Below are positions 1 through 64,000 of a DNA stretch of 64,000 nucleotides, one piece after another. The notes beneath the pieces were generated by a model. That model saw only the letters and a program-made list of their open reading frames with translations. It was not told the DNA's origin and ran no database searches. Each line of letters starts with the position of its first letter. Position 1 is the stretch's first letter. Both the position numbers and the translations under genes were made by a program. The stretch lies in contig CAZALK010000008.1 in assembly GCA_964486045.1 (NCBI GenBank), positions 32,001-96,000 of the forward strand. The letters are read 5' to 3'. Source of the stretch: an uncultured archaeon. GTDB taxonomy: Archaea; Asgardarchaeota; Lokiarchaeia; Sigyniarchaeales; SOKP01.

Positions 1-129
1 CTTGTTCCTTTATCACGGAATTCTTATAAAGAGGGTAACATTTAAAAGTGAGAATTTTGTTATATATGAGGAACAGCAGTTAAGAATATATTTTTAATAC
101 GATTTGGACTAAACTCTTTAGAAATTAAA

Positions 130-585
130 ATGTTGATTCGAGAAGCTGGTATCATCTTTAATGGAATACCCGTTATTTTTGCTAGTTACCATAGAGCCAG
201 TAAAGAAAAAACAGATTTAATTTGTTCAAGCGGATTGATGAGTGGATTACTAACTTTTGCCGAATGCTTAATGGCGCCAATTGAATATTTTGAAAGCAGC
301 AATTATTCCATAATTTTCAATAAAGGAATGATGAAAGATTTTTATGGAAAAGAACAAGAGGTGCTTGCATTCTTAGTTGTTGATAAAGATAACAGACTTG
401 AAAAATATTTACACAAAACTGTTTTACCACTTTTGGAGAAATTACTAAAAAAATTTACCTCTCAATATACTGGTTGTAAAATTACTGAAACAGCTCAATT
501 TGAGCCATTTAAGCAAACTATTGACAAAATTTTCGGAACTGGTACTCAAACTTTTGAAGAAAAGGTAATTTCTTTATTAACTTAA
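130..585 (+). CDS. Longin-like domain protein (Asgard eukaryotic-signature type)
   Basis: 151 aa with longin pattern: N-terminal strands with GIP, helix LxSGLMSGLLTFA, strands, C-terminal helix ending F...FxxFKxxIDKI. Confidence 0.6.
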   Translation: MLIREAGIIFNGIPVIFASYHRASKEKTDLICSSGLMSGLLTFAECLMAPIEYFESSNYSIIFNKGMMKDFYGKEQEVLAFLVVDKDNRLEKYLHKTVLPLLEKLLKKFTSQYTGCKITETAQFEPFKQTIDKIFGTGTQTFEEKVISLLT

Positions 586-624
586 TTAAAAAATCTTATT
601 TTATCACGATTTCCGAAAGTTAGA

Positions 625-1737
625 TTAATTTATCCGTGAAAAAAATATTTCTCTAATTTTGTTAAAGAGAGCCTTATTTTCATCAAGATAATTACCCTTT
701 AAAACTTGAGATCCCCCATTGGGATAATAGGCTAGTATTACGGAATCACATAATGTCCCACTCATACTTTTATAACCTATATCATATCCAACTATATTAA
801 ATCCTTTTTCAAGAGCAAGTGCCATAGAGTGTATGCTACTTTGAGTTGTAGGAATTCTCCATAAAATAATTCTCCAATCCTTATAGGTTTTAATTAGTTG
901 GTTTAATGACTTTTCTTTAATAGAACCATATAATTGTACTAACCCATTATAATAATCTTTTGAAACACCATACAATTCATACCCCTGATCTTTTTTACCT
1001 TTTTCTGTGACTAAATCATCATCTTTCATTCGTTTACATTGATTTTTGACGTGTTTATGAAAAAAGACGAAATCCTCATCATCTAATAAATAAACCTTAT
1101 TCTCTCTTTGACGCCAAAGTTTTTTAAATACAAGTGTGTAAAGAAATGCAGCCTCTTCTTCTTTTGGTGGAAATGGGGTATTATTAGTTATTTCATAAGT
1201 TCTCTTATCTCCTAAATTGAAGTAAGCCGGTATTAAACCAAAGTGTATTGCCCCAGCATTTTGATTAAGTTTTTGTGCTCTAACCTCTAACGTCCGCACT
1301 TCTGTATCAATTTTTAGAACATCTTTGAATTGTGGCATTTTCATGACTGAAATAAGACCTGCTGCACCTATTCTTGTTGTAACTCCTTGACCTTGGAATT
1401 TTTTCTTTGTCATACCTTTGCTTGAGTGAGCAATATATCTCTTTTTTTCTATTAATCCCACACCAGCTATTTCTCGAGTATTTAATAATTCACCTACAAA
1501 CCAGAAATTATTCTTATTTGACAGCTCTTTTTTTAAATATTCTAATTCATACACTAAAGGATTGACATACTTATACCCCCAAATTTCTCTAAAAATCATA
1601 GAAATAGGTTTAGCATCATTCGGGGTCCCAAATCTTAATCCATATTCATCTCCATTTTTAGCTACAAATTTCTGAAAATATGCAATATCTTCTTGTTTTG
1701 ATAAATATTTTTTACTAATAACTGCCAATCTTATCAC
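625..1737 (-). CDS. GNAT-family N-acetyltransferase-like protein
   Basis: Acetyl-CoA motif A (KKFQGQGVT); true start probably TTG (MAVISK) after GGTGA. Confidence 0.6.
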   Translation of the reverse strand: MIRLAVISKKYLSKQEDIAYFQKFVAKNGDEYGLRFGTPNDAKPISMIFREIWGYKYVNPLVYELEYLKKELSNKNNFWFVGELLNTREIAGVGLIEKKRYIAHSSKGMTKKKFQGQGVTTRIGAAGLISVMKMPQFKDVLKIDTEVRTLEVRAQKLNQNAGAIHFGLIPAYFNLGDKRTYEITNNTPFPPKEEEAAFLYTLVFKKLWRQRENKVYLLDDEDFVFFHKHVKNQCKRMKDDDLVTEKGKKDQGYELYGVSKDYYNGLVQLYGSIKEKSLNQLIKTYKDWRIILWRIPTTQSSIHSMALALEKGFNIVGYDIGYKSMSGTLCDSVILAYYPNGGSQVLKGNYLDENKALFNKIREIFFSRIN

Positions 1738-1990
1738 CTTACATTGAAAAATTTATAAAATGTTAAGTAATACTCTCTAAAAGCCTTTAAATAATTTTCT
1801 AATTTTCACGTGAAAAAAGGGAAATTCAAGGTAAGGATCTTTGGCAAAAAAAGTAAAAAACTTTGATGTCAAATTATTATTTAAACACATCTAGATATGA
1901 AAAAACCATAAAAAAAAAGCGGACAAAAGAAATAGCGTCTAAGCAAAATCAATGATTGTTATTTTTTCAAAGATAAAAGAGAAATTATTT

Positions 1991-2746
1991 TTATTTTTTT
2001 AATTTGGAACCAATTCCATAATACATCAATGAACCCCATAAAATTACTGAAATTCCTAATAAACTTACCACTGGCCTCAAAATATTCTGGAAACTCTCAT
2101 ATTCTTCCATAATATATGTTAATAAATTTAATATGTATACTGGATATAAATTAAAAATAACTAATCCTAATGAACCTATTAAATAATAGAACCATTTTCT
2201 CTTTAATTCTTTAGTTTCAAATTTAAAATAAATTTTAAAAGATGTATAAAATATTGGTATAATTGCAAAGCAATTTACAATAGAAACTAAATAAATAAAA
2301 AAATACGGGGCCCATTTCATATATCCTGAAGAATGTATCGTCACTCCTTGAAAAGGGTATATAATTAATATTAACATTCCAATGAAAAGGATAAGACCGT
2401 AGTAAAGGATATATCTATTTTGCCGTTTTACAGAAAAAATGATGGTTGATTCTAATATTATCATATTTACAATCACGATAAAAATTAATCCGAAATTTAC
2501 AGAGAAGACAGATAAAAAATGAAGAATTATAACAATATAATCAATATCTATTGCCGCATAAATCATATTTAGGATTAAACCAATGATTGTACTTATAAAG
2601 AATCCACTAAAAATCAGGTTTAATCGTTGTTTTTTTCGGTGTAATATTCGATTAGCTAACACTGAAAAATAGACAACAATAATTCCCATAACTACATAAA
2701 CGGATATTATTCTTGTAGTCGTGGCAGATATTTGGAAAAAAGCTAT
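1991..2746 (-). CDS. Multi-pass (about 7 TM) membrane protein
   Basis: Hydrophobic helices throughout; frame open 19 codons upstream of the annotated ATG (2689) to an ATA at 2746 preceded by GGTGAT. Confidence 0.7.
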   Translation of the reverse strand: MAFFQISATTTRIISVYVVMGIIVVYFSVLANRILHRKKQRLNLIFSGFFISTIIGLILNMIYAAIDIDYIVIILHFLSVFSVNFGLIFIVIVNMIILESTIIFSVKRQNRYILYYGLILFIGMLILIIYPFQGVTIHSSGYMKWAPYFFIYLVSIVNCFAIIPIFYTSFKIYFKFETKELKRKWFYYLIGSLGLVIFNLYPVYILNLLTYIMEEYESFQNILRPVVSLLGISVILWGSLMYYGIGSKLKK

Positions 2747-2891
2747 TTATATCACCAGTATCAGCTCATTTTAGTTTTGTTATATAAACATTGGATTTAA
2801 TATTAATAAAGATAATCTTGTTTGAGAGGTTTGAATCAAAATTAATAGTTTCATTTAAGATGATAAAATTTAAAAAAAAGTATTTACATTC

Positions 2892-3467
2892 TTATCTCAG
2901 GCTGATTTCTTTCAACCTTTGAGAAATATCCCATTCCTTCATAAGTTTTACTACACATAAAGGCAGAAAATGTTCCCATTTTTCGCCCTTTATCATAGCT
3001 TCACGTATATCACTTGAGCTAAGTCCTTTTTTTTCAATGGGAACTTCCCAAAGGAGATGAATTTTCAATCCCAAAGATTCAAAGTATTTTTTCTTTTGTC
3101 TCCCCCACTCATCATATATTGTAAGGAAAAAAATAACATCCAATGGAACATAATATTTGATAAGTTCTGGAACGTTTATGGGAAATGGTACTATAGAAAA
3201 TTCAGATAATGATAAGTCTTGTTCTAAAAGTGCTGCTTGTATCATGACATAACGTTCATAATAAGTTAATGGATTTGCTATAGGAGTGCTGCGGTGTGGA
3301 TTAGTATCTGAGTCTCTCGTTAAAGAGGGATCAGGATTCGTAATTCCCACTACGAGATTCTTACACAATTCCTTACCTGCCATTAGATATTTAATGTGAT
3401 CATTATGCAATATCTGAAATCTACCATGAATTACACCTAGTTCATATTGAAAGATTTTCTGTTTCAT
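2892..3467 (-). CDS. nadM: Nicotinamide/nicotinate-nucleotide adenylyltransferase (NadM-like)
   Basis: HGRFQILHNDH (HxGH-like), NPLTYYER, SSSDIR motifs. Confidence 0.8.
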   Translation of the reverse strand: MKQKIFQYELGVIHGRFQILHNDHIKYLMAGKELCKNLVVGITNPDPSLTRDSDTNPHRSTPIANPLTYYERYVMIQAALLEQDLSLSEFSIVPFPINVPELIKYYVPLDVIFFLTIYDEWGRQKKKYFESLGLKIHLLWEVPIEKKGLSSSDIREAMIKGEKWEHFLPLCVVKLMKEWDISQRLKEISLR

Positions 3468-3637
3468 CTCTACACTCTGTTTAATGACTTCAACAAATAA
3501 TAGATTATCATATTTGAAATAACTTATTAATATGTCAAATTTTTCACTATTTTTGAAGGCTATTAATATTTATATTGGCGCTATGGACTATTGTTCTATA
3601 ATTTTAAAGTGAATCTTTTTAATTTTTTAATATTAGA

Positions 3638-4801
3638 ATGAGCAGATCTTCTGAAATCATGATAAAACCAAAAACCCATAGTAGCAGCTCTGTGAAATTT
3701 GTCCATGCAAGTGATATTCACCTTGGTTGCCACCAATATCGAACTTTAAACCGTGCTGATGATTTTATAAGAGCTTTCAGAGAAATATTGATATTATCAA
3801 TTGACCACTGTGCAGATTTCATTATTCTAGGTGGGGATGTCTTTACTTCTCTAGAAATGTTGCCAGGAAAATTATTGGAAATAGTAGAGATGTTAACTGA
3901 ATTTAAGACTCGTACAAGTGGAAAGATCAAAATCATTGCAATTGAGGGAAATCATGACATTCGAAAATCTTCTTTTGGTTTGAGATTATCCAAGCGTGGT
4001 CAATCATGGCTAAAACTTATCTCGAGCTTGGGTTTAATAATTTTGCTTGATGCAAATTTAGAAGATTCTCCAGAAGAATTGTTTAAGGTTTATGATTCTA
4101 GTTTGAAAAAAGGGGGGAAAATCCAAATAAAGAATGTAATGATTCACGGAATTCAATATATTGGCCAGGATCCTATAAAATATTTACCTAAGATAAAAAA
4201 CGCAATTAAAAAGGAACATGGGGTATATAATATCCTGCTACAACATTATGGTATTAAAGGACAAATGAAAAATGTGCCAGGAGTGAAATTAGAAGATATT
4301 GAATTATTAAAAGATCGAGTAAATTATTTAGCTCTAGGTCATTTTCATCGTCAATTCATAATAGATGATTGGATATATAATCCTGGCTCTTCTGAAGCAG
4401 CGAGTTGGATTGATTCAACTTTTAAAAGAGGAGTTTTTTTAGTAGAAGTTTATAATGATAAAAAATTTACCAAAATTATTCAAATCATTAGATTACATAA
4501 TCGTCACCACCGATGGGAGGTAATTTTTTTCCCAAAGGCTATAAAGAACAAACAAAACTTTTATAACTTTATTTTCCATAAATTAAAACCGGTTTTTAAA
4601 TACTCTCAACCTAAAATAGGAACGTTAGATATGAGGATACCCGCGTTATATTTAGTATTGAAAGGTAAAAAGCCCCTAAACTTATTTAAAATAAACGAAA
4701 AAGAATTAGGAAATAGAATTTGTGAGAATTTTCCGGTTGTAGATGTTAAAATCTATCAGAAATTTACTAATTCTGTGGTTAAATTAGATAAATACATGTA
4801 A
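3638..4801 (+). CDS. Mre11/SbcD-family metallophosphoesterase (DNA repair nuclease)
   Basis: DIHLG, GGDVF, GNHD, GHFH, YNPGS motifs. Confidence 0.85.
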   Translation: MSRSSEIMIKPKTHSSSSVKFVHASDIHLGCHQYRTLNRADDFIRAFREILILSIDHCADFIILGGDVFTSLEMLPGKLLEIVEMLTEFKTRTSGKIKIIAIEGNHDIRKSSFGLRLSKRGQSWLKLISSLGLIILLDANLEDSPEELFKVYDSSLKKGGKIQIKNVMIHGIQYIGQDPIKYLPKIKNAIKKEHGVYNILLQHYGIKGQMKNVPGVKLEDIELLKDRVNYLALGHFHRQFIIDDWIYNPGSSEAASWIDSTFKRGVFLVEVYNDKKFTKIIQIIRLHNRHHRWEVIFFPKAIKNKQNFYNFIFHKLKPVFKYSQPKIGTLDMRIPALYLVLKGKKPLNLFKINEKELGNRICENFPVVDVKIYQKFTNSVVKLDKYM

Positions 4802-4917
4802 CCTGCTTTTTCCTTAAGGAGATCCATGATATTTTAATATTTCTTATTAGACTGTTTTGTAAAATTAACTGAGTAAGTTAAATGTTTATTAAATAATTTA
4901 GTTAAATCCTATATGAG

Positions 4918-6528
4918 ATGTCAGTACGAAATTTTATAAAAAAAAATCGAATTTTCTCTATTGTGTCAATAGGCTTTCTTATATGGCTAGTATTCTTAAT
5001 AATATTAAGTGTTTTAAATAAACGAAAAATCATTTTCCTCGATGTTCTTAACTCCTATCCTGGAACAGATGTATCATCAGAATATCATTCAGTAGTGCCA
5101 TTGATCAGGTATTTTATTGAACCCTTTGTCGGAATATCTTTTATAATCGGGATGGATTTCGAGTATTTAATTGCTTTAACAATAATTTATCCCATTTATA
5201 GATTATTATACTTATTTCTGAAAAAAAAGGGGCGAATTAACAAGAAAAGATTCAAGAAATTAAAGCCCCCAGTATTTAATTATTTGAGATTTGTGTTTAA
5301 AATATTTTCTTTAACAGTAATAATAATAGCAGTTGCTATATTAATCGGCTATATAATTTCAGGTTATTATTTTGTTAGTCGCCATTTTATGATGATTATT
5401 CAACCAGGAATAAGAATTTGCTTTGTATTATTAATTGTTAAGATTTCCTATTTATTTATGATTTTTCTGCATCCTAAATTAAAATTCAAAAATTTTTCTG
5501 AGAAAAAACTAAAAAAAATTAAAAGAAATTCAAAATTAGCAAAACATTCTGATACAATAAAGATGGAACTTACTTATTTCGTAGCATTAATATATTTAAT
5601 GCTTGCAATAAACATTCTCTTGATTTCTACTCCATTTCCAACTCATCGGATAAATGCTGATTTAGATTATGATGAGTTTTTATTTGATTTTCATGTTCAC
5701 ACAACAATGTCAGATGGTTGGATCACCCCAGAGCAAAGAGTAATGTGGTATATAGAACAAGGAATAGATGGTGCTGCTTTTTCTGACCATGATAATCTCC
5801 GTGGGGTGATTCCTGCTAGAAATTATGTAGAAAGTAACAATTTAGATTTTACTGTTTGGTTAGGAGCAGAATGGACTGATAATGAGAGGGATATTCATAT
5901 GAATTATTATGGTCTAGAAGAAGAAATTGTTGCTCCTATGTCAAAAACATCGTTGGGCATATCTTTAGCATTAAACGCATCAGATATGATCGCCTATGTA
6001 AAGAATCATGGAGGATATGTGATTGTGAACCATTATAATTATAATCCTAATCCAAAAGGAGGTTATGGGACACCATACACTCTTGAGCAACTACGAGACT
6101 GGGGGGTTGATGGTTTTGAAATAATTAATGGTGACCATGTTGAAGAAAAGGAGATAAGAGAATTTTGCTTAAATAATACTAACAACTATAATGAGAGCTT
6201 AATATGTTTTGGTGGTTCTGATATTCATACAAGTGAAGATTTAAATGCTTTTATAAAAGTAAGGTTAAATGATCCTTCAAATAAAACTATCGATAACATT
6301 TTTAAAAATTTAAGAAATAATAGCCATAGTGTGATAACTATTAATTTACATTCTAGCTTAGTAAATTTTCCAAGAGTGCTCAATGTTCTCGGTTTTGAAT
6401 TGCTAGAAGATTATTTAAATTATGTTCTAAATCTAAATTCATTTCAGGTAATTTCCTGGATAGCCTGGTCTTCTATAGGTTATTTATTATTCTTTTTAAC
6501 ATATAGAAAGATTAAAAAACGGATTTAA
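4918..6528 (+). CDS. Membrane-anchored PHP-domain phosphoesterase
   Basis: N-terminal TM helices; HVHTxxSDG, SDHD, GAE, NH, GGSDIH PHP motifs; C-terminal TM. Confidence 0.8.
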   Translation: MSVRNFIKKNRIFSIVSIGFLIWLVFLIILSVLNKRKIIFLDVLNSYPGTDVSSEYHSVVPLIRYFIEPFVGISFIIGMDFEYLIALTIIYPIYRLLYLFLKKKGRINKKRFKKLKPPVFNYLRFVFKIFSLTVIIIAVAILIGYIISGYYFVSRHFMMIIQPGIRICFVLLIVKISYLFMIFLHPKLKFKNFSEKKLKKIKRNSKLAKHSDTIKMELTYFVALIYLMLAINILLISTPFPTHRINADLDYDEFLFDFHVHTTMSDGWITPEQRVMWYIEQGIDGAAFSDHDNLRGVIPARNYVESNNLDFTVWLGAEWTDNERDIHMNYYGLEEEIVAPMSKTSLGISLALNASDMIAYVKNHGGYVIVNHYNYNPNPKGGYGTPYTLEQLRDWGVDGFEIINGDHVEEKEIREFCLNNTNNYNESLICFGGSDIHTSEDLNAFIKVRLNDPSNKTIDNIFKNLRNNSHSVITINLHSSLVNFPRVLNVLGFELLEDYLNYVLNLNSFQVISWIAWSSIGYLLFFLTYRKIKKRI

Positions 6529-6556
6529 GAAAATTAAAGCCTAGTAAATAAAAAAT

Positions 6557-7018
6557 TCAAATGTAGTAATGGTTTCTATCTTCTTTATATTTATCTTTGT
6601 CGTCATCTTTGTCATCATCTTTCCTATCACCAAGAAATTTCTTATAAAGATACTTGAGCATATCTTCTGGATTCCCCTTAAAGTCTTTTAAGTCTCGAGG
6701 GTCGAGTTTAATAATACCTCCCCTTTTAAGTGGTATAACTTTATTGCGTAAATCTCTCTCCATATCTTTTTGCCTTTTCTCATTCAAGGATAATTCCTTT
6801 TTCATTAGGTCTTTTAATTCAGTTACCACAAGGTCTTCTAAGTATTCTGGCTCAAATGCCATAAGCTTTTCTAAACCGTACATTTTTGTGAGTCTTCGTA
6901 TTGCTTTTCTCTTCTTAATTTCTGCTATCTGATTAATATTGTTTAACTTAAGCATAGATACAATATTAAGCCAATCCAGCTTAATTGTCCAACGAAAGTT
7001 CTTCTCGTCTTCTGTCAT
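6557..7018 (-). CDS. Hypothetical protein with acidic D/K-rich tail
   Basis: 153-aa ORF with ATG start and coding-like composition. Confidence 0.6.
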   Translation of the reverse strand: MTEDEKNFRWTIKLDWLNIVSMLKLNNINQIAEIKKRKAIRRLTKMYGLEKLMAFEPEYLEDLVVTELKDLMKKELSLNEKRQKDMERDLRNKVIPLKRGGIIKLDPRDLKDFKGNPEDMLKYLYKKFLGDRKDDDKDDDKDKYKEDRNHYYI

Positions 7019-7300
7019 AATTTTTGAAGGCTTGAATTATATTTGTAATTGCTATAATTTTTTTACAAAAAAAAAAATTTATTTATAGACTACTATGTAG
7101 TAACCGATAAATGATCTTTATAAATTTATTTATTTTAATCAATAATTTCCAGAAAAGGACTAAAGTTTCATAAATTTATCCACTTTAAATATAATGAGGT
7201 AAAGATTATCCAATATTGATTTATCTATTTGAATTTAAATATAAGAAGGTTAATCCTTAACATTTAGAAAAAAAATTAGGGTTAAAATATTAAACACCAG

Positions 7301-8533
7301 TTATTTAACCTTTAACCTTTTAATTTTTAAAAATATTATTATTGGGATGAATCCTAATAGGATTAATAAATTATAGCCGGGAATTTGAGGATTTGAGGAT
7401 GTTCTAGCTGATTCTATGATATAATCGTTTATTATTTGATCCAATGCATAATCAACATAGGTACTCTCGGAAAAAATAATTACAACTATATCATAATCGG
7501 GAATAACAATTATATATTGTCCTAAATAGCCAGCGGCATAAAAATAATCTTCACTTTTTAACCAAAACAAATATCCGTATTCAGGATTTCCTACATGATT
7601 TATAGAAGCAGAAGTTATATAACTCTCGGGTACTACTTGAGTACTATTCCAATTTCCATTGTTCAAACATAATAATCCTATCCGAGCCATCGCCTTTGGT
7701 GTAAAATAAAGTCCCCAGCCCCCATAAGAGATATTGTTTAAAGTTCCATTTCCCCATTCCCAATTAATTTCATCCCATTCCCATTGGTCATCTTTAATTC
7801 CAATAGGAGCAAATAAATGTTGCTGTGCAAATTCAGATGTTTTCATCCCTGTTTTATTTTGAATAATAGCAGATAATAATTGAGTATTTCCACTAGAATA
7901 CTCAAAATCTGAACTAGGGGGTGATACTAATGGTTTTTTAAGAACATAGTCAAGACTGATATTATAAATCCACCAATTAGAAAAGGAGTCAAAGCCCTCA
8001 TCCCATTGAAGTCCTGATCTCATTGTGAGTAGATCTTCAATTGTTATGTTCTTTTTCAGTTCATCACCATAACTAGGTTTCCATTTGTCAGGAAAGATCC
8101 CGAAAAAAGTCTCGTTTACACTGTCGATGTATCCTTTTTCAATTGCAATACCAATTAAGAGTGAGATAATAGATTTGGTACAACTATATAACACGTGTAA
8201 GGATCCATTTTTTCGGGTTATAATAGGCGTGGAAGTTATGAATCTTTGTTCTTCAATGACTTCACTATTAGATAAATAACTTTCATTAACAATATATCCA
8301 TTCCGGCTAACTAGGATACTTTGAATATTTAGGTTATATTGGTTTATAAAATCATACATCTCCCCAATAAGATTCGAATTCATTCCTTGATCCTCAGGAG
8401 TCGTAATAATCCAATCATCACCAGGCCAGTAGTTGTTTTCAGTTTGGGAGATGCTATAGGAACTAAAGAGATTAATGAAAATTATTATGGAACATAAAAA
8501 TCCACCTAGCAAGAATTTCGATTGTTTTTGCAT
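7301..8533 (-). CDS. Secreted serine hydrolase (beta-lactamase class C-like) with Loki-CTERM-type anchor
   Basis: Signal peptide; SCTK (SxxK), LLTMRSG, FEYSS, AAGYLGQ; C-terminal IPGY + TM + basic tail. Confidence 0.85.
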   Translation of the reverse strand: MQKQSKFLLGGFLCSIIIFINLFSSYSISQTENNYWPGDDWIITTPEDQGMNSNLIGEMYDFINQYNLNIQSILVSRNGYIVNESYLSNSEVIEEQRFITSTPIITRKNGSLHVLYSCTKSIISLLIGIAIEKGYIDSVNETFFGIFPDKWKPSYGDELKKNITIEDLLTMRSGLQWDEGFDSFSNWWIYNISLDYVLKKPLVSPPSSDFEYSSGNTQLLSAIIQNKTGMKTSEFAQQHLFAPIGIKDDQWEWDEINWEWGNGTLNNISYGGWGLYFTPKAMARIGLLCLNNGNWNSTQVVPESYITSASINHVGNPEYGYLFWLKSEDYFYAAGYLGQYIIVIPDYDIVVIIFSESTYVDYALDQIINDYIIESARTSSNPQIPGYNLLILLGFIPIIIFLKIKRLKVK

Positions 8534-8688
8534 TTTCTTATGAAAAATCGTTAATTATTTTTTTATGGAGCAAAAAATATTTAAATTTAATGAAAAAAAG
8601 TACGGCTCTTATGTATCAAGCTAGTAGAGGATTGAAATTAATAAAATAAGCAGTATAGAATTTAAAAATTAAGAAATTGTTGAAAATT

Positions 8689-8898
8689 TTATTCAAAATA
8701 ACTTTTAAAGGAGCGAGAAAAATCTTTAATATATTTGTTATCTATTTCACCAAATTTAAAGCTTTCTTGATGTTTCTTTTCCTTCCCAAATAAGTATCTC
8801 TTGATAGCAAGCTCAAAATCATTTATGCACATACTATCTTCTTCCGCAAACTTGATTTCTCCGAAATATTTAAGAAAATCCGGGTTTGAAATTGACAC
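8689..8898 (-). CDS. Small hypothetical protein
   Basis: 69 aa, GTG start preceded by GGTGA. Confidence 0.4.
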   Translation of the reverse strand: MSISNPDFLKYFGEIKFAEEDSMCINDFELAIKRYLFGKEKKHQESFKFGEIDNKYIKDFSRSFKSYFE

Positions 8899-9194
8899 TT
8901 TATAGTTTCACCTTAAACGGTATTTTAATGTTTATTTTAATATTCGTTTTACTATATCATTAAGTTTCTAATTAAAAAGATAGTTGAATATTTAAACATT
9001 TTCATATGATTAACCATCTCAATAATTCTCGATTTTAAGCACAATTTTCTAAAAAAAATTCATAAACTGTTAAAAAACTCAAGAATTTGTTGCAACGCTA
9101 AAAATTCTATCTTACTTTATTGAATAATTATCTCCTTATCGAGATTCTAGGTAAACAAATGGATATAATTATATATTAGGCTTTCAAATTATAA

Positions 9195-10202
9195 TTGAAT
9201 ATTAAATTCATATTACGTTACCTACTTAACATTGTATTAAATTTTAGAAAAATAGGGCTTGAAATGAATAGACAACTTAATGATAAAACCTATATGAAAT
9301 ACCTTTTACAATACTTAAATGTTGATGGATTAAAGCAGATTTGCCGAGATTTTGGAATAAAAGGGTTTTCAAAACTGAAGAAGTCAGAATTGATTGAGTT
9401 TATTCTTGATTCCCTGGCTGAGGAGGAATTAGAAGAATTAATAAAACAAAAAGAATTGGAGATTATTTCAGAAGGTATAAATTTAGCTCTAAAAAAAATC
9501 GATGGAGAAGATAGAGAGACTATTAGTGAAATAAAAATTGTGAATCCTAAAAACCATGAGGTTGAGATTAAATTTAAGGGATTTAATTGGGAGATAGGTT
9601 CTTATTTATCTATTACACCTACAAATATAAATGATCCAGAGAGGGATTGTGATTGCCGAATAGGTTCAAACCTAGGTTTTTGTGGTCATTTTTGGGTAGT
9701 TTTTATCCTATCTTTAAAAGAAGGATATTTTAAACTCTCCGATTGGACGTTAACAAAACTGCCAGAAAATTTTGAAAAACTTATTAAGCCAATTAAGATA
9801 TCAAAGCCAGATTCGAGTGCGAAAAGTACTGGAAAAAGAAGCTTAGTTAATGAGAGTTCTGATAGTGCTATGTTCATGAAGTTTATTGATAAAAGTATTA
9901 CTATTTATGAAGGGAAAATCTCAGAGATAGTACAGAAGCAATCAGAATTTCAAGGAAATGTTTCCATTTTTTATCTCATCACTTTAGAAGATGTAAGATT
10001 CGGACCAAGAATATCCCGAAAAAGCGATTACCGTGAAGAAGACATTGTACAAGCAGACAACCTTAAAATAAGAGTTAGTGAAAAATTACAGAATGAAAAT
10101 GAGTTAAAACCAAAAGAAAAAATAAAAGTGAATGGGAAGCTTGATAAAGATAATTTTTGGGGTATAATGGTAAAAAATATACGAAAAGTAGAAAAAATCT
10201 AA
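9195..10202 (+). CDS. HeH/Rho-N-like + SWIM zinc finger + OB-fold-like protein
   Basis: LKQICRDFGIKGFSKLKKSELI (HeH-like), CDC-x7-CGH (SWIM), beta-rich C-terminus EGKI...VNGKL; start probably ATG near 9264. Confidence 0.65.
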   Translation: MNIKFILRYLLNIVLNFRKIGLEMNRQLNDKTYMKYLLQYLNVDGLKQICRDFGIKGFSKLKKSELIEFILDSLAEEELEELIKQKELEIISEGINLALKKIDGEDRETISEIKIVNPKNHEVEIKFKGFNWEIGSYLSITPTNINDPERDCDCRIGSNLGFCGHFWVVFILSLKEGYFKLSDWTLTKLPENFEKLIKPIKISKPDSSAKSTGKRSLVNESSDSAMFMKFIDKSITIYEGKISEIVQKQSEFQGNVSIFYLITLEDVRFGPRISRKSDYREEDIVQADNLKIRVSEKLQNENELKPKEKIKVNGKLDKDNFWGIMVKNIRKVEKI

Positions 10203-10347
10203 AAAATAAAAATCCCAAAATCCATCAGAGATTTTATTAATTTTTTTTCTTTCTCATACTTAACTTTGTTCTTTTAATTAGGATATTTATTATTTTTATA
10301 ATTTGGGGATTTAAACGGCTGTAATTAAGAATAATACATCTAAAATT

Positions 10348-11190
10348 ATGAAAGGAAAAATTTGCATGATTACTGGTGCAAACTCGGGTATTGGTAAAGC
10401 TACGGCTATTGGATTAACAAAAATGGGTGCAAAAATCGTCATGGTATGCCGTAATAAAAATAAAGGTGAAAAGGCTTTAGAAGATATCAAGAAAGAGTGT
10501 AACGACGGAACAGTTGATTTGATTATTGCAGATTTATCTTCACAAAAGGAAATCCATCAGCTTGTTAAAGATTATAAGGAAAAATATCAAGATTTGCACG
10601 TTTTAATAAATAACGCTGGTGTTAATCTTAATAAACGGGTTTTATCCGATGATGGGATTGAAACTACTTTTGCAGTTAACTATTTAGCACCATTTTTATT
10701 GAGTAATTTATTAATAGATCTTCTCCAAACTAGTAATCCAGCAAGAATAGTAAATGTAGCCTCAAGTATGCAAAGTAAATCTATTAATTTTGAGAATCTT
10801 AATGGAGAACAACATTATCGCCAATTGAATGCGTATGCACAATCGAAATTAGCAGTAATCCTCTTTACCTATGAGTTTGCGAGAAGAAATGAAGGGACAG
10901 GAGTATCTATTAACTGTCTTCATCCCGGATTTGTAAAAACTAATATGGTTAAGAATTTTAGACCCTTTGTCAAATATTTTTATCCTTTGATCGGTTTATT
11001 TATAAAAAGCCCAAAGAAAGGGGCTAAAACATCGATTTATCTAGCATCTTCACCTGAAGTTGAAGGTGTGAGTGGGAAATATTTCAAAAAAAAAAAGGAA
11101 GTAGAACCTGTGAAAGCCTCCTATGATGCAGAACTTATGAAACGTCTTTGGGATGTTAGTTTAGATTTGACTAGCCTTAGATTTGATTAA
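10348..11190 (+). CDS. Short-chain dehydrogenase/reductase (retinol dehydrogenase-like)
   Basis: TGANSGIG, NNAG, YAQSK, HPGFV. Confidence 0.92.
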   Translation: MKGKICMITGANSGIGKATAIGLTKMGAKIVMVCRNKNKGEKALEDIKKECNDGTVDLIIADLSSQKEIHQLVKDYKEKYQDLHVLINNAGVNLNKRVLSDDGIETTFAVNYLAPFLLSNLLIDLLQTSNPARIVNVASSMQSKSINFENLNGEQHYRQLNAYAQSKLAVILFTYEFARRNEGTGVSINCLHPGFVKTNMVKNFRPFVKYFYPLIGLFIKSPKKGAKTSIYLASSPEVEGVSGKYFKKKKEVEPVKASYDAELMKRLWDVSLDLTSLRFD

Positions 11191-11340
11191 AATAAGTTAA
11201 CATAACTTATTTCGCTAGATATTTCATAATTATATTAAAAACACCTTAATTTCTCCATATTGAATTTTATGAAACAAGGTTTATAATTGAAAGAATTAAA
11301 TAACTAAAATATATAACTTCAAGTTTTATCGCTAAAGAAA

Positions 11341-12720
11341 ATGACTCATATAAATTCTGGTTTTGTGAACAACAACAATATGATCTTGAGTACAGATTTT
11401 TACCAACTCACTATGGGTGCTGCATATTATCAGTACAACCTTGAAAATCACATAGATGAAAAAGATGATATCGCTACTTTTGAATTATTTGTTAGAAGTT
11501 TACCTAAAAATCGTAATTATTTAATTTTTGCTGGACTAGAACAAGCTATTTACTATTTATTAAATGCGAAATTCAACGAAAGAACGATTGAATTTCTTAG
11601 AAATAAGAAAGTTTTTAAAAATATTGATCAAAGTTTTTTCAACGAATACCTACCAAATTTTAAATTCAATATTGATTTATGGTCAATGAAAGAAGGTAAT
11701 TTCTTTTTTCCTAATGAACCAATATTAAGAATTCGTGGTCCATTACTTCATGCTCAACTCGCAGAAACTCACGTGCTAAATGTAATCAATTTCCAGACAT
11801 TAATAGCGTCTAAAGCCTCACGTATAAGGAATATTGCACCAAATAAAACGCTTCTTGAATTTGGTACGAGAAGATCTCACAGTCCACTTGCTGGTGTCTA
11901 TGCCGCAAGAGCCAGTTACATTGCGGGTTTTAATGGAACTAGTAATGTAATTGCTGATCTTGAATTTGGAATAAATTCTACCGGTACAATGGCTCACAGT
12001 TTTGTTCAAAAGTTTGAACGAGAGGAGGATAGCTTTACTGCTTATTTTGATATTTACGATAATAATACAATTCTTCTGATTGATACATACAATACTGAAA
12101 AAGGAGCTGAAAAGAGTATTCGATTTGGGAATGGGATAAAAGGGGTACGAATTGATTCTGGAGATCTTGGTGGTCATGCAAAAAAAGTGAGAAAGATTTT
12201 GGATAATGCAGGTAGCGAAAAAGTTCTGATCATTGCAAGTTCTGATCTAAATGAGTACAAAATTAAAAAAATGATAGATGAAAATGCACCAATTGATGCG
12301 TTTGGCGTTGGAACAGAATTAGCAACTTCTAGTGATGATCCCACCATTTCTGGAGTGTATAAATTAGTTGAATATAAAAATGAAGCTAAAATTAAGGTAA
12401 GTGAAGATAAAATTACCTTTCCAGGGACAAAACAAGTTTTTAGAGTATTTAATAAGAAGGGTGCGTTTAAGGAGGATATTTTAGCGCTTGAGAATGAACC
12501 CATTCCTACCAATTCAGAAGCACTGTTAGAACTTATTATGAAAAATGGCAAATTAGAGGCTAAGTTACCTAAGATAGACGAAATTCAACAGTTCTACTTA
12601 GAGAATATAAAAAAATTGCCACGAACGTATAAGAAACTAGAACAAATTCAAATTTTCACGTTAAATATATCACCAGATTTGGAAAGCTTAACAAGTTTAT
12701 TAAGAAAGAAATACCGATAA
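11341..12720 (+). CDS. pncB: Nicotinate phosphoribosyltransferase
   Basis: TDFYQLTM, EFGTRR, GTMAHS, LIDTY, RIDSGD, FGVGT, VYKLVE. Confidence 0.95.
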   Translation: MTHINSGFVNNNNMILSTDFYQLTMGAAYYQYNLENHIDEKDDIATFELFVRSLPKNRNYLIFAGLEQAIYYLLNAKFNERTIEFLRNKKVFKNIDQSFFNEYLPNFKFNIDLWSMKEGNFFFPNEPILRIRGPLLHAQLAETHVLNVINFQTLIASKASRIRNIAPNKTLLEFGTRRSHSPLAGVYAARASYIAGFNGTSNVIADLEFGINSTGTMAHSFVQKFEREEDSFTAYFDIYDNNTILLIDTYNTEKGAEKSIRFGNGIKGVRIDSGDLGGHAKKVRKILDNAGSEKVLIIASSDLNEYKIKKMIDENAPIDAFGVGTELATSSDDPTISGVYKLVEYKNEAKIKVSEDKITFPGTKQVFRVFNKKGAFKEDILALENEPIPTNSEALLELIMKNGKLEAKLPKIDEIQQFYLENIKKLPRTYKKLEQIQIFTLNISPDLESLTSLLRKKYR

Positions 12721-12849
12721 TTTTCTGGGACCTAATTTTTTTATCTTTGGAATTTTTTTACTTAAGATACAAAATTATAAATGATTACAGAGAAAATAAA
12801 TAAAAAGAATATCATGATTTGTGTATACTAAAAAAAGAGGAAAGGTAAA

Positions 12850-13422
12850 ATGGATGTAGAAGAAATAAGAGAATTATTAGGAAACGATTTTGCTTTTGTT
12901 TATAATGAAACAAATCCAGTTATTCAAGACTTAAATTTAGATAAGACTGCAAAAATTTTAGACATCGGGACAGGAATTGGCTTAATATTAATAACTCTGG
13001 CTTTAAATAATTTCACCATAATTACTGGTGAACCTGAGGATGATGAATCAAAATACGCAAAACAGGATTGGTTACAATTTGCTAAAAAAGCAAAAGTGGA
13101 TCATATGATAACATACACTCCATTTAATGCTGAAAAAATGCCATTTGAGGATTCTTCTTTTGACGCGATATTTATTTTCGGGGCGTTGCACCATATAGAT
13201 GACAAAAAAGCAGCTCTAAAAGAATGTAATCGAACAGTAAAAATAAATGGAATTATTTGTATTTTTGAACCAAATTCTAAAATGTTAAAATTTGTACGAG
13301 AACAGAAGGATCCAGATCATCCAGACGCAGTTGATCCAAGGGGATATGCCCAAAACCTTCATTTATCTGTAGAATTGATACAACGCCCTTTCTATGATAC
13401 ATTCATTTTAAAAAAGATATAA
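12850..13422 (+). CDS. Class I SAM-dependent methyltransferase
   Basis: ILDIGTGIG, MPFEDSSFD, ALHH. Confidence 0.85.
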   Translation: MDVEEIRELLGNDFAFVYNETNPVIQDLNLDKTAKILDIGTGIGLILITLALNNFTIITGEPEDDESKYAKQDWLQFAKKAKVDHMITYTPFNAEKMPFEDSSFDAIFIFGALHHIDDKKAALKECNRTVKINGIICIFEPNSKMLKFVREQKDPDHPDAVDPRGYAQNLHLSVELIQRPFYDTFILKKI

Positions 13423-13505
13423 AAAAAATTGTGTAATTTTTGGATTTTTTTAAAAACAAGCGCAAAATGCTAAGGATTTTAATCTAACTATTAATTCTCA
13501 ATTTT

Positions 13506-14300
13506 ATGACTAATTTTGAATTAATTGAATTAGAGATTGATGAACCGAATAACTTAGCTATTGTGTTCTTAAATCGTCCTAACCATTATAATGCTTTCAA
13601 CATTAAACTCATGGATGAATTAATTATTGCTTTTAACATAATTTTGGGTAATAAAAGGATAAGATGCATAATTCTTACTGGAATAGGAAAAGCTTTTTCT
13701 GCAGGAGGGGATGTTGTGGAATTTAAAAATGCAGAAAAACCTGATGAATTTATGGCAAAATTAGTAAGTAAATTGCATAAAGGAATAAAAATCCTTAAGA
13801 ATATGGGGACTCTCTCAATAGCCGCTATTAATGGTGCTTGCTTTGGGGCTGGTTTAGGTTATGCAACAACATGTGATTTTAGAATTAGTTCCGAGAATGC
13901 TACATTTGGTTGTGCTTTTACAAAAATAGGTTTATCTCCTGATTCTTCATCAACCTGGCATCTTCCTAAACTGGTAGGTTTAAGTCTGGCAAATGAGATG
14001 TTTTTCTTGAATAGAGTGCTCAATGCCGAAGAAGCTCTCCATTTTAACTTAGTAAATAAAATTTTCAACTCAGAAACATTTATGGAGGAAGTTAAAAAAT
14101 ATGCTATTCAGATAAGCCAGGGAGCACCGGTAGCATTTGCTTACACTAAAAGATTATTAAGAGAATCTTATACTAATGATTTAGAACCACATATTGAAAA
14201 AGAAGCTCAAAGTATTGTAAAAACTGCGGGAACAGAAGATTTTCAAGAAGGTATAAAAGCTTTCTTTGAAAAAAGAGATCCTAAATTTACTGGTGAATAA
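13506..14300 (+). CDS. Enoyl-CoA hydratase/isomerase family protein
   Basis: LNRP..NA, FSAGGD, AAINGACFGAG, GLSPD, EGIKAFFEKR. Confidence 0.92.
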   Translation: MTNFELIELEIDEPNNLAIVFLNRPNHYNAFNIKLMDELIIAFNIILGNKRIRCIILTGIGKAFSAGGDVVEFKNAEKPDEFMAKLVSKLHKGIKILKNMGTLSIAAINGACFGAGLGYATTCDFRISSENATFGCAFTKIGLSPDSSSTWHLPKLVGLSLANEMFFLNRVLNAEEALHFNLVNKIFNSETFMEEVKKYAIQISQGAPVAFAYTKRLLRESYTNDLEPHIEKEAQSIVKTAGTEDFQEGIKAFFEKRDPKFTGE

Positions 14301-14528
14301 TTAAATAGTAATATTATACGATTTGAGAATTGTTTTTATGATTCTATAATATAAAAATATCAAATTCCCAAAAAATGGGAGTAAAAACCCCGAGACTATG
14401 ATTTTAAAGTTTATATCAAAACATATTAGCAAAAATAGGAAAAGTAGAAAAACCTTTATAAATCAGCACTTCGTATTTGTATAAATACATGTTTAAATAA
14501 ATAATGATGTAATTGGTGTTAACAAAAA

Positions 14529-16265
14529 ATGTATCACTTAAACGATGAAGATTATGTAAACGAACCTTATTATCGGAAAACTACAAGTATATGCCCTGAA
14601 TGCTTACAGCCAATTGGTGCTGAAATCTATGAAGAAGATGAAAAAATATATATGAAAAAAACATGCGAAGATCATGGATTCTTCAAAGATTTACTCAGTA
14701 GCTCTGCAAAATATTATAAATGGACACATTATTCTGTAAAAGATAAGAATGGAAATGTTGTCTGGAAATTCGATAAAGATGGTGACACTAATCCACCAGA
14801 TTTTCAAGGAGACGATCCAAGAGGGTGTCCTTATAACTGTGGACTCTGCGAACAGCATATTTCAACTTGTTCATTGGCTTTAATAGATCTAACTAATCGA
14901 TGTAATTTTAACTGTAACTTTTGTTACGCAAATATCTTGCAAAGTGGCTATTTAGTTCAGCCAACCTTAGAAGAAATCGATAGGGTAATGAAACACTTTA
15001 GAAGTAAACCTATTCCAGCAGTTGCAATTATGTTTACGGGCGGAGAGCCTACTGTCAGAAAGGATTTTCCTGAGATTTGTAAGATGGCTAAAGACAATGG
15101 ATTTAAAGAGGTAATAGTCGCTACAAACGGTTATGGTTTTCAAAGAAAGAAAGGTGGCTTAGAATTTACCAAAAAATGTAAGGAAATGGGCTTAGATACA
15201 CTATACTTCCAATTTGATGGGATCAATGATGCGACTTATGAAAAAACTCGTGGAATTAAGCATTTAATGGCATACAAACAAAGGGTTGTTGATAACCTTA
15301 GAAAGGCAAAACTCGATTCAACTGTATTAGTTGCTACAATTGCTAAGGGAATTACTGACGTTGAGGTTGGAAATATTATTCAATACGCAATTGATAATAT
15401 AGATGTTATACGCGGAATAACATTTCAGCCCGTTTCTTTATGTGGTCGAATTGCGTTTGAAGAACGCAGTGAACTTAGAATAACCAATGCAGATGTCCTA
15501 AAGAAAATTGAAGAACAAACCGGAGGAAGGATAAGCATGGAAAATTCGTGGTATCCACTCTCGACTATTGTGGAACTCGGTAGAATTATCGCTTATCTAG
15601 CAGATGTTGAACCTATTGAGTTTACCTGTCATCCTGATTGTGGTTTTGCCTCGTATATGGCCATAGACCCTGATACTGGTGAAATGATGCCGATAATGGA
15701 ATATTTTGAGCCGTTTAAAGTAATTGACTTCGCAAACAAATTTTGGGAAAAGATTAAAAAGAAAGAAAAGCAGCCCATAAAGCTCTTTGAAAATTTACTC
15801 GGTGACTTTGGTAAAACTCTAGATGAAGGATTAAATTTCCTTGACAAAACCCAGCTTCGAGCGCGATTCCTATTAGGAATCTTACAGTATGCTAAAAAAC
15901 CGGGTAAGCTCATGGAAATGTTCAGCAGAGTTCTTATTAATGGTGATTGGGAAAGTATCAGCTCTTTCAGTTACGGAACCCTTCTTTTAAGCTCAATGCA
16001 TTTTCAAGACGCATACAATATGGATTTGGAAAGAACAAAAAGATGTATTGTTCATTTCGGTATAGCAATGCCGGACGGCACCGTCAAGGAATGCTCGTTC
16101 TGCACAATGAATACAATTCACAGGCCAGAGATTGAAAAACAAATAGCGAAACATATCACAGCTAAAGTCAGAGATGAATTTGACACGACTACCGGTCAAG
16201 AAGTCTTAGAAGTCCAACCAGAAATCGCACGAAATGGTGGAATTAAAACGGAGAGTGATAAATAA
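14529..16265 (+). CDS. tes: Radical SAM tetraether lipid synthase Tes / GDGT-MAS (MJ0619 family)
   Basis: N-terminal SICPEC...KKTCEDHG, GCPYNCGLCEQH, radical SAM CNFNCNFC, TCHPDCG, HFQDAYNMDLER.KRC, SFCTMN. Confidence 0.8.
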   Translation: MYHLNDEDYVNEPYYRKTTSICPECLQPIGAEIYEEDEKIYMKKTCEDHGFFKDLLSSSAKYYKWTHYSVKDKNGNVVWKFDKDGDTNPPDFQGDDPRGCPYNCGLCEQHISTCSLALIDLTNRCNFNCNFCYANILQSGYLVQPTLEEIDRVMKHFRSKPIPAVAIMFTGGEPTVRKDFPEICKMAKDNGFKEVIVATNGYGFQRKKGGLEFTKKCKEMGLDTLYFQFDGINDATYEKTRGIKHLMAYKQRVVDNLRKAKLDSTVLVATIAKGITDVEVGNIIQYAIDNIDVIRGITFQPVSLCGRIAFEERSELRITNADVLKKIEEQTGGRISMENSWYPLSTIVELGRIIAYLADVEPIEFTCHPDCGFASYMAIDPDTGEMMPIMEYFEPFKVIDFANKFWEKIKKKEKQPIKLFENLLGDFGKTLDEGLNFLDKTQLRARFLLGILQYAKKPGKLMEMFSRVLINGDWESISSFSYGTLLLSSMHFQDAYNMDLERTKRCIVHFGIAMPDGTVKECSFCTMNTIHRPEIEKQIAKHITAKVRDEFDTTTGQEVLEVQPEIARNGGIKTESDK

Positions 16266-16553
16266 ATGTCTGATGAATTTGTAAAAACAAAAGATGGCAT
16301 GAAGATACGTAAATTAACGGAGTTAAGAACGAGTACTGCGAAAGAATATGAACAAGTAATGCTCGATAGAGTCGAGGAGTTCAAAGGCAAGAATGCGGAT
16401 AAAAGTATTTTCAATAATTTCGTACAAAATACACTAGTATCTGGAATTGGTGTCCTTATGAACCTTAAAGTCAAGATTGATGAAGTTTTAGGAGAAGAAA
16501 ACCAAAAAAAAATTCACGAAATATTAGATAGTGCCCTTCTATTAGGGCTTTAA
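16266..16553 (+). CDS. Hypothetical protein abutting tes
   Basis: ATG immediately follows the tes stop (TAAATG); T-tract downstream. Confidence 0.7.
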   Translation: MSDEFVKTKDGMKIRKLTELRTSTAKEYEQVMLDRVEEFKGKNADKSIFNNFVQNTLVSGIGVLMNLKVKIDEVLGEENQKKIHEILDSALLLGL

Positions 16554-16613
16554 ATAACTTTTTTTACCTTTTACTTTTAATTATTAGTCTTCTACACATC
16601 TGAAAGCTTACCA

Positions 16614-18401
16614 TTAATTATAAACTAATTTACTTAATTCTTCTACTTTACGGGCTAAATAATCGATACCTTTTTGCCAAAAGGAAGAGTCATTAAGATT
16701 AATATCGAGTGTAGAAAGCATCTTTTCAGGAGAAAGAGAAGTGCCTAAAGAAAGCAATTTAATGAATTTTGGGATAAATTCCTCTTTTTGTTCTAAATAC
16801 AATTGATATAATGAAATTACTAATAGGTTTGACATGTTGTATGCATAGACATAAAAAGGAGCACTTAAGAAGTGCGGAATTACAAAACAATATTCAGCAT
16901 AATCATCTTTAAGATTACTAATAGAGTTTCCAAACATTGCCTTCATTTCTTCTATGAATTTTTCTTTAATTTCGTTTGTCGTTGGAAGTTTTTTTTCAAT
17001 CATATCATGTATTTTTACTTCAAAATTATAGAAAGCGTTTTGTCTAAATGAGGTTGCAATGTTTTTTTCAATAAATATGCATAGTAGTGCGATTCTTTCT
17101 TCGTTAGTAAGGTCTGTATTCATTAAATGATCCAAAGTTAACATTTCATTAAAATTAGAAGCAATTTCCGCTACAGCTAGAGATATACCATTATTAAGAT
17201 AATTTTGATCTCTTTGGATATAAAAAAGTTGGATTGCATGACCTAATTCGTGAGAAAGAGCTAGGATTGAATCAACAGTCTCAGTAAAATTAATAAACAC
17301 AAAGGGATAATGTTTTAACTTTCCGAATCCACAAAAAGCACCCCTATTTTTCCCTTTTCTTGGAGTTACATCTATATGTTCAAGTTCAAGCATTTTTTCT
17401 ACGATATTTTTGAATTCGGGGTGAAACTGTTCATTCACTGTCTTAATGAGCTCAATTGCTTCGGAATATGAAAAATTTTTAGTGATCTCACTGACAGGTG
17501 CATACAAATCAGACATATGCAGTTCAGTAAGTCCTAATAATTTCTTCTTAAGGTTGTAATATATTTCAACTATTTGATAATTTTTTGTTGTCACATTCCC
17601 GAGAACTTCCACAATTTCGTCGCTCAACTCATTACTAAGATTTCTTCTCGATATAGGATTTCTATAATTCTTTTTCTTACTTCCTAAGTCCCAATCTTTT
17701 AAGATATTATTAAAAATATGAGTGAAAACCATTTCATTTTCCTTATATTTTTTTACAATAGTTTGTAGAGCATTATATCTGAGTTCTTTATCTGGTTGAT
17801 ACATAAAAGCGAACAATTCGGATTCTGTTAATTTTCTCTTTTCCCCATCAACTTCAAAGTCATATATGAAGCTACTTTTCAATTCACCATAGAGTTTGAT
17901 AAACCCATTCACTCCAGTTAAGTTCTTCATCAAAATTATTTGTTCTTCTTTTTCGGAAAGTTGGTGGGGTTTTTCCTTCCGATTTACATCAAGCACATGA
18001 TAGTAATTCTCCAACAATGGGGATGCAATCATTTTATCATATTTATCATCTGAAATTAAATTAAATTCTAAGGGGAAAAACAGAATCATATCCTGTATTT
18101 TTACATTAATTTCTTCGATTTTCGATTTAAAAGTCTTAATCTCATCATTTAGAGTATTAGTGGAATACGAAAATAATGCATAAAAGTGTAAATATGCTGA
18201 TTTTTCAGAGATATCCTCGTACTCTTGTAACCATCCTAACAATTGTTCTGGAGTTAAAGTGGGAACATTGACTTTCCCTTTTACGTTATGGTTAAATTCT
18301 TCTGATGCTTTTAATACAGATTGGATATCTTTTTCAATATTAGAATCAGTAATACTCTCATAAAAATCACTCAAATCCCACTCAATGATTTCTTTGGTCA
18401 T
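16614..18401 (-). CDS. pepF: Oligoendopeptidase F (M3B peptidase)
   Basis: WDLSDFY N-terminus, KGKxxGAFC, HELGH, AEIAS, PHF...FYVYAY. Confidence 0.9.
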   Translation of the reverse strand: MTKEIIEWDLSDFYESITDSNIEKDIQSVLKASEEFNHNVKGKVNVPTLTPEQLLGWLQEYEDISEKSAYLHFYALFSYSTNTLNDEIKTFKSKIEEINVKIQDMILFFPLEFNLISDDKYDKMIASPLLENYYHVLDVNRKEKPHQLSEKEEQIILMKNLTGVNGFIKLYGELKSSFIYDFEVDGEKRKLTESELFAFMYQPDKELRYNALQTIVKKYKENEMVFTHIFNNILKDWDLGSKKKNYRNPISRRNLSNELSDEIVEVLGNVTTKNYQIVEIYYNLKKKLLGLTELHMSDLYAPVSEITKNFSYSEAIELIKTVNEQFHPEFKNIVEKMLELEHIDVTPRKGKNRGAFCGFGKLKHYPFVFINFTETVDSILALSHELGHAIQLFYIQRDQNYLNNGISLAVAEIASNFNEMLTLDHLMNTDLTNEERIALLCIFIEKNIATSFRQNAFYNFEVKIHDMIEKKLPTTNEIKEKFIEEMKAMFGNSISNLKDDYAEYCFVIPHFLSAPFYVYAYNMSNLLVISLYQLYLEQKEEFIPKFIKLLSLGTSLSPEKMLSTLDINLNDSSFWQKGIDYLARKVEELSKLVYN

Positions 18402-18582
18402 ATTTCAGAAAAGAAGCAATAATTATTTGAAGTTTACTAGAAGTTTAAAACATAATTTAGTTAAATGACCAGTCGGAATTATGGAAGGTATTTTAATTCC
18501 ATTTTTTATTTTTTTCAGATATATTTTTTAAATCATAAAAACTATTTATTTCACTAAAAAGTCATACTAAAAAACTTACAGA

Positions 18583-19509
18583 GTGAAATATCAAATGGTT
18601 AGTGAAGGGATGAAAACAATAATAAACATGCTTTTCCAACAAGGAGAAGTTGCGACAAAAAAAAGAGTAGAAGAAGGTCGTGCTAAATTTGATCAATTAG
18701 AAGCTATGTTACAAATTCCAAATGATGTAAAAATTGAGAAAATCGAAGTTAGCGGTGTTCCTGCCCTATGGATAAGCACTCCTGAAGTTGTAGAGGAAAA
18801 TATTGTCCTATATTTACATGGAGGAGGTTATGTTCAGGGTTCAATCAATTCACATAAGGAGTTTGGTTCAAGGATTTCTCGGGTTTCAAATTCGCGAGTA
18901 TTATTATTAGATTACCGTCTAGCACCTGAAAATCCCTATCCCGCAGCTTTAGATGATGCGGTTGCTGCTTATAAATGGCTGATCGATAGCCAAGGAATTA
19001 ATCCTAAAAATGTAATAATTGGAGGAGAATCAGCTGGAGGAGGTTTAACATTAGCAACGCTTTTGAGATTACGAGATACTGGCATCACGTTACCTACCGC
19101 AGCAATTATACTTTCACCATGGGCAGATTTACTTATGACTGGAGATTCAATGAGAACAAAAGCAAAAGTAGATCCTCTTGCGAATGCAAGTGACCTTTTC
19201 TTCTTAGCTTCTTTATATATCGGAGAAGATGATCCCAAGAATCCTTATATATCACCATTTTATGCTGATCTCAAAGGATTACCACCTATGTTAATACAAG
19301 TAGGTGGTGCTGAAGTTTTGCTAAACGACGCTACTAGAATTGCAGAAAAAGCAAAAATTGCTGGAGTTGATGTTCTTTTAGACGTATGGGAAGATATGAT
19401 TCATATGTTTCAGATGTTTGCATTTATGGCTCCAGAAGGCCAGAAAGCAACTGAAAAAATAGGAGAGTTTATTCAAAAACACCTAAAAAAAGAAGTTCAG
19501 ATAATTTAG
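18583..19509 (+). CDS. Alpha/beta hydrolase, HSL-family esterase
   Basis: HGGG, DYRLAPE, GESAGG, catalytic E and H near the C-terminus. Confidence 0.92.
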   Translation: MKYQMVSEGMKTIINMLFQQGEVATKKRVEEGRAKFDQLEAMLQIPNDVKIEKIEVSGVPALWISTPEVVEENIVLYLHGGGYVQGSINSHKEFGSRISRVSNSRVLLLDYRLAPENPYPAALDDAVAAYKWLIDSQGINPKNVIIGGESAGGGLTLATLLRLRDTGITLPTAAIILSPWADLLMTGDSMRTKAKVDPLANASDLFFLASLYIGEDDPKNPYISPFYADLKGLPPMLIQVGGAEVLLNDATRIAEKAKIAGVDVLLDVWEDMIHMFQMFAFMAPEGQKATEKIGEFIQKHLKKEVQII

Positions 19510-19594
19510 TATTGAAATTTAATTTTTTTTTTTATCCTCCAGAAATATTATTTCCATAAGATATTTTTGAAATAGAATTTTAATTAAAGTTATC

Positions 19595-20677
19595 ATGGGA
19601 TATGACATTATCTCATTGCCAGTTACAATTCTCTTTATACTAAGTGGATCAGGGTTATTTTATTATGCGATTAGACTCAATCAAAAATATCCAATGGAAC
19701 ACAATTTTATTAACAGTATTTTAACATACTTGTTATGGCTAACAGCAGGAATAATATATCCTCTCTTTTTCTCTGCCTATAATCCGAATATTCGATTTTT
19801 CCAAATGCTGTCAACCTTCTTTATTTGTATATTCACTCCAAGTATAATAATTTTAATTCTGTATTATCAATACAAATTAATTGTAGAGAAGCATCCAAAT
19901 ATAAAAGAAAAACGGAATATTGAAACTTTTTTACAGAGCTTTGGTCAAAAGAACAGTCAAAATTCAGATCAAAGATCAAAAAAACTAAGAACAGATATCC
20001 ATAGAAAAGCATTACCTATATTTCCTGCTGGAATAATAATTTTACTTTGGATTTTTGCAGTATATATTTGGGATGATATCTGGAATGTTAATCTAGTTTG
20101 GGGAATAACTGGAAAGGAATTTGGTAGATTCTTAATTTTAACTGCGGGATATTCGGGAATTTTAGTATTTGGTGCTTTAGATTATATCAGATTATCTTAT
20201 GTTTTTGAAAAAAAGAACCTATTCCATCTTATCCCAGATAATGTTTTAAATCTCTTAAGTAAGTCTATGAGGCGTGAAGAAAATTTTGATTTCATAAGGC
20301 CAACAGTCCTAGTTCTATCATTTGCTCCCATATTTTTTTTTCCATTCTGCATATTTGCAACTTCAATATTAATCGCAACGATTGGAGATGGAGCCGCATC
20401 TGTGTTTGGACTTAGATTTGGGAGAATTAAATTTCCTAGATCGTCTGAAAAAACGATTATTGGATATGTGGCAGGTTTTTTAGCCTCTTTTGGTATAGCT
20501 TTTATAATAATCATATCATTTGAACCAGCTCTGCAAAACATCAAGATTTTGTTAATTAGTATTAGTGGAGGACTTACATTTCTTATAATTGATCTTCTAA
20601 ATCTAAGAATTGATGATAATATCTTAAATCCAATTTTTTGTTCCTTGATAATGGGAGTTTTGTATTTTCTCTTGTGA
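19595..20677 (+). CDS. CTP-dependent polyprenol (dolichol/phytol) kinase family membrane protein
   Basis: Multi-TM; RK..., GDGAAS..G.RFG, SEKT..G, DDN motifs. Confidence 0.75.
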   Translation: MGYDIISLPVTILFILSGSGLFYYAIRLNQKYPMEHNFINSILTYLLWLTAGIIYPLFFSAYNPNIRFFQMLSTFFICIFTPSIIILILYYQYKLIVEKHPNIKEKRNIETFLQSFGQKNSQNSDQRSKKLRTDIHRKALPIFPAGIIILLWIFAVYIWDDIWNVNLVWGITGKEFGRFLILTAGYSGILVFGALDYIRLSYVFEKKNLFHLIPDNVLNLLSKSMRREENFDFIRPTVLVLSFAPIFFFPFCIFATSILIATIGDGAASVFGLRFGRIKFPRSSEKTIIGYVAGFLASFGIAFIIIISFEPALQNIKILLISISGGLTFLIIDLLNLRIDDNILNPIFCSLIMGVLYFLL

Positions 20678-21120
20678 CGATGATTTTAAAATACCAATAC
20701 CTGGCGTAGTTCTAATTTTAAGAAATTAAAGAAATCATGAATAATGAAAGGTAAAAAAAAAAATAGTAAAATAGATTTTGACGCAATATGTAAAAATAAG
20801 CTAAACTGGTTTAACATATTCAGTGATTTCAAACTTATATATTACAATTTGCCTTCTTTTTAATCGATATTTCGCTTTGTTTATTTTAAAAACAATATTT
20901 TACTATTGTGTAGAAGATATAAGACAAATGTTTATTTAAAGCTTTTCTTCATGCTTATCTTTATATCCAACCAAAATATCGTTTAAATAACTAATTTCTT
21001 TGTTATTGAGTTCAATTTTTGAAGGATTTATTGTTAACACATCTATAAAAATAAAATTTTATAAATAGTTATGTTCTAAACATATTGCCACAATATTTTA
21101 AACAATAAATAAAAAATATA

Positions 21121-21564
21121 TTGAGAGTGAAAGTGAAAAATTTGCCTCGTGTAGAGAGAAAAGTGGATATTTCAGCACCTCAAGAAAAGATTTTCAAGAT
21201 AATTGATACAGATCGGGATTATGCTCGATGGAATATTGTCGTGAATGAGGTTACTGAGCTTGGTCCAGGTAACTATTTCTTTAAAACAAATGTGGGAGAT
21301 GTCACGTCAACTCGTGTTGAAACCAATCCGCCTGAGAGTCTTTCTGCGTCTCAAGAAGGAAGCCCAATGACAAGTTTAGGTTATGTATTAAAACCAAAGG
21401 GAGATATTGTAGAAGCTACGATTTGGGCGGAATTCGATGATGCAGGTCAAGAACAAATACTTGGTATGGCTGGGGAGATGCTTGTAAGTAGTTTGAAAAA
21501 ATATGCTGAATACCTTGAAGCTGGAGGAAATCCAGAAGATTATAACAAAAAGAAAAAATACTGA
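21121..21564 (+). CDS. SRPBCC (START-like) family protein
   Basis: ISAPQEKIF...ARWN ... LKKYAE pattern. Confidence 0.75.
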   Translation: MRVKVKNLPRVERKVDISAPQEKIFKIIDTDRDYARWNIVVNEVTELGPGNYFFKTNVGDVTSTRVETNPPESLSASQEGSPMTSLGYVLKPKGDIVEATIWAEFDDAGQEQILGMAGEMLVSSLKKYAEYLEAGGNPEDYNKKKKY

Positions 21565-21582
21565 AATTAATTTATTATTAAA

Positions 21583-22107
21583 TTAGTCTTTTCTTTTATT
21601 TTTTAGCACACTTTTTTCTGCTTCTTCTAAAGAATAAAAAAGATCTCGACCATTGTCATACTTCTCAACGTAGCAGAACCTTAGAAAAAATAAACTTTCA
21701 GGGAAATATTGAATGACTTGTATTTTTTTTATTAAAAGTGAAGGATTTTCATCAATTTTCCCCTGTATTGTTGAAACTACTTCAGGTTGTAGTTTTCTGA
21801 ATTCACTTACAAAAGATAAAAACTTATTTAATGGATCTTGATTTCTATCAACGTTCTCCGTGATAGCATGAGCCCATCCGTATGATAAATTCCAATTAAA
21901 TTTCATTTTAAGCCATTCACCAAAATGTTTGAAAAGAGGAACTCTTACCTCAACGATCGAATGTAATTCTAAACATGAATCATAACCAGCCAAAAACATT
22001 GATAATGATCTGATTGATTTGTCTGGAATGAACATACTTGTACGTTCTTTAATTCTGTCAATCAGATCAAAAATATTTTTCCTTTCAAAATAATTTTTCA
22101 TAGTCAA
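21583..22107 (-). CDS. Hypothetical protein
   Basis: 174-aa ORF just downstream of the polB fragment, same strand. Confidence 0.6.
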   Translation of the reverse strand: MTMKNYFERKNIFDLIDRIKERTSMFIPDKSIRSLSMFLAGYDSCLELHSIVEVRVPLFKHFGEWLKMKFNWNLSYGWAHAITENVDRNQDPLNKFLSFVSEFRKLQPEVVSTIQGKIDENPSLLIKKIQVIQYFPESLFFLRFCYVEKYDNGRDLFYSLEEAEKSVLKNKRKD

Positions 22108-22148
22108 GATCTTTCAACCAAACTCGTTTTTTTGATTTTCTGAATAGT

Positions 22149-22588
22149 TTAGAAAAAAGCATCCATCTTTTTAATACCTTTAACTTCATCAAATGTAATT
22201 CCGAGTGCATCCAACACTTGTTCTAATGCGGATGTCAAGAGCTCCTTATATTTTTTAGTATCAATATCTTGGAGTTTGGCTAATTCTAGTGCTTTTGCTC
22301 CAATAAGACCTTTACTTTTAATAAAACTAATTTTTTCACCCTTTTGAAATTCCCTTTTAGTAATTTTTTTCAATTCGAGAGCAGCTCGGACATGTTGTGG
22401 TATAACCTTAGTATCATTTTTAAGAGCCTTTTTAAGACTCATATTTATCGCGTAATCATTCAAGTTAAAGTATTAGATTTTCGAATTTTTTTGATATTAT
22501 CTCTTACGATTCCAATTATTTCATCTTTAACATTAGTAAATTCTTCAATTTTTGTGATATTTTTTAACATTTCAATTAAAATTGAAAA
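22149..22588 (-). pseudogene. Displaced, frameshifted 3' fragment of family B DNA polymerase gene
   Basis: FSILIEMLKNITKIEEF...KKIRKSNT, 1-nt deletion near 22468, then NLNDYAIN...IPQHVRAA...ALEQVLDALGITFDEVKGIKKMDAFF; aligns to the last ~150 aa of polB (about 61/87 identical by hand in the distal part). Confidence 0.9.
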
Positions 22589-22968
22589 ATTGTGAGAAAA
22601 TTCCCCATATTTGAGATTTGGACAATTTATACAAAACGTTTTTAAATCTGTGATAAAAGATCAACCTATTTATTTTAGAGAAGATTCATAAACTTTACCT
22701 TGACAAAAATATCAAATCTTCATTTTTGTAAATTCTTTTACGTGCTAAAATAAAGTATTCGCTCTCAAACTCTCTAACACACCGTAAAAAGATAATATTT
22801 AAAATGAACAAAAAATCATTCTTAGACTGCTTCAGGGAGTGCACGATGATGGAAAAGTTGTTATGCGAAAAGTATAGAATGATAAAAATTAGAAAGGAAA
22901 TATTTAAACATCCGGATGAAAAGATGATGGGAATTAGAGAATTTTAGATTCCGCTTGACAAAAAATTT

Positions 22969-23862
22969 TCATTGATAAAAAGGAATAATTCTTGCATAGT
23001 TAATATCTAAAAAATGCAAAATCAATTTAAAATCCTTCAAATTCAGAGTATATATCTTATTCTCTGAATTAATCAATAATTCACATATAAAAAAATCTCC
23101 TAGATTAAAGCAATATCGCGTGTGAAAATCATATTTTCTCTTATTAGTATTAATATCTATCAATTTTTCTACTGTTTTATAGAATCGGTCATCTAAAATT
23201 AATTTATTTTTCTCACAAAAACCTTGGGCTTCATTAAGAATAGTACTAAATACTTTTTTATATTTCTTAGTTAATTGTTCTAATTTAAATTCTCTGGCAT
23301 TGCATATTTTCTTCGCACAGCTATTAATATATAAAAATTCATAACAAAAAGTATTTTCATTATATACGATTTCCCACTCCGATCTTGGACATGGATATGT
23401 TAGGTTATTATTCCATTTAGAGATTTCTTCTTGAAACTCTAATAAATCATTAACAATAATATTAAAAGCTGATTTTACTCTATGAATTTGCTTTTTTTCA
23501 TAATTTGGATCAGATTTCTCTACAGGAATTTTATCAATACAGTTTCTTATAATTGTAACAATAGAGGTACAGCGATTTTTTAATTGAGGGCTTCTTTTTC
23601 TCTGGATATATTGGTTAATATCAATCCAAAAATCATCAACATTAAATTGTTTCTTTTTCGAATTTAATTTTTCAAAAACTATTTCCCTTAATTTAAAAAA
23701 TGAATTTAAAATTACTGTTCCTATCTCTGATTTTAAAATCGGATTAATTAAAATGTTATTTTTAAATGTAATAAATTGATTTTTTATTCTGTCTTTCTGT
23801 GAGGACTTACCATATAAATAATACACCAAAACACTTGTATCGGGGATTATAGCAATAATTAT
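22969..23862 (-). CDS. PIN-domain nuclease with large internal insertion
   Basis: Frame upstream of the annotated TTG reads IIIAIIPDTSVLVYYL (PIN DTSVL motif); C-terminal NLGDFFI and IYTLNLKDF match PIN D..I and T.N.KDF motifs. Confidence 0.7.
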   Translation of the reverse strand: MIIAIIPDTSVLVYYLYGKSSQKDRIKNQFITFKNNILINPILKSEIGTVILNSFFKLREIVFEKLNSKKKQFNVDDFWIDINQYIQRKRSPQLKNRCTSIVTIIRNCIDKIPVEKSDPNYEKKQIHRVKSAFNIIVNDLLEFQEEISKWNNNLTYPCPRSEWEIVYNENTFCYEFLYINSCAKKICNAREFKLEQLTKKYKKVFSTILNEAQGFCEKNKLILDDRFYKTVEKLIDINTNKRKYDFHTRYCFNLGDFFICELLINSENKIYTLNLKDFKLILHFLDINYARIIPFYQ

Positions 23863-23915
23863 ACATCACTCATCTCTTTCTATTATTGCTGTTATTTGCA
23901 TTTTATATTATTCAT

Positions 23916-25130
23916 CTAAAGTTCTATTTTTTCTTTAAAATCAACGAATATATGATGATCTTCTCCTATAATTTTGATCGATTCAATATCGTCTTTTTCA
24001 GAAAATTCATCAATTTCTTCAATTAATTTAAAATCAGTAATTTTTGTTTGTATCTCTTCAATTTTTTTTGATTCAGTTGTCTTCTCTCTTCTAATAATTT
24101 GTTTCTTTTCCTCTTTTTTTATACTTCTTAACTCATTTTTAAATTCTTCATAGTCTATTTCCAGTTCTGGCAATTGATCCTTATAATCTATGAATTCAAG
24201 TGAATTTTTTAATTCATTAAAATGTAATCTTAATTTTTCAATAGAGGTTTTATTCAGAGGATAATTTAATTGCAAGGATTTTAGAAAGAATTTCAAAAAC
24301 TCCTTTTTTGAATCAAGACTAGTTAAGTGAGTTTTTTCAAAAGTAAGTACTTCCAATAATTTATATTTCAAGAATTTAAACGATTCATCTGGATCATCTA
24401 TTGAAATGTTATCTATAGTGAAGACTAAATGTTTTTTATTAATTTGACTTTTAGCTTTAATACCTTGACGAATTTCTTCCAAAATTGAATAAAAATGCTC
24501 TTTCTCTATGTTTTTTTCATTTCTACAGAATAAATTCAAAATACCATCAAGATTGCTAAATAATTTAATGATATAGCCTTCATCTAAGCTATAAATCATC
24601 TTTAATATAACTTCTTGATTAAAGAATTTATTATGCGCTATTATTTGTTCTTTAATAATGGATTTCTGGGTAAATTTAGGCTTTAAGTAATAACAAAGTT
24701 GAATAAGATCAGTCAAATGTTCATGATCATAATGTACTGATAATATTTTAATTAGTTTGATTTCCTTTTTGAGGTCAGAATTATTTATATAGTTATCTTT
24801 TAATATACTTTCAATTTCTTTCTTTCTTTCAGGATTTATTTGATATAATCTTTTAGAATCTATAGGAATAAAATTCGAGTTTTTCTCGAATACTTCTTCG
24901 TAGGAAATGAGTTGCTCAGTAATTAAGGGTGCAATATTCGTTTGAAAATTAACTGCAAATGGACCTAGATTATATGAAATGAAATCAAGATCAGATTCAC
25001 CCTTAAGTTCAAATATTTCCTCTAATAAGAACATTAATTTCATTGCTCTTGTTATTAAGGTAGTGTGTACTTTCGAATAATACAATATCAATAAAATCTT
25101 TTCATTAAAATCTAGATTACTTAAGCTCAT
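23916..25130 (-). CDS. Panacea/SocA(DUF4065)/YwgA-like antitoxin domain + helical and acidic C-terminal extension
   Basis: KILLILY...TRAMKLMFLL...FISYNLGPF signature; 14-nt overlap with the upstream gene. Confidence 0.65.
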   Translation of the reverse strand: MSLSNLDFNEKILLILYYSKVHTTLITRAMKLMFLLEEIFELKGESDLDFISYNLGPFAVNFQTNIAPLITEQLISYEEVFEKNSNFIPIDSKRLYQINPERKKEIESILKDNYINNSDLKKEIKLIKILSVHYDHEHLTDLIQLCYYLKPKFTQKSIIKEQIIAHNKFFNQEVILKMIYSLDEGYIIKLFSNLDGILNLFCRNEKNIEKEHFYSILEEIRQGIKAKSQINKKHLVFTIDNISIDDPDESFKFLKYKLLEVLTFEKTHLTSLDSKKEFLKFFLKSLQLNYPLNKTSIEKLRLHFNELKNSLEFIDYKDQLPELEIDYEEFKNELRSIKKEEKKQIIRREKTTESKKIEEIQTKITDFKLIEEIDEFSEKDDIESIKIIGEDHHIFVDFKEKIEL

Positions 25131-26454
25131 TTTCTATTTCCTCCTTTTTCTTTTTTAATAACTCCCAATTATTCATTTTTAAATTTGTACTAAATATTTC
25201 TTTTATAAATTCTTCTAAATCACAATGCAATTGGCGATCTACATTATAAAAATTATGGTTCATCAAAATAATATTTTGTTTGGTCTTCAATTTTTCCTTT
25301 AGAGTCTTTACTGCTTTTCCCCTGAACTTATTATAAGCATTTACATCAACTGGATTTTGGAAATATATATCAAATGCTCTCTGTAATGATTTAATTCTAA
25401 AATCATAACAACTTGAACATTTACAATTATAGTCTAAACTAGGTTTACGCAATAAATCCTCTGAAAACCCTCGATCATTATAAAATTTACCATTTCTTTG
25501 AAAATAAAATCTTCTGGTTCGAGGAACCATAGCAGGAATATTTACATTAAGACCAGGATACCCACTAATTCTTATAATTTTTTTAATATTAGGATTTATT
25601 TTATCAATAAGTCGTGAGCTACAAACACCAATATAAAACACGAATAATTTAGCAAATACTGAATTGAACTTTTCGATTATATCATAAAACTCCTTCATTT
25701 CCTTTTTACTGGCACTAATCTCATTGAAATCTACAATCCATAATCCTATTTTATTAAAGAACTCATATTTCTTTATTATTTCAGTAATATCATAATGATG
25801 TTTCATATAATCTTTTAGATTTAATACAATCATGGGAATATGGTTATTTAAATTATATGTCTTGACATATTTAAGAGATAGATTATATAATTCCTCAATA
25901 GCTTTTTCATTAATACTATTTAATTTTTTAAAAAAAGAACCTTTCTTAGAAATTTTTATTGGAATTGCTGGTAAAAAAGGAATAGTAAAGCAAGAAACTT
26001 TGAAATTATCATGACTCTTAAATAATTTCTTTTCAATTAAAGTCCTCGGTCTATTTTTGTATTTCTCAACAAAATCAATAATCTGAATTGACTCTGATAT
26101 TTCTTTTTTAAAATATTTTTCTAAATTAGCACCTTGAAAATCAGAAACAAATAAACTATAATCTTTTAGAAGTTTTTCTTTTGTTTCATCGTTTAGAGAA
26201 GGAGTTTGAGGATCTATCAGATAGGGGCGAACATTATAATAATTCTTATATAAAATAACCTCCTTATTAAGACTTTCAATTGATTTTATAAAAGATTCAT
26301 CAATTTGCTTCTGTTTGGTTTTTTTGTCCTCTTTGAAGAAATGTCTTTTAGGAACTAGAAATCCCTTGCATAGAGAATGCTTTAAATAGAGATTTAATCT
26401 TTCAATTTCCGTCTTAAATTGAAGTTTATAATATATATTTGACAATTTAATCAT
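25117..26454 (-). CDS. Putative TIM-barrel protein with TGT-like zinc site
   Basis: YLIDPQT, GLWIVDF, RRFY, CKCSSC and distal HN, resembling the CxCxxC...H zinc site of tRNA-guanine transglycosylase-fold proteins; 8-nt overlap with the upstream gene. Confidence 0.5.
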   Translation of the reverse strand: MIKLSNIYYKLQFKTEIERLNLYLKHSLCKGFLVPKRHFFKEDKKTKQKQIDESFIKSIESLNKEVILYKNYYNVRPYLIDPQTPSLNDETKEKLLKDYSLFVSDFQGANLEKYFKKEISESIQIIDFVEKYKNRPRTLIEKKLFKSHDNFKVSCFTIPFLPAIPIKISKKGSFFKKLNSINEKAIEELYNLSLKYVKTYNLNNHIPMIVLNLKDYMKHHYDITEIIKKYEFFNKIGLWIVDFNEISASKKEMKEFYDIIEKFNSVFAKLFVFYIGVCSSRLIDKINPNIKKIIRISGYPGLNVNIPAMVPRTRRFYFQRNGKFYNDRGFSEDLLRKPSLDYNCKCSSCYDFRIKSLQRAFDIYFQNPVDVNAYNKFRGKAVKTLKEKLKTKQNIILMNHNFYNVDRQLHCDLEEFIKEIFSTNLKMNNWELLKKKKEEIENELK

Positions 26455-26890
26455 TTATTTGTTCTTTTAAGATATATCTTATCTTCTGATAATTCGCTTG
26501 GATAAGATATTTACTTTTTTTCGGCTTTAATTCAATGATATTTTTATCTTTTGATACAATTATTAATCCTATCCCTTCGTTAATTAACATATCTCTATCA
26601 ACTTTATCTTCATAATCTTTCCAAATAGCTAATGAATTATAAGGAATTAGAACCCGATTTCCTAAAGTTTGTCCAAATCCTTTTTTCCAATTAAATACTT
26701 TAAATTCTAATGCGTGGGCAGTTCCAAACCGATTATTATACTTTCTTAGTTGAACAAGATCGATTCTTTTTTGATTATTTTTAACTTCCTTAAAGATTAG
26801 GGTTTTGTCGCCTTCTATCAATTTTAAATTCCCGATATAGGTATTCACCATTTCAAATTCTGAAATAATTTGTTGATTTTTGACCAGCAT
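26447..26890 (-). CDS. Small PD-(D/E)XK nuclease-like protein
   Basis: SEFEM helix, KEV, RIDLV, ALEFK..WKKGFGQ, GIGLI. Confidence 0.65.
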   Translation of the reverse strand: MLVKNQQIISEFEMVNTYIGNLKLIEGDKTLIFKEVKNNQKRIDLVQLRKYNNRFGTAHALEFKVFNWKKGFGQTLGNRVLIPYNSLAIWKDYEDKVDRDMLINEGIGLIIVSKDKNIIELKPKKSKYLIQANYQKIRYILKEQIND

Positions 26891-27069
26891 TAATTAATTA
26901 TATTCTATTCAAACTTAAATAATTTCTATTTTAATTAATAGGAGTAAGGAAGATTTATGGTTTCAATTTAATTAAGTGAAAAAGATTTAGTGTCAAGTCA
27001 TTTAAATAGCAGTTAATTAGTTTTTTAATTACTAATAAAATCAAAGTTGAGTTATGAATAATAAAAAAA

Positions 27070-28557
27070 ATGAGGGAAGAAAGGGAAATTAAACGAAACC
27101 ATATCAATACTTCATGTAGTAAAAATGAGTTAACAAAAAACACAGGAAAGGGTAATTATGGGACAATGGATAATTTTTTTGAAGATATTAAATCAGGTTC
27201 TATAGAGGTTGAAAGAGAATATTTTACCAGTAAATCAGGTCTTCCTTATGATGAGGAAATAGTAGTAAAAGATCCAAATGGGATTGTTTGTAAGGTTAAA
27301 ATTGGAAGTATAGAGAATTCATGGAAAAACTTAAAAGTTTTATCAATCAACAAATTTAATTCACCGAAATTTGGTTCACCGAAATTTGTACCGATTATAA
27401 ATTTTTTAAAAAGTGTAACTTCATTTTTATTAAAAATTCGGTTATCAGATGGGAGACAAATTGTCTGTAGTCAGAATCACATTTTTCCTAAAATTGTAAT
27501 TTCTATCAATTTTAAATCATATAATTCTCCAGAAAGCTTCTTTTCAATTAAATATGTGAATGCTAAAGAACTAAAGGAGCGAGATAATTTGTTAGTCTTT
27601 CACAAGATTCCATTGACTTCAAACGTTCCAAAATATATTTTTATTCCTAAACTTCTTAATTGGGAGCATAAATGGATTGGAATAAAAAGAAGTGATTATG
27701 TAAAATTTTCCTATAGAACGAATCAAAGAACTAATAATCCTTTAATACAATTAATAAATTCAAAATTTCAATATTCCAAGGTGGGAAAAAAATATAGAAC
27801 ACTTTGGTCAAATTTATCAAATTCGGAAAAACTTTTTCTTGAAATGGAAGCGAAAAGAAATCACGTTGAAATCTTGATAAAGATCCATGAAAATGTTGGA
27901 TTTTGGTATTCATCAATAGTTCCATTAACAGATGATTTTTTTAGATATTTAGGTTGGTATGTTGCTGAGGGGTCTACAGACAAGAATAGAGTGACTATTT
28001 CTCAATCAAAAGAAAAAAATTATAATAATTGGATTGAAATTATTGATCTCCTTAAGCGATTAGGGTTCCCTGTAAGCATTTGCGCGCAAAATATGATCAG
28101 AATAAATTCAAATGTCTTAACTGAGCTAACAATTGAATTATGCTTAAAATTGGCTCAAAACAAGAAAATTCCTTTAGAATTAATTATGAATAATAGTAGG
28201 ATAAAGTCATTTTTAGAAACATATTATAAAGGAGATGGTTGTCAATTAAGAGGGGAATTAAAGAAATATACAACCACAAGTCAGCAATTAAAAAATGATT
28301 TAGTAAGCATTCTTGGAGCGACAGGACATTTTTGTTCTATTTGGTATCCAAGTTCTTCAGATAATTGTTATCGTATAACCGAAACTGATGGAAAACATTA
28401 TAAAAGAAAATACTTAGGTCTTCTTAAATTCAACAGTACAACTCCCATAAGGATTAAGTCCATAAGAAAAGTTAAAAAAAATTATGATATATTTAATTTA
28501 AAGACTGAAAATGGTTGGTTTGTCTCAACAAACGGAATTTTAGTCCAGGATTCTTAA
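27070..28557 (+). CDS. Stand-alone intein-like protein (Hint + LAGLIDADG/DOD homing endonuclease) with degenerate splicing residues
   Basis: Block A SGLPYDEEIVV (from 27235), block B IVCSQNHIF, LAGLIDADG motifs YLGWYVAEGS and FLETYYKGDG, blocks F/G IFNLKTENGWFVSTNGILVQDS then stop. Confidence 0.85.
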   Translation: MREEREIKRNHINTSCSKNELTKNTGKGNYGTMDNFFEDIKSGSIEVEREYFTSKSGLPYDEEIVVKDPNGIVCKVKIGSIENSWKNLKVLSINKFNSPKFGSPKFVPIINFLKSVTSFLLKIRLSDGRQIVCSQNHIFPKIVISINFKSYNSPESFFSIKYVNAKELKERDNLLVFHKIPLTSNVPKYIFIPKLLNWEHKWIGIKRSDYVKFSYRTNQRTNNPLIQLINSKFQYSKVGKKYRTLWSNLSNSEKLFLEMEAKRNHVEILIKIHENVGFWYSSIVPLTDDFFRYLGWYVAEGSTDKNRVTISQSKEKNYNNWIEIIDLLKRLGFPVSICAQNMIRINSNVLTELTIELCLKLAQNKKIPLELIMNNSRIKSFLETYYKGDGCQLRGELKKYTTTSQQLKNDLVSILGATGHFCSIWYPSSSDNCYRITETDGKHYKRKYLGLLKFNSTTPIRIKSIRKVKKNYDIFNLKTENGWFVSTNGILVQDS

Positions 28558-28607
28558 TAAATTCAAAATTAAATCTTTTCTTATTTTCAATCATTATATG
28601 TGATTTT

Positions 28608-31544
28608 TCAAATAAATCCATCTAATTTTTGAAATTCAAGAGTTTCTAAGCTTGAAATATCAATACCAATACTAAAAGCATCAACAAACTGTTCTAGAGC
28701 TGATCTCAATAGTTCTTTGTATTTTTTCACATCAATATCTTGCAGATTTGCTAATTCTATTACTTTAGCTCCGATTTTATCTTTACTCTTAATAAAACTT
28801 ATCGTTTCGCCTTTTTGATATTCTTTTGCGGTTTTTTTTTTAAATTCTTGAGCAGCTCTAACATGCTGTGGTATTGTTTTTTTATAATTATCAAGCTTCT
28901 TTTGCATAATTATGTTAATTGCATAATCTTTTAAGTTGAACGTGTTGGGCTTTCCGATTTTTTTAAAATTTGAAATAATAAGCTTTTTGATATCTTTCTT
29001 TGCTTTTAAAAATTCATCATAGCTAGTGACCTCTTTAATAATTTCTAATAAATCACTGAAAGCTTTTTTAATAAATTCTGGTGTGTTTTTCTTCTTTGCT
29101 ACAAGGCCTTTCATGTCAATATATTTAGTATCCTTATATACTCCAAGATAATTCTTTTTTCTATCAGAAAGAGCTAAGAATTGATAAGTTTTTTCCTCTT
29201 CCAAGTCAAGATCAAGGGTTTTTTTACTCCAGTCAGTTATTTCACTCAATTGTTCTTTTGAAGGGTTTAAGAGGAAAACAGAATCTGTATCCCCATATAA
29301 AACCTTAATCCCTATTTCTTCAGTTTTTTTTATTGTTTGTTTAATAGAATATTGCCCTATTCCCGTGATGCTTTCTGCTACTGGTAAACAAAACAACGGG
29401 AAATTTTGAGACCCAAAAACACCAAAACTTGCGTTAACAAAAACTTTAAGCGCTTGTTGAATAGTTTGATTATAACTTCTTTGTTTTTCTGTTGAACTTT
29501 TATCTTCTGATTTAGGTTTAAAATACTTAACTCTTATATCCCTGAAAAATCCAACAACATAGGCAAAGATCCCCATCTTTTGAGAGCAAATATGGTATGG
29601 AGAGCCTTTTACTAAATTATCTCGATCTTCTTTATGAGGACAAATAACTGTTTCATAGGAAAGATTGTATTCCTTTATTATTGATGGATATAGACTTGCG
29701 AAATCCATAACAACAACATCAAAATGAATTCCAGGAACAGGTTTTATTACATATGCCCCTTGGAATTTCTTATCGTTCGCGCTAGACATCATTTTTCCCC
29801 CTTTCTTAAGCTCTGAAATCTCAGATCGCCGAGGGATTAAGTAATTCTTCCTACGGTGTTCAAAATGGAAAATATTTCGTATCCATGTTGATATTTGCCT
29901 TCTAACCATTTCATGGACAGGCATTTTAGTTATCCGGCATAACAAAATGATTAAATTCCAAACTAACGAGTTGTTAAATTTTGTCAGTTCTAAGGTTAAT
30001 AAAGAATCTTTCAGGTTATACCAGGAAAGGATATTATAATCCATATCTTGGATTTCTTCCTCATGCTGATATTTTTCCTCTCCCAGAAGAGCAGCACTAA
30101 TAGCATTCAAAGACGAACTTTCATAAGCACCTCCAAAAGCGTATCCAGAGATGCTTCTATTGAAAAATAAATTAAACACGTCAATGTGAATTCCACTCCT
30201 TAGTTCACATTCTGCTTTGGTCATAATACCAAACCCACGTTTAACTTGAATAGGATTAAGGTCTTTATTAACCTTTAGCCTGTCATTTGCCCTATGATAT
30301 AAATAGTTTAAATCAAAATTGTCTCCGTTAAATGTAATAACAACTGGATACTCCCACATTAGGCGAAATGTCTCTATTAGTAAACTTTTTTCAGATTTGA
30401 AGAAGATAACTTTCGCATCAGGAGGAAATTTTTCATGAGGTTTTGTATATTTGTAACCTTCCCTTTCTAGAATATAAACAAGTTTCAACCCATCTGTGGC
30501 AACAAAAGATATACTTATTACTTCCTGTTTGGCTAAGCGAGGGTCTGGAATGCCATGATCTTTAACATCCATACTTACCTCAATATCCATAGCCATACGT
30601 TTGACATCAGGGATTGGAGTAATGAAAATATCCAAAAATGCCTCAGAAAATTCTTGAATCTCGGGGGATTCATCTTTAAATAAATCTCTAAGCTCATTCG
30701 CCACTTTTTTGGAATCTTTATCGATCTTCTCAAAATCTATTTTTTCTAGCTTTCCATTTTTAATACAGTAAATAAGACCGGGGATTAACTGCCTATCGAA
30801 GATATAATTTAAATGATATCGGATATCAGCTTCGTAGGCTTTTTTTCCATTTTCTTCTAAAATAGTACGAATATTTGTCCCAGTGCCACCAATATTTGTT
30901 GGAGTTTCCCCATAAAGCTTTGTAATTTTAATTTCCTTATCGGATAATAAATCAAATTTTTTAATCTCTTCAAATCTTTTGAACCAAGGATATTCAGTTA
31001 ATTTAGTCTTTTCTAACTCTGAAATTGGCTCTTTACTTAAACAGTAAGGTTCATGGTCAGTGGTATCAATCCAAATTTTTATATCGTCTTCGTCTAAATC
31101 ATAGAATTTACAGTATGCTTTATTTTGCCCACCATCATAATCCACATCAAGCAATAACCCTTGATCTAAATTATCTACGATTTTTCCTGTTGCGATTAAA
31201 TAACGAATATATGTCGAAGTTACACCTTCTCTGAGTACTTTATCAAGTTTTACATTGCCTAATTTTAATCCAAAAGGTTCTTTGTTTTCCTTATAAAACA
31301 GATTTTTTGGAATTTCACCACTAACTAATTTTTCTTCAGGGGAAAACTTTTCAATATTTTTCTCTTTAATTGGTTCTGGTTTTTCAGCAGTTTTTTTTTC
31401 TTTAATTTCTTCTTTCGTGGTTACTTTTGCTGGTTCAATTTTCTCACCTTTTTTATCATCTACAAAAGAAAATAAGGATTTTTGCGCTTTGTCTTCAATA
31501 CTCTTCTTATTGCTTTTTTTTGGACTAGGCACTTTGTACACCAA
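28608..31544 (-). CDS. polB: Family B DNA polymerase (PolB1-type), no inteins
   Basis: Exo I DIE, Exo II NGDNFD, Exo III YNLKD; pol motifs DFASLYPS, KVFVNASFG, YGDTDS, KKNY; N-terminal PIP-like QKSLFSF. Confidence 0.97.
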   Translation of the reverse strand: MVYKVPSPKKSNKKSIEDKAQKSLFSFVDDKKGEKIEPAKVTTKEEIKEKKTAEKPEPIKEKNIEKFSPEEKLVSGEIPKNLFYKENKEPFGLKLGNVKLDKVLREGVTSTYIRYLIATGKIVDNLDQGLLLDVDYDGGQNKAYCKFYDLDEDDIKIWIDTTDHEPYCLSKEPISELEKTKLTEYPWFKRFEEIKKFDLLSDKEIKITKLYGETPTNIGGTGTNIRTILEENGKKAYEADIRYHLNYIFDRQLIPGLIYCIKNGKLEKIDFEKIDKDSKKVANELRDLFKDESPEIQEFSEAFLDIFITPIPDVKRMAMDIEVSMDVKDHGIPDPRLAKQEVISISFVATDGLKLVYILEREGYKYTKPHEKFPPDAKVIFFKSEKSLLIETFRLMWEYPVVITFNGDNFDLNYLYHRANDRLKVNKDLNPIQVKRGFGIMTKAECELRSGIHIDVFNLFFNRSISGYAFGGAYESSSLNAISAALLGEEKYQHEEEIQDMDYNILSWYNLKDSLLTLELTKFNNSLVWNLIILLCRITKMPVHEMVRRQISTWIRNIFHFEHRRKNYLIPRRSEISELKKGGKMMSSANDKKFQGAYVIKPVPGIHFDVVVMDFASLYPSIIKEYNLSYETVICPHKEDRDNLVKGSPYHICSQKMGIFAYVVGFFRDIRVKYFKPKSEDKSSTEKQRSYNQTIQQALKVFVNASFGVFGSQNFPLFCLPVAESITGIGQYSIKQTIKKTEEIGIKVLYGDTDSVFLLNPSKEQLSEITDWSKKTLDLDLEEEKTYQFLALSDRKKNYLGVYKDTKYIDMKGLVAKKKNTPEFIKKAFSDLLEIIKEVTSYDEFLKAKKDIKKLIISNFKKIGKPNTFNLKDYAINIIMQKKLDNYKKTIPQHVRAAQEFKKKTAKEYQKGETISFIKSKDKIGAKVIELANLQDIDVKKYKELLRSALEQFVDAFSIGIDISSLETLEFQKLDGFI

Positions 31545-31685
31545 AATGAATTTTAATTATGAACTAAAGATAATTAGTACAAGATTAATTATAATACCAA
31601 CTATTCCTACTTTAATAGTATTACACTTATTTCTAATTTAATTTGCTATAAAAAAAAGTAGACTGAAAAGATTTCCTTTGATATT

Positions 31686-32036
31686 CTATGCAATTTTTTT
31701 GTTTTGAGTAATAATATTCTTTATTTCATCTAATAGCAGAGTTTTCTCAGCGATATACCAGTCAAGTTGGCTTTTTGAAGGATTTTCATGATAAATGATT
31801 TCTGAGACATCTCGAATTTCGTTTTCGGGAGGTTTAAGTAATTCACCATTTACATCCTCTCTTATTAATAAAACAAGATTATCGGTTTCTAAAGGTTGGA
31901 TATCATACCCATTCTTTACATTTTTGTTAATAGTAACACAAAGCTCAGCAAGCCGCCAAATCGACTTCTCTAACGTATCTCCTTTCTTATATATACGAAA
32001 CGCTAATCTAACAACATCCTCTTTGGAAAAAGGCAT
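31686..32036 (-). CDS. Hypothetical protein with two DUF2934-like repeats
   Basis: VVRLAFRIY...WRLAE and IRDVSEIIY...WYIAE. Confidence 0.6.
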   Translation of the reverse strand: MPFSKEDVVRLAFRIYKKGDTLEKSIWRLAELCVTINKNVKNGYDIQPLETDNLVLLIREDVNGELLKPPENEIRDVSEIIYHENPSKSQLDWYIAEKTLLLDEIKNIITQNKKIA

Positions 32037-32081
32037 TTTCTATAATTTTGTAAGTTATTTCTATAATAATTTTGTAAGTTA
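32037..32081. repeat. Imperfect tandem duplication (21/24 bp)
   Basis: tttctataattttgtaagtta followed by tttctataataattttgtaagtta. Confidence 0.8.
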
Positions 32082-32116
32082 TAAAAAAAAAGGATATGTT
32101 AACTTTTAACTATTTG

Positions 32117-32156
32117 TGTTGATTTTTATACGTTTTGAAACCACAAAATTAAAAAT
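32117..32156 (+). repeat. 40-bp direct repeat, left copy
   Basis: tgttgatttttatacgttttgaaaccacaaaattaaaaat; 37/40 identical to 39179-39218. Confidence 0.85.
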
Positions 32157-32387
32157 AGATATTATTTTGTTATGATATCGATTATTATGTATTTATGGTC
32201 AAAATAAGGTATGTAATTTTGATTATTTACCATAGCTCCAATTTTTTTTCAGTAAAGATGAAATCTTTAATATTAAAAGCAGTTTCTTGTGAAATTTTTC
32301 CCATAAATCTAATTTTGCGAGTAATTTCTCGTTTTCATTAGCAATCTTCACAGCTAACTGATTAAGACCAAATTTTTTTTGATTCAA

Positions 32388-33209
32388 TCAAACCTTTCTT
32401 GCAACAGAAATAAAGGTTTTTGCAAAAATCAATCCCTGCCATTTATTATAAAATTTTTCCTCTAATTTATTTCGAAAATTAGTTTGCTCAGAAGTTGTAA
32501 ATGACGGAGGAAGTATATGGAAATTGTAGTAAAATTGTTTCTTTTCATTAAAGCTATACCGCTTTAGTTTTTCTTTATATATTAACGGATTCTCAGATTT
32601 CATGGTTTTTTCAGATTTTGGCTGTTGCGGCGCTGTAATTGCCTTTTTTAGTTTGGCTTTGTATCTATTAAAAATATCCTTATCCACTATTACCTTATTA
32701 ATTAATTTCTGTGAGATAAGCTCAATTGTATACTTGTCAAATGTAAATAAATCAAAAAACAGATTATATTGTGAGGTTATTAGATAACCATTATCCTTTA
32801 AAGTACGATAGCACTCTTTGTAAACCCTGGATTCATCTTTAATATAGGGGAGCACCCCATTAAGCATAATAACATCAAACTTTTTGTTTTCAAATATATT
32901 CATGTCAAGAACAGAGCAGTGTATTATATCATGTTTTATTTTTTCTTTTACTGCTTTTTGCCTAGCATACTTTAACATTTTCCTTGATAAATCAATTGCA
33001 GTACAATCCCAGCCCTGTTTTGAAACTTCTCTGGCTATATAACCAGATCCACATCCAGCATCCAATATTTTTCCTTTTTTCAATTTACTTAGAAACCTTA
33101 GAATAATCTTTGCTCTATGTTTATTTGCAGGATAATTATTTTTTTTTCCGTGATAAGAGTTATCTTCGTAGTTTTCTGCAACATCATCCCATATCTTTAT
33201 ATCGTCCAT
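32388..33209 (-). CDS. Class I SAM-dependent methyltransferase
   Basis: ILDAGCGSG, IDLS..ML, FDVI, LKDNG. Confidence 0.9.
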   Translation of the reverse strand: MDDIKIWDDVAENYEDNSYHGKKNNYPANKHRAKIILRFLSKLKKGKILDAGCGSGYIAREVSKQGWDCTAIDLSRKMLKYARQKAVKEKIKHDIIHCSVLDMNIFENKKFDVIMLNGVLPYIKDESRVYKECYRTLKDNGYLITSQYNLFFDLFTFDKYTIELISQKLINKVIVDKDIFNRYKAKLKKAITAPQQPKSEKTMKSENPLIYKEKLKRYSFNEKKQFYYNFHILPPSFTTSEQTNFRNKLEEKFYNKWQGLIFAKTFISVARKV

Positions 33210-33279
33210 AATATCCCTCCAAAATTTAATTTTGAATAAGTAATTAGGAGTTAAATTAAACAGCGCAATTTAGCTTAAT

Positions 33280-34460
33280 TTAATTCTTCTTACTTCTTTC
33301 TTCCTCTTCTTTGTGCTAAGTGTCAAATTGTTTATCTAACTCGTCCATAAAATCAGATATTGTCTCTTACTTAACGATTAAGAATTTCCCATCAATTATA
33401 AAACCAAATTCGAGGGCCCATTCGAATATTTTTGCACTAAATCTATCCTCGTCCATTTTAAGAGCCTTTCTCATCATTTCAAACTCAATACGCGTAGAAA
33501 CTTCCATCATCCTCTGAACCTTCTCTAATTTTCTACGGGGAGTTCTAATTTTAGTCCCTCGCTTCTTTTTTCTTTTATAAATTATCATCCCAGCAATGAA
33601 CATTACGCTGATCACTATACTAACAACAACTATTATTACAACGGCAGCTTCTTGAGTGGCAGCTTCTTGAGTGGCAGCTTCTTGAGTGGCAGCTTCTTGA
33701 GTACCACCAATATCCTCATTATTGCCGCTAAAACTGTTATTTGAAATTTCATTACATTTAGATTCTTCATCTATGTAAATACCAAAATTATTAGCAATTA
33801 TATTATTTACCGAAAAGATGTTATTATCACTATGGTCGAATTATTAACGTTGTTATCGACAATGATTGTATTATCACTAGTGTGTGACGCTATACCCATT
33901 TTGTCATTATTATTGACGGTGTTTCCCAAGATAGTGTAATTAGAACCCCCTAAGTTTATACCAGATCGCATATTGTAGCTTGCGATGTTTCCTGAAGCTG
34001 TATGGTTATTACTATTATCATATATATTTATTACGTAACCTCTATTGTAGCTTACGTTGTTGTTAATAATTTATCCGTTATCAACAAGTCGAAATTTTAT
34101 TCCATCCTCACCTGCATTGTAGATAGTGCAATTTTCGATTTTAAAGTACACGCTTGAATCTTGAATCCAGAAAAAATTTCCCGAACCTTCACAATCTATT
34201 ATTAAATTCTCTATAACGTATGGGTTGGATTCAGTGCCTGAACCTGTACAAATTCCAGCAGCTTTAGCAGCAGACCAGTCGGAATTACCGTTTAAGTAAA
34301 TTTTTTTTGACACTTTAGAGAATCTCAAACTTTCGCTATCTAAGTTTATATCATCCTTATAATCCGAACTTTGAATACTACTTCCAATTTTAAAATTGAG
34401 GTTATAGATTATCACTGGTGTTAATACGAACCCAAGTCCTAAAACCAAAAGGATTAAATT
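33280..34460 (-). pseudogene. Degraded NosD/parallel beta-helix surface protein with C-terminal TM and cytoplasmic tail
   Basis: N-terminal piece CTGSGTESNPYVIENLII; Asn-rich middle broken by stops and frameshifts; TM and tail with in-frame TAA (33367) and a later TAG before the apparent original stop near 33280. Confidence 0.75.
33643..33702 (-). repeat. Four perfect 15-bp tandem repeats encoding (TQEAA)4
   Basis: ggcagcttcttgagt x4. Confidence 0.95.
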
Positions 34461-34696
34461 CAGGACGGACTGTTGTAACCATAAGAATTGATATTGGACA
34501 TTTTCAACTAATAACCAAAAGTAAGCACATCCTTTTTCTTCCCCTTTCTATAATAATAAATAGCTATAAGTAAAAAAATAATCCCTACAATCATTTGAAC
34601 TTTGGGAATACTCATGTACAGGGAAGTATTGGAATAATCATAAAAAAGGGATCGATAAATGTGCAGGTTGTGCCTTCGCGTGAGATTAATAGAGAT

Positions 34697-36994
34697 TTAA
34701 TCGATAACAATCTCACTTAATTTTAATCCTAAATCTATATCTGTTATATCATCTAATGAATACATATTTAAAAAAGAAAGTAAACAAGCTACAGTAGATT
34801 CTGCACCTTGATTTCTGTTTATTCCAGTGGGGGTTATACTATCATAACATCCTCCAGTTTTATAATCGTAAAGAGAAAGATTCATATCATTGCGTCCTAA
34901 ATACCATTCTAAACAACGACGTGCATTAACAATCCATTTTTTATCTTGAGTGCTTTTATAAGCCTCAACACATGCTTCAAGAACACTTTGGGCTTCGATT
35001 GGTTGTTGATCAAATCTTGCTTTTTCTCCATTTTTAGGATACCAGCCATTGTTCCCTATAGGAGAAAATTGTCCTTTTTTATTAGTCTGAATTTGAATTA
35101 ACCAATCTAATGATCTTATTCCTGCTTCGACCATATCTCCTCGTTGTAACCATTGTCCAGACATTATCAGAGCATGTGGAATCTTTCCGTTATCATAGGC
35201 GAGCATATCTTCAATCCAAGGCCACTCATCTGAAGCATTTTTGCTATAAAAAGAAAATAATTTATTAGCGATTTCTTTTCTAAATCGTTTAATTTTAATA
35301 TCTCCACTGAATCTTTCTAAATAAGCATGAATTCCTACTAAACCAAAAGCTAAGGCACGTGGAGAATTAAATTCCGATAAAGTACTCACAGCCTTTTCAA
35401 AAATATCTAAAACAATGTTACTTGTTTCTCTCTTCTCTGATAATGCGACTGCCACACCCAGAGCCCAGATTGCTCGACCATGACAGTCTTCAGATCCATT
35501 CTCTTCAATCCATGTACGATCATAACCCATAAAATTACGAAACTGGTTATTTTCTTCATCAAAAGCATATAATAAAAAACTTAAATACTTGTATCCAAAT
35601 TTTCTCAAAAATTCTTCTTCAAATGATAATTTTTGAGCAATCAATACTGCTACTAGTGCTCTAGCATTATCATCTGTGCAATAACCATGAAAACGATTTG
35701 GTATTATATAGTTTGCGTGTTGTAAGATGCCAACATCGTCTGTTAAACGAAATACATGCTCAAATTTAGGATACGGCATTTCAAATGGAGTAAATCTCAA
35801 AAATTTCTTCTGAAATATAGTTTTTGGATGTAATAATCGATTTTCTTTAACATCATCAAAAATATCTATATATTTTCTAGCGACTTCTTTCCAAATCATA
35901 TTTCTAGCGAACATATAAGCATTCTTCCTCATATTATGCCCTTCAACTTCATTCTCTAATAAAAAGCAAATTTGCTTAGCTATAGATTTAGAATCATTGA
36001 AAGGAACAATTATTCCTCTTCCATCAGCTAAAATTTCCTCAGCATACCAATAAGGTGTAGAAATAATTGCTTTACCAGCTCCAAGTGCATAAGCTAATGT
36101 TCCAGAAACAATTTGTTCTTTTTTTAAATATGGAGTTATATAAATATCTGCCGCTCCTAAGAATTCACATAATTCTTTTAATTCTACAAATCTATTATGG
36201 AATATTATGTGGTCTTCCACACCTAATTCTCTAGCTTTTATTTGAAGAGAATGACGATATGATTCACCTTGCTTCTTCTTTAAATTTGGATGAGTAGCAC
36301 CTAAAACTATATATATAACATCAGGATATTTCCTAATAATATCTGGTAAGGCTTCAATCATTATTTCTATTCCTTTACTAGGACTAATCAAACCAAATGT
36401 CATTAGTACTTTTTTTCCTTCTACTCCAAACTGATCTTTAAAAAAATTTGGATCAATAAATGAGACATCTGGAATCCCATGATGGACTAAATTAATTTTT
36501 TCCTTAGAAACGTTATAAATATCTTTTAGAAATATCTCTGCCTTTTTACTCATAACAATTATACGATCTGAAATTTTTACTATTGTATTGATTATTTCCT
36601 TTTGTTTTAGATTAGGATTTGGTAAAAGAGTATGTAATGTTGTAACAATAGGCATTCTAAGATTTTTAAGTAAAGCTAAAATATAGCTACCATATTCTCC
36701 TCCATAAATTCCAAATTCATGTTGAAGACAAACAATATCAACTTTATTTACATTAAGATATTCGGCAGCTAATTTGTAATCCGTAAATCGGTTAGCATTC
36801 AATTCAAAATGAACTTGACTTGGATAAGGATATCCTTGAATAATATCGTTCATTGCCAGTGCCCAACATTCTAATTGAGGTGCTTCATTAGATACAGCAT
36901 TTAACAAATCATTAGTAAAAGTTGCAATTCCACATTTCCTTGGTAAATAATTACCAATAAAAGCTATAGTTTTTAGATTTGGGAACCTTCTCAT
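34697..36994 (-). CDS. GT4 glycosyltransferase fused to a C-terminal six-hairpin glycosidase-like domain
   Basis: PRKCGIATF, QHEFGIYGG, SGTLAYALGAG; C-terminal GYCTDDNARAL, FDQQPIE, NQGAEST. Confidence 0.9.
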   Translation of the reverse strand: MRRFPNLKTIAFIGNYLPRKCGIATFTNDLLNAVSNEAPQLECWALAMNDIIQGYPYPSQVHFELNANRFTDYKLAAEYLNVNKVDIVCLQHEFGIYGGEYGSYILALLKNLRMPIVTTLHTLLPNPNLKQKEIINTIVKISDRIIVMSKKAEIFLKDIYNVSKEKINLVHHGIPDVSFIDPNFFKDQFGVEGKKVLMTFGLISPSKGIEIMIEALPDIIRKYPDVIYIVLGATHPNLKKKQGESYRHSLQIKARELGVEDHIIFHNRFVELKELCEFLGAADIYITPYLKKEQIVSGTLAYALGAGKAIISTPYWYAEEILADGRGIIVPFNDSKSIAKQICFLLENEVEGHNMRKNAYMFARNMIWKEVARKYIDIFDDVKENRLLHPKTIFQKKFLRFTPFEMPYPKFEHVFRLTDDVGILQHANYIIPNRFHGYCTDDNARALVAVLIAQKLSFEEEFLRKFGYKYLSFLLYAFDEENNQFRNFMGYDRTWIEENGSEDCHGRAIWALGVAVALSEKRETSNIVLDIFEKAVSTLSEFNSPRALAFGLVGIHAYLERFSGDIKIKRFRKEIANKLFSFYSKNASDEWPWIEDMLAYDNGKIPHALIMSGQWLQRGDMVEAGIRSLDWLIQIQTNKKGQFSPIGNNGWYPKNGEKARFDQQPIEAQSVLEACVEAYKSTQDKKWIVNARRCLEWYLGRNDMNLSLYDYKTGGCYDSITPTGINRNQGAESTVACLLSFLNMYSLDDITDIDLGLKLSEIVID

Positions 36995-37079
36995 ATATAG
37001 TTTTTAATATTAATAACTTAAATAATTAAGCTAATAATTAAATTAAGATTAAAATCTTGAACTACTTTACTACTGACAA

Positions 37080-38294
37080 TTACTCTATTGATCTAACGAA
37101 TAATTCATCTGAATCAAATCTACACAGAGCTTTATCTTCTCTTGATAACCAACCAATTGCCATCAATACAACTTTTTCGTTTTCGTTCAATGAATTCTTA
37201 ATTTGGGTTAGGCTTTTTTCTTCTTTCAAAGTGAAACGGAAAATCTGCCCTGCTAAAAAACCCATTTCAACTTCTATTTCAGATGCTAAGAGTTCATGAA
37301 GAAGCTTATGCAAATTTACCGATACTACTGCTATTCTCTTATCGCCTGCACCATAATAAATATAGAGTCTATCTCCAAATATTGCAGTGCCTGAAGGGAA
37401 AACAACATTATTTACATCTCCAAACTTCTCATAATCTTCAGTTGGTGAAAAAAGAGGCTCCTTAAGCCGTCCTATCACTTTATAAGGATCATCTTTATCA
37501 AGGAGGGCGGCGCTTGCATGATATATCTTCCCTTTATTAGAATCCTCTACAGAATGATATATCATAAGCCAACCTCTCTCAGTCTCTATTAATGGTGCAC
37601 CAGCTCCAATATTTCTTGATTCAAATCCAAATTTTGGCTCCATTAGGACATTTTCCCCGAGTTTTTCTAGATAACTCTGCCAAAATCCGTTTGTCAAATC
37701 TTTAAAATCGTCAAAACAAACAATCTGAATATCTGGTAATACTCTATGAATCAGGGCAAACTTATTATTGAATTTTTTTGGTAAAATGAATGAATCTTTT
37801 TCCCATAAGAGTACATCTTCACCAACGGTATCCTTATAATATGAGACAAAGAAATAATATTTCTCTTTTAGTTTTGATAAATGAAAAAAATGCCCTGCTT
37901 CATCGTAACTCATTTTAGCTGAAATTGTTCCATGTTTTTCCCATATTTTAAGGTCTTTACTAGTTGCATATGCTACTAGCGCATTTTTTCCATCATAAGC
38001 CGTGTAGAACATATAATAAATACCATCTAGAAGCACAACTCGAGGATCTTCTGTACCATGTATTTCATAATCATGTTCAGGAAACAATATAGGACTATTT
38101 CTCCTTTCTACGATAGTCAAAGGCCCTTTTAATTTACAATAACCAATACTAGAATAATTCCCTTCTTTTACTGCACGATAGAACATATGTAATGTATCTC
38201 CTTGCTGAATTATTGTTGGATTTAATACAGCTTGATTTTCAAACTCGTACTCCGTTGCTTCTAAAAGAACATTTTCTCTTCGTATTGTTACCAT
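37080..38294 (-). CDS. GH130-family glycosidase/phosphorylase with C-terminal DUF2582-like winged helix
   Basis: VLNP, EDPR, WEKD, VNNVVFPSG, YYGAGD; tail MGFLAGQIF...MAIGWLSREDK. Confidence 0.85.
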   Translation of the reverse strand: MVTIRRENVLLEATEYEFENQAVLNPTIIQQGDTLHMFYRAVKEGNYSSIGYCKLKGPLTIVERRNSPILFPEHDYEIHGTEDPRVVLLDGIYYMFYTAYDGKNALVAYATSKDLKIWEKHGTISAKMSYDEAGHFFHLSKLKEKYYFFVSYYKDTVGEDVLLWEKDSFILPKKFNNKFALIHRVLPDIQIVCFDDFKDLTNGFWQSYLEKLGENVLMEPKFGFESRNIGAGAPLIETERGWLMIYHSVEDSNKGKIYHASAALLDKDDPYKVIGRLKEPLFSPTEDYEKFGDVNNVVFPSGTAIFGDRLYIYYGAGDKRIAVVSVNLHKLLHELLASEIEVEMGFLAGQIFRFTLKEEKSLTQIKNSLNENEKVVLMAIGWLSREDKALCRFDSDELFVRSIE

Positions 38295-38514
38295 AATTTG
38301 GTAGAAGGGTCTCTTTCTTATTAATACTCTTATTTAATCATGGATATTATCGAAAGCTAACGAGTGATAAGGGGCTTCTCAATAGTAATTTAAAAAATAG
38401 ATCGTAAAAGTGAATCGTAGAGATAATATTTTATCAATTAATTATGATTTAGGTAATATTTGGTTAAAAGGCTCCTAAAAGCTTTATAAATTAGTCTAAC
38501 TATTTTTAATACAG

Positions 38515-39150
38515 ATGAATTATAGATTAGTGAAACTAATATATCCGGTTAAGTCTAAAGAAGGAAATTTAACACGCATTACTTCATTAAAAGTTCTCTT
38601 GAGGAATGAAAACAGCACAATTTATAACACAATAGCTCGATTTGAAAAAGAAATTGATTCAAAACTAAACGAGACAGTCAAGGAAGTTAAAAAAATGGTG
38701 TTATTGAGAGAAGTGATCAACCTTCACAACATTAATGGCATTAAGAATGTGAACCAGATAAGATCCATGGTAAAACAAATAAAAAATGGAAAAGATATTT
38801 TATCTCCGCGCGGATTCCCAAATATTAAATTAGTAAAGACTAAGGAATTGGAGTGGATCTTATTTGATGGACACCATTCTTTACTTTCCTATATGGTTGC
38901 GGAAAGAAAATATTTACATGAAGTCCCGCATTTTGTTGTCGAAAATAGCAGTGGTTATGTAAATGATAAAGAAATTCTTATCTTTTTTGGATTACATTCA
39001 TCTAAATTGCATAATTCTAATTGTAGAAATTATGTAATTAATTGGCAAGCACCAAGGGAAAAGCAATTATGTAAACGAGAGCAAAATAATATAGGTGAAC
39101 TCATCGATTCAACTAGATTAACCCAATTTGATGAGAGAGAACTTTCTTAA
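38515..39150 (+). CDS. Hypothetical protein with ParB/sulfiredoxin-like motif
   Basis: PNIKL...WILFDGHHSL resembles the ParB/Srx DGHHR motif with R replaced by S. Confidence 0.5.
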   Translation: MNYRLVKLIYPVKSKEGNLTRITSLKVLLRNENSTIYNTIARFEKEIDSKLNETVKEVKKMVLLREVINLHNINGIKNVNQIRSMVKQIKNGKDILSPRGFPNIKLVKTKELEWILFDGHHSLLSYMVAERKYLHEVPHFVVENSSGYVNDKEILIFFGLHSSKLHNSNCRNYVINWQAPREKQLCKREQNNIGELIDSTRLTQFDERELS

Positions 39151-39178
39151 GTAAATAAAACCTTCCTCTGTGACTTTT

Positions 39179-39218
39179 TGTTGTTTTTTATACGTTTTAA
39201 AACCGCAAAATTAAAAAT
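39179..39218 (+). repeat. 40-bp direct repeat, right copy
   Basis: tgttgttttttatacgttttaaaaccgcaaaattaaaaat; 37/40 identical to 32117-32156. Confidence 0.85.
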
Positions 39219-39228
39219 TTATAACACC

Positions 39229-39236
39229 TTTATATA
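39229..39236 (+). promoter_or_regulatory. Candidate TATA box of tRNA-Thr
   Basis: TTTATATA starting 26 nt upstream of the tRNA 5' end. Confidence 0.5.
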
Positions 39237-39254
39237 AAATATAGTAATAATTTC

Positions 39255-39384
39255 GCCTCCGTGGCTTAGTGGTAGAGCAGCAGACATTAGTAATAAATTA
39301 TACTACTCTGTAATTGTAATCTGCCGGCCGTGGGTTCAATTGGGTTGGACGCTGTGTTTTATCCTGAATATCCCACCGGGGGCT
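39255..39384 (+). tRNA. tRNA-Thr(UGU) with two introns (39286-39313 at 32/33; 39341-39370 at 59/60)
   Basis: Spliced form GCCTCCG TG GCTT AGTGGTA GAGC A GCAGA CTTGTAA TCTGC CGGCC GTGGG TTCAATT CCCAC CGGGGGC T folds as a cloverleaf; intron 2 forms a strict BHB, intron 1 a relaxed BHB. Confidence 0.9.
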
Positions 39385-39642
39385 TATATTAACCTATATT
39401 CAATCTTATTCTCCTTAATTAATTCATCATTTAATTACTTCTTTAACTACTTGAATAAAATTTATGTTTTGAATTTTTCAAGATATTTATATATTGCATA
39501 AGCTTAATTAGCATCAACAATTACAGTGAAAATCTTCAAACTCTGGTTTATAATTAAAGATTTCTTAATTCTAAATTTTTAATAATATTACATTTTTTAA
39601 TTATAGGAGTATTATATTTCCTACCTTAAGTCTACTAGTATT

Positions 39643-41226
39643 ATGAATAAAATTAATAGAGTCATTCTTTGCATAATTGACGATTTAAGATCTGATCACC
39701 TATTTAATTTTATCGAAAGAGGTTTACTTCCGAATATTAAGAAATTGATGGAAGATGGCCTATATTCTAAAAATTGTATAACTGATTTCCCTCCTATTAC
39801 GTACCCTACTCAAGTTTCGATGCTCACAGGAACGTATACTGGAAATTATAAAAAAGAGTATTGTCATGGTGTACCATTAATGAATTGGATGGGTCGTGAT
39901 ACTGCACCACCAATTCTAAGAAATTATACGGCTAGAAATATACAAATATATAAATTAAGTAACGACATTGGAGATAAAAGCAAAACTATTTTTGAAATGG
40001 CGAGAGAGGAGAATACGGCAAGTATTGGAGAGTTTGTTAACAGAGGGGCAAACTACTTTTTTCCTGAGAGAAAGACTAAACTCGCAATGTATTATCTTGT
40101 CTTAGCCATTCCTCGAAATAATAAAAAAATGATGGTCAGAGCGGACTCTGGAATCGTACATAAGTTAATTGATGTATTCAAAAGACCCAAAAGATACTTT
40201 AAGACCTCTGAAGCACCTGTTGTATCTGTGTTATGGTTTATGACTCCTGACATCCTATTGCACTACTTCGGTTATAATTCACAGATTTATAAATTGAATA
40301 TTTTGCATATTGATAAGGTTATAGGTGTTTTACTCCAAGCATTGAAAAGAATGGGATATCTTAACGACACAGCAATAGCAATAACATCTGATCATGGAAA
40401 TTATGGAGCACAGAGATTAGGGAACGTTGCTAATTTTTTTAAGGGTAATTTACTTACTCATTACCATCCTCGTAGAAATCTAAAGGGAAACATGAATATA
40501 TCTAAATATGATGGAGTTGGCTTCTTTAACTTCAAAGGTAAGAGTAATTTAAACAAATTAAACATCTGGTCTCACCCTACAATAGAGGAAATGGAAAATT
40601 ATGGTCCTAAGAAGGTAAATTTACTACATGAATTATTTAAAATCAAAGGAAGCCATTTAATGTATTATAGGGATGAGAATAACACAGTTGAAAAGGGAAT
40701 TATTCACTTAAAACGGAAGATTAAAAAATCAAAGAAGATAATTTCTGGAGCAATCGAATACACAGGTAAGGGTGATAGTTACCAGACAAAGTACATCTTG
40801 AATAATGATGAGAATGATATTTTTGGTTATCTAGATGATGAAAGAGCAAGTAAATTATTGGATAACAAATTCCACACGATCCAAGAATGGTTGAGTATGA
40901 CTTATCACCTTGATTATCCTTTGCATCCTGATCTAATCCCACGTCATTTCAAAAATCCCAGGAGTAGTGATATAATTTTGAGCAACGATGGCTCTGTTGT
41001 TTTTAATTTGAACAATGGGAAGAGGGGAAATAAAAATATCTATAATCATGATAGGGGTATAAGAGAATGTATGAATGTACCCCTAATTATCGGTGGGTCT
41101 TCAGATATTCCGCGTATCAATGTACCTTTTTGTAAGACAACGGATATTGTTCCAACTCTATTAAAGATGTTAGGAAAGAAATCACATAAGAGCGTTGTAG
41201 GGCAGAGTTTAGTACAATCGTTGTAA
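39643..41226 (+). CDS. Alkaline phosphatase superfamily (nucleotide pyrophosphatase/phosphodiesterase) protein
   Basis: IIDDL, FPPITYP (Thr nucleophile), PDILLH, TSDHG, DIVPT. Confidence 0.85.
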   Translation: MNKINRVILCIIDDLRSDHLFNFIERGLLPNIKKLMEDGLYSKNCITDFPPITYPTQVSMLTGTYTGNYKKEYCHGVPLMNWMGRDTAPPILRNYTARNIQIYKLSNDIGDKSKTIFEMAREENTASIGEFVNRGANYFFPERKTKLAMYYLVLAIPRNNKKMMVRADSGIVHKLIDVFKRPKRYFKTSEAPVVSVLWFMTPDILLHYFGYNSQIYKLNILHIDKVIGVLLQALKRMGYLNDTAIAITSDHGNYGAQRLGNVANFFKGNLLTHYHPRRNLKGNMNISKYDGVGFFNFKGKSNLNKLNIWSHPTIEEMENYGPKKVNLLHELFKIKGSHLMYYRDENNTVEKGIIHLKRKIKKSKKIISGAIEYTGKGDSYQTKYILNNDENDIFGYLDDERASKLLDNKFHTIQEWLSMTYHLDYPLHPDLIPRHFKNPRSSDIILSNDGSVVFNLNNGKRGNKNIYNHDRGIRECMNVPLIIGGSSDIPRINVPFCKTTDIVPTLLKMLGKKSHKSVVGQSLVQSL

Positions 41227-41256
41227 AAATAGATTGATACAGAAGAAGTAAAAAAC

Positions 41257-41883
41257 TTAGGCGTTTCTTTTCCTCTTCTGTTTTTCCATATTTTTTGTTA
41301 GGAGTCTAATTGATTCACTTCTTGCTTTTAATAAACTCCTTTCTGTAATCCCTTCCATTTCTTTCGTGGGTAAGATTTTCTCCTTCAACACTCTTTTAAA
41401 TAACAGATATTCATCTTTCCCACTGATAAAAGGATTTACTTTTTCATTATAAATGCACTCATTAATGGTGGTATTTTTACCATTACAATTACCTTCGGTG
41501 AGGTCGAATTGCAAATTTCTAAATGCTATAAATGCTAAAAAACAGTGTACCATCGGTACATAAGGTATTTTGTATTTTTTTAGAATTTTATTTGCTCCTG
41601 TTGAAATTTTTTCTGTAAATTTATATACACATACATGTTTATAGAGGGGGATATTGAGTTCTTCTGCAAGACCTGCAATAACTGCATGCTTTGATGTGCA
41701 AGTTCCCTTTTTCTCTTTAAAAAAAATCAATTTATCATCATAATTTGAGTTATAACCATATTCAATACCATGTACATATTCACAAGCTTGCTTAAATGAA
41801 TTGATTCCAAGCTCCAAAAATTTTCTTGATATTTCTCCTACAGGTTTAATTTCAGCATCTGGTAATTTATCATATGAATCCAT
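41257..41883 (-). CDS. Transglutaminase-like protein
   Basis: KGTCTSKH, HCFL, FDLT give a plausible Cys-His-Asp triad. Confidence 0.55.
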   Translation of the reverse strand: MDSYDKLPDAEIKPVGEISRKFLELGINSFKQACEYVHGIEYGYNSNYDDKLIFFKEKKGTCTSKHAVIAGLAEELNIPLYKHVCVYKFTEKISTGANKILKKYKIPYVPMVHCFLAFIAFRNLQFDLTEGNCNGKNTTINECIYNEKVNPFISGKDEYLLFKRVLKEKILPTKEMEGITERSLLKARSESIRLLTKNMEKQKRKRNA

Positions 41884-42093
41884 AAATATCTCCTACTAAT
41901 AACACTCAAGACACATTATTTGATATAGATCTGAATTCGAAAAAGAACTTAAAGATTTCACCTTTAGTCTATTGCTAAATTCTTTAGATAAATAAGTTAT
42001 AATTTCTATATATTCTATATAGATGAACTTAATAAAATATATTGATAATTTTTTATATATAGAATTTTTATAATCAACAAGTTGAGAATTTAA

Positions 42094-43098
42094 ATGTCAT
42101 TTCATATGGAAACTAGAAAGGTACAGAAAACTGGAGGGTCATCCTATATCATAAGTTTGCCGAAAGCTTGGATAACCAGGCATGGTGTTGAAAAAAACGA
42201 TACACTCGGAATTCTGAATCAACCAGATGGTAGTCTATTAATAACGCCACAATTTGAAAATGAAAAAATACAGAAAACTAAAGAAATAGATGCTGAGGAT
42301 TTTCCTGATGATAACTTTTTATTCCGAGTGCTAATAGGTGCGTACATTATGGGATTTTCTATAATTGTTATTAAATCAAGTAAAAAATTTGAACCACATA
42401 TAAGGGATACTATAAGAAAATTTACCCGAATAGCCATAGGTCCTGAAATTGAAGAAGAATCCAACAATTTCATAAAAATTAAAGATCTAGTAAATCCCAG
42501 GGAGATGTCATTCGAAAAAACGATACGGCGAATGTATATTCTTGCACAAGGTATGTTCGAAGATTCTATTAATGCTCTAAAAACGGGAAACTCGAACCTC
42601 GCAAAAACAGTTATAAAAAGCGATAATGATGTTGATAGATTACACTATTTAATCATGCGGCAAGTAAATATTGCATTATCAGATATAATATTATGCAGAA
42701 AAATGGGTGTGACATTAGAAGGTGCTGTTCAATTTCAGCAAATAAGTCGTTTCCTAGAAAGGATTGCTGACCACGCTGTAAAGATTTCAAAAAATGTTTT
42801 AAACTTTGTTAACAATGAAATCATTACGGAGTTGAAAGAAGAAATTGAAAATGCTAGTAAACTTTCCTTAGAATTGCTTAAAAGAAGCTTAGATGCATGG
42901 CTTCAAAAGGACATCAATCTTGCTAATGAAAATATAGAAAAAATTAAAAATCTAGTTTTAGCCACAGAAAAAATCAGCTTTAACTCCAGCAATAATACTG
43001 AATCTTCTATTGCCATTGGATACGTTATTGAGAGTATAAGAAGAACGGCAGAATATTCTGGGGATATATCCGAGGTAATTATAAACAAATTAATTTAA
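42094..43098 (+). CDS. phoU: Archaeal phosphate uptake regulator (AbrB N-terminus + two PhoU domains)
   Basis: RKVQKTGGSSYIISLPKAW; DNDVDRL; LERIADHA; SIRRTAEYS. Confidence 0.92.
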   Translation: MSFHMETRKVQKTGGSSYIISLPKAWITRHGVEKNDTLGILNQPDGSLLITPQFENEKIQKTKEIDAEDFPDDNFLFRVLIGAYIMGFSIIVIKSSKKFEPHIRDTIRKFTRIAIGPEIEEESNNFIKIKDLVNPREMSFEKTIRRMYILAQGMFEDSINALKTGNSNLAKTVIKSDNDVDRLHYLIMRQVNIALSDIILCRKMGVTLEGAVQFQQISRFLERIADHAVKISKNVLNFVNNEIITELKEEIENASKLSLELLKRSLDAWLQKDINLANENIEKIKNLVLATEKISFNSSNNTESSIAIGYVIESIRRTAEYSGDISEVIINKLI

Positions 43099-43200
43099 AT
43101 TAATGAATTTGAAATCTAGAATTTTAAATAAGTAATTCTGTTAAATTACTTGATTTACCTTAAAATGATTATAATCCGGTGCGGTAATGATTATATATTG

Positions 43201-43875
43201 TTAATAATTTGTTAACAACACTAAGATATAATCAGCTACAGCCTCAATAGCATCTGATATCGCTTCTAAAATATCGAAAACGTTCCCTGCAGTGAAAATT
43301 GTAAAGTAATTTACAGTGTAAGCAGTTTCTTGCAAATATTTTCTTAACTTTATATTAAGTAGATCCACGGTATGTTCAAATTGGTTAACTTTTTGCGAGA
43401 ATTCCTTAATATTTTCTCTTTCTTCAAGTAGATCGAGTACAAGCTTATCGAGAAATTGTCCGCATTCAACAGTAGTTTTCATCATTTCCAGGATAGTTTT
43501 GATTGTTTCATTACTACTTTCTTCCCAAAATTTCATTGGTATTGTGTTGATTCTACGAGCAACGCCTGTACAACAATTTGCAACATCATCCATCCTTTTA
43601 ATTAAATGAGAGAGATTTTGACGTACGCTTGGATTTAATTCACCACTTGAAACATCTTGTTGGATTTCTCTCCTCAATTTATCAGCATCATTTTCTAAAT
43701 TATCGACTTTCTGAAATAAATCATGTGATTTTTCGGTGTCCTTTTCGTTTAATAAAACTTGTAAACCAAGATCTAAATTCTTTATACATTCTTGAACTAT
43801 TTTAGCATGTTTAACTGTTTTTTCTAAGGCATTTACCGCTGTTTCTCTTTTCAAATATTCAATTAAAGAACCTAT
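43201..43875 (-). CDS. DUF47 family phosphate transport accessory protein
   Basis: LENDADKLRREI, MDDVAN, EAISDAIE; frame extends from the TTG (43854) to an ATA at 43875 after AGGTGG. Confidence 0.85.
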   Translation of the reverse strand: MGSLIEYLKRETAVNALEKTVKHAKIVQECIKNLDLGLQVLLNEKDTEKSHDLFQKVDNLENDADKLRREIQQDVSSGELNPSVRQNLSHLIKRMDDVANCCTGVARRINTIPMKFWEESSNETIKTILEMMKTTVECGQFLDKLVLDLLEERENIKEFSQKVNQFEHTVDLLNIKLRKYLQETAYTVNYFTIFTAGNVFDILEAISDAIEAVADYILVLLTNY

Positions 43876-43934
43876 TTATACCACCTTTTTGTTTCAGTTA
43901 TTATTATATATTTTTTTAATCTTTTTAATATTTA

Positions 43935-44972
43935 TCATGATAATCCTATAGCACTTAAACTATAATATAAAAATCCAGCTAAAAGAGCTGCTATTGGAAA
44001 TGTAAGGACCCAATAGATTCCCATTTTGCCTAGACCTTTAAAGTCTACTTCTTTCTTTTGGGCAATACTCATACCAATTATACAAAATACGATTACGTGT
44101 GAATGACTGATTGGGAGAGACATGAAAGTTGCTATCATTAAAATAATCGCAGAGCTTATTTGAACAATGAATCCCTCACTAGGACGGGTATCTATCATAT
44201 AAGAGGCGAGATTTCTGATCACATAACGAGCAGCGAAATAAATACCAAGAAAAGCAAAAACTGCACAAAAAATTGCAAAAGTCACGTATTGACTATTATT
44301 AATAGAACCATTCTCTCTGAGACCAAGTAGGATGCCTAAAGCCTCCCCCGAGTTAGCTCCAACCCACATCTCGGCAAAAATAACTGCAACTAACAATAGC
44401 CATTTAAATCTTTTCTCAGATTTTTCAATTTGATTTAACCCTTTGAGACGAGATAAAAAAAATTTCGCACTTACCTTATAGAGGACGTACGTTATTAAGA
44501 AGCCTGATAATGGTGATATAAACCAGCTGAGTACCACGTTTCCTAACTTTGTATAGTTAAATGCGGTATTGAGATCAACCCCACCTTGAAATATTGCGTA
44601 AACAATAACTACACCGACAATACTACCGATTAAAGAATGTGTACTACTTAAGGGTATCCCTGCAAAACTACCCACGACTAACCATATAATACTACTAATT
44701 AAAACCGCTAGAAGCATAATATTAGTGTATCTTGATTCTAAACCTTCACCTAAAAGACTCCTACCTATTGTTTCAGGAACAAAACCTCCACTAAAGATTA
44801 TCATCCCTGCCCCTATTGCGGCACCTCCTATAATTAAAGCAATTTTAAACTTGAGTACACCAGCACCGATAAAAGAAGCAAGTGTCTCGTCATTAGCTCC
44901 GATCGAGAAGGCGAGCGCCACCGCCATAGCTATTAAAACTATAATTAGAATTAAATCAACTTCGGTAGCCAT
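43935..44972 (-). CDS. pit: Inorganic phosphate transporter (PiT family)
   Basis: GAND, PLSSTH, GANS, PISHSH signature repeats; multi-TM. Confidence 0.92.
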   Translation of the reverse strand: MATEVDLILIIVLIAMAVALAFSIGANDETLASFIGAGVLKFKIALIIGGAAIGAGMIIFSGGFVPETIGRSLLGEGLESRYTNIMLLAVLISSIIWLVVGSFAGIPLSSTHSLIGSIVGVVIVYAIFQGGVDLNTAFNYTKLGNVVLSWFISPLSGFLITYVLYKVSAKFFLSRLKGLNQIEKSEKRFKWLLLVAVIFAEMWVGANSGEALGILLGLRENGSINNSQYVTFAIFCAVFAFLGIYFAARYVIRNLASYMIDTRPSEGFIVQISSAIILMIATFMSLPISHSHVIVFCIIGMSIAQKKEVDFKGLGKMGIYWVLTFPIAALLAGFLYYSLSAIGLS

Positions 44973-44994
44973 GACAAATCCTTAATACTTTTTT

Positions 44995-45672
44995 TTAATC
45001 GAAAACTAGATATTTGGTTGCTAAGAACTGGATGGATTCCGCAAAAGTTTTAACATGGTCAGCCAGCATCATTATGTCTTGAATCAATTCTTTTAGATAA
45101 ATGAAAGTTCTTGATAAGTAATCCATATCGTAATTGTAGAGACGGTTTAAAATTTGCCATTCTTCTTTCCTCATTCTACGCCTTTCTTCCTTAATACTTT
45201 CACAGACGTCATGAGCCTTACTTAAATTGGAACCGATTAACTTAACAGCCTCAGAGAGCTCATTTGAAATTACTTTTAAAGATTTTAGAACGCTTCGAAT
45301 TTGCAATTTAAATTTTTCATCAGGAAAAACTGCTCGATATAGGAGTAATTTGTTGGCTATAAATTCCCCGATGTTTTTAATTTCATTGATTTTAGCAAAG
45401 AGTTTTAATCTATCTGTTTTGGAAAACATTAATTTTGATTTAAAAATCTTCGATTCGAACCGTTTCTTAATTTTGACTTCAGAAAATGTGTCTATTACAG
45501 ATTGCAGGTTTTCTTCAAAACTTTCGAAATTCTCCTCCACAAGAAACTCAATACCTTCAATTAATTTCAAGTTCTGTTCATTAATTACATCCATAAATAG
45601 ATGAGTCAATTTGTCAATGCTTAGTTTGTTTAATTCTTTATCATCTATAGACTTCTCTTCTATCTCTTTCAT
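44995..45672 (-). CDS. DUF47-like phosphate transport accessory protein
   Basis: Helical PhoU-like fold, MLADHVK; first gene of the DUF47-pit-DUF47 run. Confidence 0.65.
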   Translation of the reverse strand: MKEIEEKSIDDKELNKLSIDKLTHLFMDVINEQNLKLIEGIEFLVEENFESFEENLQSVIDTFSEVKIKKRFESKIFKSKLMFSKTDRLKLFAKINEIKNIGEFIANKLLLYRAVFPDEKFKLQIRSVLKSLKVISNELSEAVKLIGSNLSKAHDVCESIKEERRRMRKEEWQILNRLYNYDMDYLSRTFIYLKELIQDIMMLADHVKTFAESIQFLATKYLVFD

Positions 45673-45736
45673 TTAAACCAATTAAATCAAAAATTATTGT
45701 TATTTAAATAAGTATTTCATAGCTTTTAAGCAGATA

Positions 45737-45760
45737 CTATATATTTCTATAGATCTATAT
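45737..45760. promoter_or_regulatory. Candidate PhoU/AbrB operator (CTATA repeats)
   Basis: ctatatatttctatagatctatat; similar ctatatattctatatagat at 42006-42024 upstream of phoU. Confidence 0.35.
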
Positions 45761-46048
45761 GGAATTTCGTGTAACCACGCTTATTAATTATTAGTGCATT
45801 AAGTAGTGAACAAAAAGAAAAATTAAAATGCAATTAAGTTAGAAAATAAGCATGTAAAACTTTCAAAGTCCATGCTCTCCTCTTCCTCTCCTAAGAATTA
45901 AAAATTAGAATTAAAAATTTGCTTTAGCTGACTTTTCCAGCGTTTGAATAAGAGAAAAAGAGAATTATATAATATTCTTAATAAACAAAAATTACACCGA
46001 AAACAGACCAAAAACTGTATAAAAAGATATTCTTTATATACTCAAAGA

Positions 46049-47035
46049 TCAAGAAACTTTGAAATAACCGTAATCGTCAAGGTTTCTCTTTAGTTTTCCA
46101 ATAGCTTCCGGAAATATAGGAATGAGATTTTCATCTAAATATAACTCTTCTAATGAACTTAGCTCACTTAAGAAAGGCGGGATTTGACTCAATTGGTTAC
46201 TTGCTAAATCTAATAACTTTAGACGTGTGAGGTTCTTAAGTGACTCGGGTATTGTCTTAAAATAATTACGTCGCAAATCTAAATGCTTTAAATACTGAAG
46301 ACCGCTAAGAGATGGGGGAAATAATTCGAAAGAATTGTAAGACAAGACTAGATACTTAAGACTTTTTAGTCTCACGATATCCTCCGGGATTATTTTGCCA
46401 TTGTTAAAGATTCTCAATCCCGTAATTCTGAGATCTTTACCAATGTAATAAACGTTACTTGGGTCGCCAATACCGGTTATATCCTCCAAATATCTAGCAA
46501 ACGTAAAATGTTTCCCTATCTTTCTCTCTATGGTTTCAAGAACTAAAACATCGTCGATAAAGATCATACTTCGAAGCTCGTCTTCGGTCAAGTAATCGAT
46601 GTACCTATTAAAAACTAAATATTCCCTTGTCTTCTGACCCCCCTCAAATAGACGTTTTAAAATCTCAAGTTTAAATATTATACTAGCCTTAGCCTCACCG
46701 ACGTCGGTTAGTTTTTTTAATAGGGGGAATGCTAAGCTTCTATGAATCAAACGCGTATCATAATCATGTTCTACCCATGCCTGCAGGTTGGAACAATGCC
46801 CCCAAAACTCTTCCTTTGGAGTTATGCTATTCTTGGTGGTATCTGAACTTCTATCTAATCGCTTAAGTGACTCTGACGCTTCATCTATAGAATGAATATC
46901 GTCAAAATCCCTAACATTTTCTTGGGAAATATCTAACAAAATAGACTTGCATTGTCTAAACTTTTTACCCTTTATATATATGATAGTTTTATCTCCCCTA
47001 AGAGAGAGAGATATATATTCATTGACTTTAAACAT
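46049..47035 (-). CDS. GHCSN-domain protein with C-terminal leucine-rich repeats
   Basis: EEFWGHCSNLQAWVEHDYDTRL; LRRs LKYLVLSYN, LKHLDLRRN, LKLLDLASN, LEELYLDEN. Confidence 0.9.
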   Translation of the reverse strand: MFKVNEYISLSLRGDKTIIYIKGKKFRQCKSILLDISQENVRDFDDIHSIDEASESLKRLDRSSDTTKNSITPKEEFWGHCSNLQAWVEHDYDTRLIHRSLAFPLLKKLTDVGEAKASIIFKLEILKRLFEGGQKTREYLVFNRYIDYLTEDELRSMIFIDDVLVLETIERKIGKHFTFARYLEDITGIGDPSNVYYIGKDLRITGLRIFNNGKIIPEDIVRLKSLKYLVLSYNSFELFPPSLSGLQYLKHLDLRRNYFKTIPESLKNLTRLKLLDLASNQLSQIPPFLSELSSLEELYLDENLIPIFPEAIGKLKRNLDDYGYFKVS

Positions 47036-47138
47036 GTTTATATAAAACCCTTACTATATGGAGAAATAAAGTTATACTTTATTAAATTTTAACCTTATAA
47101 TTTGAGCAGACCTAATATTTTATAAAAAAAATAAAAAA

Positions 47139-50100
47139 TTATTGATTAAGCCTCAAAAAATCTTGAAAATATGAAAATGAGGCGATCTCAGTAGTTCGAA
47201 TAGGTAGAAAGTTAGAAATGTCTACCCACCTAGAAGGTAATCTTCCTAGGTTTGTATATGGTCCAGTTAAAACCACTTGAGTGAACTCTCGTCCTCTGTA
47301 GGTACTTAAAAATGCATTGGAGTTAGGGAGTATCGTACTTGAACTTCGTATGTATTTATGGTTGAAGTATGCTATATAATTCGAGTCGATGATAGTGGCC
47401 CCTGCCTTCTTTATAATAAACATAAAGTCTTGATAACTAAATGAGACTGGTCGAGTGTTATCCGCGCGCAATTCTCGTTCAAAAGAAAGCGATAGTAGCA
47501 CGAGGTATCGTAACTTTGTGATCTCGGAGATTTTTCCATAGGGATTACTAGAGTCTTCTAAGTTGATATCTACAAATGCTTCACCGGATCGTGGCAACCA
47601 TGTTTGGTCTGAAGTTGTTGTGGTTATGTATTGATATCCATAATCTATGCTTAAATCTTGAGATTGACCAAGATTCTGAGTAATGAAAATTCTAACTTTC
47701 CGAGAGCCGGCGGGTTGAGATTCAATTAAGTCTTTTAAGATATCCACTCTTTCATCGATTATCCTTTTATTATACTGTTCTCTAAATGCGGTGTCATAAT
47801 ATGACCAATCCAAATGACTTCTGCTTATTCGAGTAAATTTATCGGAGAACTTCTCCTTATCAATAGTTAACTTAAATATCTCTCCATCGACAATGCATCC
47901 ATAAAAATAGAGCTCGATCGTGGATGAAGTAAGGTCTTGAAAACCTCTATTTAACTGTAACCTCAAATTATCTTTAATCTTCCCTCCAAGGGAATCTACC
48001 GATGTATCAGTTGTAAAAGATCTTGTTAAATCTCTTCTAGCAAACATAAGGGTGTTATATGCATCTTCAAGATTTTTAGCTACTAATTTCCTATAATGTG
48101 ATTCAGATTCAACTTCGGAATAATATTTTGAAGTAAAGTGACTCATAACTTCTTGCTCTATGACGCTCATAATATCTTCATAAGCCATCATCTCTAGTGT
48201 CACTCGATTTATTTTAGGATCAGTCAAAGCATTGTCAATCTTATATTGGTTGAAAGATGTAAGAAAACTAGTCCCTATTGCACGCCCAATATATTGGTTG
48301 ATATGATTTATCCCAAAATCTCTCTTTAAATAAGCAGGTACAGAAATCCCTCCAGATAAAAAGGGTGAGGGGGCATAGCCGAAATAAAACGCGTTGTCAG
48401 CACCATTATCTCCCAAGATGGGCAAATACAAAAATGAATTCCCATATAAATATGATGGTAGGTGATTCTGAATAGCCCCCACAGTAGTAAGAGGTAAATA
48501 TCGTTTATTCTGACGATATCCATCCTGACTATCTTGAGAACTTGAAATGATATTCGCATCAATTATATAATCAACAACTGATTGGAAATGAATCCCTAAA
48601 GGCATTGCATGATAAAGCCCACCGCTAGTGAAATACCACATGGATCTTAATAATATTAAAGTCATAGTGAAGGGACCAACAAGATACTGGAACGCTTCTA
48701 GAAGAATAAGTCCGCGATCCAATTCAGAAAGACTGGAACCTGCATGGGATGTAGAGAACTCTTCATTAGCAGTGTTTAGTGAACCTAAGTTCATGATTAG
48801 GTCTTGAGTGTCGAGAATTATCTCATCAATTTCGTCTCTATTTTCAACACCAGGGTCTTCCCAGCTCATTACGATATCTTTGAAATTTTGGAGAAATTCT
48901 TTCATGGAAAGTTGACCTTTACCGTAAGGATTACCATCTTGATCACGATAAAATAATTTGTTAAATTGACTGAATCCAACTTTTTTCTTTAATCGAGTAA
49001 ATATCGCTTCTAAATCCTTGTCACTCCTTGCAGCGTTGTCGTCATATATAAATTCATCTCCTATGATAACTAGCCTTTGATTGAGCTTCTGAAGGTCTTT
49101 TAGGATGGAGAATACAGGCATAACTTTCGTATTCGCTCCTGCTGTGAGCTTAGCTATTTGGGAAAGTTCTATATAGCCTTTAAATAGATCATCAGTAGAT
49201 ATAGGGTTAGAATCGGGAAGTTTAAGTAAAGAATCTTGCATGACTTTTCGTCTTTGAAGAACTGTGGAACTAGAAACAACTTTCTTATGAGCATCAGTTG
49301 GAATGATTGTAGAATGAACTGGTTGTATAAGATATGTTAGCTTCGTACCTGCCTCATGTTTAGCTGAACGAAGATAGTCAAGGGTGTAGTATTTTTGAAT
49401 TCCGGGGAGTAAGGGTAGTCCTAAAACAATTTCCTGGGTTACTGGGTCTGTATAAGAAATGGATATAGGATCTGAAAGTGCTTGATTTAAAATTTGTGCC
49501 AGAGTCTCAAGGGGCATCACAGCAATTTCAATGAATTGGCCATTTGAATGGCGTATAAATACTTCTCCTATATTCAGAAATCCGTTCTTACTTAAGAAGA
49601 CCCCTTCAAAAACCTTTATAAGTCTACCACCAACAGAATAACTATATCCGTCGGCTGTACCCGAAGGTAATTCTAACTGAGGTGTCTCTGCTAGTAGTAT
49701 ACCATTCTCATTCCTATCATTATGCACAGCTAATAAATTACCAGATAAAATCCTATTAATTTCTTGTTGGCTTAATCTGGAAGGTTCCTTTACAACATAC
49801 TTATCGTTTTCTAAAAGAACAAAATAGGGGACGTTTTGAATTAAGTCTAATGGAATTGGAGTCGTTGTTGGTACATAGACCTTGAAACTGTTATCATAAG
49901 ATATTTGATAAAAGCCATTTAAGTCCTGAGTTATAAGCTGTTCAAGATTTAAATTCTCCTGTTGCCACCTAGGTATTTTAGTAACTTCGAATTTATCCAT
50001 TACAAGCTGTAGCATAGAATCAGCCTGTGAAGCTGAGAATATTTGAGAAGCGTAAACCTTTATTTGGTCATTGAAACTTTTATCTTTAAATAAATTATAT

Positions 50101-52958
50101 AATTCATTCATAAAAGTCACCTTGTTGTTTGAACTTATCTTTTCGTTAATAAGTTTAGAGACTTTTGAATATAGTTCTATGAATTTGGCGTACTTCCTAG
50201 TTTCTTCTCTTGACCTAGATCCTCGGTAAGTAGAGACTATATCACTTGGTTCTTGTATGAATGTAAGTTCTTTAATAACTCTGAATATCGACGAAGGATC
50301 ATCTGGATCCAAAGCTACAACCCAATGTTCATTTTGAGTTTCGATATTAATGTCGTTCAGAGCGACGCTCCTTGATGTAGCACCAAAAATTGTACTAAAC
50401 AAGTCATAAATGATATTCAAAAGATAATCACTTTTGACGTTGTTAGCATTCTTAACTTCCCAATTATAAAATCCTATGCCTTCAACTAAGAGAGAAATGA
50501 GGTCTCCTTCTCTCCAATTATCATTCGACCCGAACAAATCTGCATCGTTATTTATCTTATCGACGATACTTTGTAAAGTATTTCCATCAAGGATTTGTTC
50601 CATGTCTGTTACCATGTCTTGGTTTTTCGTGGAATAAGGATTAAAGACAAGATATGTATAAAGCGTTAATTTATCAAAATCTATCGAGTAACTTTTCGCG
50701 ATTAATTCCATAAATAAGAAATAAGGCAGTATTCCCAAAAATGAAAGTGCTTGAAGTTCCCACCCTATCTGGACGCTTCTTGACTCAAACCTCATATGTC
50801 TTGTATTTGGGGCAGTCTCGAAACTCTCTGCAAATTTAAGCATGGCACGTGGAAGGCCATCTGAAACAAACTCCCTCTGTAAGCTCTCTATATCCGCGGT
50901 TGATAAGAATGAATCGATATCTGAAGCTAAATCTGTCTCCCCGATGGTTTGTACATTGAAATGGGCACGTACTTCTTCCAAGAAAAATACTAATGCTGAA
51001 TACTTAAGCGCTTGATTGAACAAGTCGTCGACATAAGTATAACCCTTAGTTCTTGTTGTATAATCAAACTTCTTTTTATATTTTTCCTCAAAAATTTTGC
51101 TTGCAAGCTTTGTAGCAACATCTTTTTGCGCTATGGTTGCGCTAGGATTTAATATATTATGTGCACCCATATAAGTATTTTCAATAAAAGACTCCAAAGC
51201 GGTTAGAATACCACCCATACTCGCAACAACTTCCGACTTTTCGAGATTAAAAGAAATGACTGAAGGATTAACAAATTGATTAATAACTTCTTCTATTTGT
51301 GCCACAACAGCAGGATTTAAGTTGAAGAGGTCGGTTGGATTTTTAAAGATCGGAGCGATGAGATCCTTAATTTCCACAAAACCTGGATATTCATTAAAGA
51401 ACCAATCAGGGATTGGAACCATGTCTTCAACGCCTGTTTGGGAGGTAAAGTCAGGATCTGTGACGATTTTTATACTTTCCGATAATCCTAGATATTGTTG
51501 CTGTAATGCGACTTTACTTCTAAAATTATATCCGATTAAATCGAAGACTTGTTCAATTGGCATACTCCCTCTTAAAGGAGTATTTACGATAGTTCCATCT
51601 TCTCTTATTTCTTCAACTTCGTAGCCAGGTAAAAGGACATTAGGAAATTCTCCATCACCTTTAAACATAGGTATTTGCCCTTCTTTTAAGCCAAGCATTG
51701 CTATAAAGCCATCCAAGTCAAGACCACCCCTTATGATCTTCTTAGGGTTTCCAACCTGATCAGTCCACCTCACGTATGGTGCGCCAGTTAAGGGGTTATA
51801 TCTTAAGAAGGGAAGAACCCAATGCCTAACTCCATTCTCGTCAGTATAGACGGGATCTCCTGATGTTTCAGCAAATAATTGTTCGGAGATAGCAACGATC
51901 TCTACATCAGATATGCCCTTATCAAGAGTGAGAGACTGGATGGTTGAAAGTCTTTTTTGTTCATTTCTTTTAGATTCGTATCTAATTTTCATTTGCTCAT
52001 TATACGTGAACTCCTCTTGTAATTGGGGTTGAATGACCTGCAATTGAGATTTAGCTGCTGAGGGTGAAGCAACCGTTTGAACCGAAACTAAGTTTTTGGT
52101 CACAAATGGAGCGATTTCATTAGCTTTAAGAGCTGGTTTAGGCTTTAAGAATTCTGAAAGCTGTAGTCTGCCTTCAGAGAACTTTCGATTGTAACGATTC
52201 TTTAGGGCATTAAATATAGCATCCGAACCTAAATCTAAACCATAAAGCATAATGCCGACTCCAGCTCCTCCAAAGAAGAAGCTAGGAATAGTGGCTAGGA
52301 TGCCTGAGACTGTATCGAAGTCTATATATTTCTTAAGAGATGCCCGAATACTTGTTTTATCTAACTTAACCTCTTGCTGCGTTGCAATCTGGGTATCTGT
52401 ATCTGTACCCCCTTTACTAATCCTACTTTTAATAGCACTTGAGACACCTCCAATAAAAGCTTCACGGAAAGAGGTCACAAGTAATGAAAAGAAGTCTGCT
52501 GCTTCTTGATCTCCACCTAAGTTAAGAACCATTCGTTGAGTCCATTTTTCAAGATAGGGGTCTAAATACAATTCTTCTATGATCTCCGAGGCGACACCAA
52601 AAGGTATCGTTACGAGACCTAACGCAACAGCTTGCTTAAAGGAGTATGCGGGCATTGAGGCGATCTTAGCCACAGTCAAGGGTAATAGGACAAGCGTAGA
52701 GATCAACGTTGACCAAAATGTGACTAAAACAGTATAATCGCGTTCAGCTAAGTTAGTACTATCTGTAAACGCCATCTGAGCTTGGTTCACATAATCGGAA
52801 ATGGTATAGGAGACAGTCTGTGCTAAAATAGTTCGTGCATGGTTATCAGAAGAATCAGTGGTATCAATATAACGTTGTGTATAAGATATTGTAGGATAGT
52901 GAAAACCAATAGTTACTGAGTTGTCTGGACGATCATTTGGATCTTGATAGCCGACCAC
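47139..52958 (-). CDS. Giant hypothetical membrane-associated protein, probably 5'-truncated
   Basis: 1939-codon open frame, visibly higher GC than its flanks; hydrophobic segments near aa 75-120 and 215-245; no RBS or convincing start, frame open to about 53003. Confidence 0.8.
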   Translation of the reverse strand: MVGYQDPNDRPDNSVTIGFHYPTISYTQRYIDTTDSSDNHARTILAQTVSYTISDYVNQAQMAFTDSTNLAERDYTVLVTFWSTLISTLVLLPLTVAKIASMPAYSFKQAVALGLVTIPFGVASEIIEELYLDPYLEKWTQRMVLNLGGDQEAADFFSLLVTSFREAFIGGVSSAIKSRISKGGTDTDTQIATQQEVKLDKTSIRASLKKYIDFDTVSGILATIPSFFFGGAGVGIMLYGLDLGSDAIFNALKNRYNRKFSEGRLQLSEFLKPKPALKANEIAPFVTKNLVSVQTVASPSAAKSQLQVIQPQLQEEFTYNEQMKIRYESKRNEQKRLSTIQSLTLDKGISDVEIVAISEQLFAETSGDPVYTDENGVRHWVLPFLRYNPLTGAPYVRWTDQVGNPKKIIRGGLDLDGFIAMLGLKEGQIPMFKGDGEFPNVLLPGYEVEEIREDGTIVNTPLRGSMPIEQVFDLIGYNFRSKVALQQQYLGLSESIKIVTDPDFTSQTGVEDMVPIPDWFFNEYPGFVEIKDLIAPIFKNPTDLFNLNPAVVAQIEEVINQFVNPSVISFNLEKSEVVASMGGILTALESFIENTYMGAHNILNPSATIAQKDVATKLASKIFEEKYKKKFDYTTRTKGYTYVDDLFNQALKYSALVFFLEEVRAHFNVQTIGETDLASDIDSFLSTADIESLQREFVSDGLPRAMLKFAESFETAPNTRHMRFESRSVQIGWELQALSFLGILPYFLFMELIAKSYSIDFDKLTLYTYLVFNPYSTKNQDMVTDMEQILDGNTLQSIVDKINNDADLFGSNDNWREGDLISLLVEGIGFYNWEVKNANNVKSDYLLNIIYDLFSTIFGATSRSVALNDINIETQNEHWVVALDPDDPSSIFRVIKELTFIQEPSDIVSTYRGSRSREETRKYAKFIELYSKVSKLINEKISSNNKVTFMNELYNLFKDKSFNDQIKVYASQIFSASQADSMLQLVMDKFEVTKIPRWQQENLNLEQLITQDLNGFYQISYDNSFKVYVPTTTPIPLDLIQNVPYFVLLENDKYVVKEPSRLSQQEINRILSGNLLAVHNDRNENGILLAETPQLELPSGTADGYSYSVGGRLIKVFEGVFLSKNGFLNIGEVFIRHSNGQFIEIAVMPLETLAQILNQALSDPISISYTDPVTQEIVLGLPLLPGIQKYYTLDYLRSAKHEAGTKLTYLIQPVHSTIIPTDAHKKVVSSSTVLQRRKVMQDSLLKLPDSNPISTDDLFKGYIELSQIAKLTAGANTKVMPVFSILKDLQKLNQRLVIIGDEFIYDDNAARSDKDLEAIFTRLKKKVGFSQFNKLFYRDQDGNPYGKGQLSMKEFLQNFKDIVMSWEDPGVENRDEIDEIILDTQDLIMNLGSLNTANEEFSTSHAGSSLSELDRGLILLEAFQYLVGPFTMTLILLRSMWYFTSGGLYHAMPLGIHFQSVVDYIIDANIISSSQDSQDGYRQNKRYLPLTTVGAIQNHLPSYLYGNSFLYLPILGDNGADNAFYFGYAPSPFLSGGISVPAYLKRDFGINHINQYIGRAIGTSFLTSFNQYKIDNALTDPKINRVTLEMMAYEDIMSVIEQEVMSHFTSKYYSEVESESHYRKLVAKNLEDAYNTLMFARRDLTRSFTTDTSVDSLGGKIKDNLRLQLNRGFQDLTSSTIELYFYGCIVDGEIFKLTIDKEKFSDKFTRISRSHLDWSYYDTAFREQYNKRIIDERVDILKDLIESQPAGSRKVRIFITQNLGQSQDLSIDYGYQYITTTTSDQTWLPRSGEAFVDINLEDSSNPYGKISEITKLRYLVLLSLSFERELRADNTRPVSFSYQDFMFIIKKAGATIIDSNYIAYFNHKYIRSSSTILPNSNAFLSTYRGREFTQVVLTGPYTNLGRLPSRWVDISNFLPIRTTEIASFSYFQDFLRLNQ

Positions 52959-52994
52959 ACCGGGACCTACTACACCTACAAGAACATTTGCGAA

Positions 52995-53130
52995 GGAACA
53001 CAGTTATCACATTTGATTTCATCAAATTCTTCCCAATCGCTTCTAAATACTTCAATTATTCCCCTTCCACTAAGCTTAGGACAGGTTCGGGGTTTTCGAA
53101 TAGTTAACATTTCTCTAAAATGTATCATAC
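52995..53130 (-). pseudogene. Truncated DnaJ-type zinc-finger-like fragment
   Basis: TCPKLSGRG...KCDNC; the first CxxC has lost a Cys and the expected GxG after CDNC is absent. Confidence 0.35.
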
Positions 53131-53426
53131 TAGACAAAAACACATTCTTATATAAAGAAAAAATCCCAAAAGGAATTGTAAAAATTAAACGGTTTTTGGC
53201 ATAAGCCCCCATTTAATGGCTTCCAACATAATATCATAAAAATCGATATCACTTTCATTCTGCTTTTTTTCATCCTTCATATCATATTTCACCTTTAATC
53301 TACTTTCAGTTATCCACCTATTTAAAATTTAGTATGAGTTGAATTTTAAGTTTGGATAAATTAAAATAAAATTTTACAGCGAATTTTTCTTTAAAAGTGT
53401 CAGATACAATAATAAAATAATTTATT

Positions 53427-54467
53427 ATGACTTGTAAAAAAATTAATACTTTTAGGTGTGTCATAAATGAAAAAGATTCTCAAAAGATCAAAAACTTTTC
53501 TGTTTATCCTTCTGAGTGGTATATATACGATCAGGGAGTTCCTGATGACTATAGGGCCGTTGAGATTTCGCATGGTAATATTTCTACCATCGGCTTAGAT
53601 CGTGGTGTTTATGTCTGGGCTAATATGTATTCTAAGAATAACACATCTGGAGAAACACAATTTATTGCTCAAGTAAATTGGGGTTATTGGAATGATTCTA
53701 CATGTGTGTATAAAGGTGGGGTTATACCTGTTGAAGACGATGGAAGAATCTCAGAACGGATTTTTGGAAATGTATCTCTTTTTTACCAAGATGCATTTAG
53801 CTATAGTAATTTCGAGCAAAATTATACTGATTTTAATCTATTATCAATTACTTATTGGAATGAGACCTATAACGACTATTATGCTAGAGTCAATTTTTCA
53901 GATAGCGGCATTTTGCTTAGTTTTGAAGCGATCCCTGTAGGAAACTTTACTTTAATTTCTCAACCTTCTCGATTACCACCTATGTTCAGTTTCACTACTA
54001 ATAACGGACTTTTGGATATTAACTCCACTAATATAAAGCTCAAGATTAATACAACCGATGCTGATAACAATAATGACGGAATAAAAGATACTGATTACTT
54101 ATACCGCACCTTTATAAATTCGGTATGGACTGATTGGCTAACAATCCCCCCACTAATCCATTATGACTTAGGTTCTGTCTCTTCAGGTGAATATAATATA
54201 ACATTGGAAGTGAAAAATATGTATGGTACCACACAGGAGCAGATCACCGTGCATTACACAGAAAATATCCCCCCTATTGAAACGAAAGATACTACTATCC
54301 CTAGCGAATCAATCTTCGGTTATTCTGCTATAATAATTATCGTTGTATTGTTCTTCAGTATTTCAATTAGACTTTCAAAGACAGAAGAATATTGCAAAAA
54401 TAAGAGAACTACATTTTTTCCCCTTTTTTTTATTACAAATCTTTCACTCTTATTTTTCTTTTATTAA
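53427..54467 (+). CDS. Surface protein (possibly partial) with DxDxxxDG loop and Loki-CTERM-like tail
   Basis: N/Y/T-rich beta composition, DADNNNDG, IFGYS + TM; no signal peptide and the tail runs on, suggesting decay at both ends. Confidence 0.6.
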   Translation: MTCKKINTFRCVINEKDSQKIKNFSVYPSEWYIYDQGVPDDYRAVEISHGNISTIGLDRGVYVWANMYSKNNTSGETQFIAQVNWGYWNDSTCVYKGGVIPVEDDGRISERIFGNVSLFYQDAFSYSNFEQNYTDFNLLSITYWNETYNDYYARVNFSDSGILLSFEAIPVGNFTLISQPSRLPPMFSFTTNNGLLDINSTNIKLKINTTDADNNNDGIKDTDYLYRTFINSVWTDWLTIPPLIHYDLGSVSSGEYNITLEVKNMYGTTQEQITVHYTENIPPIETKDTTIPSESIFGYSAIIIIVVLFFSISIRLSKTEEYCKNKRTTFFPLFFITNLSLLFFFY

Positions 54468-54683
54468 GGTTCACATTTTTAGGGTGTATGGTAGAATCAA
54501 ACCTTGCAGCAAGTTTAAGTTAAAAGACTCGGTGGTCTCACATAGTTTTATAATAGAGAAATTTGGGGATAAGTATGGTTTTCAATTAATTTACCAATCT
54601 CTATTAATATTAACTTCAGAAGGATTTTTAATTGGGGAGTTTCAGGATTATAATAGAAAATACAAAATAGCCACTTAATTTGT

Positions 54684-55907
54684 TTAAAAGTCTGAATGAG
54701 AAATCCTAATTCTCTCCTCTGTAATTTTAATCGTCCCTCTCGCTTTTAGCTTTTCAATAACTCGCTTCCGATTAATAAGTTTACTTATAGTACGTAATAA
54801 TTCTTGATGTTCAATGTCAACCGCCTCAAAAAGCTGTTCCAATTCTTCTACAGTAAAGAACGCGATGCATTTTTTATTTAGAAAATCAGTTATATAATCA
54901 ATCCGATTGGCTTGAACTTGATCATGAATAAAAGAGGTCATACATTCAAAGGCCTTTCTATATTTACTTAATGCTAAATCTCTAATCAATCCGAAAATAA
55001 TAAAAAACTGAGGATTAATTTCCAGAATTTTTCGGCAGATTTTAAAGGTACTCCTGGTGAATCCGAGGTTAAAATAAATAATTGCAATTTTACTCAATGC
55101 ATAGACATTTCTAGAATCATGATGGAGCAGTTTTAAATAATATTTCAGAGAATTATTATAATCCTGAAAATGAAAATATAAATCTCCTAATTTCAAGAGT
55201 ACTATCCGATGGTTAGGGTTAATGTCATAGAGCCTTTTAAGCTCACTGATTGCATTTCGGAACAAATGCTTTTCAACAAACCATTCAATTCTTTCTAACC
55301 ATGTTTCAATGTTGTGATCTTCTGGAATTGGCGGTCTTGTTACAATTCGAGGTACTGATCTACGAGTCTTTACTTGATGAAAACCTTTTAAAACCTCTTT
55401 CACAATCATAGTAGTACTTTCATCTAAGGACTCAAATTCCTCATCTGATAGATATGATAAATAATCTTCCCTAACTAAATAATGAATAACCGGAAGATAT
55501 TTTTGTTCAAGCCTTCGTGCGATCTCCTCTTTAAAAACTCTTCTTGCCATAGGATCTCCAACATCCGTCAGTTTTTTGAGCAATGGAAATGCTAAATTAC
55601 GGTGTAAGAGTCGGGTATCGTAATTATTTTCCGCCCATGCTTGGAGATTACTACAATGGCCCCAAAATTCCACTTCGGGCTGAATGAGGTTTTTACCATT
55701 CCTACTCTCAAGTGAACGGTCGAGTACTTGTGATGCCTCGTCGATAGAATCTATCATTTCGACATTTTGCTTATAATATAAAGGCACATCTAATAATAAG
55801 TACTTACACTGAGTAAATAGCTCTCCCTTAATATAAATATTTGATAAACCGCGTTCTAACTTCAATTTTATGAAGTCATTGATCGAAAATACGTTAGTTC
55901 TGCTCAT
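54684..55907 (-). CDS. GHCSN-domain protein with TPR repeats
   Basis: EVEFWGHCSNLQAWAENNYDTRL; TPRs LLKLGDLYF..., ALSKIAIIYF...ILEINP. Confidence 0.88.
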   Translation of the reverse strand: MSRTNVFSINDFIKLKLERGLSNIYIKGELFTQCKYLLLDVPLYYKQNVEMIDSIDEASQVLDRSLESRNGKNLIQPEVEFWGHCSNLQAWAENNYDTRLLHRNLAFPLLKKLTDVGDPMARRVFKEEIARRLEQKYLPVIHYLVREDYLSYLSDEEFESLDESTTMIVKEVLKGFHQVKTRRSVPRIVTRPPIPEDHNIETWLERIEWFVEKHLFRNAISELKRLYDINPNHRIVLLKLGDLYFHFQDYNNSLKYYLKLLHHDSRNVYALSKIAIIYFNLGFTRSTFKICRKILEINPQFFIIFGLIRDLALSKYRKAFECMTSFIHDQVQANRIDYITDFLNKKCIAFFTVEELEQLFEAVDIEHQELLRTISKLINRKRVIEKLKARGTIKITEERIRISHSDF

Positions 55908-55986
55908 ATTTTTAAAGATTCTGAACTTTTATTCTTAATAGTTTGATAACAATTTTTCTCACTGTTTTCTGACTACTCTTTATTTT

Positions 55987-57309
55987 TCAATTTTGATGTG
56001 AAGAAGCAATGGACAATTCTCTTCCTTCTTTTATTAAAGATAATTCTTGTTTCTCCAATTCAACAGTAACGAAAGGAATAATCTCTTCAGGCATACCTTC
56101 CAGATATAAAGCCAATTTTGAAAGTGATTTTTTGCTTAATCGTTTTAAATGCTTGGATAACAGCTTTCTAAAGTGGGGGTTCTCAAGTAACTCTTCATAA
56201 AGACAAAAATCCCAAAAATAACGGCTTCGAGGATTTTTTTTCAATCCTTTTCTTATCAACTTGAGAGTCTTTTTTATTCTCCCATGATCCATGTAAAACA
56301 TCCCTAAGCGTAGCAAACAAAAATCAAAGGAGAAATCTATTTTCTGTGCTTGTTTAAATAATTGCATCGCATTGATATAATTTCTCTCTCTGGCATAAAG
56401 GTGCCCCATTTCAACTAACACCTTTCGATTCTTATTATCTTGAGTGCGGATATGATTGAAAATACCTAGAGCTTTAGAAAATTCATTTAAATATTTGTAA
56501 ATCTTCCCTAATTCTAATAAGGCACTAATATTTCCAGGAATAAAATCTAATATCTTTTTTATAAAGATTTTGGCTTTTTGAAACTCCTCAAACATCGAAA
56601 ATTCGGAAATGATCATTTTCCAGACATCAGGATATAATTCTTTTTCATTTTTTACATACAATAGCATGGCATTATCTAGAGAATTTAAGATTCTTATGAA
56701 ATAGGCAGCGCCACTTTTAGGATCATCAACTGAACTACTTACTGAAAATAATAAGTCAACATGGTTAGTATTGTGTAAATCTGGGGTGGTTTTTTCAAAA
56801 TAGGAAAAATACAAGCTGCTATGTTTAGAACAGAGTAATGTTTCAATTAGGGGTAAAAAATCTAGAAAAGTAAATTTGTGAATCAGTAATTGAATTTCTT
56901 TTTTTGACAAGTCTCCTAAAAAGCTAAAACTTGTTAAAAATTTTCTTATCTCTACATTTTCCTTACTAAACTGAATTGCAATCTCTTCTTTGTATACTTG
57001 TATCGCACGCGATTCCCCCGCTTTTACCAGCTCTTTCAAGATATGAAGAGTTATACTATAGTGCATTATATCAGTATTGTAATCATTATTAACCCAATTT
57101 TGTAGCATCATGCAATATGTAATAAAAGAATCTCTGAAGGTTACTCCTATTCTACTAGCAATGGCAAGACCAATAGACTCATTAATCATGTTTGATACAT
57201 ACTCTAACAACATATCTTTTACAAACACGTATATCTTATCCTTTTCAAATTTTATAGAAAGATAATCATTACATTCATAGTAATCAATCAATAGATCGAT
57301 ATTTATCAC
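55987..57309 (-). CDS. Degenerate GHCSN-domain protein with TPR repeats
   Basis: FITYCMMLQNWVNNDYNT...LKELVKAG..A..VYKEEI; TPRs ALLELGKIY, VLVEMGHLY, LLRLGMFY. Confidence 0.8.
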   Translation of the reverse strand: MINIDLLIDYYECNDYLSIKFEKDKIYVFVKDMLLEYVSNMINESIGLAIASRIGVTFRDSFITYCMMLQNWVNNDYNTDIMHYSITLHILKELVKAGESRAIQVYKEEIAIQFSKENVEIRKFLTSFSFLGDLSKKEIQLLIHKFTFLDFLPLIETLLCSKHSSLYFSYFEKTTPDLHNTNHVDLLFSVSSSVDDPKSGAAYFIRILNSLDNAMLLYVKNEKELYPDVWKMIISEFSMFEEFQKAKIFIKKILDFIPGNISALLELGKIYKYLNEFSKALGIFNHIRTQDNKNRKVLVEMGHLYARERNYINAMQLFKQAQKIDFSFDFCLLRLGMFYMDHGRIKKTLKLIRKGLKKNPRSRYFWDFCLYEELLENPHFRKLLSKHLKRLSKKSLSKLALYLEGMPEEIIPFVTVELEKQELSLIKEGRELSIASSHQN

Positions 57310-57550
57310 CTTTTTTCATAGTTCTTCTTTTGTTGTTTCTAATTCTTATTACTACAATTGGGATATATAAAGAAAAAATTTTGCATATGATCTTGTGGTT
57401 CGATTAATGTCGTATTTAATTAGTAAAATTTTCTTGAATTTAAAAATTTTTAATTAAATGTAAAAGAACTTCCCTAGTTGAAAATTACAAAGTTAACCCC
57501 GACTAATAATATTAATACTTTTTTTCTTTAAATATTCAAAAAATCAGGGA

Positions 57551-58840
57551 TTGTTAATGTCAAAGATTTCACCTAAAAAAATTGTTGATGGAGTTCAGCA
57601 TAAAATAAGACAGATTAAAGTTGAAGTATCAAAAGTTGCAGAGTATTTTAAGCCAAAGTTTGGGAGATTACGAGTTAAACTTCAATTAAGGAGTGCTAAT
57701 AGAAAATTTCGGAGCCGTAAATTTCTTTCAGCGTATCATATATTGATTATCGCATCATCAAATGCTAAAATCTTTAAGATGCGAAAGCAGTTCATGGAAA
57801 TTATCCAAGAAAGAATCAAGCAAACACTTAATCAAATTGATAGAAAGATACAAAAAGACACAACTGTGCTGAGAAGAAATCTGAGTGAGCAATTAGAAAA
57901 AAGACAATTTTCAGTTGTAATAGATAAATGCACTTCATTTTTTACTTCATTACAGAATTATCCTCAAACTGATATAACTGAAAAATGCAAGGCTTTAATT
58001 CGTAAAGAATTTGATATCGCAACTAAATTGTTCTGGGAGGGTGTCTATAAAGAAGACTTTGCTAAAATCGTAAATTTGAAGAAACGCCGCAATTTTGGTT
58101 TAGCAATTAATATAGGGAGAGAATTTCTTAAGAAAACTCAGAATGTATCATTAGTACCAGGAATTAAGATATATAGAGACAGAATTTTTGATTTGATTCA
58201 AGACCCAATTGCTCAAAAATGGTTAGGAAAATACAAAACTATAAAGAATTATACCACGAAAATAAGAACTCATAGGCAATTTGAACAAGCGGTAATGCAA
58301 TCAGAAAAGTTTCTAAAATATAGTCTAAAAGACCAAGACGTTGTCGCGGTTCACCAGCTGAGACTTAAAACTACTAAAAAGGTTGAAAGGCTTCAAACAG
58401 ATTTAATCTTTTTTGGAAGGAAAGATAATTATGATAATTTTGTAACTAGGGCAATGATTAATTATGAACTCGGATGTTATGAGAGAGCAATTAAATATAT
58501 AGATAAAGCAATAAAATTACTGAAATTATATCAATTAGAAGAACAAGAAGTTCTCATTAAAAATACCAAAATATTTGTTAAGAATGTGCAATTTAAGTTC
58601 TTATGCCAGGATAAAATAAGAGAAAGGGAAATACGGGTTATGATTGATACTGCCCGTAAGTTATACTATGATGAAAAAGAAAGTAAAGCTATAAGCGTAT
58701 TATTAGAAGCTCAGGGGCAGTTTAATATGTTTTCCACATTATATAAAGATTTAGAGAATAAAGCTTATAAAAAGCTATTTCGGGAGATCCGAAATGGTAT
58801 TAACAAAGAACGAATAAAAGTGAGTGAGATTTCATTATAA
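57551..58840 (+). CDS. Basic alpha-helical repeat (TPR-like) hypothetical protein
   Basis: Recurring helix pairs (RQFSVVIDKC, RNFGLAINIG, RQFEQAVMQS, YERAIKYIDKA). Confidence 0.65.
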   Translation: MLMSKISPKKIVDGVQHKIRQIKVEVSKVAEYFKPKFGRLRVKLQLRSANRKFRSRKFLSAYHILIIASSNAKIFKMRKQFMEIIQERIKQTLNQIDRKIQKDTTVLRRNLSEQLEKRQFSVVIDKCTSFFTSLQNYPQTDITEKCKALIRKEFDIATKLFWEGVYKEDFAKIVNLKKRRNFGLAINIGREFLKKTQNVSLVPGIKIYRDRIFDLIQDPIAQKWLGKYKTIKNYTTKIRTHRQFEQAVMQSEKFLKYSLKDQDVVAVHQLRLKTTKKVERLQTDLIFFGRKDNYDNFVTRAMINYELGCYERAIKYIDKAIKLLKLYQLEEQEVLIKNTKIFVKNVQFKFLCQDKIREREIRVMIDTARKLYYDEKESKAISVLLEAQGQFNMFSTLYKDLENKAYKKLFREIRNGINKERIKVSEISL

Positions 58841-58854
58841 AAAGGTGAACATCC

Positions 58855-59082
58855 ATGCCAAAAAAGAGAATAGGTGAAGATAAGTTAATACAAGTGTATG
58901 TGTGTGTAAAGTGTACGCTTGGAATGATAGTAATCGAAGATAAACAAGGTGAGGTGCAGAATTTAACATATATTTCCAGATTCTTAAAGAAGCATCCTAA
59001 CCCTGAACTCATGACATTAAAGAAATTTAAGGAAGTAAGCAGGAAGAAACTACTTCAAATAAAAACAGCATTTAATAGGTAA
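58855..59082 (+). CDS. Small hypothetical protein
   Basis: 75 aa, ATG preceded by AGGTGA; CxxC and a later His. Confidence 0.65.
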   Translation: MPKKRIGEDKLIQVYVCVKCTLGMIVIEDKQGEVQNLTYISRFLKKHPNPELMTLKKFKEVSRKKLLQIKTAFNR

Positions 59083-59143
59083 ATTTTTTTACTTTACTTA
59101 TCCTAATCATAAGGATTAAGAGGAAAAAAAGAGTGAGAATACG

Positions 59144-60004
59144 TTGAGAAGAAGACGATTTAGTTTAAAAAAGGAAAGATCACTACCCAAAGATTCCATA
59201 TTAATCCCTAAAATCACCAAAGAACAAGTGTTCAATTATATTCAACAACATCTTGGAGGTAGAAATTCCAAAATTCCTCTAAAAAGGATTGAAGTTTCTT
59301 TACCGGAAGCAGTTCAATTCTTTAACCACAATGGGTATCAATCGGGAGCTATGAAGGCATATTCAGAATTACTTAGGGGCTTGATTTCAGAATTAGAAAA
59401 AGAAGAGAAGATAATTATTACTTATCGTTCTATTCAAGAAGGAAGAAGATTAATACGGTTCCCAATGATCGAACCGTTTGATCCTGCAAAAGTCAGAAGA
59501 AGAGTTCCACGCCAGACAATTAAAGGCAGATTTAGGGGTATTCATCTTTTTCAAAGTCGCCCTCTGCGAAAATATTGGGGACTAATTCTCCTATTCCTAT
59601 GTATTCCGTTATTAATTATGGTAGTCCCCCTTTTTCTCCCGAAACCTGTCGTGGTTGAGAATAATGACCTAGTTAAGATTAAATATTCAGTATGGGTTTC
59701 TGACAAATACAAAAATTATGATAAGGAAAATCCTTATTTTGATGGTCAAGTTTGGGTAACTGTCATTTCAGTCGTCGATGCTTTTCCTAATGGGTTAATG
59801 TTAGGTTTGTATAATAATTTACTCGGAAAAGTGAAAGGCTTTGAAAGTGAATTGATATGGTTAAATAAATGTGTTGATGAAAATGTCGATGGTGTTGATG
59901 ATATTACCGGAGAACCAGCACTAACTTATGGGAAAAGTAATGATCTCTACTTTGGATTTTATTTAATGATAAAGTTCAAGGTTTTGGATATTGAGAAACC
60001 TTAA
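59144..60004 (+). CDS. Single-pass membrane protein: basic winged-helix-like N-domain, TM, degenerate FKBP-like C-domain
   Basis: TM WGLILLFLCIPLLIMVVPLFL; VENNDLVKIKY...GLMLGLYNNLLG...LMIKFKVLDI resembles FKBP topology; DENVDGVDD loop. Confidence 0.55.
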   Translation: MRRRRFSLKKERSLPKDSILIPKITKEQVFNYIQQHLGGRNSKIPLKRIEVSLPEAVQFFNHNGYQSGAMKAYSELLRGLISELEKEEKIIITYRSIQEGRRLIRFPMIEPFDPAKVRRRVPRQTIKGRFRGIHLFQSRPLRKYWGLILLFLCIPLLIMVVPLFLPKPVVVENNDLVKIKYSVWVSDKYKNYDKENPYFDGQVWVTVISVVDAFPNGLMLGLYNNLLGKVKGFESELIWLNKCVDENVDGVDDITGEPALTYGKSNDLYFGFYLMIKFKVLDIEKP

Positions 60005-60084
60005 AATCTTGAGAGACCATGAAAAATGGCAATGAATAGTTAAACTTCTTAATTATAAGTGGAAATGATATTAAAAAAGGTGTT

Positions 60085-61584
60085 ATGAGTAGATTGATAT
60101 GTTGTGAATGCGGTTCAGAGGATATTAAAGCTGTGCTAACTCAACCAGCAACCTTTAAATGTAAATGCTGCGGTCAGGTTTGGATCGACTCTAAATTATT
60201 AAAAGAACTTCCTGATTCTTTGAAGCAGTTTGTATTTCATATTAATGAGCACATTACGGTAAGGTTAGAAGATGAACATACGAGAATTTATGTAAATTAT
60301 AAACTATTTACTCAATGCGCAATTTTATTAGTAGAGATTTCCTTTTCCGATGCACCCAAGTATGATAAAATACAATCAATTGATGAAATTGCTTTCAATT
60401 TAGGGTGGCCACATCAACAAGATGAGGTTAGTTATAGAATACCTCCTGAAGTTGAATTTATGGGTCATTGTTCTAACCTACAAGCGTGGGCGGATAATAA
60501 TTATGATACAAGACTCCTTCATTCCAATATTTCGTTTCCTCTGTTAAAAAAATTAGTAGAAGCGGGAGATACAATGGCTAAAAGAAGATTCAAAGAGGAG
60601 ATCGGTTTGAGGTTTGAGAGCGGATACCCCCCTACTCTCCTGTTTTTATTGGAAGAAAAGTATATAGGATATCTGACTCTTGAAGAACGTTCAGTACTTT
60701 TAAAAAATATTAATTTTACATCTTTGATGAAACATCAACCGGCTATCCTTTTTCCCTTATTAATCGAATTATCCTTGTTGGGAGTTAGAAAAGCAAAAAT
60801 TCTTTATAAAAATGAGCTCTATAATATTTCTAACATATACAAGCTTTCATACATGTATGGGGAGATCGAAAGAAGTTTTAAAATCTTGGATAATCAGGAA
60901 TTTCTACATTTTTTTCTCTATGGGATCAAAGCATTTTTCACAGCAGGGAGAAAGAAAACATATTTTAAGATATTAAAACTCTTTATTTCTGAAGCTTGCT
61001 CTCGTAGAATTCTCGATGATGAGAATAGTAGCAGTTATCTCATTATTCACTCAATTTCCTCTCAAATAACCCAAGAAAATGCTAAAGATTGGCCTGATAT
61101 TTTCTGTCAAATTATAGATCGTAAACGAAATACTTCTCTCGATTCCTTAATAATTGCAGAACTGGTGGGTAAGTTTGCGCTTCTTGATAAATATAAAAGG
61201 ATAAGTGTTATCACCGGTATTTTTATCAATATTTGTCAGTCAGATGTTATTCAAAAGCAACGAAGTGATCTTGTTAGGATAATAAATATTGCTTTAGGGG
61301 GGTTAGAGGAGATTGATGATATTTCTGAGGTGGGAGGGGGTCTTCATATGATGCTTACAGCCCTTCATAGAACCCTCTTTCTGAAAGAATATATCGACAT
61401 GATACGTAAAAAACTCGTCTATTTTCTTAATAATTTAGATCCTAATTCAGTGCTTGCCACATCGGATTTTATAGGTGATATAGCCACTAGAATTCAGACC
61501 ATTAAATGTAGAAGTTCTCGTGGAAAGCTGTCTTCCTTGTTAAAAAACCATCCCGTAATTAAAAAATTGGAGAAAACTATTTAA
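60085..61584 (+). CDS. Zinc-ribbon + GHCSN-domain + helical-repeat protein
   Basis: CCECG...CKCCG; EVEFMGHCSNLQAWADNNYDTRL. Confidence 0.85.
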   Translation: MSRLICCECGSEDIKAVLTQPATFKCKCCGQVWIDSKLLKELPDSLKQFVFHINEHITVRLEDEHTRIYVNYKLFTQCAILLVEISFSDAPKYDKIQSIDEIAFNLGWPHQQDEVSYRIPPEVEFMGHCSNLQAWADNNYDTRLLHSNISFPLLKKLVEAGDTMAKRRFKEEIGLRFESGYPPTLLFLLEEKYIGYLTLEERSVLLKNINFTSLMKHQPAILFPLLIELSLLGVRKAKILYKNELYNISNIYKLSYMYGEIERSFKILDNQEFLHFFLYGIKAFFTAGRKKTYFKILKLFISEACSRRILDDENSSSYLIIHSISSQITQENAKDWPDIFCQIIDRKRNTSLDSLIIAELVGKFALLDKYKRISVITGIFINICQSDVIQKQRSDLVRIINIALGGLEEIDDISEVGGGLHMMLTALHRTLFLKEYIDMIRKKLVYFLNNLDPNSVLATSDFIGDIATRIQTIKCRSSRGKLSSLLKNHPVIKKLEKTI

Positions 61585-61666
61585 AATTGTCATATAGTTT
61601 TAGTCCCTCATTCTTGCCTTAGCTATGGTTTACACCTCTCTTTTTGGTGTATCTTTTCTCATTATA

Positions 61667-61915
61667 CTAATTTCTAAAATTTATATCTTGAAACCACCGT
61701 GAAATTTTTTCTTTTAATTCAATTACTTCGCCTAAAGTTGTGAGTTTCGTGTTATTTTGATAGTTTACCAAATCATTTTTTGTAGTTTCAGGTACCATTA
61801 TGTTTTCTAGTAAATTATTAAGTAACATTTTAATTAACAGATAATTGACTGTAAGTTCTTTAAGTGGGGTATTGGTTACAATATAAAGTTGGTGTTGTCC
61901 TAAGATCATACCCAA
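61667..61915 (-). CDS. Small hypothetical protein
   Basis: 82-aa ORF co-oriented with neighbours; start uncertain. Confidence 0.35.
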   Translation of the reverse strand: MGMILGQHQLYIVTNTPLKELTVNYLLIKMLLNNLLENIMVPETTKNDLVNYQNNTKLTTLGEVIELKEKISRWFQDINFRN

Positions 61916-61933
61916 TTTAACGATTTCTCGGTT

Positions 61934-62221
61934 TTATTCATTTGTCAAAGCATCATGAACTAATTCACTGCAAGCATCTCTCATTACATTAAATTTATCA
62001 TAGTTTTGCTTTATAAAAGTAGCAGGATCGTTGTTTGCTAATAATTCTTCAAAAATATCTAATGAATTATATATTCCCATGAGACCTAACGCTTTTAAAT
62101 ATTCCTTGATTACTTCCAGTCTGAGTTGAAAGGTTAGAGCACCACCAGACGCGCATTCTGAACTACTAGACGGAAGAAGCTCTAAACTATAACCCAATTC
62201 CAAAATTTGTAATTCGGACAT
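61934..62221 (-). CDS. Small hypothetical protein
   Basis: 95-aa ORF, ATG start. Confidence 0.55.
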   Translation of the reverse strand: MSELQILELGYSLELLPSSSSECASGGALTFQLRLEVIKEYLKALGLMGIYNSLDIFEELLANNDPATFIKQNYDKFNVMRDACSELVHDALTNE

Positions 62222-62314
62222 TTTTATTATTATCCCTTTTGATTTATCGTGTACTTGCTTTTTTCCATTCTTTATCTTGTGTAACTTTTTAGTTATTTAA
62301 AGAAATATTACTTA

Positions 62315-62797
62315 TCAAAGTGAGTTTTCCAGCAATTTTCTAAGGACTGCTTGCTGTCCTTTTAATGTTTCATTATTTACCATTCCCTTACATTCTTCTG
62401 AAAATTCCATAATAAAATCAATTATCTTTTCTTCTTTATCCTGAATAAGTGGCTTCTCAATTTTTCTTATTTTCGCTTTCAAAATCTTTTCAATCTCAGG
62501 GCTCAAAACTTCAATATTATATTGTATTAGCTTGTCCCGAAGCTCCTTCCCTTCAACGGTCAACTTATATTCTCTCCGGTCATCACCCCCAAACTCACCC
62601 CCTTTTTTTAAAATTTCAATAAAACCAAAACTGGCAAGAGCATTTATTTTTGAATAAAGGGTATCTTGAGACAAATCAGGGAATAAATTCCTTATTTTTC
62701 GAGAAGTAGTAAATCTTTCAATATCTAGCCGTTTTAATATTACGATACTTCTAAGCGCATTCCACATTCGAGTACTACTCATTAACAATAAAACCAA
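62315..62797 (-). CDS. Winged helix-turn-helix DNA-binding protein
   Basis: LSQDTLYSKINALASFGFI...RREYKLTVEGKEL; start probably MSSTRMW. Confidence 0.8.
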   Translation of the reverse strand: MVLLLMSSTRMWNALRSIVILKRLDIERFTTSRKIRNLFPDLSQDTLYSKINALASFGFIEILKKGGEFGGDDRREYKLTVEGKELRDKLIQYNIEVLSPEIEKILKAKIRKIEKPLIQDKEEKIIDFIMEFSEECKGMVNNETLKGQQAVLRKLLENSL

Positions 62798-62824
62798 ATA
62801 AAATAGATTTGACTATAATATGTA

Positions 62825-62912
62825 TAGTTTTTGAAATATTTAAAACTAGTTTTTGATTTTTCCAATACTAGTTTTTGAGTTATTTAAGACTAGTCTTTGA
62901 AATACTAAAAAC
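62825..62912 (+). repeat. Four iteron-like direct repeats with 22-bp period
   Basis: TAGT(T/C)TTTGA at 62825, 62847, 62869, 62891; each unit ends in AC. Confidence 0.85.
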
Positions 62913-63023
62913 TTTAAATACTTAAGTATCTATTTATCTTCTTAATATATTTAAATTTTAGAAAAGACAATTATTTGAAACGAGGGTTTAAAAATTAGTA
63001 ACTTAGAGAATTACAAGGAGATT

Positions 63024-63368
63024 TTGAAATTTCTTGAAGGACATCCAATCTTAGAAGGATTGTTTGATAGGTTAAGAAACTCTTTAGAAGACCTATCTGA
63101 AAATAAGTTTGAGGCGCAGTGTGATAAGTATCTAGATTGTTTGGAGTTTTTAAGTGAAATTGTTACGTCTTACGGAGAGATTTTGGAATTTCTTGAAGAA
63201 GAACCGATTCTAAAGGTGGAGTTTGATAGTTTAAGACATTCTTTGGAGTCTCCCCCAGATAATTGTTCAGAACAAAATTTTGAAAGACATTATGAAGATT
63301 ATCAAGAATTGCTGAGCTTTTTACATGAGATAGTAGCGCTTCCGAAAAATAAGAAGTTTTTTGTTTAA
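63024..63368 (+). CDS. Acidic hypothetical protein made of two internal repeats
   Basis: FLEGHPIL..FDRLRNSLE...FLSEIV and FLEEEPIL..FDSLRHSLE...FLHEIV; AGGAG before the TTG. Confidence 0.7.
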   Translation: MKFLEGHPILEGLFDRLRNSLEDLSENKFEAQCDKYLDCLEFLSEIVTSYGEILEFLEEEPILKVEFDSLRHSLESPPDNCSEQNFERHYEDYQELLSFLHEIVALPKNKKFFV

Positions 63369-63471
63369 AAGTTCAAGAGTATTATAATATTAAATTATGA
63401 AAGAAAGATAAGGTGAAAATAGCTTTAGATCTTAACGCAGAATTAATAAACTCCATATCTATTATGTAATT

Positions 63472-64000
63472 ATGGTAGATGTAACTCAAAAATTAGAGAA
63501 TCATAGTATAAGATCCCTAAAAGAGGATGTTACTCACTTACTTGAGAATTATAAAGAAAAGGATAATATTGAGCTCCTTTCAGAGAAATTGATAGACCGA
63601 TTTAAATCTTGGTTAGTTTCATATGACGATTGGAATCCTGGAGATCTTATTCGTGAAGATGTTATAGAACACTTAAAAATCATAATTGACAATTATGAAG
63701 ACATTTGCAATGACGGACGCATAATAGATTTTGTTCTAAAAACGTATAAGTTTGAACGAGACGGTACAAGCATCGATTTTAGTAAGGAAGACATGAAAAG
63801 GATAACAGACTTGAAGGGAGAATTGGAAGAGATATTTTTTGTAGACCATGTATTTTCTAAATCTTGTAACTCTTTATTTATTTCACGGTTTAAAAATTGG
63901 TGTAAAGATCCTTATGCATTATGCAAAGATCATAATGGAAACTACGATAAATTCGGTGACCAAGCAGGAATAATGTTCGATTATCTAACCAAAGAAATTG
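63472..64000 (+). CDS. Hypothetical protein, runs off the window end
   Basis: ATG at 63472 (MVDVTQKLENHS...) with no stop to 64000. Confidence 0.7.
   Translation, partial: MVDVTQKLENHSIRSLKEDVTHLLENYKEKDNIELLSEKLIDRFKSWLVSYDDWNPGDLIREDVIEHLKIIIDNYEDICNDGRIIDFVLKTYKFERDGTSIDFSKEDMKRITDLKGELEEIFFVDHVFSKSCNSLFISRFKNWCKDPYALCKDHNGNYDKFGDQAGIMFDYLTKEI

Follow-up and report, generated by a model that had tools for sequence, protein, structure and literature searches.

A probable WHO-like homing element with an intein-derived endonuclease at the 3' end of polB in an Asgard archaeon

Introduction

In the genome of an Asgard (Promethearchaeota) archaeon, a selfish endonuclease gene is found just 3' of the DNA polymerase gene polB, within an island that separates two copies of the polB 3' end. 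The window (i.e., the whole stretch of DNA that was analysed, 64,000 nucleotides) and related genomes were compared, and the island is probably a WHO-like homing element residing in an archaeon, with an endonuclease descended from the intein of the polB pol-b site. It is best read as an archaeal analogue of the WHO elements of yeasts and of the mORFs of fungal mitochondria. The same architecture recurs in other genomes, and no earlier prokaryotic example of a homing element of the yeast WHO/HO type was found in the literature.

Results and Discussion

Organization of the locus and soundness of the assembly

The polB gene (28608-31544, minus strand) is intact and encodes 978 amino acids (aa) with DNA_pol_B_exo1 and DNA_pol_B domains. 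A preliminary description of this DNA had noticed that its last ~150 codons occur twice in the same orientation about 6 kb apart, the distal copy being frameshifted and about 70% identical; this was confirmed as a direct repeat of the last 147 codons with a spacing of 6,471 nt and 72-73% nt identity. BLASTN aligned 281 nt of the two copies (73% identity, E 2e-44), and a repeat search returned one 282-nt direct repeat (22188-22469 and 28659-28940, 72% identical), the sole long repeat of the region. Between the copies are located an open reading frame (ORF) with Hint and LAGLIDADG domains on the plus strand and four ORFs on the minus strand. The endonuclease gene and polB are convergent, with stop codons 50 nt apart. 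The inserted DNA (approximately 22579-29051) is made up of a foreign polB tail, the endonuclease gene, and a four-gene cargo module. A conserved gene of 360 aa (19595..20677, plus strand), a marker of the native locus, is found 3' of polB in 11 of 12 congeners and is directly adjacent to it in several. The site is empty in all 12 congeners examined: the island is absent, and the genes found downstream of it here adjoin polB.

The genome is a metagenome-assembled genome (MAG) with an estimated contamination of 7.8%, and the joining of two strains or species could give an apparent duplication. Such an artefact is most improbable here, since an independently built Logan contig (19,164 nt, ~290x, probably from the source sample) covers positions 21000-30500 and crosses both junctions with zero differences, since the joints of cargo with endonuclease and of endonuclease with tail and polB are also crossed, at 96-97.5% identity, by contigs of three further studies, and since the same architecture is present in at least six other assemblies. 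The assembly of the island region is sound.

Mosaic structure of polB

Codons 1-700 (29445..31544, minus strand) are the native part of the active gene: in a tree of the polB body the sister is the congener G022 (SH-aLRT 99), within genus g1, and codons ~555-700 are 88-98% identical to G022 at the nt level. Identity to G022 is 98% at codons 681-700 but only 68-75% from codon 701 onward, and codons 701-831 (29052..29444, minus strand) are a converted tract that is typical of the family and has lost its likeness to G022; the native-like state reappears in the displaced fragment (87% identical to G022). The tract is followed by the foreign replacement tail, termed type A (codons 832-978 plus stop, 28608..29051, minus strand), which shares 57-66% aa identity with the 12 congeners, the congeners being 80-87% identical among themselves. 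Its sister in the tail tree is the tail of G070, a different genus (support 99), and it is 94.6% identical (aa) to that of the metagenomic locus L101. The active tail is an open reading frame and retains the C-terminal L-D-G-F-I motif.

The displaced native tail (22124..22578, minus strand) is a pseudogene fragment containing codons ~832-978, the stop codon, and 25 nt of native 3' flank, with a single 1-nt deletion near 22466 that shifts the frame. The fragment terminates in ...GIKKMDAFF (stop at 22149-22151), the canonical terminus present in 12 of 12 congeners, and the active gene terminates in ...LEFQKLDGFI, found in none of them; the distal terminus is thus the typical one, as had been suspected. 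The fragment is 87.1% identical to the G022 tail over 457 nt (89.6% aa), is its sister in the tree (SH-aLRT 99), and adjoins genes that border polB in relatives. The trees of body and tail disagree, and a constraint uniting the active tail, G022, and the fragment was rejected (AU test, p 0.015). The active tail is foreign and the fragment is native; the opposite grouping, i.e., an active tail joined to the body and its close relatives and a foreign fragment, did not appear in the separate trees of body, active tail, and fragment. The earlier proposal that the element rebuilt polB with its own diverged 3' end and left the old tail to decay agrees with these results. Its description of the target as an essential gene is less secure; PolD and another polymerase of family B are encoded in the genome as well.

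The free-standing endonuclease

The endonuclease gene (27070..28557, plus strand) encodes 495 aa with matches to Pfam LAGLIDADG_3 (24.2 bits, above cut-off) and Intein_splicing, PADLOC HEase (2e-11), and NCBIfam intein_Nterm. The protein is 43-47% identical to the pol-b inteins that reside within polB of four relatives (G140, G148, G152, and G038), in which the intein is inserted in the sequence KVFING|SYG exactly between G705 and S706 of motif B. In the tree, the free-standing endonucleases form one clade (support 100). Cys1 is absent from 10 of the 10 free-standing forms that have an N-terminus; in the window's protein it is replaced by Gly, the terminal HN is changed to QD, and the C-terminus reads QD-S followed by the stop. 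Splicing is impossible without Cys1 and the terminal Asn, and the protein, encoded by a separate ORF on the other strand as well, is not an intein.

The two motifs of a LAGLIDADG homing endonuclease are present (...GWYVAEGS... and ...YYKGDGC...), each with its catalytic acidic residue, and both residues are kept in the 11 free-standing rows and three inteins aligned. The endonuclease is of intein ancestry and, with a dN/dS of 0.24-0.27, under purifying selection. The enzyme is presumably active and would cut polB at codons 705/706. No Cys-rich domain or zinc finger was detected in the window's 495-aa protein; an N-terminal CxxC...CxxC extension is present in the relatives G084 and P0009.

Target site and recombination breakpoints

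The putative target is the pol-b site of motif B, which holds no intein in this genome (codons 705/706, 29427..29432, minus strand); it has the presumed resistant form ...VNA|SFG..., the common form being ...ING|SYG.... Residue 705 is Ala or Ser, not Gly, in 10 of 10 endonuclease-bearing alleles; among alleles with neither endonuclease nor intein it is Gly in 33 of 39 and another residue in 6 of 39, counts that are not independent because the genomes compared are related. The presence of the endonuclease is linked to the altered site. Two observations count against a WHO-like reading: no endonuclease was detected with the six alleles that have A or S at 705, and G076 keeps G705 together with a foreign tail. 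In G034, a mini-intein blocks the pol-b site instead.

When mismatches per 15 codons were scanned along allele pairs, a jump was found at codon 705 in G000/G022 (3 to 13) and G084/G002 (5 to 12), and a rise around it in G103/G085 (3, 6, 11, and 15), with a flat profile (8.0 to 9.3) in 66 endonuclease-free pairs. The recombination breakpoints cluster at the pol-b site. Against this, the main break in G076/G001 is at approximately codons 730-745, away from 705, and that of G084/G002 at approximately codon 792, codon 705 showing no more than a short patch of divergence. The strongest divergence begins at codons 800-832 in every pair, so that the cut site may be nearer the polB tail than codon 705. 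The likely site of cutting and immunity is nevertheless codons 705/706 of motif B, about 375 nt upstream of the junction near 29060/22590 at which the preliminary description had placed the crossover; the replaced tract of this genome begins at the motif B site, at codon ~701.

A small DUF1040-like gene that has lost its 5' end and contains a stop (22578..22685, plus strand; weak DUF1040 match, E 0.0026) directly abuts the fragment; this remnant is 84% identical over 108 nt to an intact ORF of 72-79 aa on contig C5 of the same genome. Homology to the small gene ends exactly at the start of the polB homology, and because a truncated gene abuts it, the 22578 junction is taken to be a secondary deletion endpoint.

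The following order of events is proposed from the sequence comparisons. An ancestral intein at the pol-b site of polB would have become a free-standing gene just downstream on the opposite strand. Its endonuclease would cut polB alleles in which the site is unoccupied and unaltered (...ING|SYG...), and the element-bearing allele would serve as the template for repair of the break. Repair would carry over the donor's resistant site (Gly705 to Ala/Ser) along with the remaining 3' portion of polB, the endonuclease gene, and any DNA located behind it. The recipient's own tail, or the relic tail of the donor, would provide the downstream homology and end as a non-functional fragment. In this genome, codon ~701 to the stop would have been replaced, with the native tail persisting at 22124-22578.

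Recurrence, spread, and decay in relatives

A homologous endonuclease convergent with polB was found in at least nine other assemblies (G078, G084, G070, G074, G034, and the metagenomic loci L094-L101), most of them with a foreign tail and several with a displaced native tail. Displaced native tails are present in G084, G070, G074, G076, G103, L094-L096, and L101; at least six occupied sites besides the present one hold such a tail, which together with the empty sites of the congeners gives the comparison of empty and occupied sites that had been suggested earlier. The occupied sites L094-L096 contain no genes besides the foreign tail and the endonuclease, and L094 is a minimal unit of fragment, endonuclease, and foreign tail. 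In G078 the endonuclease is located between polB and the next gene with no fragment. At most one endonuclease gene and one fragment were present per locus, and no tandem clusters of successive elements or fragments occurred among the loci seen.

L101 is 94.9% identical to window positions 27103-29887 (endonuclease, tail, and polB), but identity is just 77% for the fragment and 75% for the flanking gene, and the cargo is a different one; the unit of endonuclease, tail, and polB has spread horizontally. Two of 53 further congeneric genomes and 2 of 10 from the neighbouring genus have strong endonuclease matches (62-67% identity), and G069 contains a relic of 27 aa; this relic and the patchy distribution are what would be expected of decay stages in a homing cycle. 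Against a WHO-like reading, the endonuclease phylogeny tracks the host genus and the tail type does not, so the endonuclease and the tail are not always co-inherited.

A different account is that the endonuclease is inactive or domesticated, that mosaic tails arise by ordinary homologous recombination between divergent alleles of polB, possibly set off by true inteins, and that the fragment remains from a single, old, vertically inherited illegitimate insertion. The genus-wise phylogeny of the endonuclease would suit this account, as would the circulation of inteins at the pol-a, pol-b, and pol-c sites in the group and a polB mosaicism extending well beyond the tail (identity in G000/G022 shifts at codon ~555 also). 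It is unlikely in view of the purifying selection, the retention of catalytic residues while splicing residues decay, the strict linkage of the endonuclease to the altered site, its patchy distribution inside genera, and the 95% identity of the L101 unit as compared with 75-77% in its flanks.

Cargo genes and the mode of insertion

The four cargo genes, all on the minus strand, are a separate, exchangeable module. Cargo gene 1 (26447..26890, 147 aa) has no Pfam or NCBIfam family match and contains a D...E-x-K motif, in which D44 and E62-F63-K64 are invariant in four homologues; its AF2 model (pLDDT 56) is too poor for use. Cargo gene 2 (25117..26454, 445 aa), also without a family match, has a low-confidence predicted beta/alpha-barrel (AF2 pLDDT 58) for which Foldseek yields generic TIM barrels alone (TM ~0.3), and Atlas leads to TGT/DpdA score just 0.79-0.81. 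Cargo gene 3 (23916..25130, 404 aa) has no Pfam match above cut-off and a weak N-terminal SocA/Panacea-like lead (Atlas 0.91 to a SocA-like Panacea cluster; PADLOC match to the C-terminal part of DarG, 1.7e-5). Cargo gene 4 (22969..23829, 286 aa) has no Pfam, NCBIfam, or PADLOC match. Of the preliminary statement that only a homing endonuclease gene and a nuclease/toxin-antitoxin cassette lie between the tail copies, with no integrase or transposase, the endonuclease and the lack of recombinases stand, and the cassette label is provisional.

In Pfam, NCBIfam, and PADLOC searches no integrase or transposase domain was detected in the island ORFs, the four cargo ORFs having no confident family assignment, and the repeat search detected neither terminal inverted repeats nor an identical att core at the island borders. 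An integrase-mediated integrative element is improbable given the lack of a recognisable recombinase domain and of an identical core, the sole flanking repeat being the 72%-identical polB tail. More broadly, the island might be an integrative element or cassette placed at polB by other machinery (an unrecognised recombinase or illegitimate recombination), with the polB 3' end as an attachment-site replacement and the endonuclease as a passenger or old resident. G076 and G103, in which the tail is replaced and two other genes are present but the endonuclease is absent, speak for it, as do the four window ORFs without assignable function and the cargo that varies between near-identical elements, which simple copying between homology arms does not predict. 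We regard it as quite unlikely: besides the missing recombinase domains and border repeats, L094-L096 consist of foreign tail and endonuclease alone, the tails of G076 and G103 fall in one 'type B' clade with those of G078 and G084, both of which carry the endonuclease, as would fit a later loss or replacement of that gene, and the altered intein site and the codon-705 breakpoints would be left unexplained.

Comparison with known homing systems

WHO elements of Torulaspora and Lachancea yeasts are relatives of the HO endonuclease (Coughlan et al. 2020, PMC7282813; 2026 preprint 10.64898/2026.08.13.744650). As in these elements, the island contains a free-standing, separately transcribed, intein-derived LAGLIDADG gene without exteins just 3' of the host gene and on the opposite strand (sometimes so in WHO elements); the 3' end of the host gene is exchanged for a diverged version with its own history, which confers resistance in yeasts and presumably here, by allelic differences rather than site interruption; the old 3' end stays downstream as a decaying fragment and possible homology arm; and trees of the 5' and 3' host gene parts are discordant. 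The island differs in its host (an archaeon and polB, not the yeast nucleus and FBA1), in the zinc finger, which is lacking in the window's protein (a Cys-rich N-terminal extension is found in some relatives), in having a single element per locus instead of clusters, in a putative cut site ~125 codons upstream of the retained fragment, and in the cargo genes carried along. The endonuclease derives from the pol-b intein of its own host gene and not from VDE, and an independent origin follows. Membership in the VDE/HO/WHO protein family was rejected, as there is no zinc finger and the nearest relatives are archaeal pol-b inteins; the island thus appears to work like a WHO element from outside the WHO protein family. 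With those inteins the 495-aa protein shares homologous Hint and LAGLIDADG regions and, presumably, an identical or related recognition site, but it is encoded outside polB.

In the mORFs of Allomyces macrogynus (atp6) and Glomus (atp6, atp9, cox2, and nad3) (PMC3630166), an endonuclease ORF inserted toward the 3' end of a conserved gene likewise brings a foreign C-terminal segment, and the displaced native C-terminus downstream groups with close relatives in trees. The island has this layout; unlike mORFs, which are organellar, often fused in frame and co-transcribed, not intein-derived, and without cargo, it is chromosomal, archaeal, unfused, and intein-derived. In intronless homing by the free-standing phage endonucleases Seg and Mob of T4 (PMC2988022, PMC2790892), the gene of the endonuclease is intergenic; the enzyme cuts an adjacent gene in genomes without the endonuclease, which spreads as flanking markers are co-converted. 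The T4 enzymes differ from the island in being of the GIY-YIG or HNH type and not intein-derived, in acting between co-infecting phage genomes, and in leaving no duplicated gene fragment; the arrangement in G078 resembles the phage layout exactly.

Duplication of the polB 3' end

The polB gene of the window (28608-31544, minus strand) is intact and encodes a protein of 978 aa in which both the exonuclease and the polymerase domains are present, and its 3' end is duplicated on the same strand at 22124-22578. In a BLASTN alignment the two 3' ends are 73% identical over 281 nt (E = 2e-44), and a repeat search of the region returned this pair as the sole long repeat (282 nt, 72% identical, spacing 6471 nt). 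The distal copy, termed the fragment below, corresponds to approximately polB codons 832-978, carries one 1-nt deletion near 22466 and has the canonical end ...KKMDAFF; the preliminary description of a polB 3' end occurring twice is thus accurate. Chimeric assembly can be excluded for practical purposes, since junction-spanning contigs were built independently: a 19,164-nt contig, probably from the source sample, spans 21000-30500 with zero differences at a depth of about 290; a different study contributed two contigs, one of 4,604 nt that is 97.5% identical to 22551-27150 and one of 1,774 nt that is 96% identical to 27783-29556; and contigs of two further studies bridge 28420-29519.

Native fragment and foreign active tail

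The genome containing the window (G000; 5.18 Mb in 45 contigs) has relatives whose polB genes are 71-77% identical to its own, and the locus was compared in the 12 congeners for which flanks were retrieved. The genes at 31686-32036 (upstream) and 19595-20677 (downstream) flank polB in most of these congeners and the island genes are present in none of the 12, so the fragment occupies the native position beside the native downstream genes. The tail of one congener, G022, matches the fragment at 87% in nucleotides and 90% in amino acids, those of four others at 73-77% in nucleotides. The active tail (polB codons 832-978) reaches only 57-66% amino acid identity to any congener, whereas the congeners are 80-87% identical among themselves in the same region. 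In the body tree (polB residues 101-700) the window is sister to G022 (support 99), and in the tail tree it is the fragment that is sister to G022 (99), while the active tail has as its sister that of G070, a genome of another genus (99). Constraining active tail, G022 and fragment together costs 38 log-likelihood units (AU test, p = 0.015). This tree comparison, proposed in the preliminary description, supports its reading of the active tail as foreign and the fragment as native, and both the insertion and this assignment of the two tails are secure. Tandem duplication followed by divergence in place was rejected, because the closest relatives of the active tail are found in another genus and in the metagenomic locus L101. 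The label "essential gene" given earlier to polB is not established; the genome also has PolD (DP2 subunit) and a second family-B polymerase.

Identity profiles of polB are mosaic over the full gene (G000/G022 similarity, for example, also shifts at codon ~555), and in this group PolB does poorly as a marker of vertical descent. Three congeners (G013, G018 and G008; loci L017, L020 and L026) have polB inteins at two further positions, close to codons 618 and 750.

An endonuclease related to polB inteins

Convergent with polB is a 495-aa ORF (27070-28557, plus strand) with Hint (intein splicing) and LAGLIDADG domains. Its strong relatives within the same archaeal order are of two kinds, polB inteins and free-standing genes. 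The inteins, located in G140, G148, G152 and G038 between KVFING and SYGVFGS of polB motif B (the pol-b site, codons 705/706), are 43-47% identical to the endonuclease. Of the free-standing genes, those that run convergently with polB in two genomes of the same genus, G078 and G084, and in two of the neighbouring genus, G070 and G074, are 62-67% identical to it, and one in G034, of another family, is 41% identical. The free-standing endonucleases of the family form a single clade (support 100). Cys1 is missing in 10/10 of those having an N-terminus, most have lost the block-B His, and the terminal His-Asn varies: the window protein has QD there, and then the former +1 Ser and the stop. In every aligned row the two LAGLIDADG motifs keep their acidic residues, and dN/dS is 0.24-0.27. 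A search of 5.8 billion proteins yielded only 12 free-standing relatives, the named ones all from Promethearchaeota and annotated as hypothetical. A related-locus search of genome contigs for the endonuclease yielded a single locus, in G078 (a "Promethearchaeota archaeon" MAG); genome and protein homology searches yielded more.

Two endonucleases, of G084 (L066 9341-11398, minus strand) and P0009 (L099 67-2139), are N-terminally extended to 685-690 aa. The extension starts with CxxC...CxxC, reminiscent of the zinc finger of yeast WHO/HO proteins, and Pfam detected no domain in it. In G034 (L072, contig C119) the polB gene (3808-7518, plus strand) carries a mini-intein of ~166 aa without endonuclease domain at the pol-b site, and immediately downstream, convergent with it, is a 1021-aa ORF (7548-10613, minus strand) with a homologous endonuclease (41%) as its C-terminal part. 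The arrangement resembles "collaborative homing" and may represent a step between an intein and a free-standing element.

Recurrence at other polB loci

Displaced native tails were found behind the endonuclease or cargo in G084, G070, G074, G076 and G103 and at the metagenomic loci L094-L096 and L101. They differ in length, starting at polB codon about 855 to 927, and all six of the fragments placed in the tree fall inside the canonical tail clade. The active tails at occupied loci are of foreign types: type A in the window and G070, and type B, near the tail type of another genus, in G078, G084, G076, G103 and G085. The minimal unit (L094) consists of fragment, endonuclease and foreign tail with no further gene. 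G078 has endonuclease and foreign tail without a fragment, a layout identical to that of phage "intronless homing". Locus L101 is 94.9% identical to window positions 27103-29887, a match that begins at residue 12 of the endonuclease, takes in the type A tail and ends, with the contig, at polB codon ~553; its native-tail fragment, by comparison, is only 77% identical to that of the window and shorter (about 60 codons), its flanking gene is only 75% identical, and it has one different cargo gene of 341 aa. A similar unit next to a divergent fragment and flanking gene indicates that endonuclease, tail and polB moved between hosts or recombined across hosts as one unit, and the different cargo indicates that cargo is exchangeable.

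In G069 (L058 1507-1587) a 27-aa relic, 67% identical to endonuclease residues 430-456, lies 6 nt past the stop of a polB with canonical tail and Gly705, and appears to be a degraded element. G076 (L073 6823-8956) and G103 (L074 3234-5367) combine a type B tail and a displaced native tail with the absence of the endonuclease gene; both have two genes, nearly identical between the genomes, for proteins of 373 and 336 aa with no assigned function, the latter with a PD...E-A-K-like motif.

Inferred target site

Codon 705 encodes the residue immediately before the intein insertion point. Ala or Ser, not Gly, is found there in 10/10 distinct endonuclease-bearing polB alleles, counts that come from related genomes and are not independent. 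The altered residue is encoded by five different codons, and some alleles differ too at +1 or +2. Among 39 alleles without endonuclease and without intein, likewise from related genomes, 33 have Gly705 and six another residue, two of these six having tails of type B. The mini-intein of G034 blocks the site. Between the window and G022, codons 640-696 hold 9 mismatched codon positions and codons 697-760 about 49, and polB identity across that boundary falls from 98% to about 72%. Mismatches per 15 codons rise at codon 705 from 3 to 13 in the G000/G022 pair and from 5 to 12 in G084/G002 (a short patch only), and around that codon run 3, 6, 11, 15 in G103/G085; in 66 pairs of genomes that lack the endonuclease, mismatches stay level (8.0 to 9.3). 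The replaced tract begins no more than a few codons from the intein site, and the G022-like codons 555-700 together with the G022-like fragment indicate the native state on both its sides. This pattern suggests that double-strand breaks occur at the pol-b site, with immunity that would be conferred by substitution there.

Breaks do not all fall at codon 705: with one maximum chi-square breakpoint per pair, G076/G001 breaks at 745 and G084/G002 at 792. The main breaks outside the intein site thus lie in codons 730-792, and divergence is strongest from codons 800-832 onward. Because of these breakpoints the target site is only inferred; on balance, the pol-b site would be the endonuclease's target. 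Homing by an intein-derived endonuclease is, with somewhat better assurance, a likely account of the locus.

Relation to known homing elements

To our knowledge, homing elements that replace the end of a host gene without RNA or protein splicing are known only in yeast nuclei and fungal mitochondria. The WHO elements of yeasts are the ancestors of HO. They are free-standing, intein-derived endonucleases that home into FBA1, the 3' end of which is swapped for a resistant version while 3' fragments remain (PMC7282813); their architecture and inferred mechanism match those of the window's element. The architecture also matches that of fungal mitochondrial endonuclease ORFs (mORFs) with foreign C-terminus (PMC3630166). 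WHO/HO proteins have a zinc finger, whereas the window's endonuclease has none; judged by its sequence relatives, this endonuclease is outside the WHO/HO protein family, with an archaeal pol-b intein as its ancestor, and such ancestry implies an origin independent of yeast WHO/HO. No archaeal, Asgard or other prokaryotic equivalent was found in the literature searched, which is not proof of absence, and the word "archaea" is absent from a 2026 WHO follow-up preprint (10.64898/2026.08.13.744650).

Taken jointly, the observations may be read, tentatively and with slightly less than even confidence, as autonomous, gene-drive-like Asgard homing elements derived from a polB intein whose endonuclease broke away to become a free-standing gene. 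In that case G034, with its mini-intein and downstream free endonuclease, would be a surviving intermediate, and the elements would spread between species by cutting polymerase motif B, taking with them a resistant version of the last third of polB together with arbitrary cargo such as defence-like cassettes. If true, the evolutionary path behind yeast WHO and HO would have been taken a second time, independently, and cell-to-cell DNA exchange with homologous recombination would be frequent in natural Asgard populations. Asgard archaea are the archaeal phylum nearest to eukaryotes, and the same end-replacing strategy would now be found in them, directed against a replicative-type DNA polymerase. 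The transition from intein to free-standing gene can be traced by stages because the ancestral pol-b intein persists in sister genomes, and motif B Gly705 versus Ala or Ser is a concrete target-site hypothesis. The findings also explain the mosaicism of polB trees in this group, warn against PolB as a phylogenetic marker, indicate recombinational gene flow between Asgard lineages and show a route for moving cargo genes.

Cargo, junctions and neighbouring blocks

The four minus-strand cargo ORFs between endonuclease and fragment (147, 445, 404 and 286 aa) gave nothing above cut-off in Pfam, NCBIfam and PADLOC. Atlas feature searches, which provide leads only, marked the 404-aa protein as SocA/Panacea-like and the 445-aa protein as TGT/DpdA-like (0.79-0.81). 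With alignments of four sequences, AlphaFold gave poor models of the 147- and 445-aa proteins (pLDDT 56.5 and 57.7), and the poor 445-aa model matched only generic TIM barrels in Foldseek (TM about 0.3). These results speak neither for nor against the labels "nuclease/TA", used in the preliminary description, and "TGT-like". The 147-, 445- and 404-aa genes form an operon in the same order at three other loci of two congeners (24-41% identity), which indicates that the operon is an independent module that landed between endonuclease and fragment. These loci (L091 and L093 on contigs C85 and C44 of G018, and L092 on C30 of G080) are unrelated to polB, and the operon may be an undescribed multi-gene system. 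A further example of variable cargo, in the neighbouring genus, is the CxxCxxCC-domain gene (Pfam PF03692, 1.4e-10) located between endonuclease and displaced tail in G070 (L067 5261-6067) and G074 (L068 4249-5070).

Adjoining the fragment, the 108 nt at 22578-22685 are what is left of a small DUF1040-like gene, truncated at its 5' end and containing a stop; an intact paralogue of this gene exists elsewhere in the same genome. Since this truncated gene abuts the fragment, the 22578 junction is a secondary deletion endpoint rather than the original insertion point, which also accounts for the varying fragment lengths among genomes. Neither att cores nor terminal inverted repeats were found at the island borders, and an Rfam scan of the left junction gave only a sub-threshold snoRNA-like match. 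Two metagenome contigs join the fragment to the endonuclease start, skipping the cargo (22277 to 27106 in X3, 22089 to 27050 in X8); as the sides of these joints are only 20-35 nt, they are too short to show that forms of this strain without cargo exist.

Between the displaced tail and a Polyketide_cyc2-like gene lies a 174-aa ORF (21583-22107, minus strand) with no family match, which is absent in the relatives examined; in G002, polB directly adjoins the cyclase-like gene. A second variable block, of ~7.5 kb (32100-39600), is found past the opposite end of polB; it lies between 31686-32036 and 39643-41226, genes that are adjacent in relatives, and encodes, among others, a SAM methyltransferase, a 765-aa GT4/GT1 glycosyltransferase and a GH130-type phosphorylase with a wHTH domain.

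Follow-up and report, generated by a model that had tools for sequence, protein, structure and literature searches.

An eroded TGT relative as the probable partner and regulator of a neighbouring nuclease in a mobile, putative toxin-antitoxin or antiviral cassette of an Asgard archaeon

What does a protein with TGT-like zinc-site motifs do outside a tRNA-modification context, with a predicted nuclease encoded next to it? The question is raised by a gene in a window of 64,000 nucleotides (positions 32,001 to 96,000 of contig CAZALK010000008.1, assembly GCA_964486045.1) from an uncultured archaeon of the Lokiarchaeia. A preliminary description had read it as a divergent transglycosylase-fold-like protein, which could be a base-exchange, base-excision or modified-base reader enzyme acting on DNA with the adjacent nuclease. 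The frame of 445 codons is uninterrupted at 25117-26454 on the minus strand and overlaps the neighbour genes on both sides. The motifs named in that description are present as given, with IDPQT at residues 80-84, CKCSSC at 344-349 and HN at 400-401. Codon 4 (TTG, 26445), where the homologues of this barrel protein begin, may be the true start. The gene and its surroundings comprise the following features.

22149-22469, minus strand: displaced native 3' end of polB, left border of an insert (from a repeat and the PolB C-termini of relatives)
22969-23862, minus strand: PIN-domain protein of about 297 aa (PF01850 in 8 of 15 members, best 1.1e-5)
23916-25130, minus strand: Panacea/SocA- or DarG-C-like protein of 404 aa (PADLOC DarG, 1.7e-5, over residues 22-161)
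25117-26454, minus strand: predicted TGT-superfamily TIM-barrel protein of 445 aa (open frame, fold model and clade alignment)
26447-26890, minus strand: PD-(D/E)XK protein (restriction-endonuclease fold) of 147 aa (invariant residues in 22 homologues, weak Pfam matches)
27070-28557, plus strand: free-standing intein-like ORF, LAGLIDADG homing endonuclease, other cargo of the insert
28608-28940, minus strand: replacement 3' end of polB derived from the insert, right border (from the repeat and the PolB C-termini of relatives)

Four of these genes form a tightly packed cassette in the order PD-(D/E)XK nuclease, TGT-fold barrel, long Panacea-like protein and PIN protein, with a G+C content of 0.24-0.27 against 0.31. 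The nuclease has the catalytic motif E...D...(D/E)xK...Q, in which E11, D44, E62, K64 and Q74 are invariant and E35 is conserved in at least 90%; the matches of its members to REase families in Pfam are weak, the best being MTES_1575 at 2.7e-5. The 404-aa protein, whose gene overlaps the barrel gene by 14 nt, begins with a Panacea/DarG-C-like domain at its N-terminus, continues with some 200 aa of helical extension and ends in an acidic tail. Its Panacea assignment is weak, with SocA_Panacea (PF13274) matched by one member only at an E value of 0.086. The PIN protein has an intact acidic tetrad (D8/E46/D256/N274), a large helical insert with four conserved Cys, and its gene probably starts at an ATA/ATT codon that precedes the listed TTG. 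A promoter scan gave a result at chance level.

Among 1.84 billion proteins searched, only 17 representatives matched the barrel protein. Pfam, NCBIfam and PADLOC gave no meaningful match for it or its homologues, PF14350/sce7725 matched neither the barrel nor 21 homologues, and a plasmid search with one member of the wide family as query was without a match. In order to compare residues, 64 non-redundant members of the family were collected; conservation counts refer to 25 members of the barrel's clade and likewise to 25 sequences of the sister clade. The AlphaFold2 model of the barrel, made from a 26-sequence alignment (pLDDT 91.6, pTM 0.91), contains eight barrel strands (residues 7-10, 31-35, 65-69, 152-157, 208-211, 235-240, 269-273 and 291-295), after which come, in TGT-like order, the hairpin at 316-325, the Cys cluster and, at 385-410, a long helix bearing H400. 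The best Foldseek matches of this model are TGTs. In the wide VIA search the top match is ArcTGT (1iq8; Z 16.6, rmsd 4.6, 298 aligned), followed by bacterial TGT (Z 14.3), QTRT2 (14.1), DpdA (13.7) and Cap10 (13.0); the first glycosidase barrel appears at Z 12.3, a modest margin below the TGT-superfamily matches. A modelled Asp-bearing sister protein, homologous to the barrel profile (hhalign 99.8%), has an identical top five and aligns with ArcTGT at Z 20.1 (rmsd 3.1, 291 aligned). Because of these five matches, the higher Z of a homologous sister and the invariance of C344, C346, C349 and H400 in all 25 clade members, the modelled protein is placed in the TGT superfamily at the level of fold. 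By sequence and topology, the four invariant residues are the CxCxxC...H zinc ligands as in TGT. The TGT-like fold and the likeness of CKCSSC plus a distal HN to the TGT zinc site, both proposed from the sequence alone, are therefore upheld by the model and the clade alignment.

In the established TGT structure the aspartates sit at the ends of beta3, beta4 and beta8, and the motifs TDSG, ILD and MDS of Asgard ArcTGT match these positions. Three aspartates, serving as acid/base, base reader and nucleophile, are invariant in TGT and DpdA, and two of them are essential in DpdA/TGT (PMC10164549). Where beta3 ends, the barrel has Y69 in place of the general acid/base Asp (DSG; D95 of DpdA). In the model, beta3 of the barrel spans E65-Y69 and residues 76-88 are coil; in the sister model, beta3 spans F53-D56 and a helix follows at the matching offset. 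The Y69 column holds Y in 14 members of the barrel's clade, T in six, D in three and N in one, and D in 25 of 25 sister sequences. At the end of beta4, the base-reading Asp (D130 of DpdA) is absent, the barrel having I158-P159-F160 and none of the 25 members an acid at 158-162. The nucleophile of beta8 (D256 of DpdA) is also absent, with no conserved acid at 290-295; the acid closest to this strand is at position 297, which is D in 10 of 25 and S in the query. The equivalences to TGT/DpdA positions were set by strand order and alignments, and by this mapping all three aspartates are missing from the barrel.

The preliminary description had placed IDPQT where TGT and DpdA have their DSG loop. 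This assignment was rejected: beta3 ends earlier, at Y69, in accordance with both models; D81 lies in a loop and is poorly conserved (Asp in only 11 of 25); hhalign (A2/A3) and MAFFT L-INS-i alignments agree with the models; and basal members have Asp at the Y69 column plus a later RP motif. One hhalign run did align the barrel IDP with a sister IDP, and one sister protein (P0052) has an identical stretch of eight residues at beta3. A profile-profile alignment to ArcTGT covered the Cys cluster only and gave no residue mapping.

Since the three aspartates are missing, base exchange by the barrel protein is very unlikely, and for base excision its sequence offers no obvious catalytic residue; these two catalytic activities, first suggested for this protein, find no conserved acid at any of the three TGT/DpdA positions. 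The TGT-superfamily fold, the zinc ligands and the adjacent nuclease are what would be expected of a DpdA- or TGT-like enzyme that puts 7-deazaguanine into DNA or RNA while the nuclease restricts unmodified DNA. We nevertheless give this explanation a very small probability, because none of the three invariant aspartates is kept, the cassette has no DpdB/DpdC-like gene and QueC was not found in the 99%-complete genome. As previously described, queuosine, archaeosine and dpd genes are absent nearby: none of these families occurs among the ten flanking ORFs scanned, the cassette partners have no PADLOC dpd match, and PF01702 has no match on this contig. The PF01702 matches of the genome are on other contigs (C1, C5 and C26), and an ArcTGT is encoded elsewhere in this genome.

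Other positions that are fixed in the sister clade have also changed in the barrel's clade. A sister-clade Q (25 of 25) corresponds to Y in 19 members, the beta4 Tyr (25 of 25) to Y in 10, F in eight and L in four, and the beta1 Arg (23 of 25) to K in 10, R in six and W in three. A different set is conserved that is peculiar to the barrel's clade, R76-P77, D215, W239, D242, N244, E245, R295, Y299, N303, N305 and Q393; D215 is kept in 21 of 25, D242 in 23 of 25, and position 245 is an acid in 25 of 25. The GYPGxNxNI loop and an RT(R/K) stretch at 312-314 are further conserved in the clade. Judging from these alignments, the pocket is remodelled, not decayed. It would be conceivable that the barrel gene is decaying or inert cargo and that the activity of the cassette lies in the Panacea-PIN pair only, as the ancestral pocket residues are lost. 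The full-length frames across a deep clade (20-96% identity), the invariant zinc ligands, the new clade-specific invariants and the tight gene overlaps make this highly improbable.

The same conserved residues bear on a second explanation, in which chemistry has been relocated to an active site at the beta5/beta6 acids and the beta8 loop, carrying out cleavage or transfer of a nucleobase or nucleotide as proposed for TIM-B; for example, an inhibitory product might be made, or the effector modified. D215, D242, N244, E245, R295, Y299, N303, N305 and Q393 are strongly conserved at strand ends despite only 20-45% identity, P4 Beta likewise has an Asp ending its apparent beta6 (read by eye), and nucleobase transfer is predicted for TIM-B (10.64898/2026.10.19.760177). 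However, the beta3 Asp that is invariant in the sister clade is dispensable in the barrel's clade, D242 and E245 come after a buried Trp and could have a structural role, and the cassette is not accompanied by any gene for a co-substrate or for biosynthesis. Overall, relocated chemistry is considered improbable.

Adjacency of the nuclease to the barrel is the most constant feature of these loci, and the nuclease was therefore chosen as the partner for complex prediction. The predicted complex of the barrel with the 147-aa nuclease scored 0.68, and the best of three controls scored 0.00; the mark for this score is reached by 58 of 80 solved pairs and by two of 110 mismatched pairs. Between runs at least 94% of the contacts agree, and the partner pLDDT is at least 87. 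On the barrel side the predicted interface covers residues 310-337, 361-370 and 386, in the hairpin region and zinc subdomain, and on the nuclease side residues 38-41, 73-81, 104-105 and 128-133, including the helix bearing Q74. The barrel face of the interface is moderately conserved only. To our knowledge there is no solved complex of this kind, and PDB sequence searches with the barrel protein gave no match, so that recall of a known complex by the model is unlikely. The barrel is thus predicted to bind the adjacent nuclease via its C-terminal hairpin and zinc subdomain, in support of the functional link between the two that had been suggested. Inhibition and activation of the nuclease are both compatible with the predicted complex. 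That the barrel is not a base-exchange enzyme and acts as a partner of the nuclease is, in our judgement, likely.

A partner of the nuclease could also be a specificity subunit, one that recognises some modified base or nucleic-acid structure and targets the nuclease to it. The pair would then constitute a modification-dependent (type IV-like) restriction enzyme of two subunits, with Panacea-PIN as a backup suicide pair. TGT pockets bind bases, the 147-aa nuclease is without an evident specificity domain, and the predicted complex together with the conserved basic R312-T313-R314-R315 before the hairpin fits nucleic-acid binding. On the other hand, the base-reading residues of TGT (the beta3 and beta4 Asp and the stacking aromatic) are precisely those lost, and the nuclease is predicted to cover some of the hairpin and zinc subdomain with which TGT-family enzymes engage their macromolecular substrate. 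We regard a specificity subunit as unlikely, though it deserves to be kept in view.

Analysis of other loci gives information on the mobility of the cassette. The same arrangement of genes is seen at unrelated sites, with differing flanks, in further genomes and in metagenomes, and one copy is flanked by an integrase and McrB. The distribution among Asgard archaea is patchy, with 16 of 400 genomes positive using a narrow profile and 24 of 400 using a wider one, and the source genome contains two further TGT-like cassettes. In Asp-bearing relatives the usual order is a short Panacea-like gene, then a variable one that encodes either a short PIN or a membrane protein, then the nuclease and the barrel; one relative has a Sir2-like gene downstream of the barrel (read by eye). 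The third gene of the cassette can thus be exchanged across the wider family, being PIN, membrane protein or Sir2-like. The nuclease adjoins the barrel in both gene orders and at nearly every locus, the exceptions being four loci (L028, L033, L059 and L062) at which no nuclease ORF was called beside the barrel. In the tree, proteins lacking the Asp group in a single branch (SH-aLRT 88; 94 for the query's clade) nested among Asp-bearing ones, the root being arbitrary. Because the link between loss of the Asp and gene order rests on this one branch, the coincidence of Asp loss, gene order and enlarged Panacea and PIN proteins is, on these sequences, a single event and not a statistical correlation. 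Patchiness, differing flanks, low G+C content, the integrase/McrB site and the swappable gene all fit a conflict system.

The borders of the cassette in this genome point to a specific route of acquisition. A 282-nt imperfect repeat, 72% identical and with a spacing of 6471 nt, brackets the cassette. The PolB C-termini of 18 out of 18 relatives are closer to the displaced fragment (77-91%) than to the end of the present gene (59-65%), and in several relatives polB is directly followed by the gene found here at 21121. On the basis of these C-termini, we conclude that a 6.5-kb insert has replaced the 3' end of polB, its assigned cargo being the intein/homing-endonuclease ORF and the cassette. 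At the corresponding polB site, three congeners have different cargo; in one genome (G194) a similar intein-like ORF is present there without the cassette. On another Asgard contig the cassette is flanked on both sides by a 3' end of actin, in copies of 435 nt that are 96% identical.

Comparison with known systems places the barrel outside the TGT/DpdA enzyme family, though inside the TGT superfamily by fold. TGT (ArcTGT 1iq8, bacterial TGT and QTRT1; PF01702) and DpdA (7ui4) share with it the barrel, the C-terminal hairpin and CxCxxC...H, whereas the query has 7-11% identity to them, no Pfam match, none of the three aspartates and the context of a mobile conflict cassette. The non-catalytic eukaryotic TGT subunit QTRT2 (6fv5; Z 14.1) has the TGT fold, the zinc site and a partner subunit, but this partner is a paralogous TGT and that predicted for the query is a PD-(D/E)XK nuclease; most likely catalysis was lost independently in the two, with no sign of a special relationship. 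Cap10 of type IV CBASS (9ntn) keeps the catalytic and base-reading aspartates, has no zinc site and depends on the QueC-like Cap9 (10.1101/2025.04.06.647259). Cap10, which acts in anti-phage defence (Z 13.0), and the query both appear as a TGT fold reworked to bind a partner protein; the query reverses the pattern, with zinc ligands kept and aspartates lost, and has no QueC or CD-NTase.

A functional parallel is probably TIM-B. Proteins of this group are proposed to be negative regulators of diverse effectors and are described as retaining active-site residues (10.64898/2026.10.19.760177), and gop-beta-cII is an anti-phage system (PMC9122126). Like the query, TIM-B/P4 Beta (PF14350) is a barrel related to TGT and is encoded in compact conflict operons, together with an REase and effectors that can be exchanged. 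P4 Beta is without the CxCxxC motif that the query has, and the cII REase has long helical extensions, unlike the 147-aa nuclease. P4 Beta did not match the wider family profile (probability 0.1%) and the cII REase likewise gave no profile match, both being weak tests with a single sequence, and profile comparison also misses the true kinship of the barrel with TGT; a PF14350 search of the genome gave no match anywhere, controls included, and is uninformative. By analogy, the barrel probably works like P4 Beta/TIM-B, though it is not a PF14350 member by sequence. Among the arrangements given in the TIM-B section of the preprint, none is Panacea plus PIN (10.64898/2026.10.19.760177). As in PanA-PanT (Panacea/SocA, PF13274) and VapBC-type pairs, a Panacea-like protein here adjoins a PIN protein with an intact tetrad; in contrast to these pairs, both cassette proteins are about twice the usual size and travel with the nuclease-barrel pair.

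Taken together, the reading we favour, with a probability of about 0.47, is that the barrel is non-catalytic and serves as a switch subunit gating the nuclease, in a module with two effectors of the toxin-antitoxin or abortive-infection type. The barrel would descend from the TGT superfamily and have lost transglycosylase activity, and its hairpin and zinc subdomain would contact the nuclease helix carrying the invariant Q74, holding the nuclease inactive or correctly assembled. This gate might open once a ligand or partner signalling infection reaches the remodelled pocket, made up of the beta5/beta6 acids, the beta8 Arg and the GYPGxNxNI loop. Neutralising the PIN RNase would fall to the long Panacea-like protein, a pairing suggested by gene order alone, and the two effectors of the module would be a DNase and an RNase. 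Parallels for such a switch subunit are P4 Beta/TIM-B and the non-catalytic QTRT2. The clade's own polar set (D215, D242, E245, R295, Y299, N303 and N305) could, as a counterpoint to a pseudoenzyme, be a new active site.

For regulators of TGT fold in conflict operons there is a precedent. What is new here is the aspartate-less subclade with reversed gene order, together with the predicted nuclease interface, and the four-gene cassette was not found described in a literature search of incomplete coverage. A bolder and rather doubtful proposal is an undescribed class of prokaryotic immune system built on one complex of a zinc protein of TGT fold with a minimal PD-(D/E)XK nuclease. In an Asgard subclade the barrel, once an enzyme, would have become a pseudoenzyme that acts as a sensor, perhaps for modified bases of viruses or for a nucleotide signal, while the Panacea-PIN module was simultaneously enlarged. 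Should the barrel instead direct the nuclease to modified bases, the result would be a novel kind of modification-dependent restriction enzyme.

TGT-fold proteins recur in immunity (DpdA, Cap10 and Beta/TIM-B), with the pocket used differently each time, and this family adds a zinc-containing branch with a minimal nuclease as its predicted bound partner. Its clades with and without the catalytic aspartate are a natural pair for asking if catalysis is needed. Regarding Asgard archaea, the insert points to a route by which the cassette is gained, through replacement of the 3' ends of housekeeping genes, polB here and actin in a relative. The eroded TGT relative carried in this way probably binds and controls its neighbouring nuclease, as part of a mobile toxin-antitoxin or antiviral cassette.

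The 3' end of polB has been exchanged in the window, and the native end now lies 6.5 kb downstream. The elements at this site are as follows.

28608-28940: replacement polB 3' end
27070-28557 (+): stand-alone intein-like ORF carrying a LAGLIDADG endonuclease
22149-22469: native polB 3' end, displaced
21583-22107 (-): 174-aa ORF with no family hit, flanked by the displaced polB end and by the conserved gene downstream

In the congeners G177, G194 and G226 (loci L138-L140), the same site is occupied by different cargo, and the polB 3' end is therefore a recurrent insertion hotspot. No integrase was seen in the inserts at this site. The same insertion pattern is found at L108, where a relative of the cassette is bracketed by two copies of an Asgard actin 3' end (411-845 and 4944-5378; 435 nt each, 96% identical). 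An ORF resembling the 174-aa ORF comes after polB in some relatives, which suggests a small insert of older date. The polB open frames of some congeners (G212, G182, G186 and G180) are 1,318-1,378 aa long; in two of these, G180 and G186, the polB match is divided into two parts, the pattern that an intein within polB would give.

The intein-like ORF of the insert has a Gly in place of the expected first Cys/Ser, ends in QDS-stop and lacks a host protein; a relative occupies the same polB site in G194. In the PIN gene (23829-23870 region), no standard start codon precedes the codon for the first catalytic Asp, and translation probably begins at the ATA/ATT immediately 3' of a GAGTGA motif. Elsewhere in the window, a 1,939-aa ORF (47139-52958, minus strand) lies within a stretch of higher GC.

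The genome that carries the window (G000) has two further TGT-like cassettes.

Contig C13 (L024:5553-8380): Panacea-like protein, membrane protein, nuclease and barrel
Contig C26 (L043:302-2595): barrel-like, Panacea-like and GNAT-like proteins

The C13 barrel has an intact beta3 Asp. The C26 barrel-like protein (384 aa) has a CxCxxC...HN motif and a weak PF01702 hit, and is accompanied by a Panacea-like protein of 205 aa and by a 173-aa protein read by eye as GNAT-like. Among the other loci, the variant at L116:3952-7581 encodes Panacea-like, nuclease and barrel proteins followed by a 397-aa Sir2-like gene that replaces PIN. At L064:1059-2048, a 329-aa ORF that opens with the nuclease sequence gives a match to the barrel profile as well; it is a natural fusion or else an artefact of a frameshift.

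Regarding deazaguanine genes, G000 encodes ArcTGT (C1) and a 699-aa ArcS-like gene (C5), and QueC was not found in this 99%-complete assembly; this combination suggests that the precursor is salvaged or that QueC is divergent.

Follow-up and report, generated by a model that had tools for sequence, protein, structure and literature searches.

A polB intein derivative as the probable basis of a WHO-like homing element that replaces the 3′ end of a DNA polymerase gene in Promethearchaeota

Among the homing systems described so far, the closest to the locus reported here are the WHO elements of Torulaspora and Lachancea yeasts (Coughlan et al. 2020, PMC7282813; Osborne, Monnin and Wolfe 2026, 10.64898/2026.08.13.744650). 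The locus shares with them an extein-less, intein-like LAGLIDADG gene situated downstream of an essential host gene, a substitute for the 3′ part of that gene, carried in the element together with displaced 3′ fragments, some of them frameshifted, a host gene whose two ends have different phylogenies, a sequence correlate of resistance at the target site, and a patchy distribution that includes pseudogenes. The gene hybrids made by mobile ORFs in fungal mitochondria, in atp6 of Allomyces macrogynus and in atp6, atp9, cox2 and nad3 of Glomus (PMC3630166), are similar in that an endonuclease ORF comes with a foreign C-terminal gene part, the native C-terminus being displaced downstream, where it resembles the gene of the relative more closely than the inserted part does. 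No prokaryotic example of the third, i.e. WHO-type, class of homing element was found in the literature that we covered, which included few subscription papers, and the strategy was found described only in fungi. By nearly every genomic test that we ran, the archaeal element is WHO-like, and yet it lies outside the WHO/HO/VDE protein family.

The features on which the argument depends lie in the following order in the window, i.e. the whole stretch of 64,000 nucleotides of archaeal DNA that was analysed.

22149..22578, minus strand: stranded 3′ end of a polB of ancestral type, some 143 codons long, with a 1-nt deletion at 22469 (frameshift); presumed downstream homology arm
22969..23829, minus strand: cargo ORF of 286 aa, no match
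23916..25130, minus strand: cargo ORF of 404 aa, N-terminal part matching the PADLOC DarG profile (E 1.7e-5)
25117..26454, minus strand: cargo ORF of 445 aa, predicted TIM barrel with a conserved CxCxxC...H; resemblance to TGT is a lead only
26447..26890, minus strand: cargo ORF of 147 aa, PD-(D/E)xK-like motif seen by eye, no library match
27070..28557, plus strand: splicing-dead intein-derived LAGLIDADG endonuclease gene, 495 aa, extein-less (ORF list, domain search, tree, AlphaFold)
27163..27180, plus strand: PIP-box-like motif within the 56-aa leader, which is disordered; shared only by this sub-lineage and one further member
27238..27597, plus strand: N-terminal Hint region with blocks A and B, Gly replacing Cys1 (alignment)
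27922..28443, plus strand: LAGLIDADG endonuclease region, motif 1 at 27946-27972 (E300), motif 2 at 28213-28239 (D389), K365; omega 0.11
28444..28554, plus strand: C-terminal Hint region with blocks F and G, the block-F Asp changed to Asn and HN to QD, then one more residue and the stop
28608..29429, minus strand: 3′ part of polB that the element brings as a replacement, 273 codons counted from the Pol-b site; its C-terminal tail is not the ancestral one
29415..29445, minus strand: empty Pol-b intein site, junction 29430/29429, putative ancestral target; Ala at -1, Val at -3, Phe at +2
29430..29850, minus strand: co-conversion tract above the site, with 86-92% identity to L145/G107, the donor-like hosts, and 68-81% beyond
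29430..31544, minus strand: host 5′ part of polB (family B DNA polymerase I type), intein-free

The 495-aa ORF is matched by the Intein_splicing, intein_Nterm and LAGLIDADG_3 models of Pfam/NCBIfam. After a disordered leader of 56 residues it has the whole layout of an intein, and an earlier note, made from the letters of this DNA, had already described such a layout without a host protein and with a stop one residue past block G; ORF and alignment agree with that description, and no N- or C-extein of polB was found around the ORF in any frame. Its AlphaFold model (mean pLDDT 83, pTM 0.81) has intein endonucleases as best structural matches, namely 2cw7 (E 1e-23), the Tli and Pho VMA inteins, PI-SceI and PI-PfuI, and this fold, two helices with their acidic residues and a conserved Lys place the protein among the LAGLIDADG intein endonucleases. 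It is not a functional class 1 intein: there are no in-frame exteins, and other residues stand in place of those needed for splicing. As compared with the 14-15 in-polB relatives in the alignment, position 1 is Gly (G57) instead of Cys, block F reads FN (N476) instead of F/Y-D, and block G reads QD-S-stop (Q493-D494) where the relatives have HN-S/C and then polB, so that the reported alteration of the splicing residues is real. The block-B His is present in the window protein (H137) and absent from 10 of 12 clade members. It had also been noted that the frame is intact with both LAGLIDADG acids kept, and these (E300 and D389) turn out to be invariant in the free-standing members; the polB gene found to adjoin it (28608-31544, minus strand, 50 bp off and convergent) is, as had been said, free of inteins.

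Neither the stop nor the layout results from an assembly error, because a 14.7-kb contig from the probable source sample, which is not an independent one, matches 19000-33672 without one difference; an assembly artefact was ruled out on this ground. A broken fragment of a longer, intein-containing gene was ruled out as well, because no extein lies nearby and the homologues form an intact, extein-less clade under purifying selection, with omega far below 1. Two other candidates were rejected: a class 2 or class 3 intein with an odd first residue, since exteins are lacking and block G is degenerate in various ways among the members, and a split intein, with the host gene as two ORFs that bear intein halves, since polB is whole and intein-free. 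There is a single copy of the endonuclease gene in the window's genome. A scan for bacterial promoters was uninformative, with 16 matches against 13 expected.

Homology search, in which the names of the homologues place the window's genome in Promethearchaeota, brought two groups of relatives, 11 extein-less proteins (62-92% identity) and 15 true polB Pol-b inteins (37-53%); the latter, which sit after the Asn-Gly/Asn-Ala of the polymerase motif and before Ser/Cys-Tyr-Gly, settle which inteins and which host site are the nearest, a question raised in the earlier note. In the maximum-likelihood tree, 13 free-standing proteins form a single clade (support 100/99), sister to the in-polB intein P0015, and among the sequences found this extein-less clade is confined to Promethearchaeota; viral contigs gave one distant match of 28% only. 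Every free-standing member has Gly at position 1, the block-F Asp is gone from all of them and block G has degenerated along different routes, while E300, K365 and D389 are invariant. Codon models put omega at 0.11 in the endonuclease, 0.14 in the linker and 0.23 in Hint, all far below 1, so that the suggested dN/dS comparison of Hint and endonuclease (0.23 vs 0.11) speaks for purifying selection on both; in five close pairs the omega of Hint is 1.6-3x that of linker and endonuclease. For the in-polB inteins omega is 0.03 in both parts, a value that comes from three distant sequences with saturated synonymous sites and is indicative only. The combination of dead splicing residues, invariant nuclease residues and this omega pattern shows that the nuclease is maintained, the Hint domain being relaxed yet constrained, as would suit a scaffold. 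Such a role of Hint is known for PI-SceI and HO. We take the tree, the alignment and the codon models to demonstrate that the endonuclease gene descends from an intein at the Pol-b site of polB, and that it has lost splicing residues and keeps its nuclease residues under purifying selection.

Some relatives deserve mention for their own sake. Two members carry an N-terminal zinc-ribbon fusion (P0005:1-240 and P0008:1-243), a parallel to the zinc finger gained by WHO/HO; a stand-alone paralogue of this domain, 35% identical, is found in the window's genome (G000:C15:39551-40219), and an atlas search with the N-terminal domain of P0005 gave only scores under 0.9. Another protein, P0037, is a 252-aa fragment less than 50% identical to the others that stops just past a degenerate block G, and possibly stands for a third free-standing lineage.

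The leader of the window protein was said in the earlier note to contain a stretch, GTMDNFF, that resembles a PCNA-binding (PIP) motif and might target the nuclease to the clamp. The motif does occur at 27163-27180 and may be real in the window's sub-lineage, judging from the leader sequences, but it is no property of the family, being present in 3 of 11 leaders (the window's, that of P0001, found also in L145 and L147, and loosely that of P0003). Complexes of PIP motifs with PCNA have already been solved. For the window protein and the PCNA of its genome, complex prediction gave weak support, 0.38 vs 0.10 for the best control (partner pLDDT 41-49, runs agreeing in at least 50% of contacts), but predictions that pass in this way are wrong more often than right, and the result was therefore not used as evidence. 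The second cargo ORF of G104 and G055 also ends with a PIP-like motif.

At every locus with flanking sequence, the endonuclease gene stands tail-to-tail with an intein-free polB. Nearly all polB genes of Promethearchaeota that are non-carriers end in one conserved tail, and the tails of carriers differ from it. In the window and seven other groups of loci (G072, P0004, G053, G049, P0001, P0002 and L145), the conserved tail is found again as a duplicated polB 3′ fragment, stranded past the endonuclease gene on the polB strand; it is absent at the loci of G061, P0003 and P0006, and two more contigs are too short to show one. The stranded tail of the window is 87% identical to the native tail of the non-carrier G107 and 72% to the working tail of its own polB. 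Between the old tail and a 360-aa membrane gene, which directly follows polB in G107, the window has a 174-aa ORF and a 147-aa SRPBCC-like ORF (21121-22107).

The polB gene itself is a chimera of two parts. Window and G107 are 93% identical over the 100 codons before the Pol-b site and 70% identical after it, with a change point at codon -5 of the site (interval -9..+1), and in G061 and P0004 compared with G087 the change point is at codon -6 (-9..-1). L145 and G107 are 96-98% identical far upstream and still 91-92% close to the site, but 68-74% past it; the stranded tail of L145 is 90% identical to the tail of G107. Control pairs of non-carriers had no comparable drop of identity. Phylogenies of the two parts agree with this: in the polB 5′ tree, carriers sit with different non-carrier relatives, and in the 3′ tree they regroup across genera, e.g. 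the window (g1) with G125 (g12) and G049 (g11). A single host clade of carriers is rejected (AU p 2e-41, 8 changes). In a Mantel test, the identity of the endonucleases correlates with that of the 3′ part of polB (r 0.47, p 0.006) and not with that of the 5′ part (r 0.02, p 0.43), although the endonuclease and 3′-part trees are not wholly congruent (G049/G053), some shuffling of modules having taken place. Trees and identity profiles demonstrate that the endonuclease gene, which lies inverted behind polB, moves from one host lineage to another together with a foreign 3′ part of polB, a tail of the ancestral type being left downstream.

A few polB genes outside this scheme were met on the way. 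Six loci of a g12 subgroup that includes G143 (L075, L078, L090, L093, L095 and L121) lack the element, but their long polB tail groups with the tails of carriers (support 89); this subgroup either supplied one of the replacement tails or once had the element and lost it long ago. In G143 the intein lies inside polB. In L087 (G112), polB has an in-frame TAG shortly past the Pol-b motif, which is an error or marks a pseudogene.

These data point to the old Pol-b intein site, and not to the polB tail, as the candidate target of the endonuclease. The Pol-b motif is invariant across 89 non-carriers, except for -1 (Gly/Ala/Ser) and +1 (Ser/Ala). Residue -1 is other than Gly in 10 of 10 carriers tested, which have Ala or Ser, and in 23 of the 89 non-carriers, the other 66 having Gly; the Fisher p of 6e-6 is overstated by kinship, and of 7 independent pairs 6.4 are concordant and none is opposite, which gives a median p of 0.016 in the sign test. 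The closest in-polB inteins are all inserted after Gly, as are the four that come from genomes, and G055, which has lost the endonuclease, has Gly at -1. More distant Pol-b inteins insert after Ala, so that Ala at -1 would be protective in this sub-lineage only. Variation at -1 and +1 of the Pol-b motif is possibly an escape from the endonucleases of inteins or of the element; Ala at +1 would also block splicing of an intein.

We consider it very probable that the locus holds a WHO-like homing element of Promethearchaeota, of independent origin, which cuts the Pol-b site and replaces the 3′ end of polB, the cutting being deduced from the sequences. The protein would still recognise and cut the empty Pol-b site (the Asn-Gly/Ser-Tyr-Gly codons) in element-free alleles, and the break would be repaired from the carrier chromosome, one homology arm being polB sequence above the site and the other the stranded tail fragment or the downstream genes. 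In this way the recipient would acquire a 3′ part of polB that resists cutting, together with the endonuclease gene and any cargo enclosed by the arms; polB would stay functional without any splicing, and the dead Hint domain would be retained as a scaffold for structure or DNA binding. Once the element is fixed, the endonuclease would decay and be lost, polB keeping the foreign tail.

One set of observations sits less easily with a cut at the Pol-b site. In six loci (G072, G125, G055, G104, G073 and G049) a single change point is best placed 85-143 codons further down, and no stranded tail extends back to the site, the longest having about 143 of the 273 codons; the 130 codons proximal to the site are never found in stranded tails. 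An endonuclease retargeted further down in polB (85-125 codons past Pol-b, or near the tail), with the change at Pol-b as a leftover of its origin, would account for this, and yeast WHO proteins did shift their target relative to the intein ancestor (PMC7282813). We nevertheless judge such retargeting unlikely. Among the carriers that have a close non-carrier relative, the best resolved (window, G061, P0004, L145 and P0008) all break at the Pol-b site, the association at -1 persists over independent pairs, and residues of the DNA-binding linker and endonuclease are shared with the in-polB inteins. Later recombination can explain the downstream change points at the six loci, because four of them lack the endonuclease or are old. 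Cutting at the Pol-b site has its own cost, since a 5′ erosion of the stranded tail must be assumed when no such tail reaches the site.

What lies between the endonuclease gene and the old tail varies from locus to locus, from zero to four genes, several islands being without cargo, and the endonuclease is the sole gene common to the islands. In the window, the cargo consists of four ORFs, behind which the old tail lies; its GC content is 0.25 vs 0.31. This four-gene low-GC operon (22969-26890, minus strand) was also found near-identical in the runs X3, X4 and X8. It is possibly a defence or toxin-antitoxin system; fold search with the 445-aa ORF returned generic TIM barrels and did not single out TGT. 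The cargo of P0001, L145 and L147 is one ORF of 341-363 aa. G072 (L002:7987-9258) has a PemK/MazF toxin, a 181-aa ORF and a winged-helix (HTH) gene between the old tail on the endonuclease side and the downstream genes. Low GC and variable, defence-like cargo could mean that the endonuclease rides on an integrative island which enters the 3′ end of polB by site-specific recombination and leaves the gene whole, in the manner of prophages at attachment sites, and two relatives (G104 and G055; L092 and L096) do have the new tail, cargo ORFs of 374 and 357 aa and the old tail without any endonuclease. This is very improbable all the same: there is no integrase or transposase in any island, no att-like or terminal repeat was found, the two polB tails being only 72% identical, the islands share no gene but the endonuclease and several have no cargo at all, and viral contigs have no match beyond the distant one of 28%.

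Comparison of L145 with the window shows a recent movement of the element. Endonuclease and polB 3′ part are 94-99% identical, identity is 86-92% over about 420 bp above the site and then falls to 68-81%, and the polB 5′ part of that host is only about 77% identical to that of the window. From this profile, the host of the window received the block from a donor like G107/L145, together with an upstream co-conversion tract. A run of another study, X4, covers only 22551-29763, cargo included, at about 96-97% identity, with almost nothing outside at 88% or more; missing cover in X4 proves little alone, but it agrees with L145. Degenerate copies form the other end of the series. L158 has an endonuclease copy with a deletion and a frameshift; in G104 and G055, as already mentioned, the endonuclease is gone; in G125 there is the new tail alone; and in G048 the first 140 bp past the polB stop (L084) contain an inverted 79-bp relic of the endonuclease and then a 51-bp relic of the tail, i.e. 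the end stage of decay. Read as a series, these loci are the cycle of invasion, decay and loss that is proper to homing endonucleases; an empty-allele joint across the island was not seen in the contigs examined. That the protein is a domesticated DNA-binding protein or host nuclease (cf. WhiA, HO), inherited vertically beside polB with the tail duplication as an unrelated old insertion, is hardly credible and already largely refuted by distribution: the intact frame, the purifying selection even on the dead Hint domain and the zinc ribbon with a host paralogue gained by two members would suit it, but the clade occurs in only 5 of 161 genomes of the class, in two genera and scattered over host lineages, a near-identical block is shared by hosts that are 77% identical, and relatives have pseudogenes and relics. 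The proposal of the earlier note that a stand-alone homing nuclease mobilises the island is thus upheld by the clade, the chimeric polB and the block shared across species, cleavage remaining the presumed step, and the element can be called real, intact and mobile on the strength of these genomic comparisons.

A second, different arrangement was found in G009, which belongs to another family (L135:820-7610, also L168). Its polB has a 166-aa mini-intein at Pol-b with intact splicing residues, and behind polB lies a convergent 1020-aa ORF that ends in a splicing-dead Hint and LAGLIDADG region. This endonuclease is outside the clade of the window, as grouping with it is rejected (AU p 0.0014; the branch is long and there is one genome), and no displaced polB tail was seen at the locus. 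By analogy, G009 is a candidate for collaborative homing with a mini-intein in the place of the intron (PMC2790892). On balance, we favour the idea that in Asgard archaea non-splicing homing arose at least twice from one polB intein: once as an active, cargo-carrying and integrase-free cutter of Pol-b that swaps the last 270 codons across species and genera and drives escape substitutions at a polymerase active-site motif, and once as the pair of mini-intein and free endonuclease in G009. If true, this would show, with the ancestors extant, how an intein becomes a WHO/HO-like gene.

The consequences go beyond the locus. DNA has been transferred recently, and genes converted, between Asgard species whose polB is only about 77% identical, and in these archaea polB is chimeric and a misleading phylogenetic marker. 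The element would offer a route for moving defence-like cargo without an integrase, and the extein-free proteins are candidates for long-site meganucleases.

How the element relates to the known systems can now be stated more closely. For free-standing phage homing endonucleases (intronless homing by SegF, MobE; PMC2790892), to which the locus had been likened in the earlier note, the likeness is that the gene adjoins its target and spreads by co-conversion, but these enzymes are GIY-YIG or HNH proteins, not derived from inteins, and they come with no duplicated, displaced gene end; the yeast WHO elements, which carry a replacement 3′ part of the host gene, are the closer parallel, and collaborative homing fits G009 better. 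The mobile ORF hybrids involve LAGLIDADG or GIY-YIG endonucleases of the intron type, without Hint, which are co-transcribed in the same orientation and reside in organelles. The polB Pol-b inteins of Promethearchaeota and further Asgard archaea (P0012-P0026) are the direct ancestors, with 37-53% identity over Hint and endonuclease, the same catalytic residues and the same fold class as 2cw7 and PI-PfuI, but they lie in frame inside polB, with Cys1, TxxH, the block-F Asp, His-Asn and Ser/Cys+1 all retained. Yeast HO is likewise a stand-alone, non-splicing intein derivative with Hint and LAGLIDADG; it is, however, domesticated and does not move its own gene, whereas the archaeal element is mobile and decaying. 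From the WHO elements themselves, the archaeal one differs in several respects: it resides in an archaeal chromosome with polB, and not FBA1, as host gene; it comes from a polB Pol-b intein and not from VDE, its apparent target being the ancestor intein's own site; it has no C-terminal zinc finger (3-5 CxxC in WHO), an N-terminal zinc ribbon occurring in two members only; its block G is present but degenerate, it is always inverted and it carries unrelated cargo; and it is single-copy, no clusters having been seen. Because both the intein ancestor and the probable target can be identified, unlike for WHO/HO, the transition from intein to stand-alone gene is directly testable here, in what would be the third class of homing element, defined in yeasts, arisen independently in archaea.
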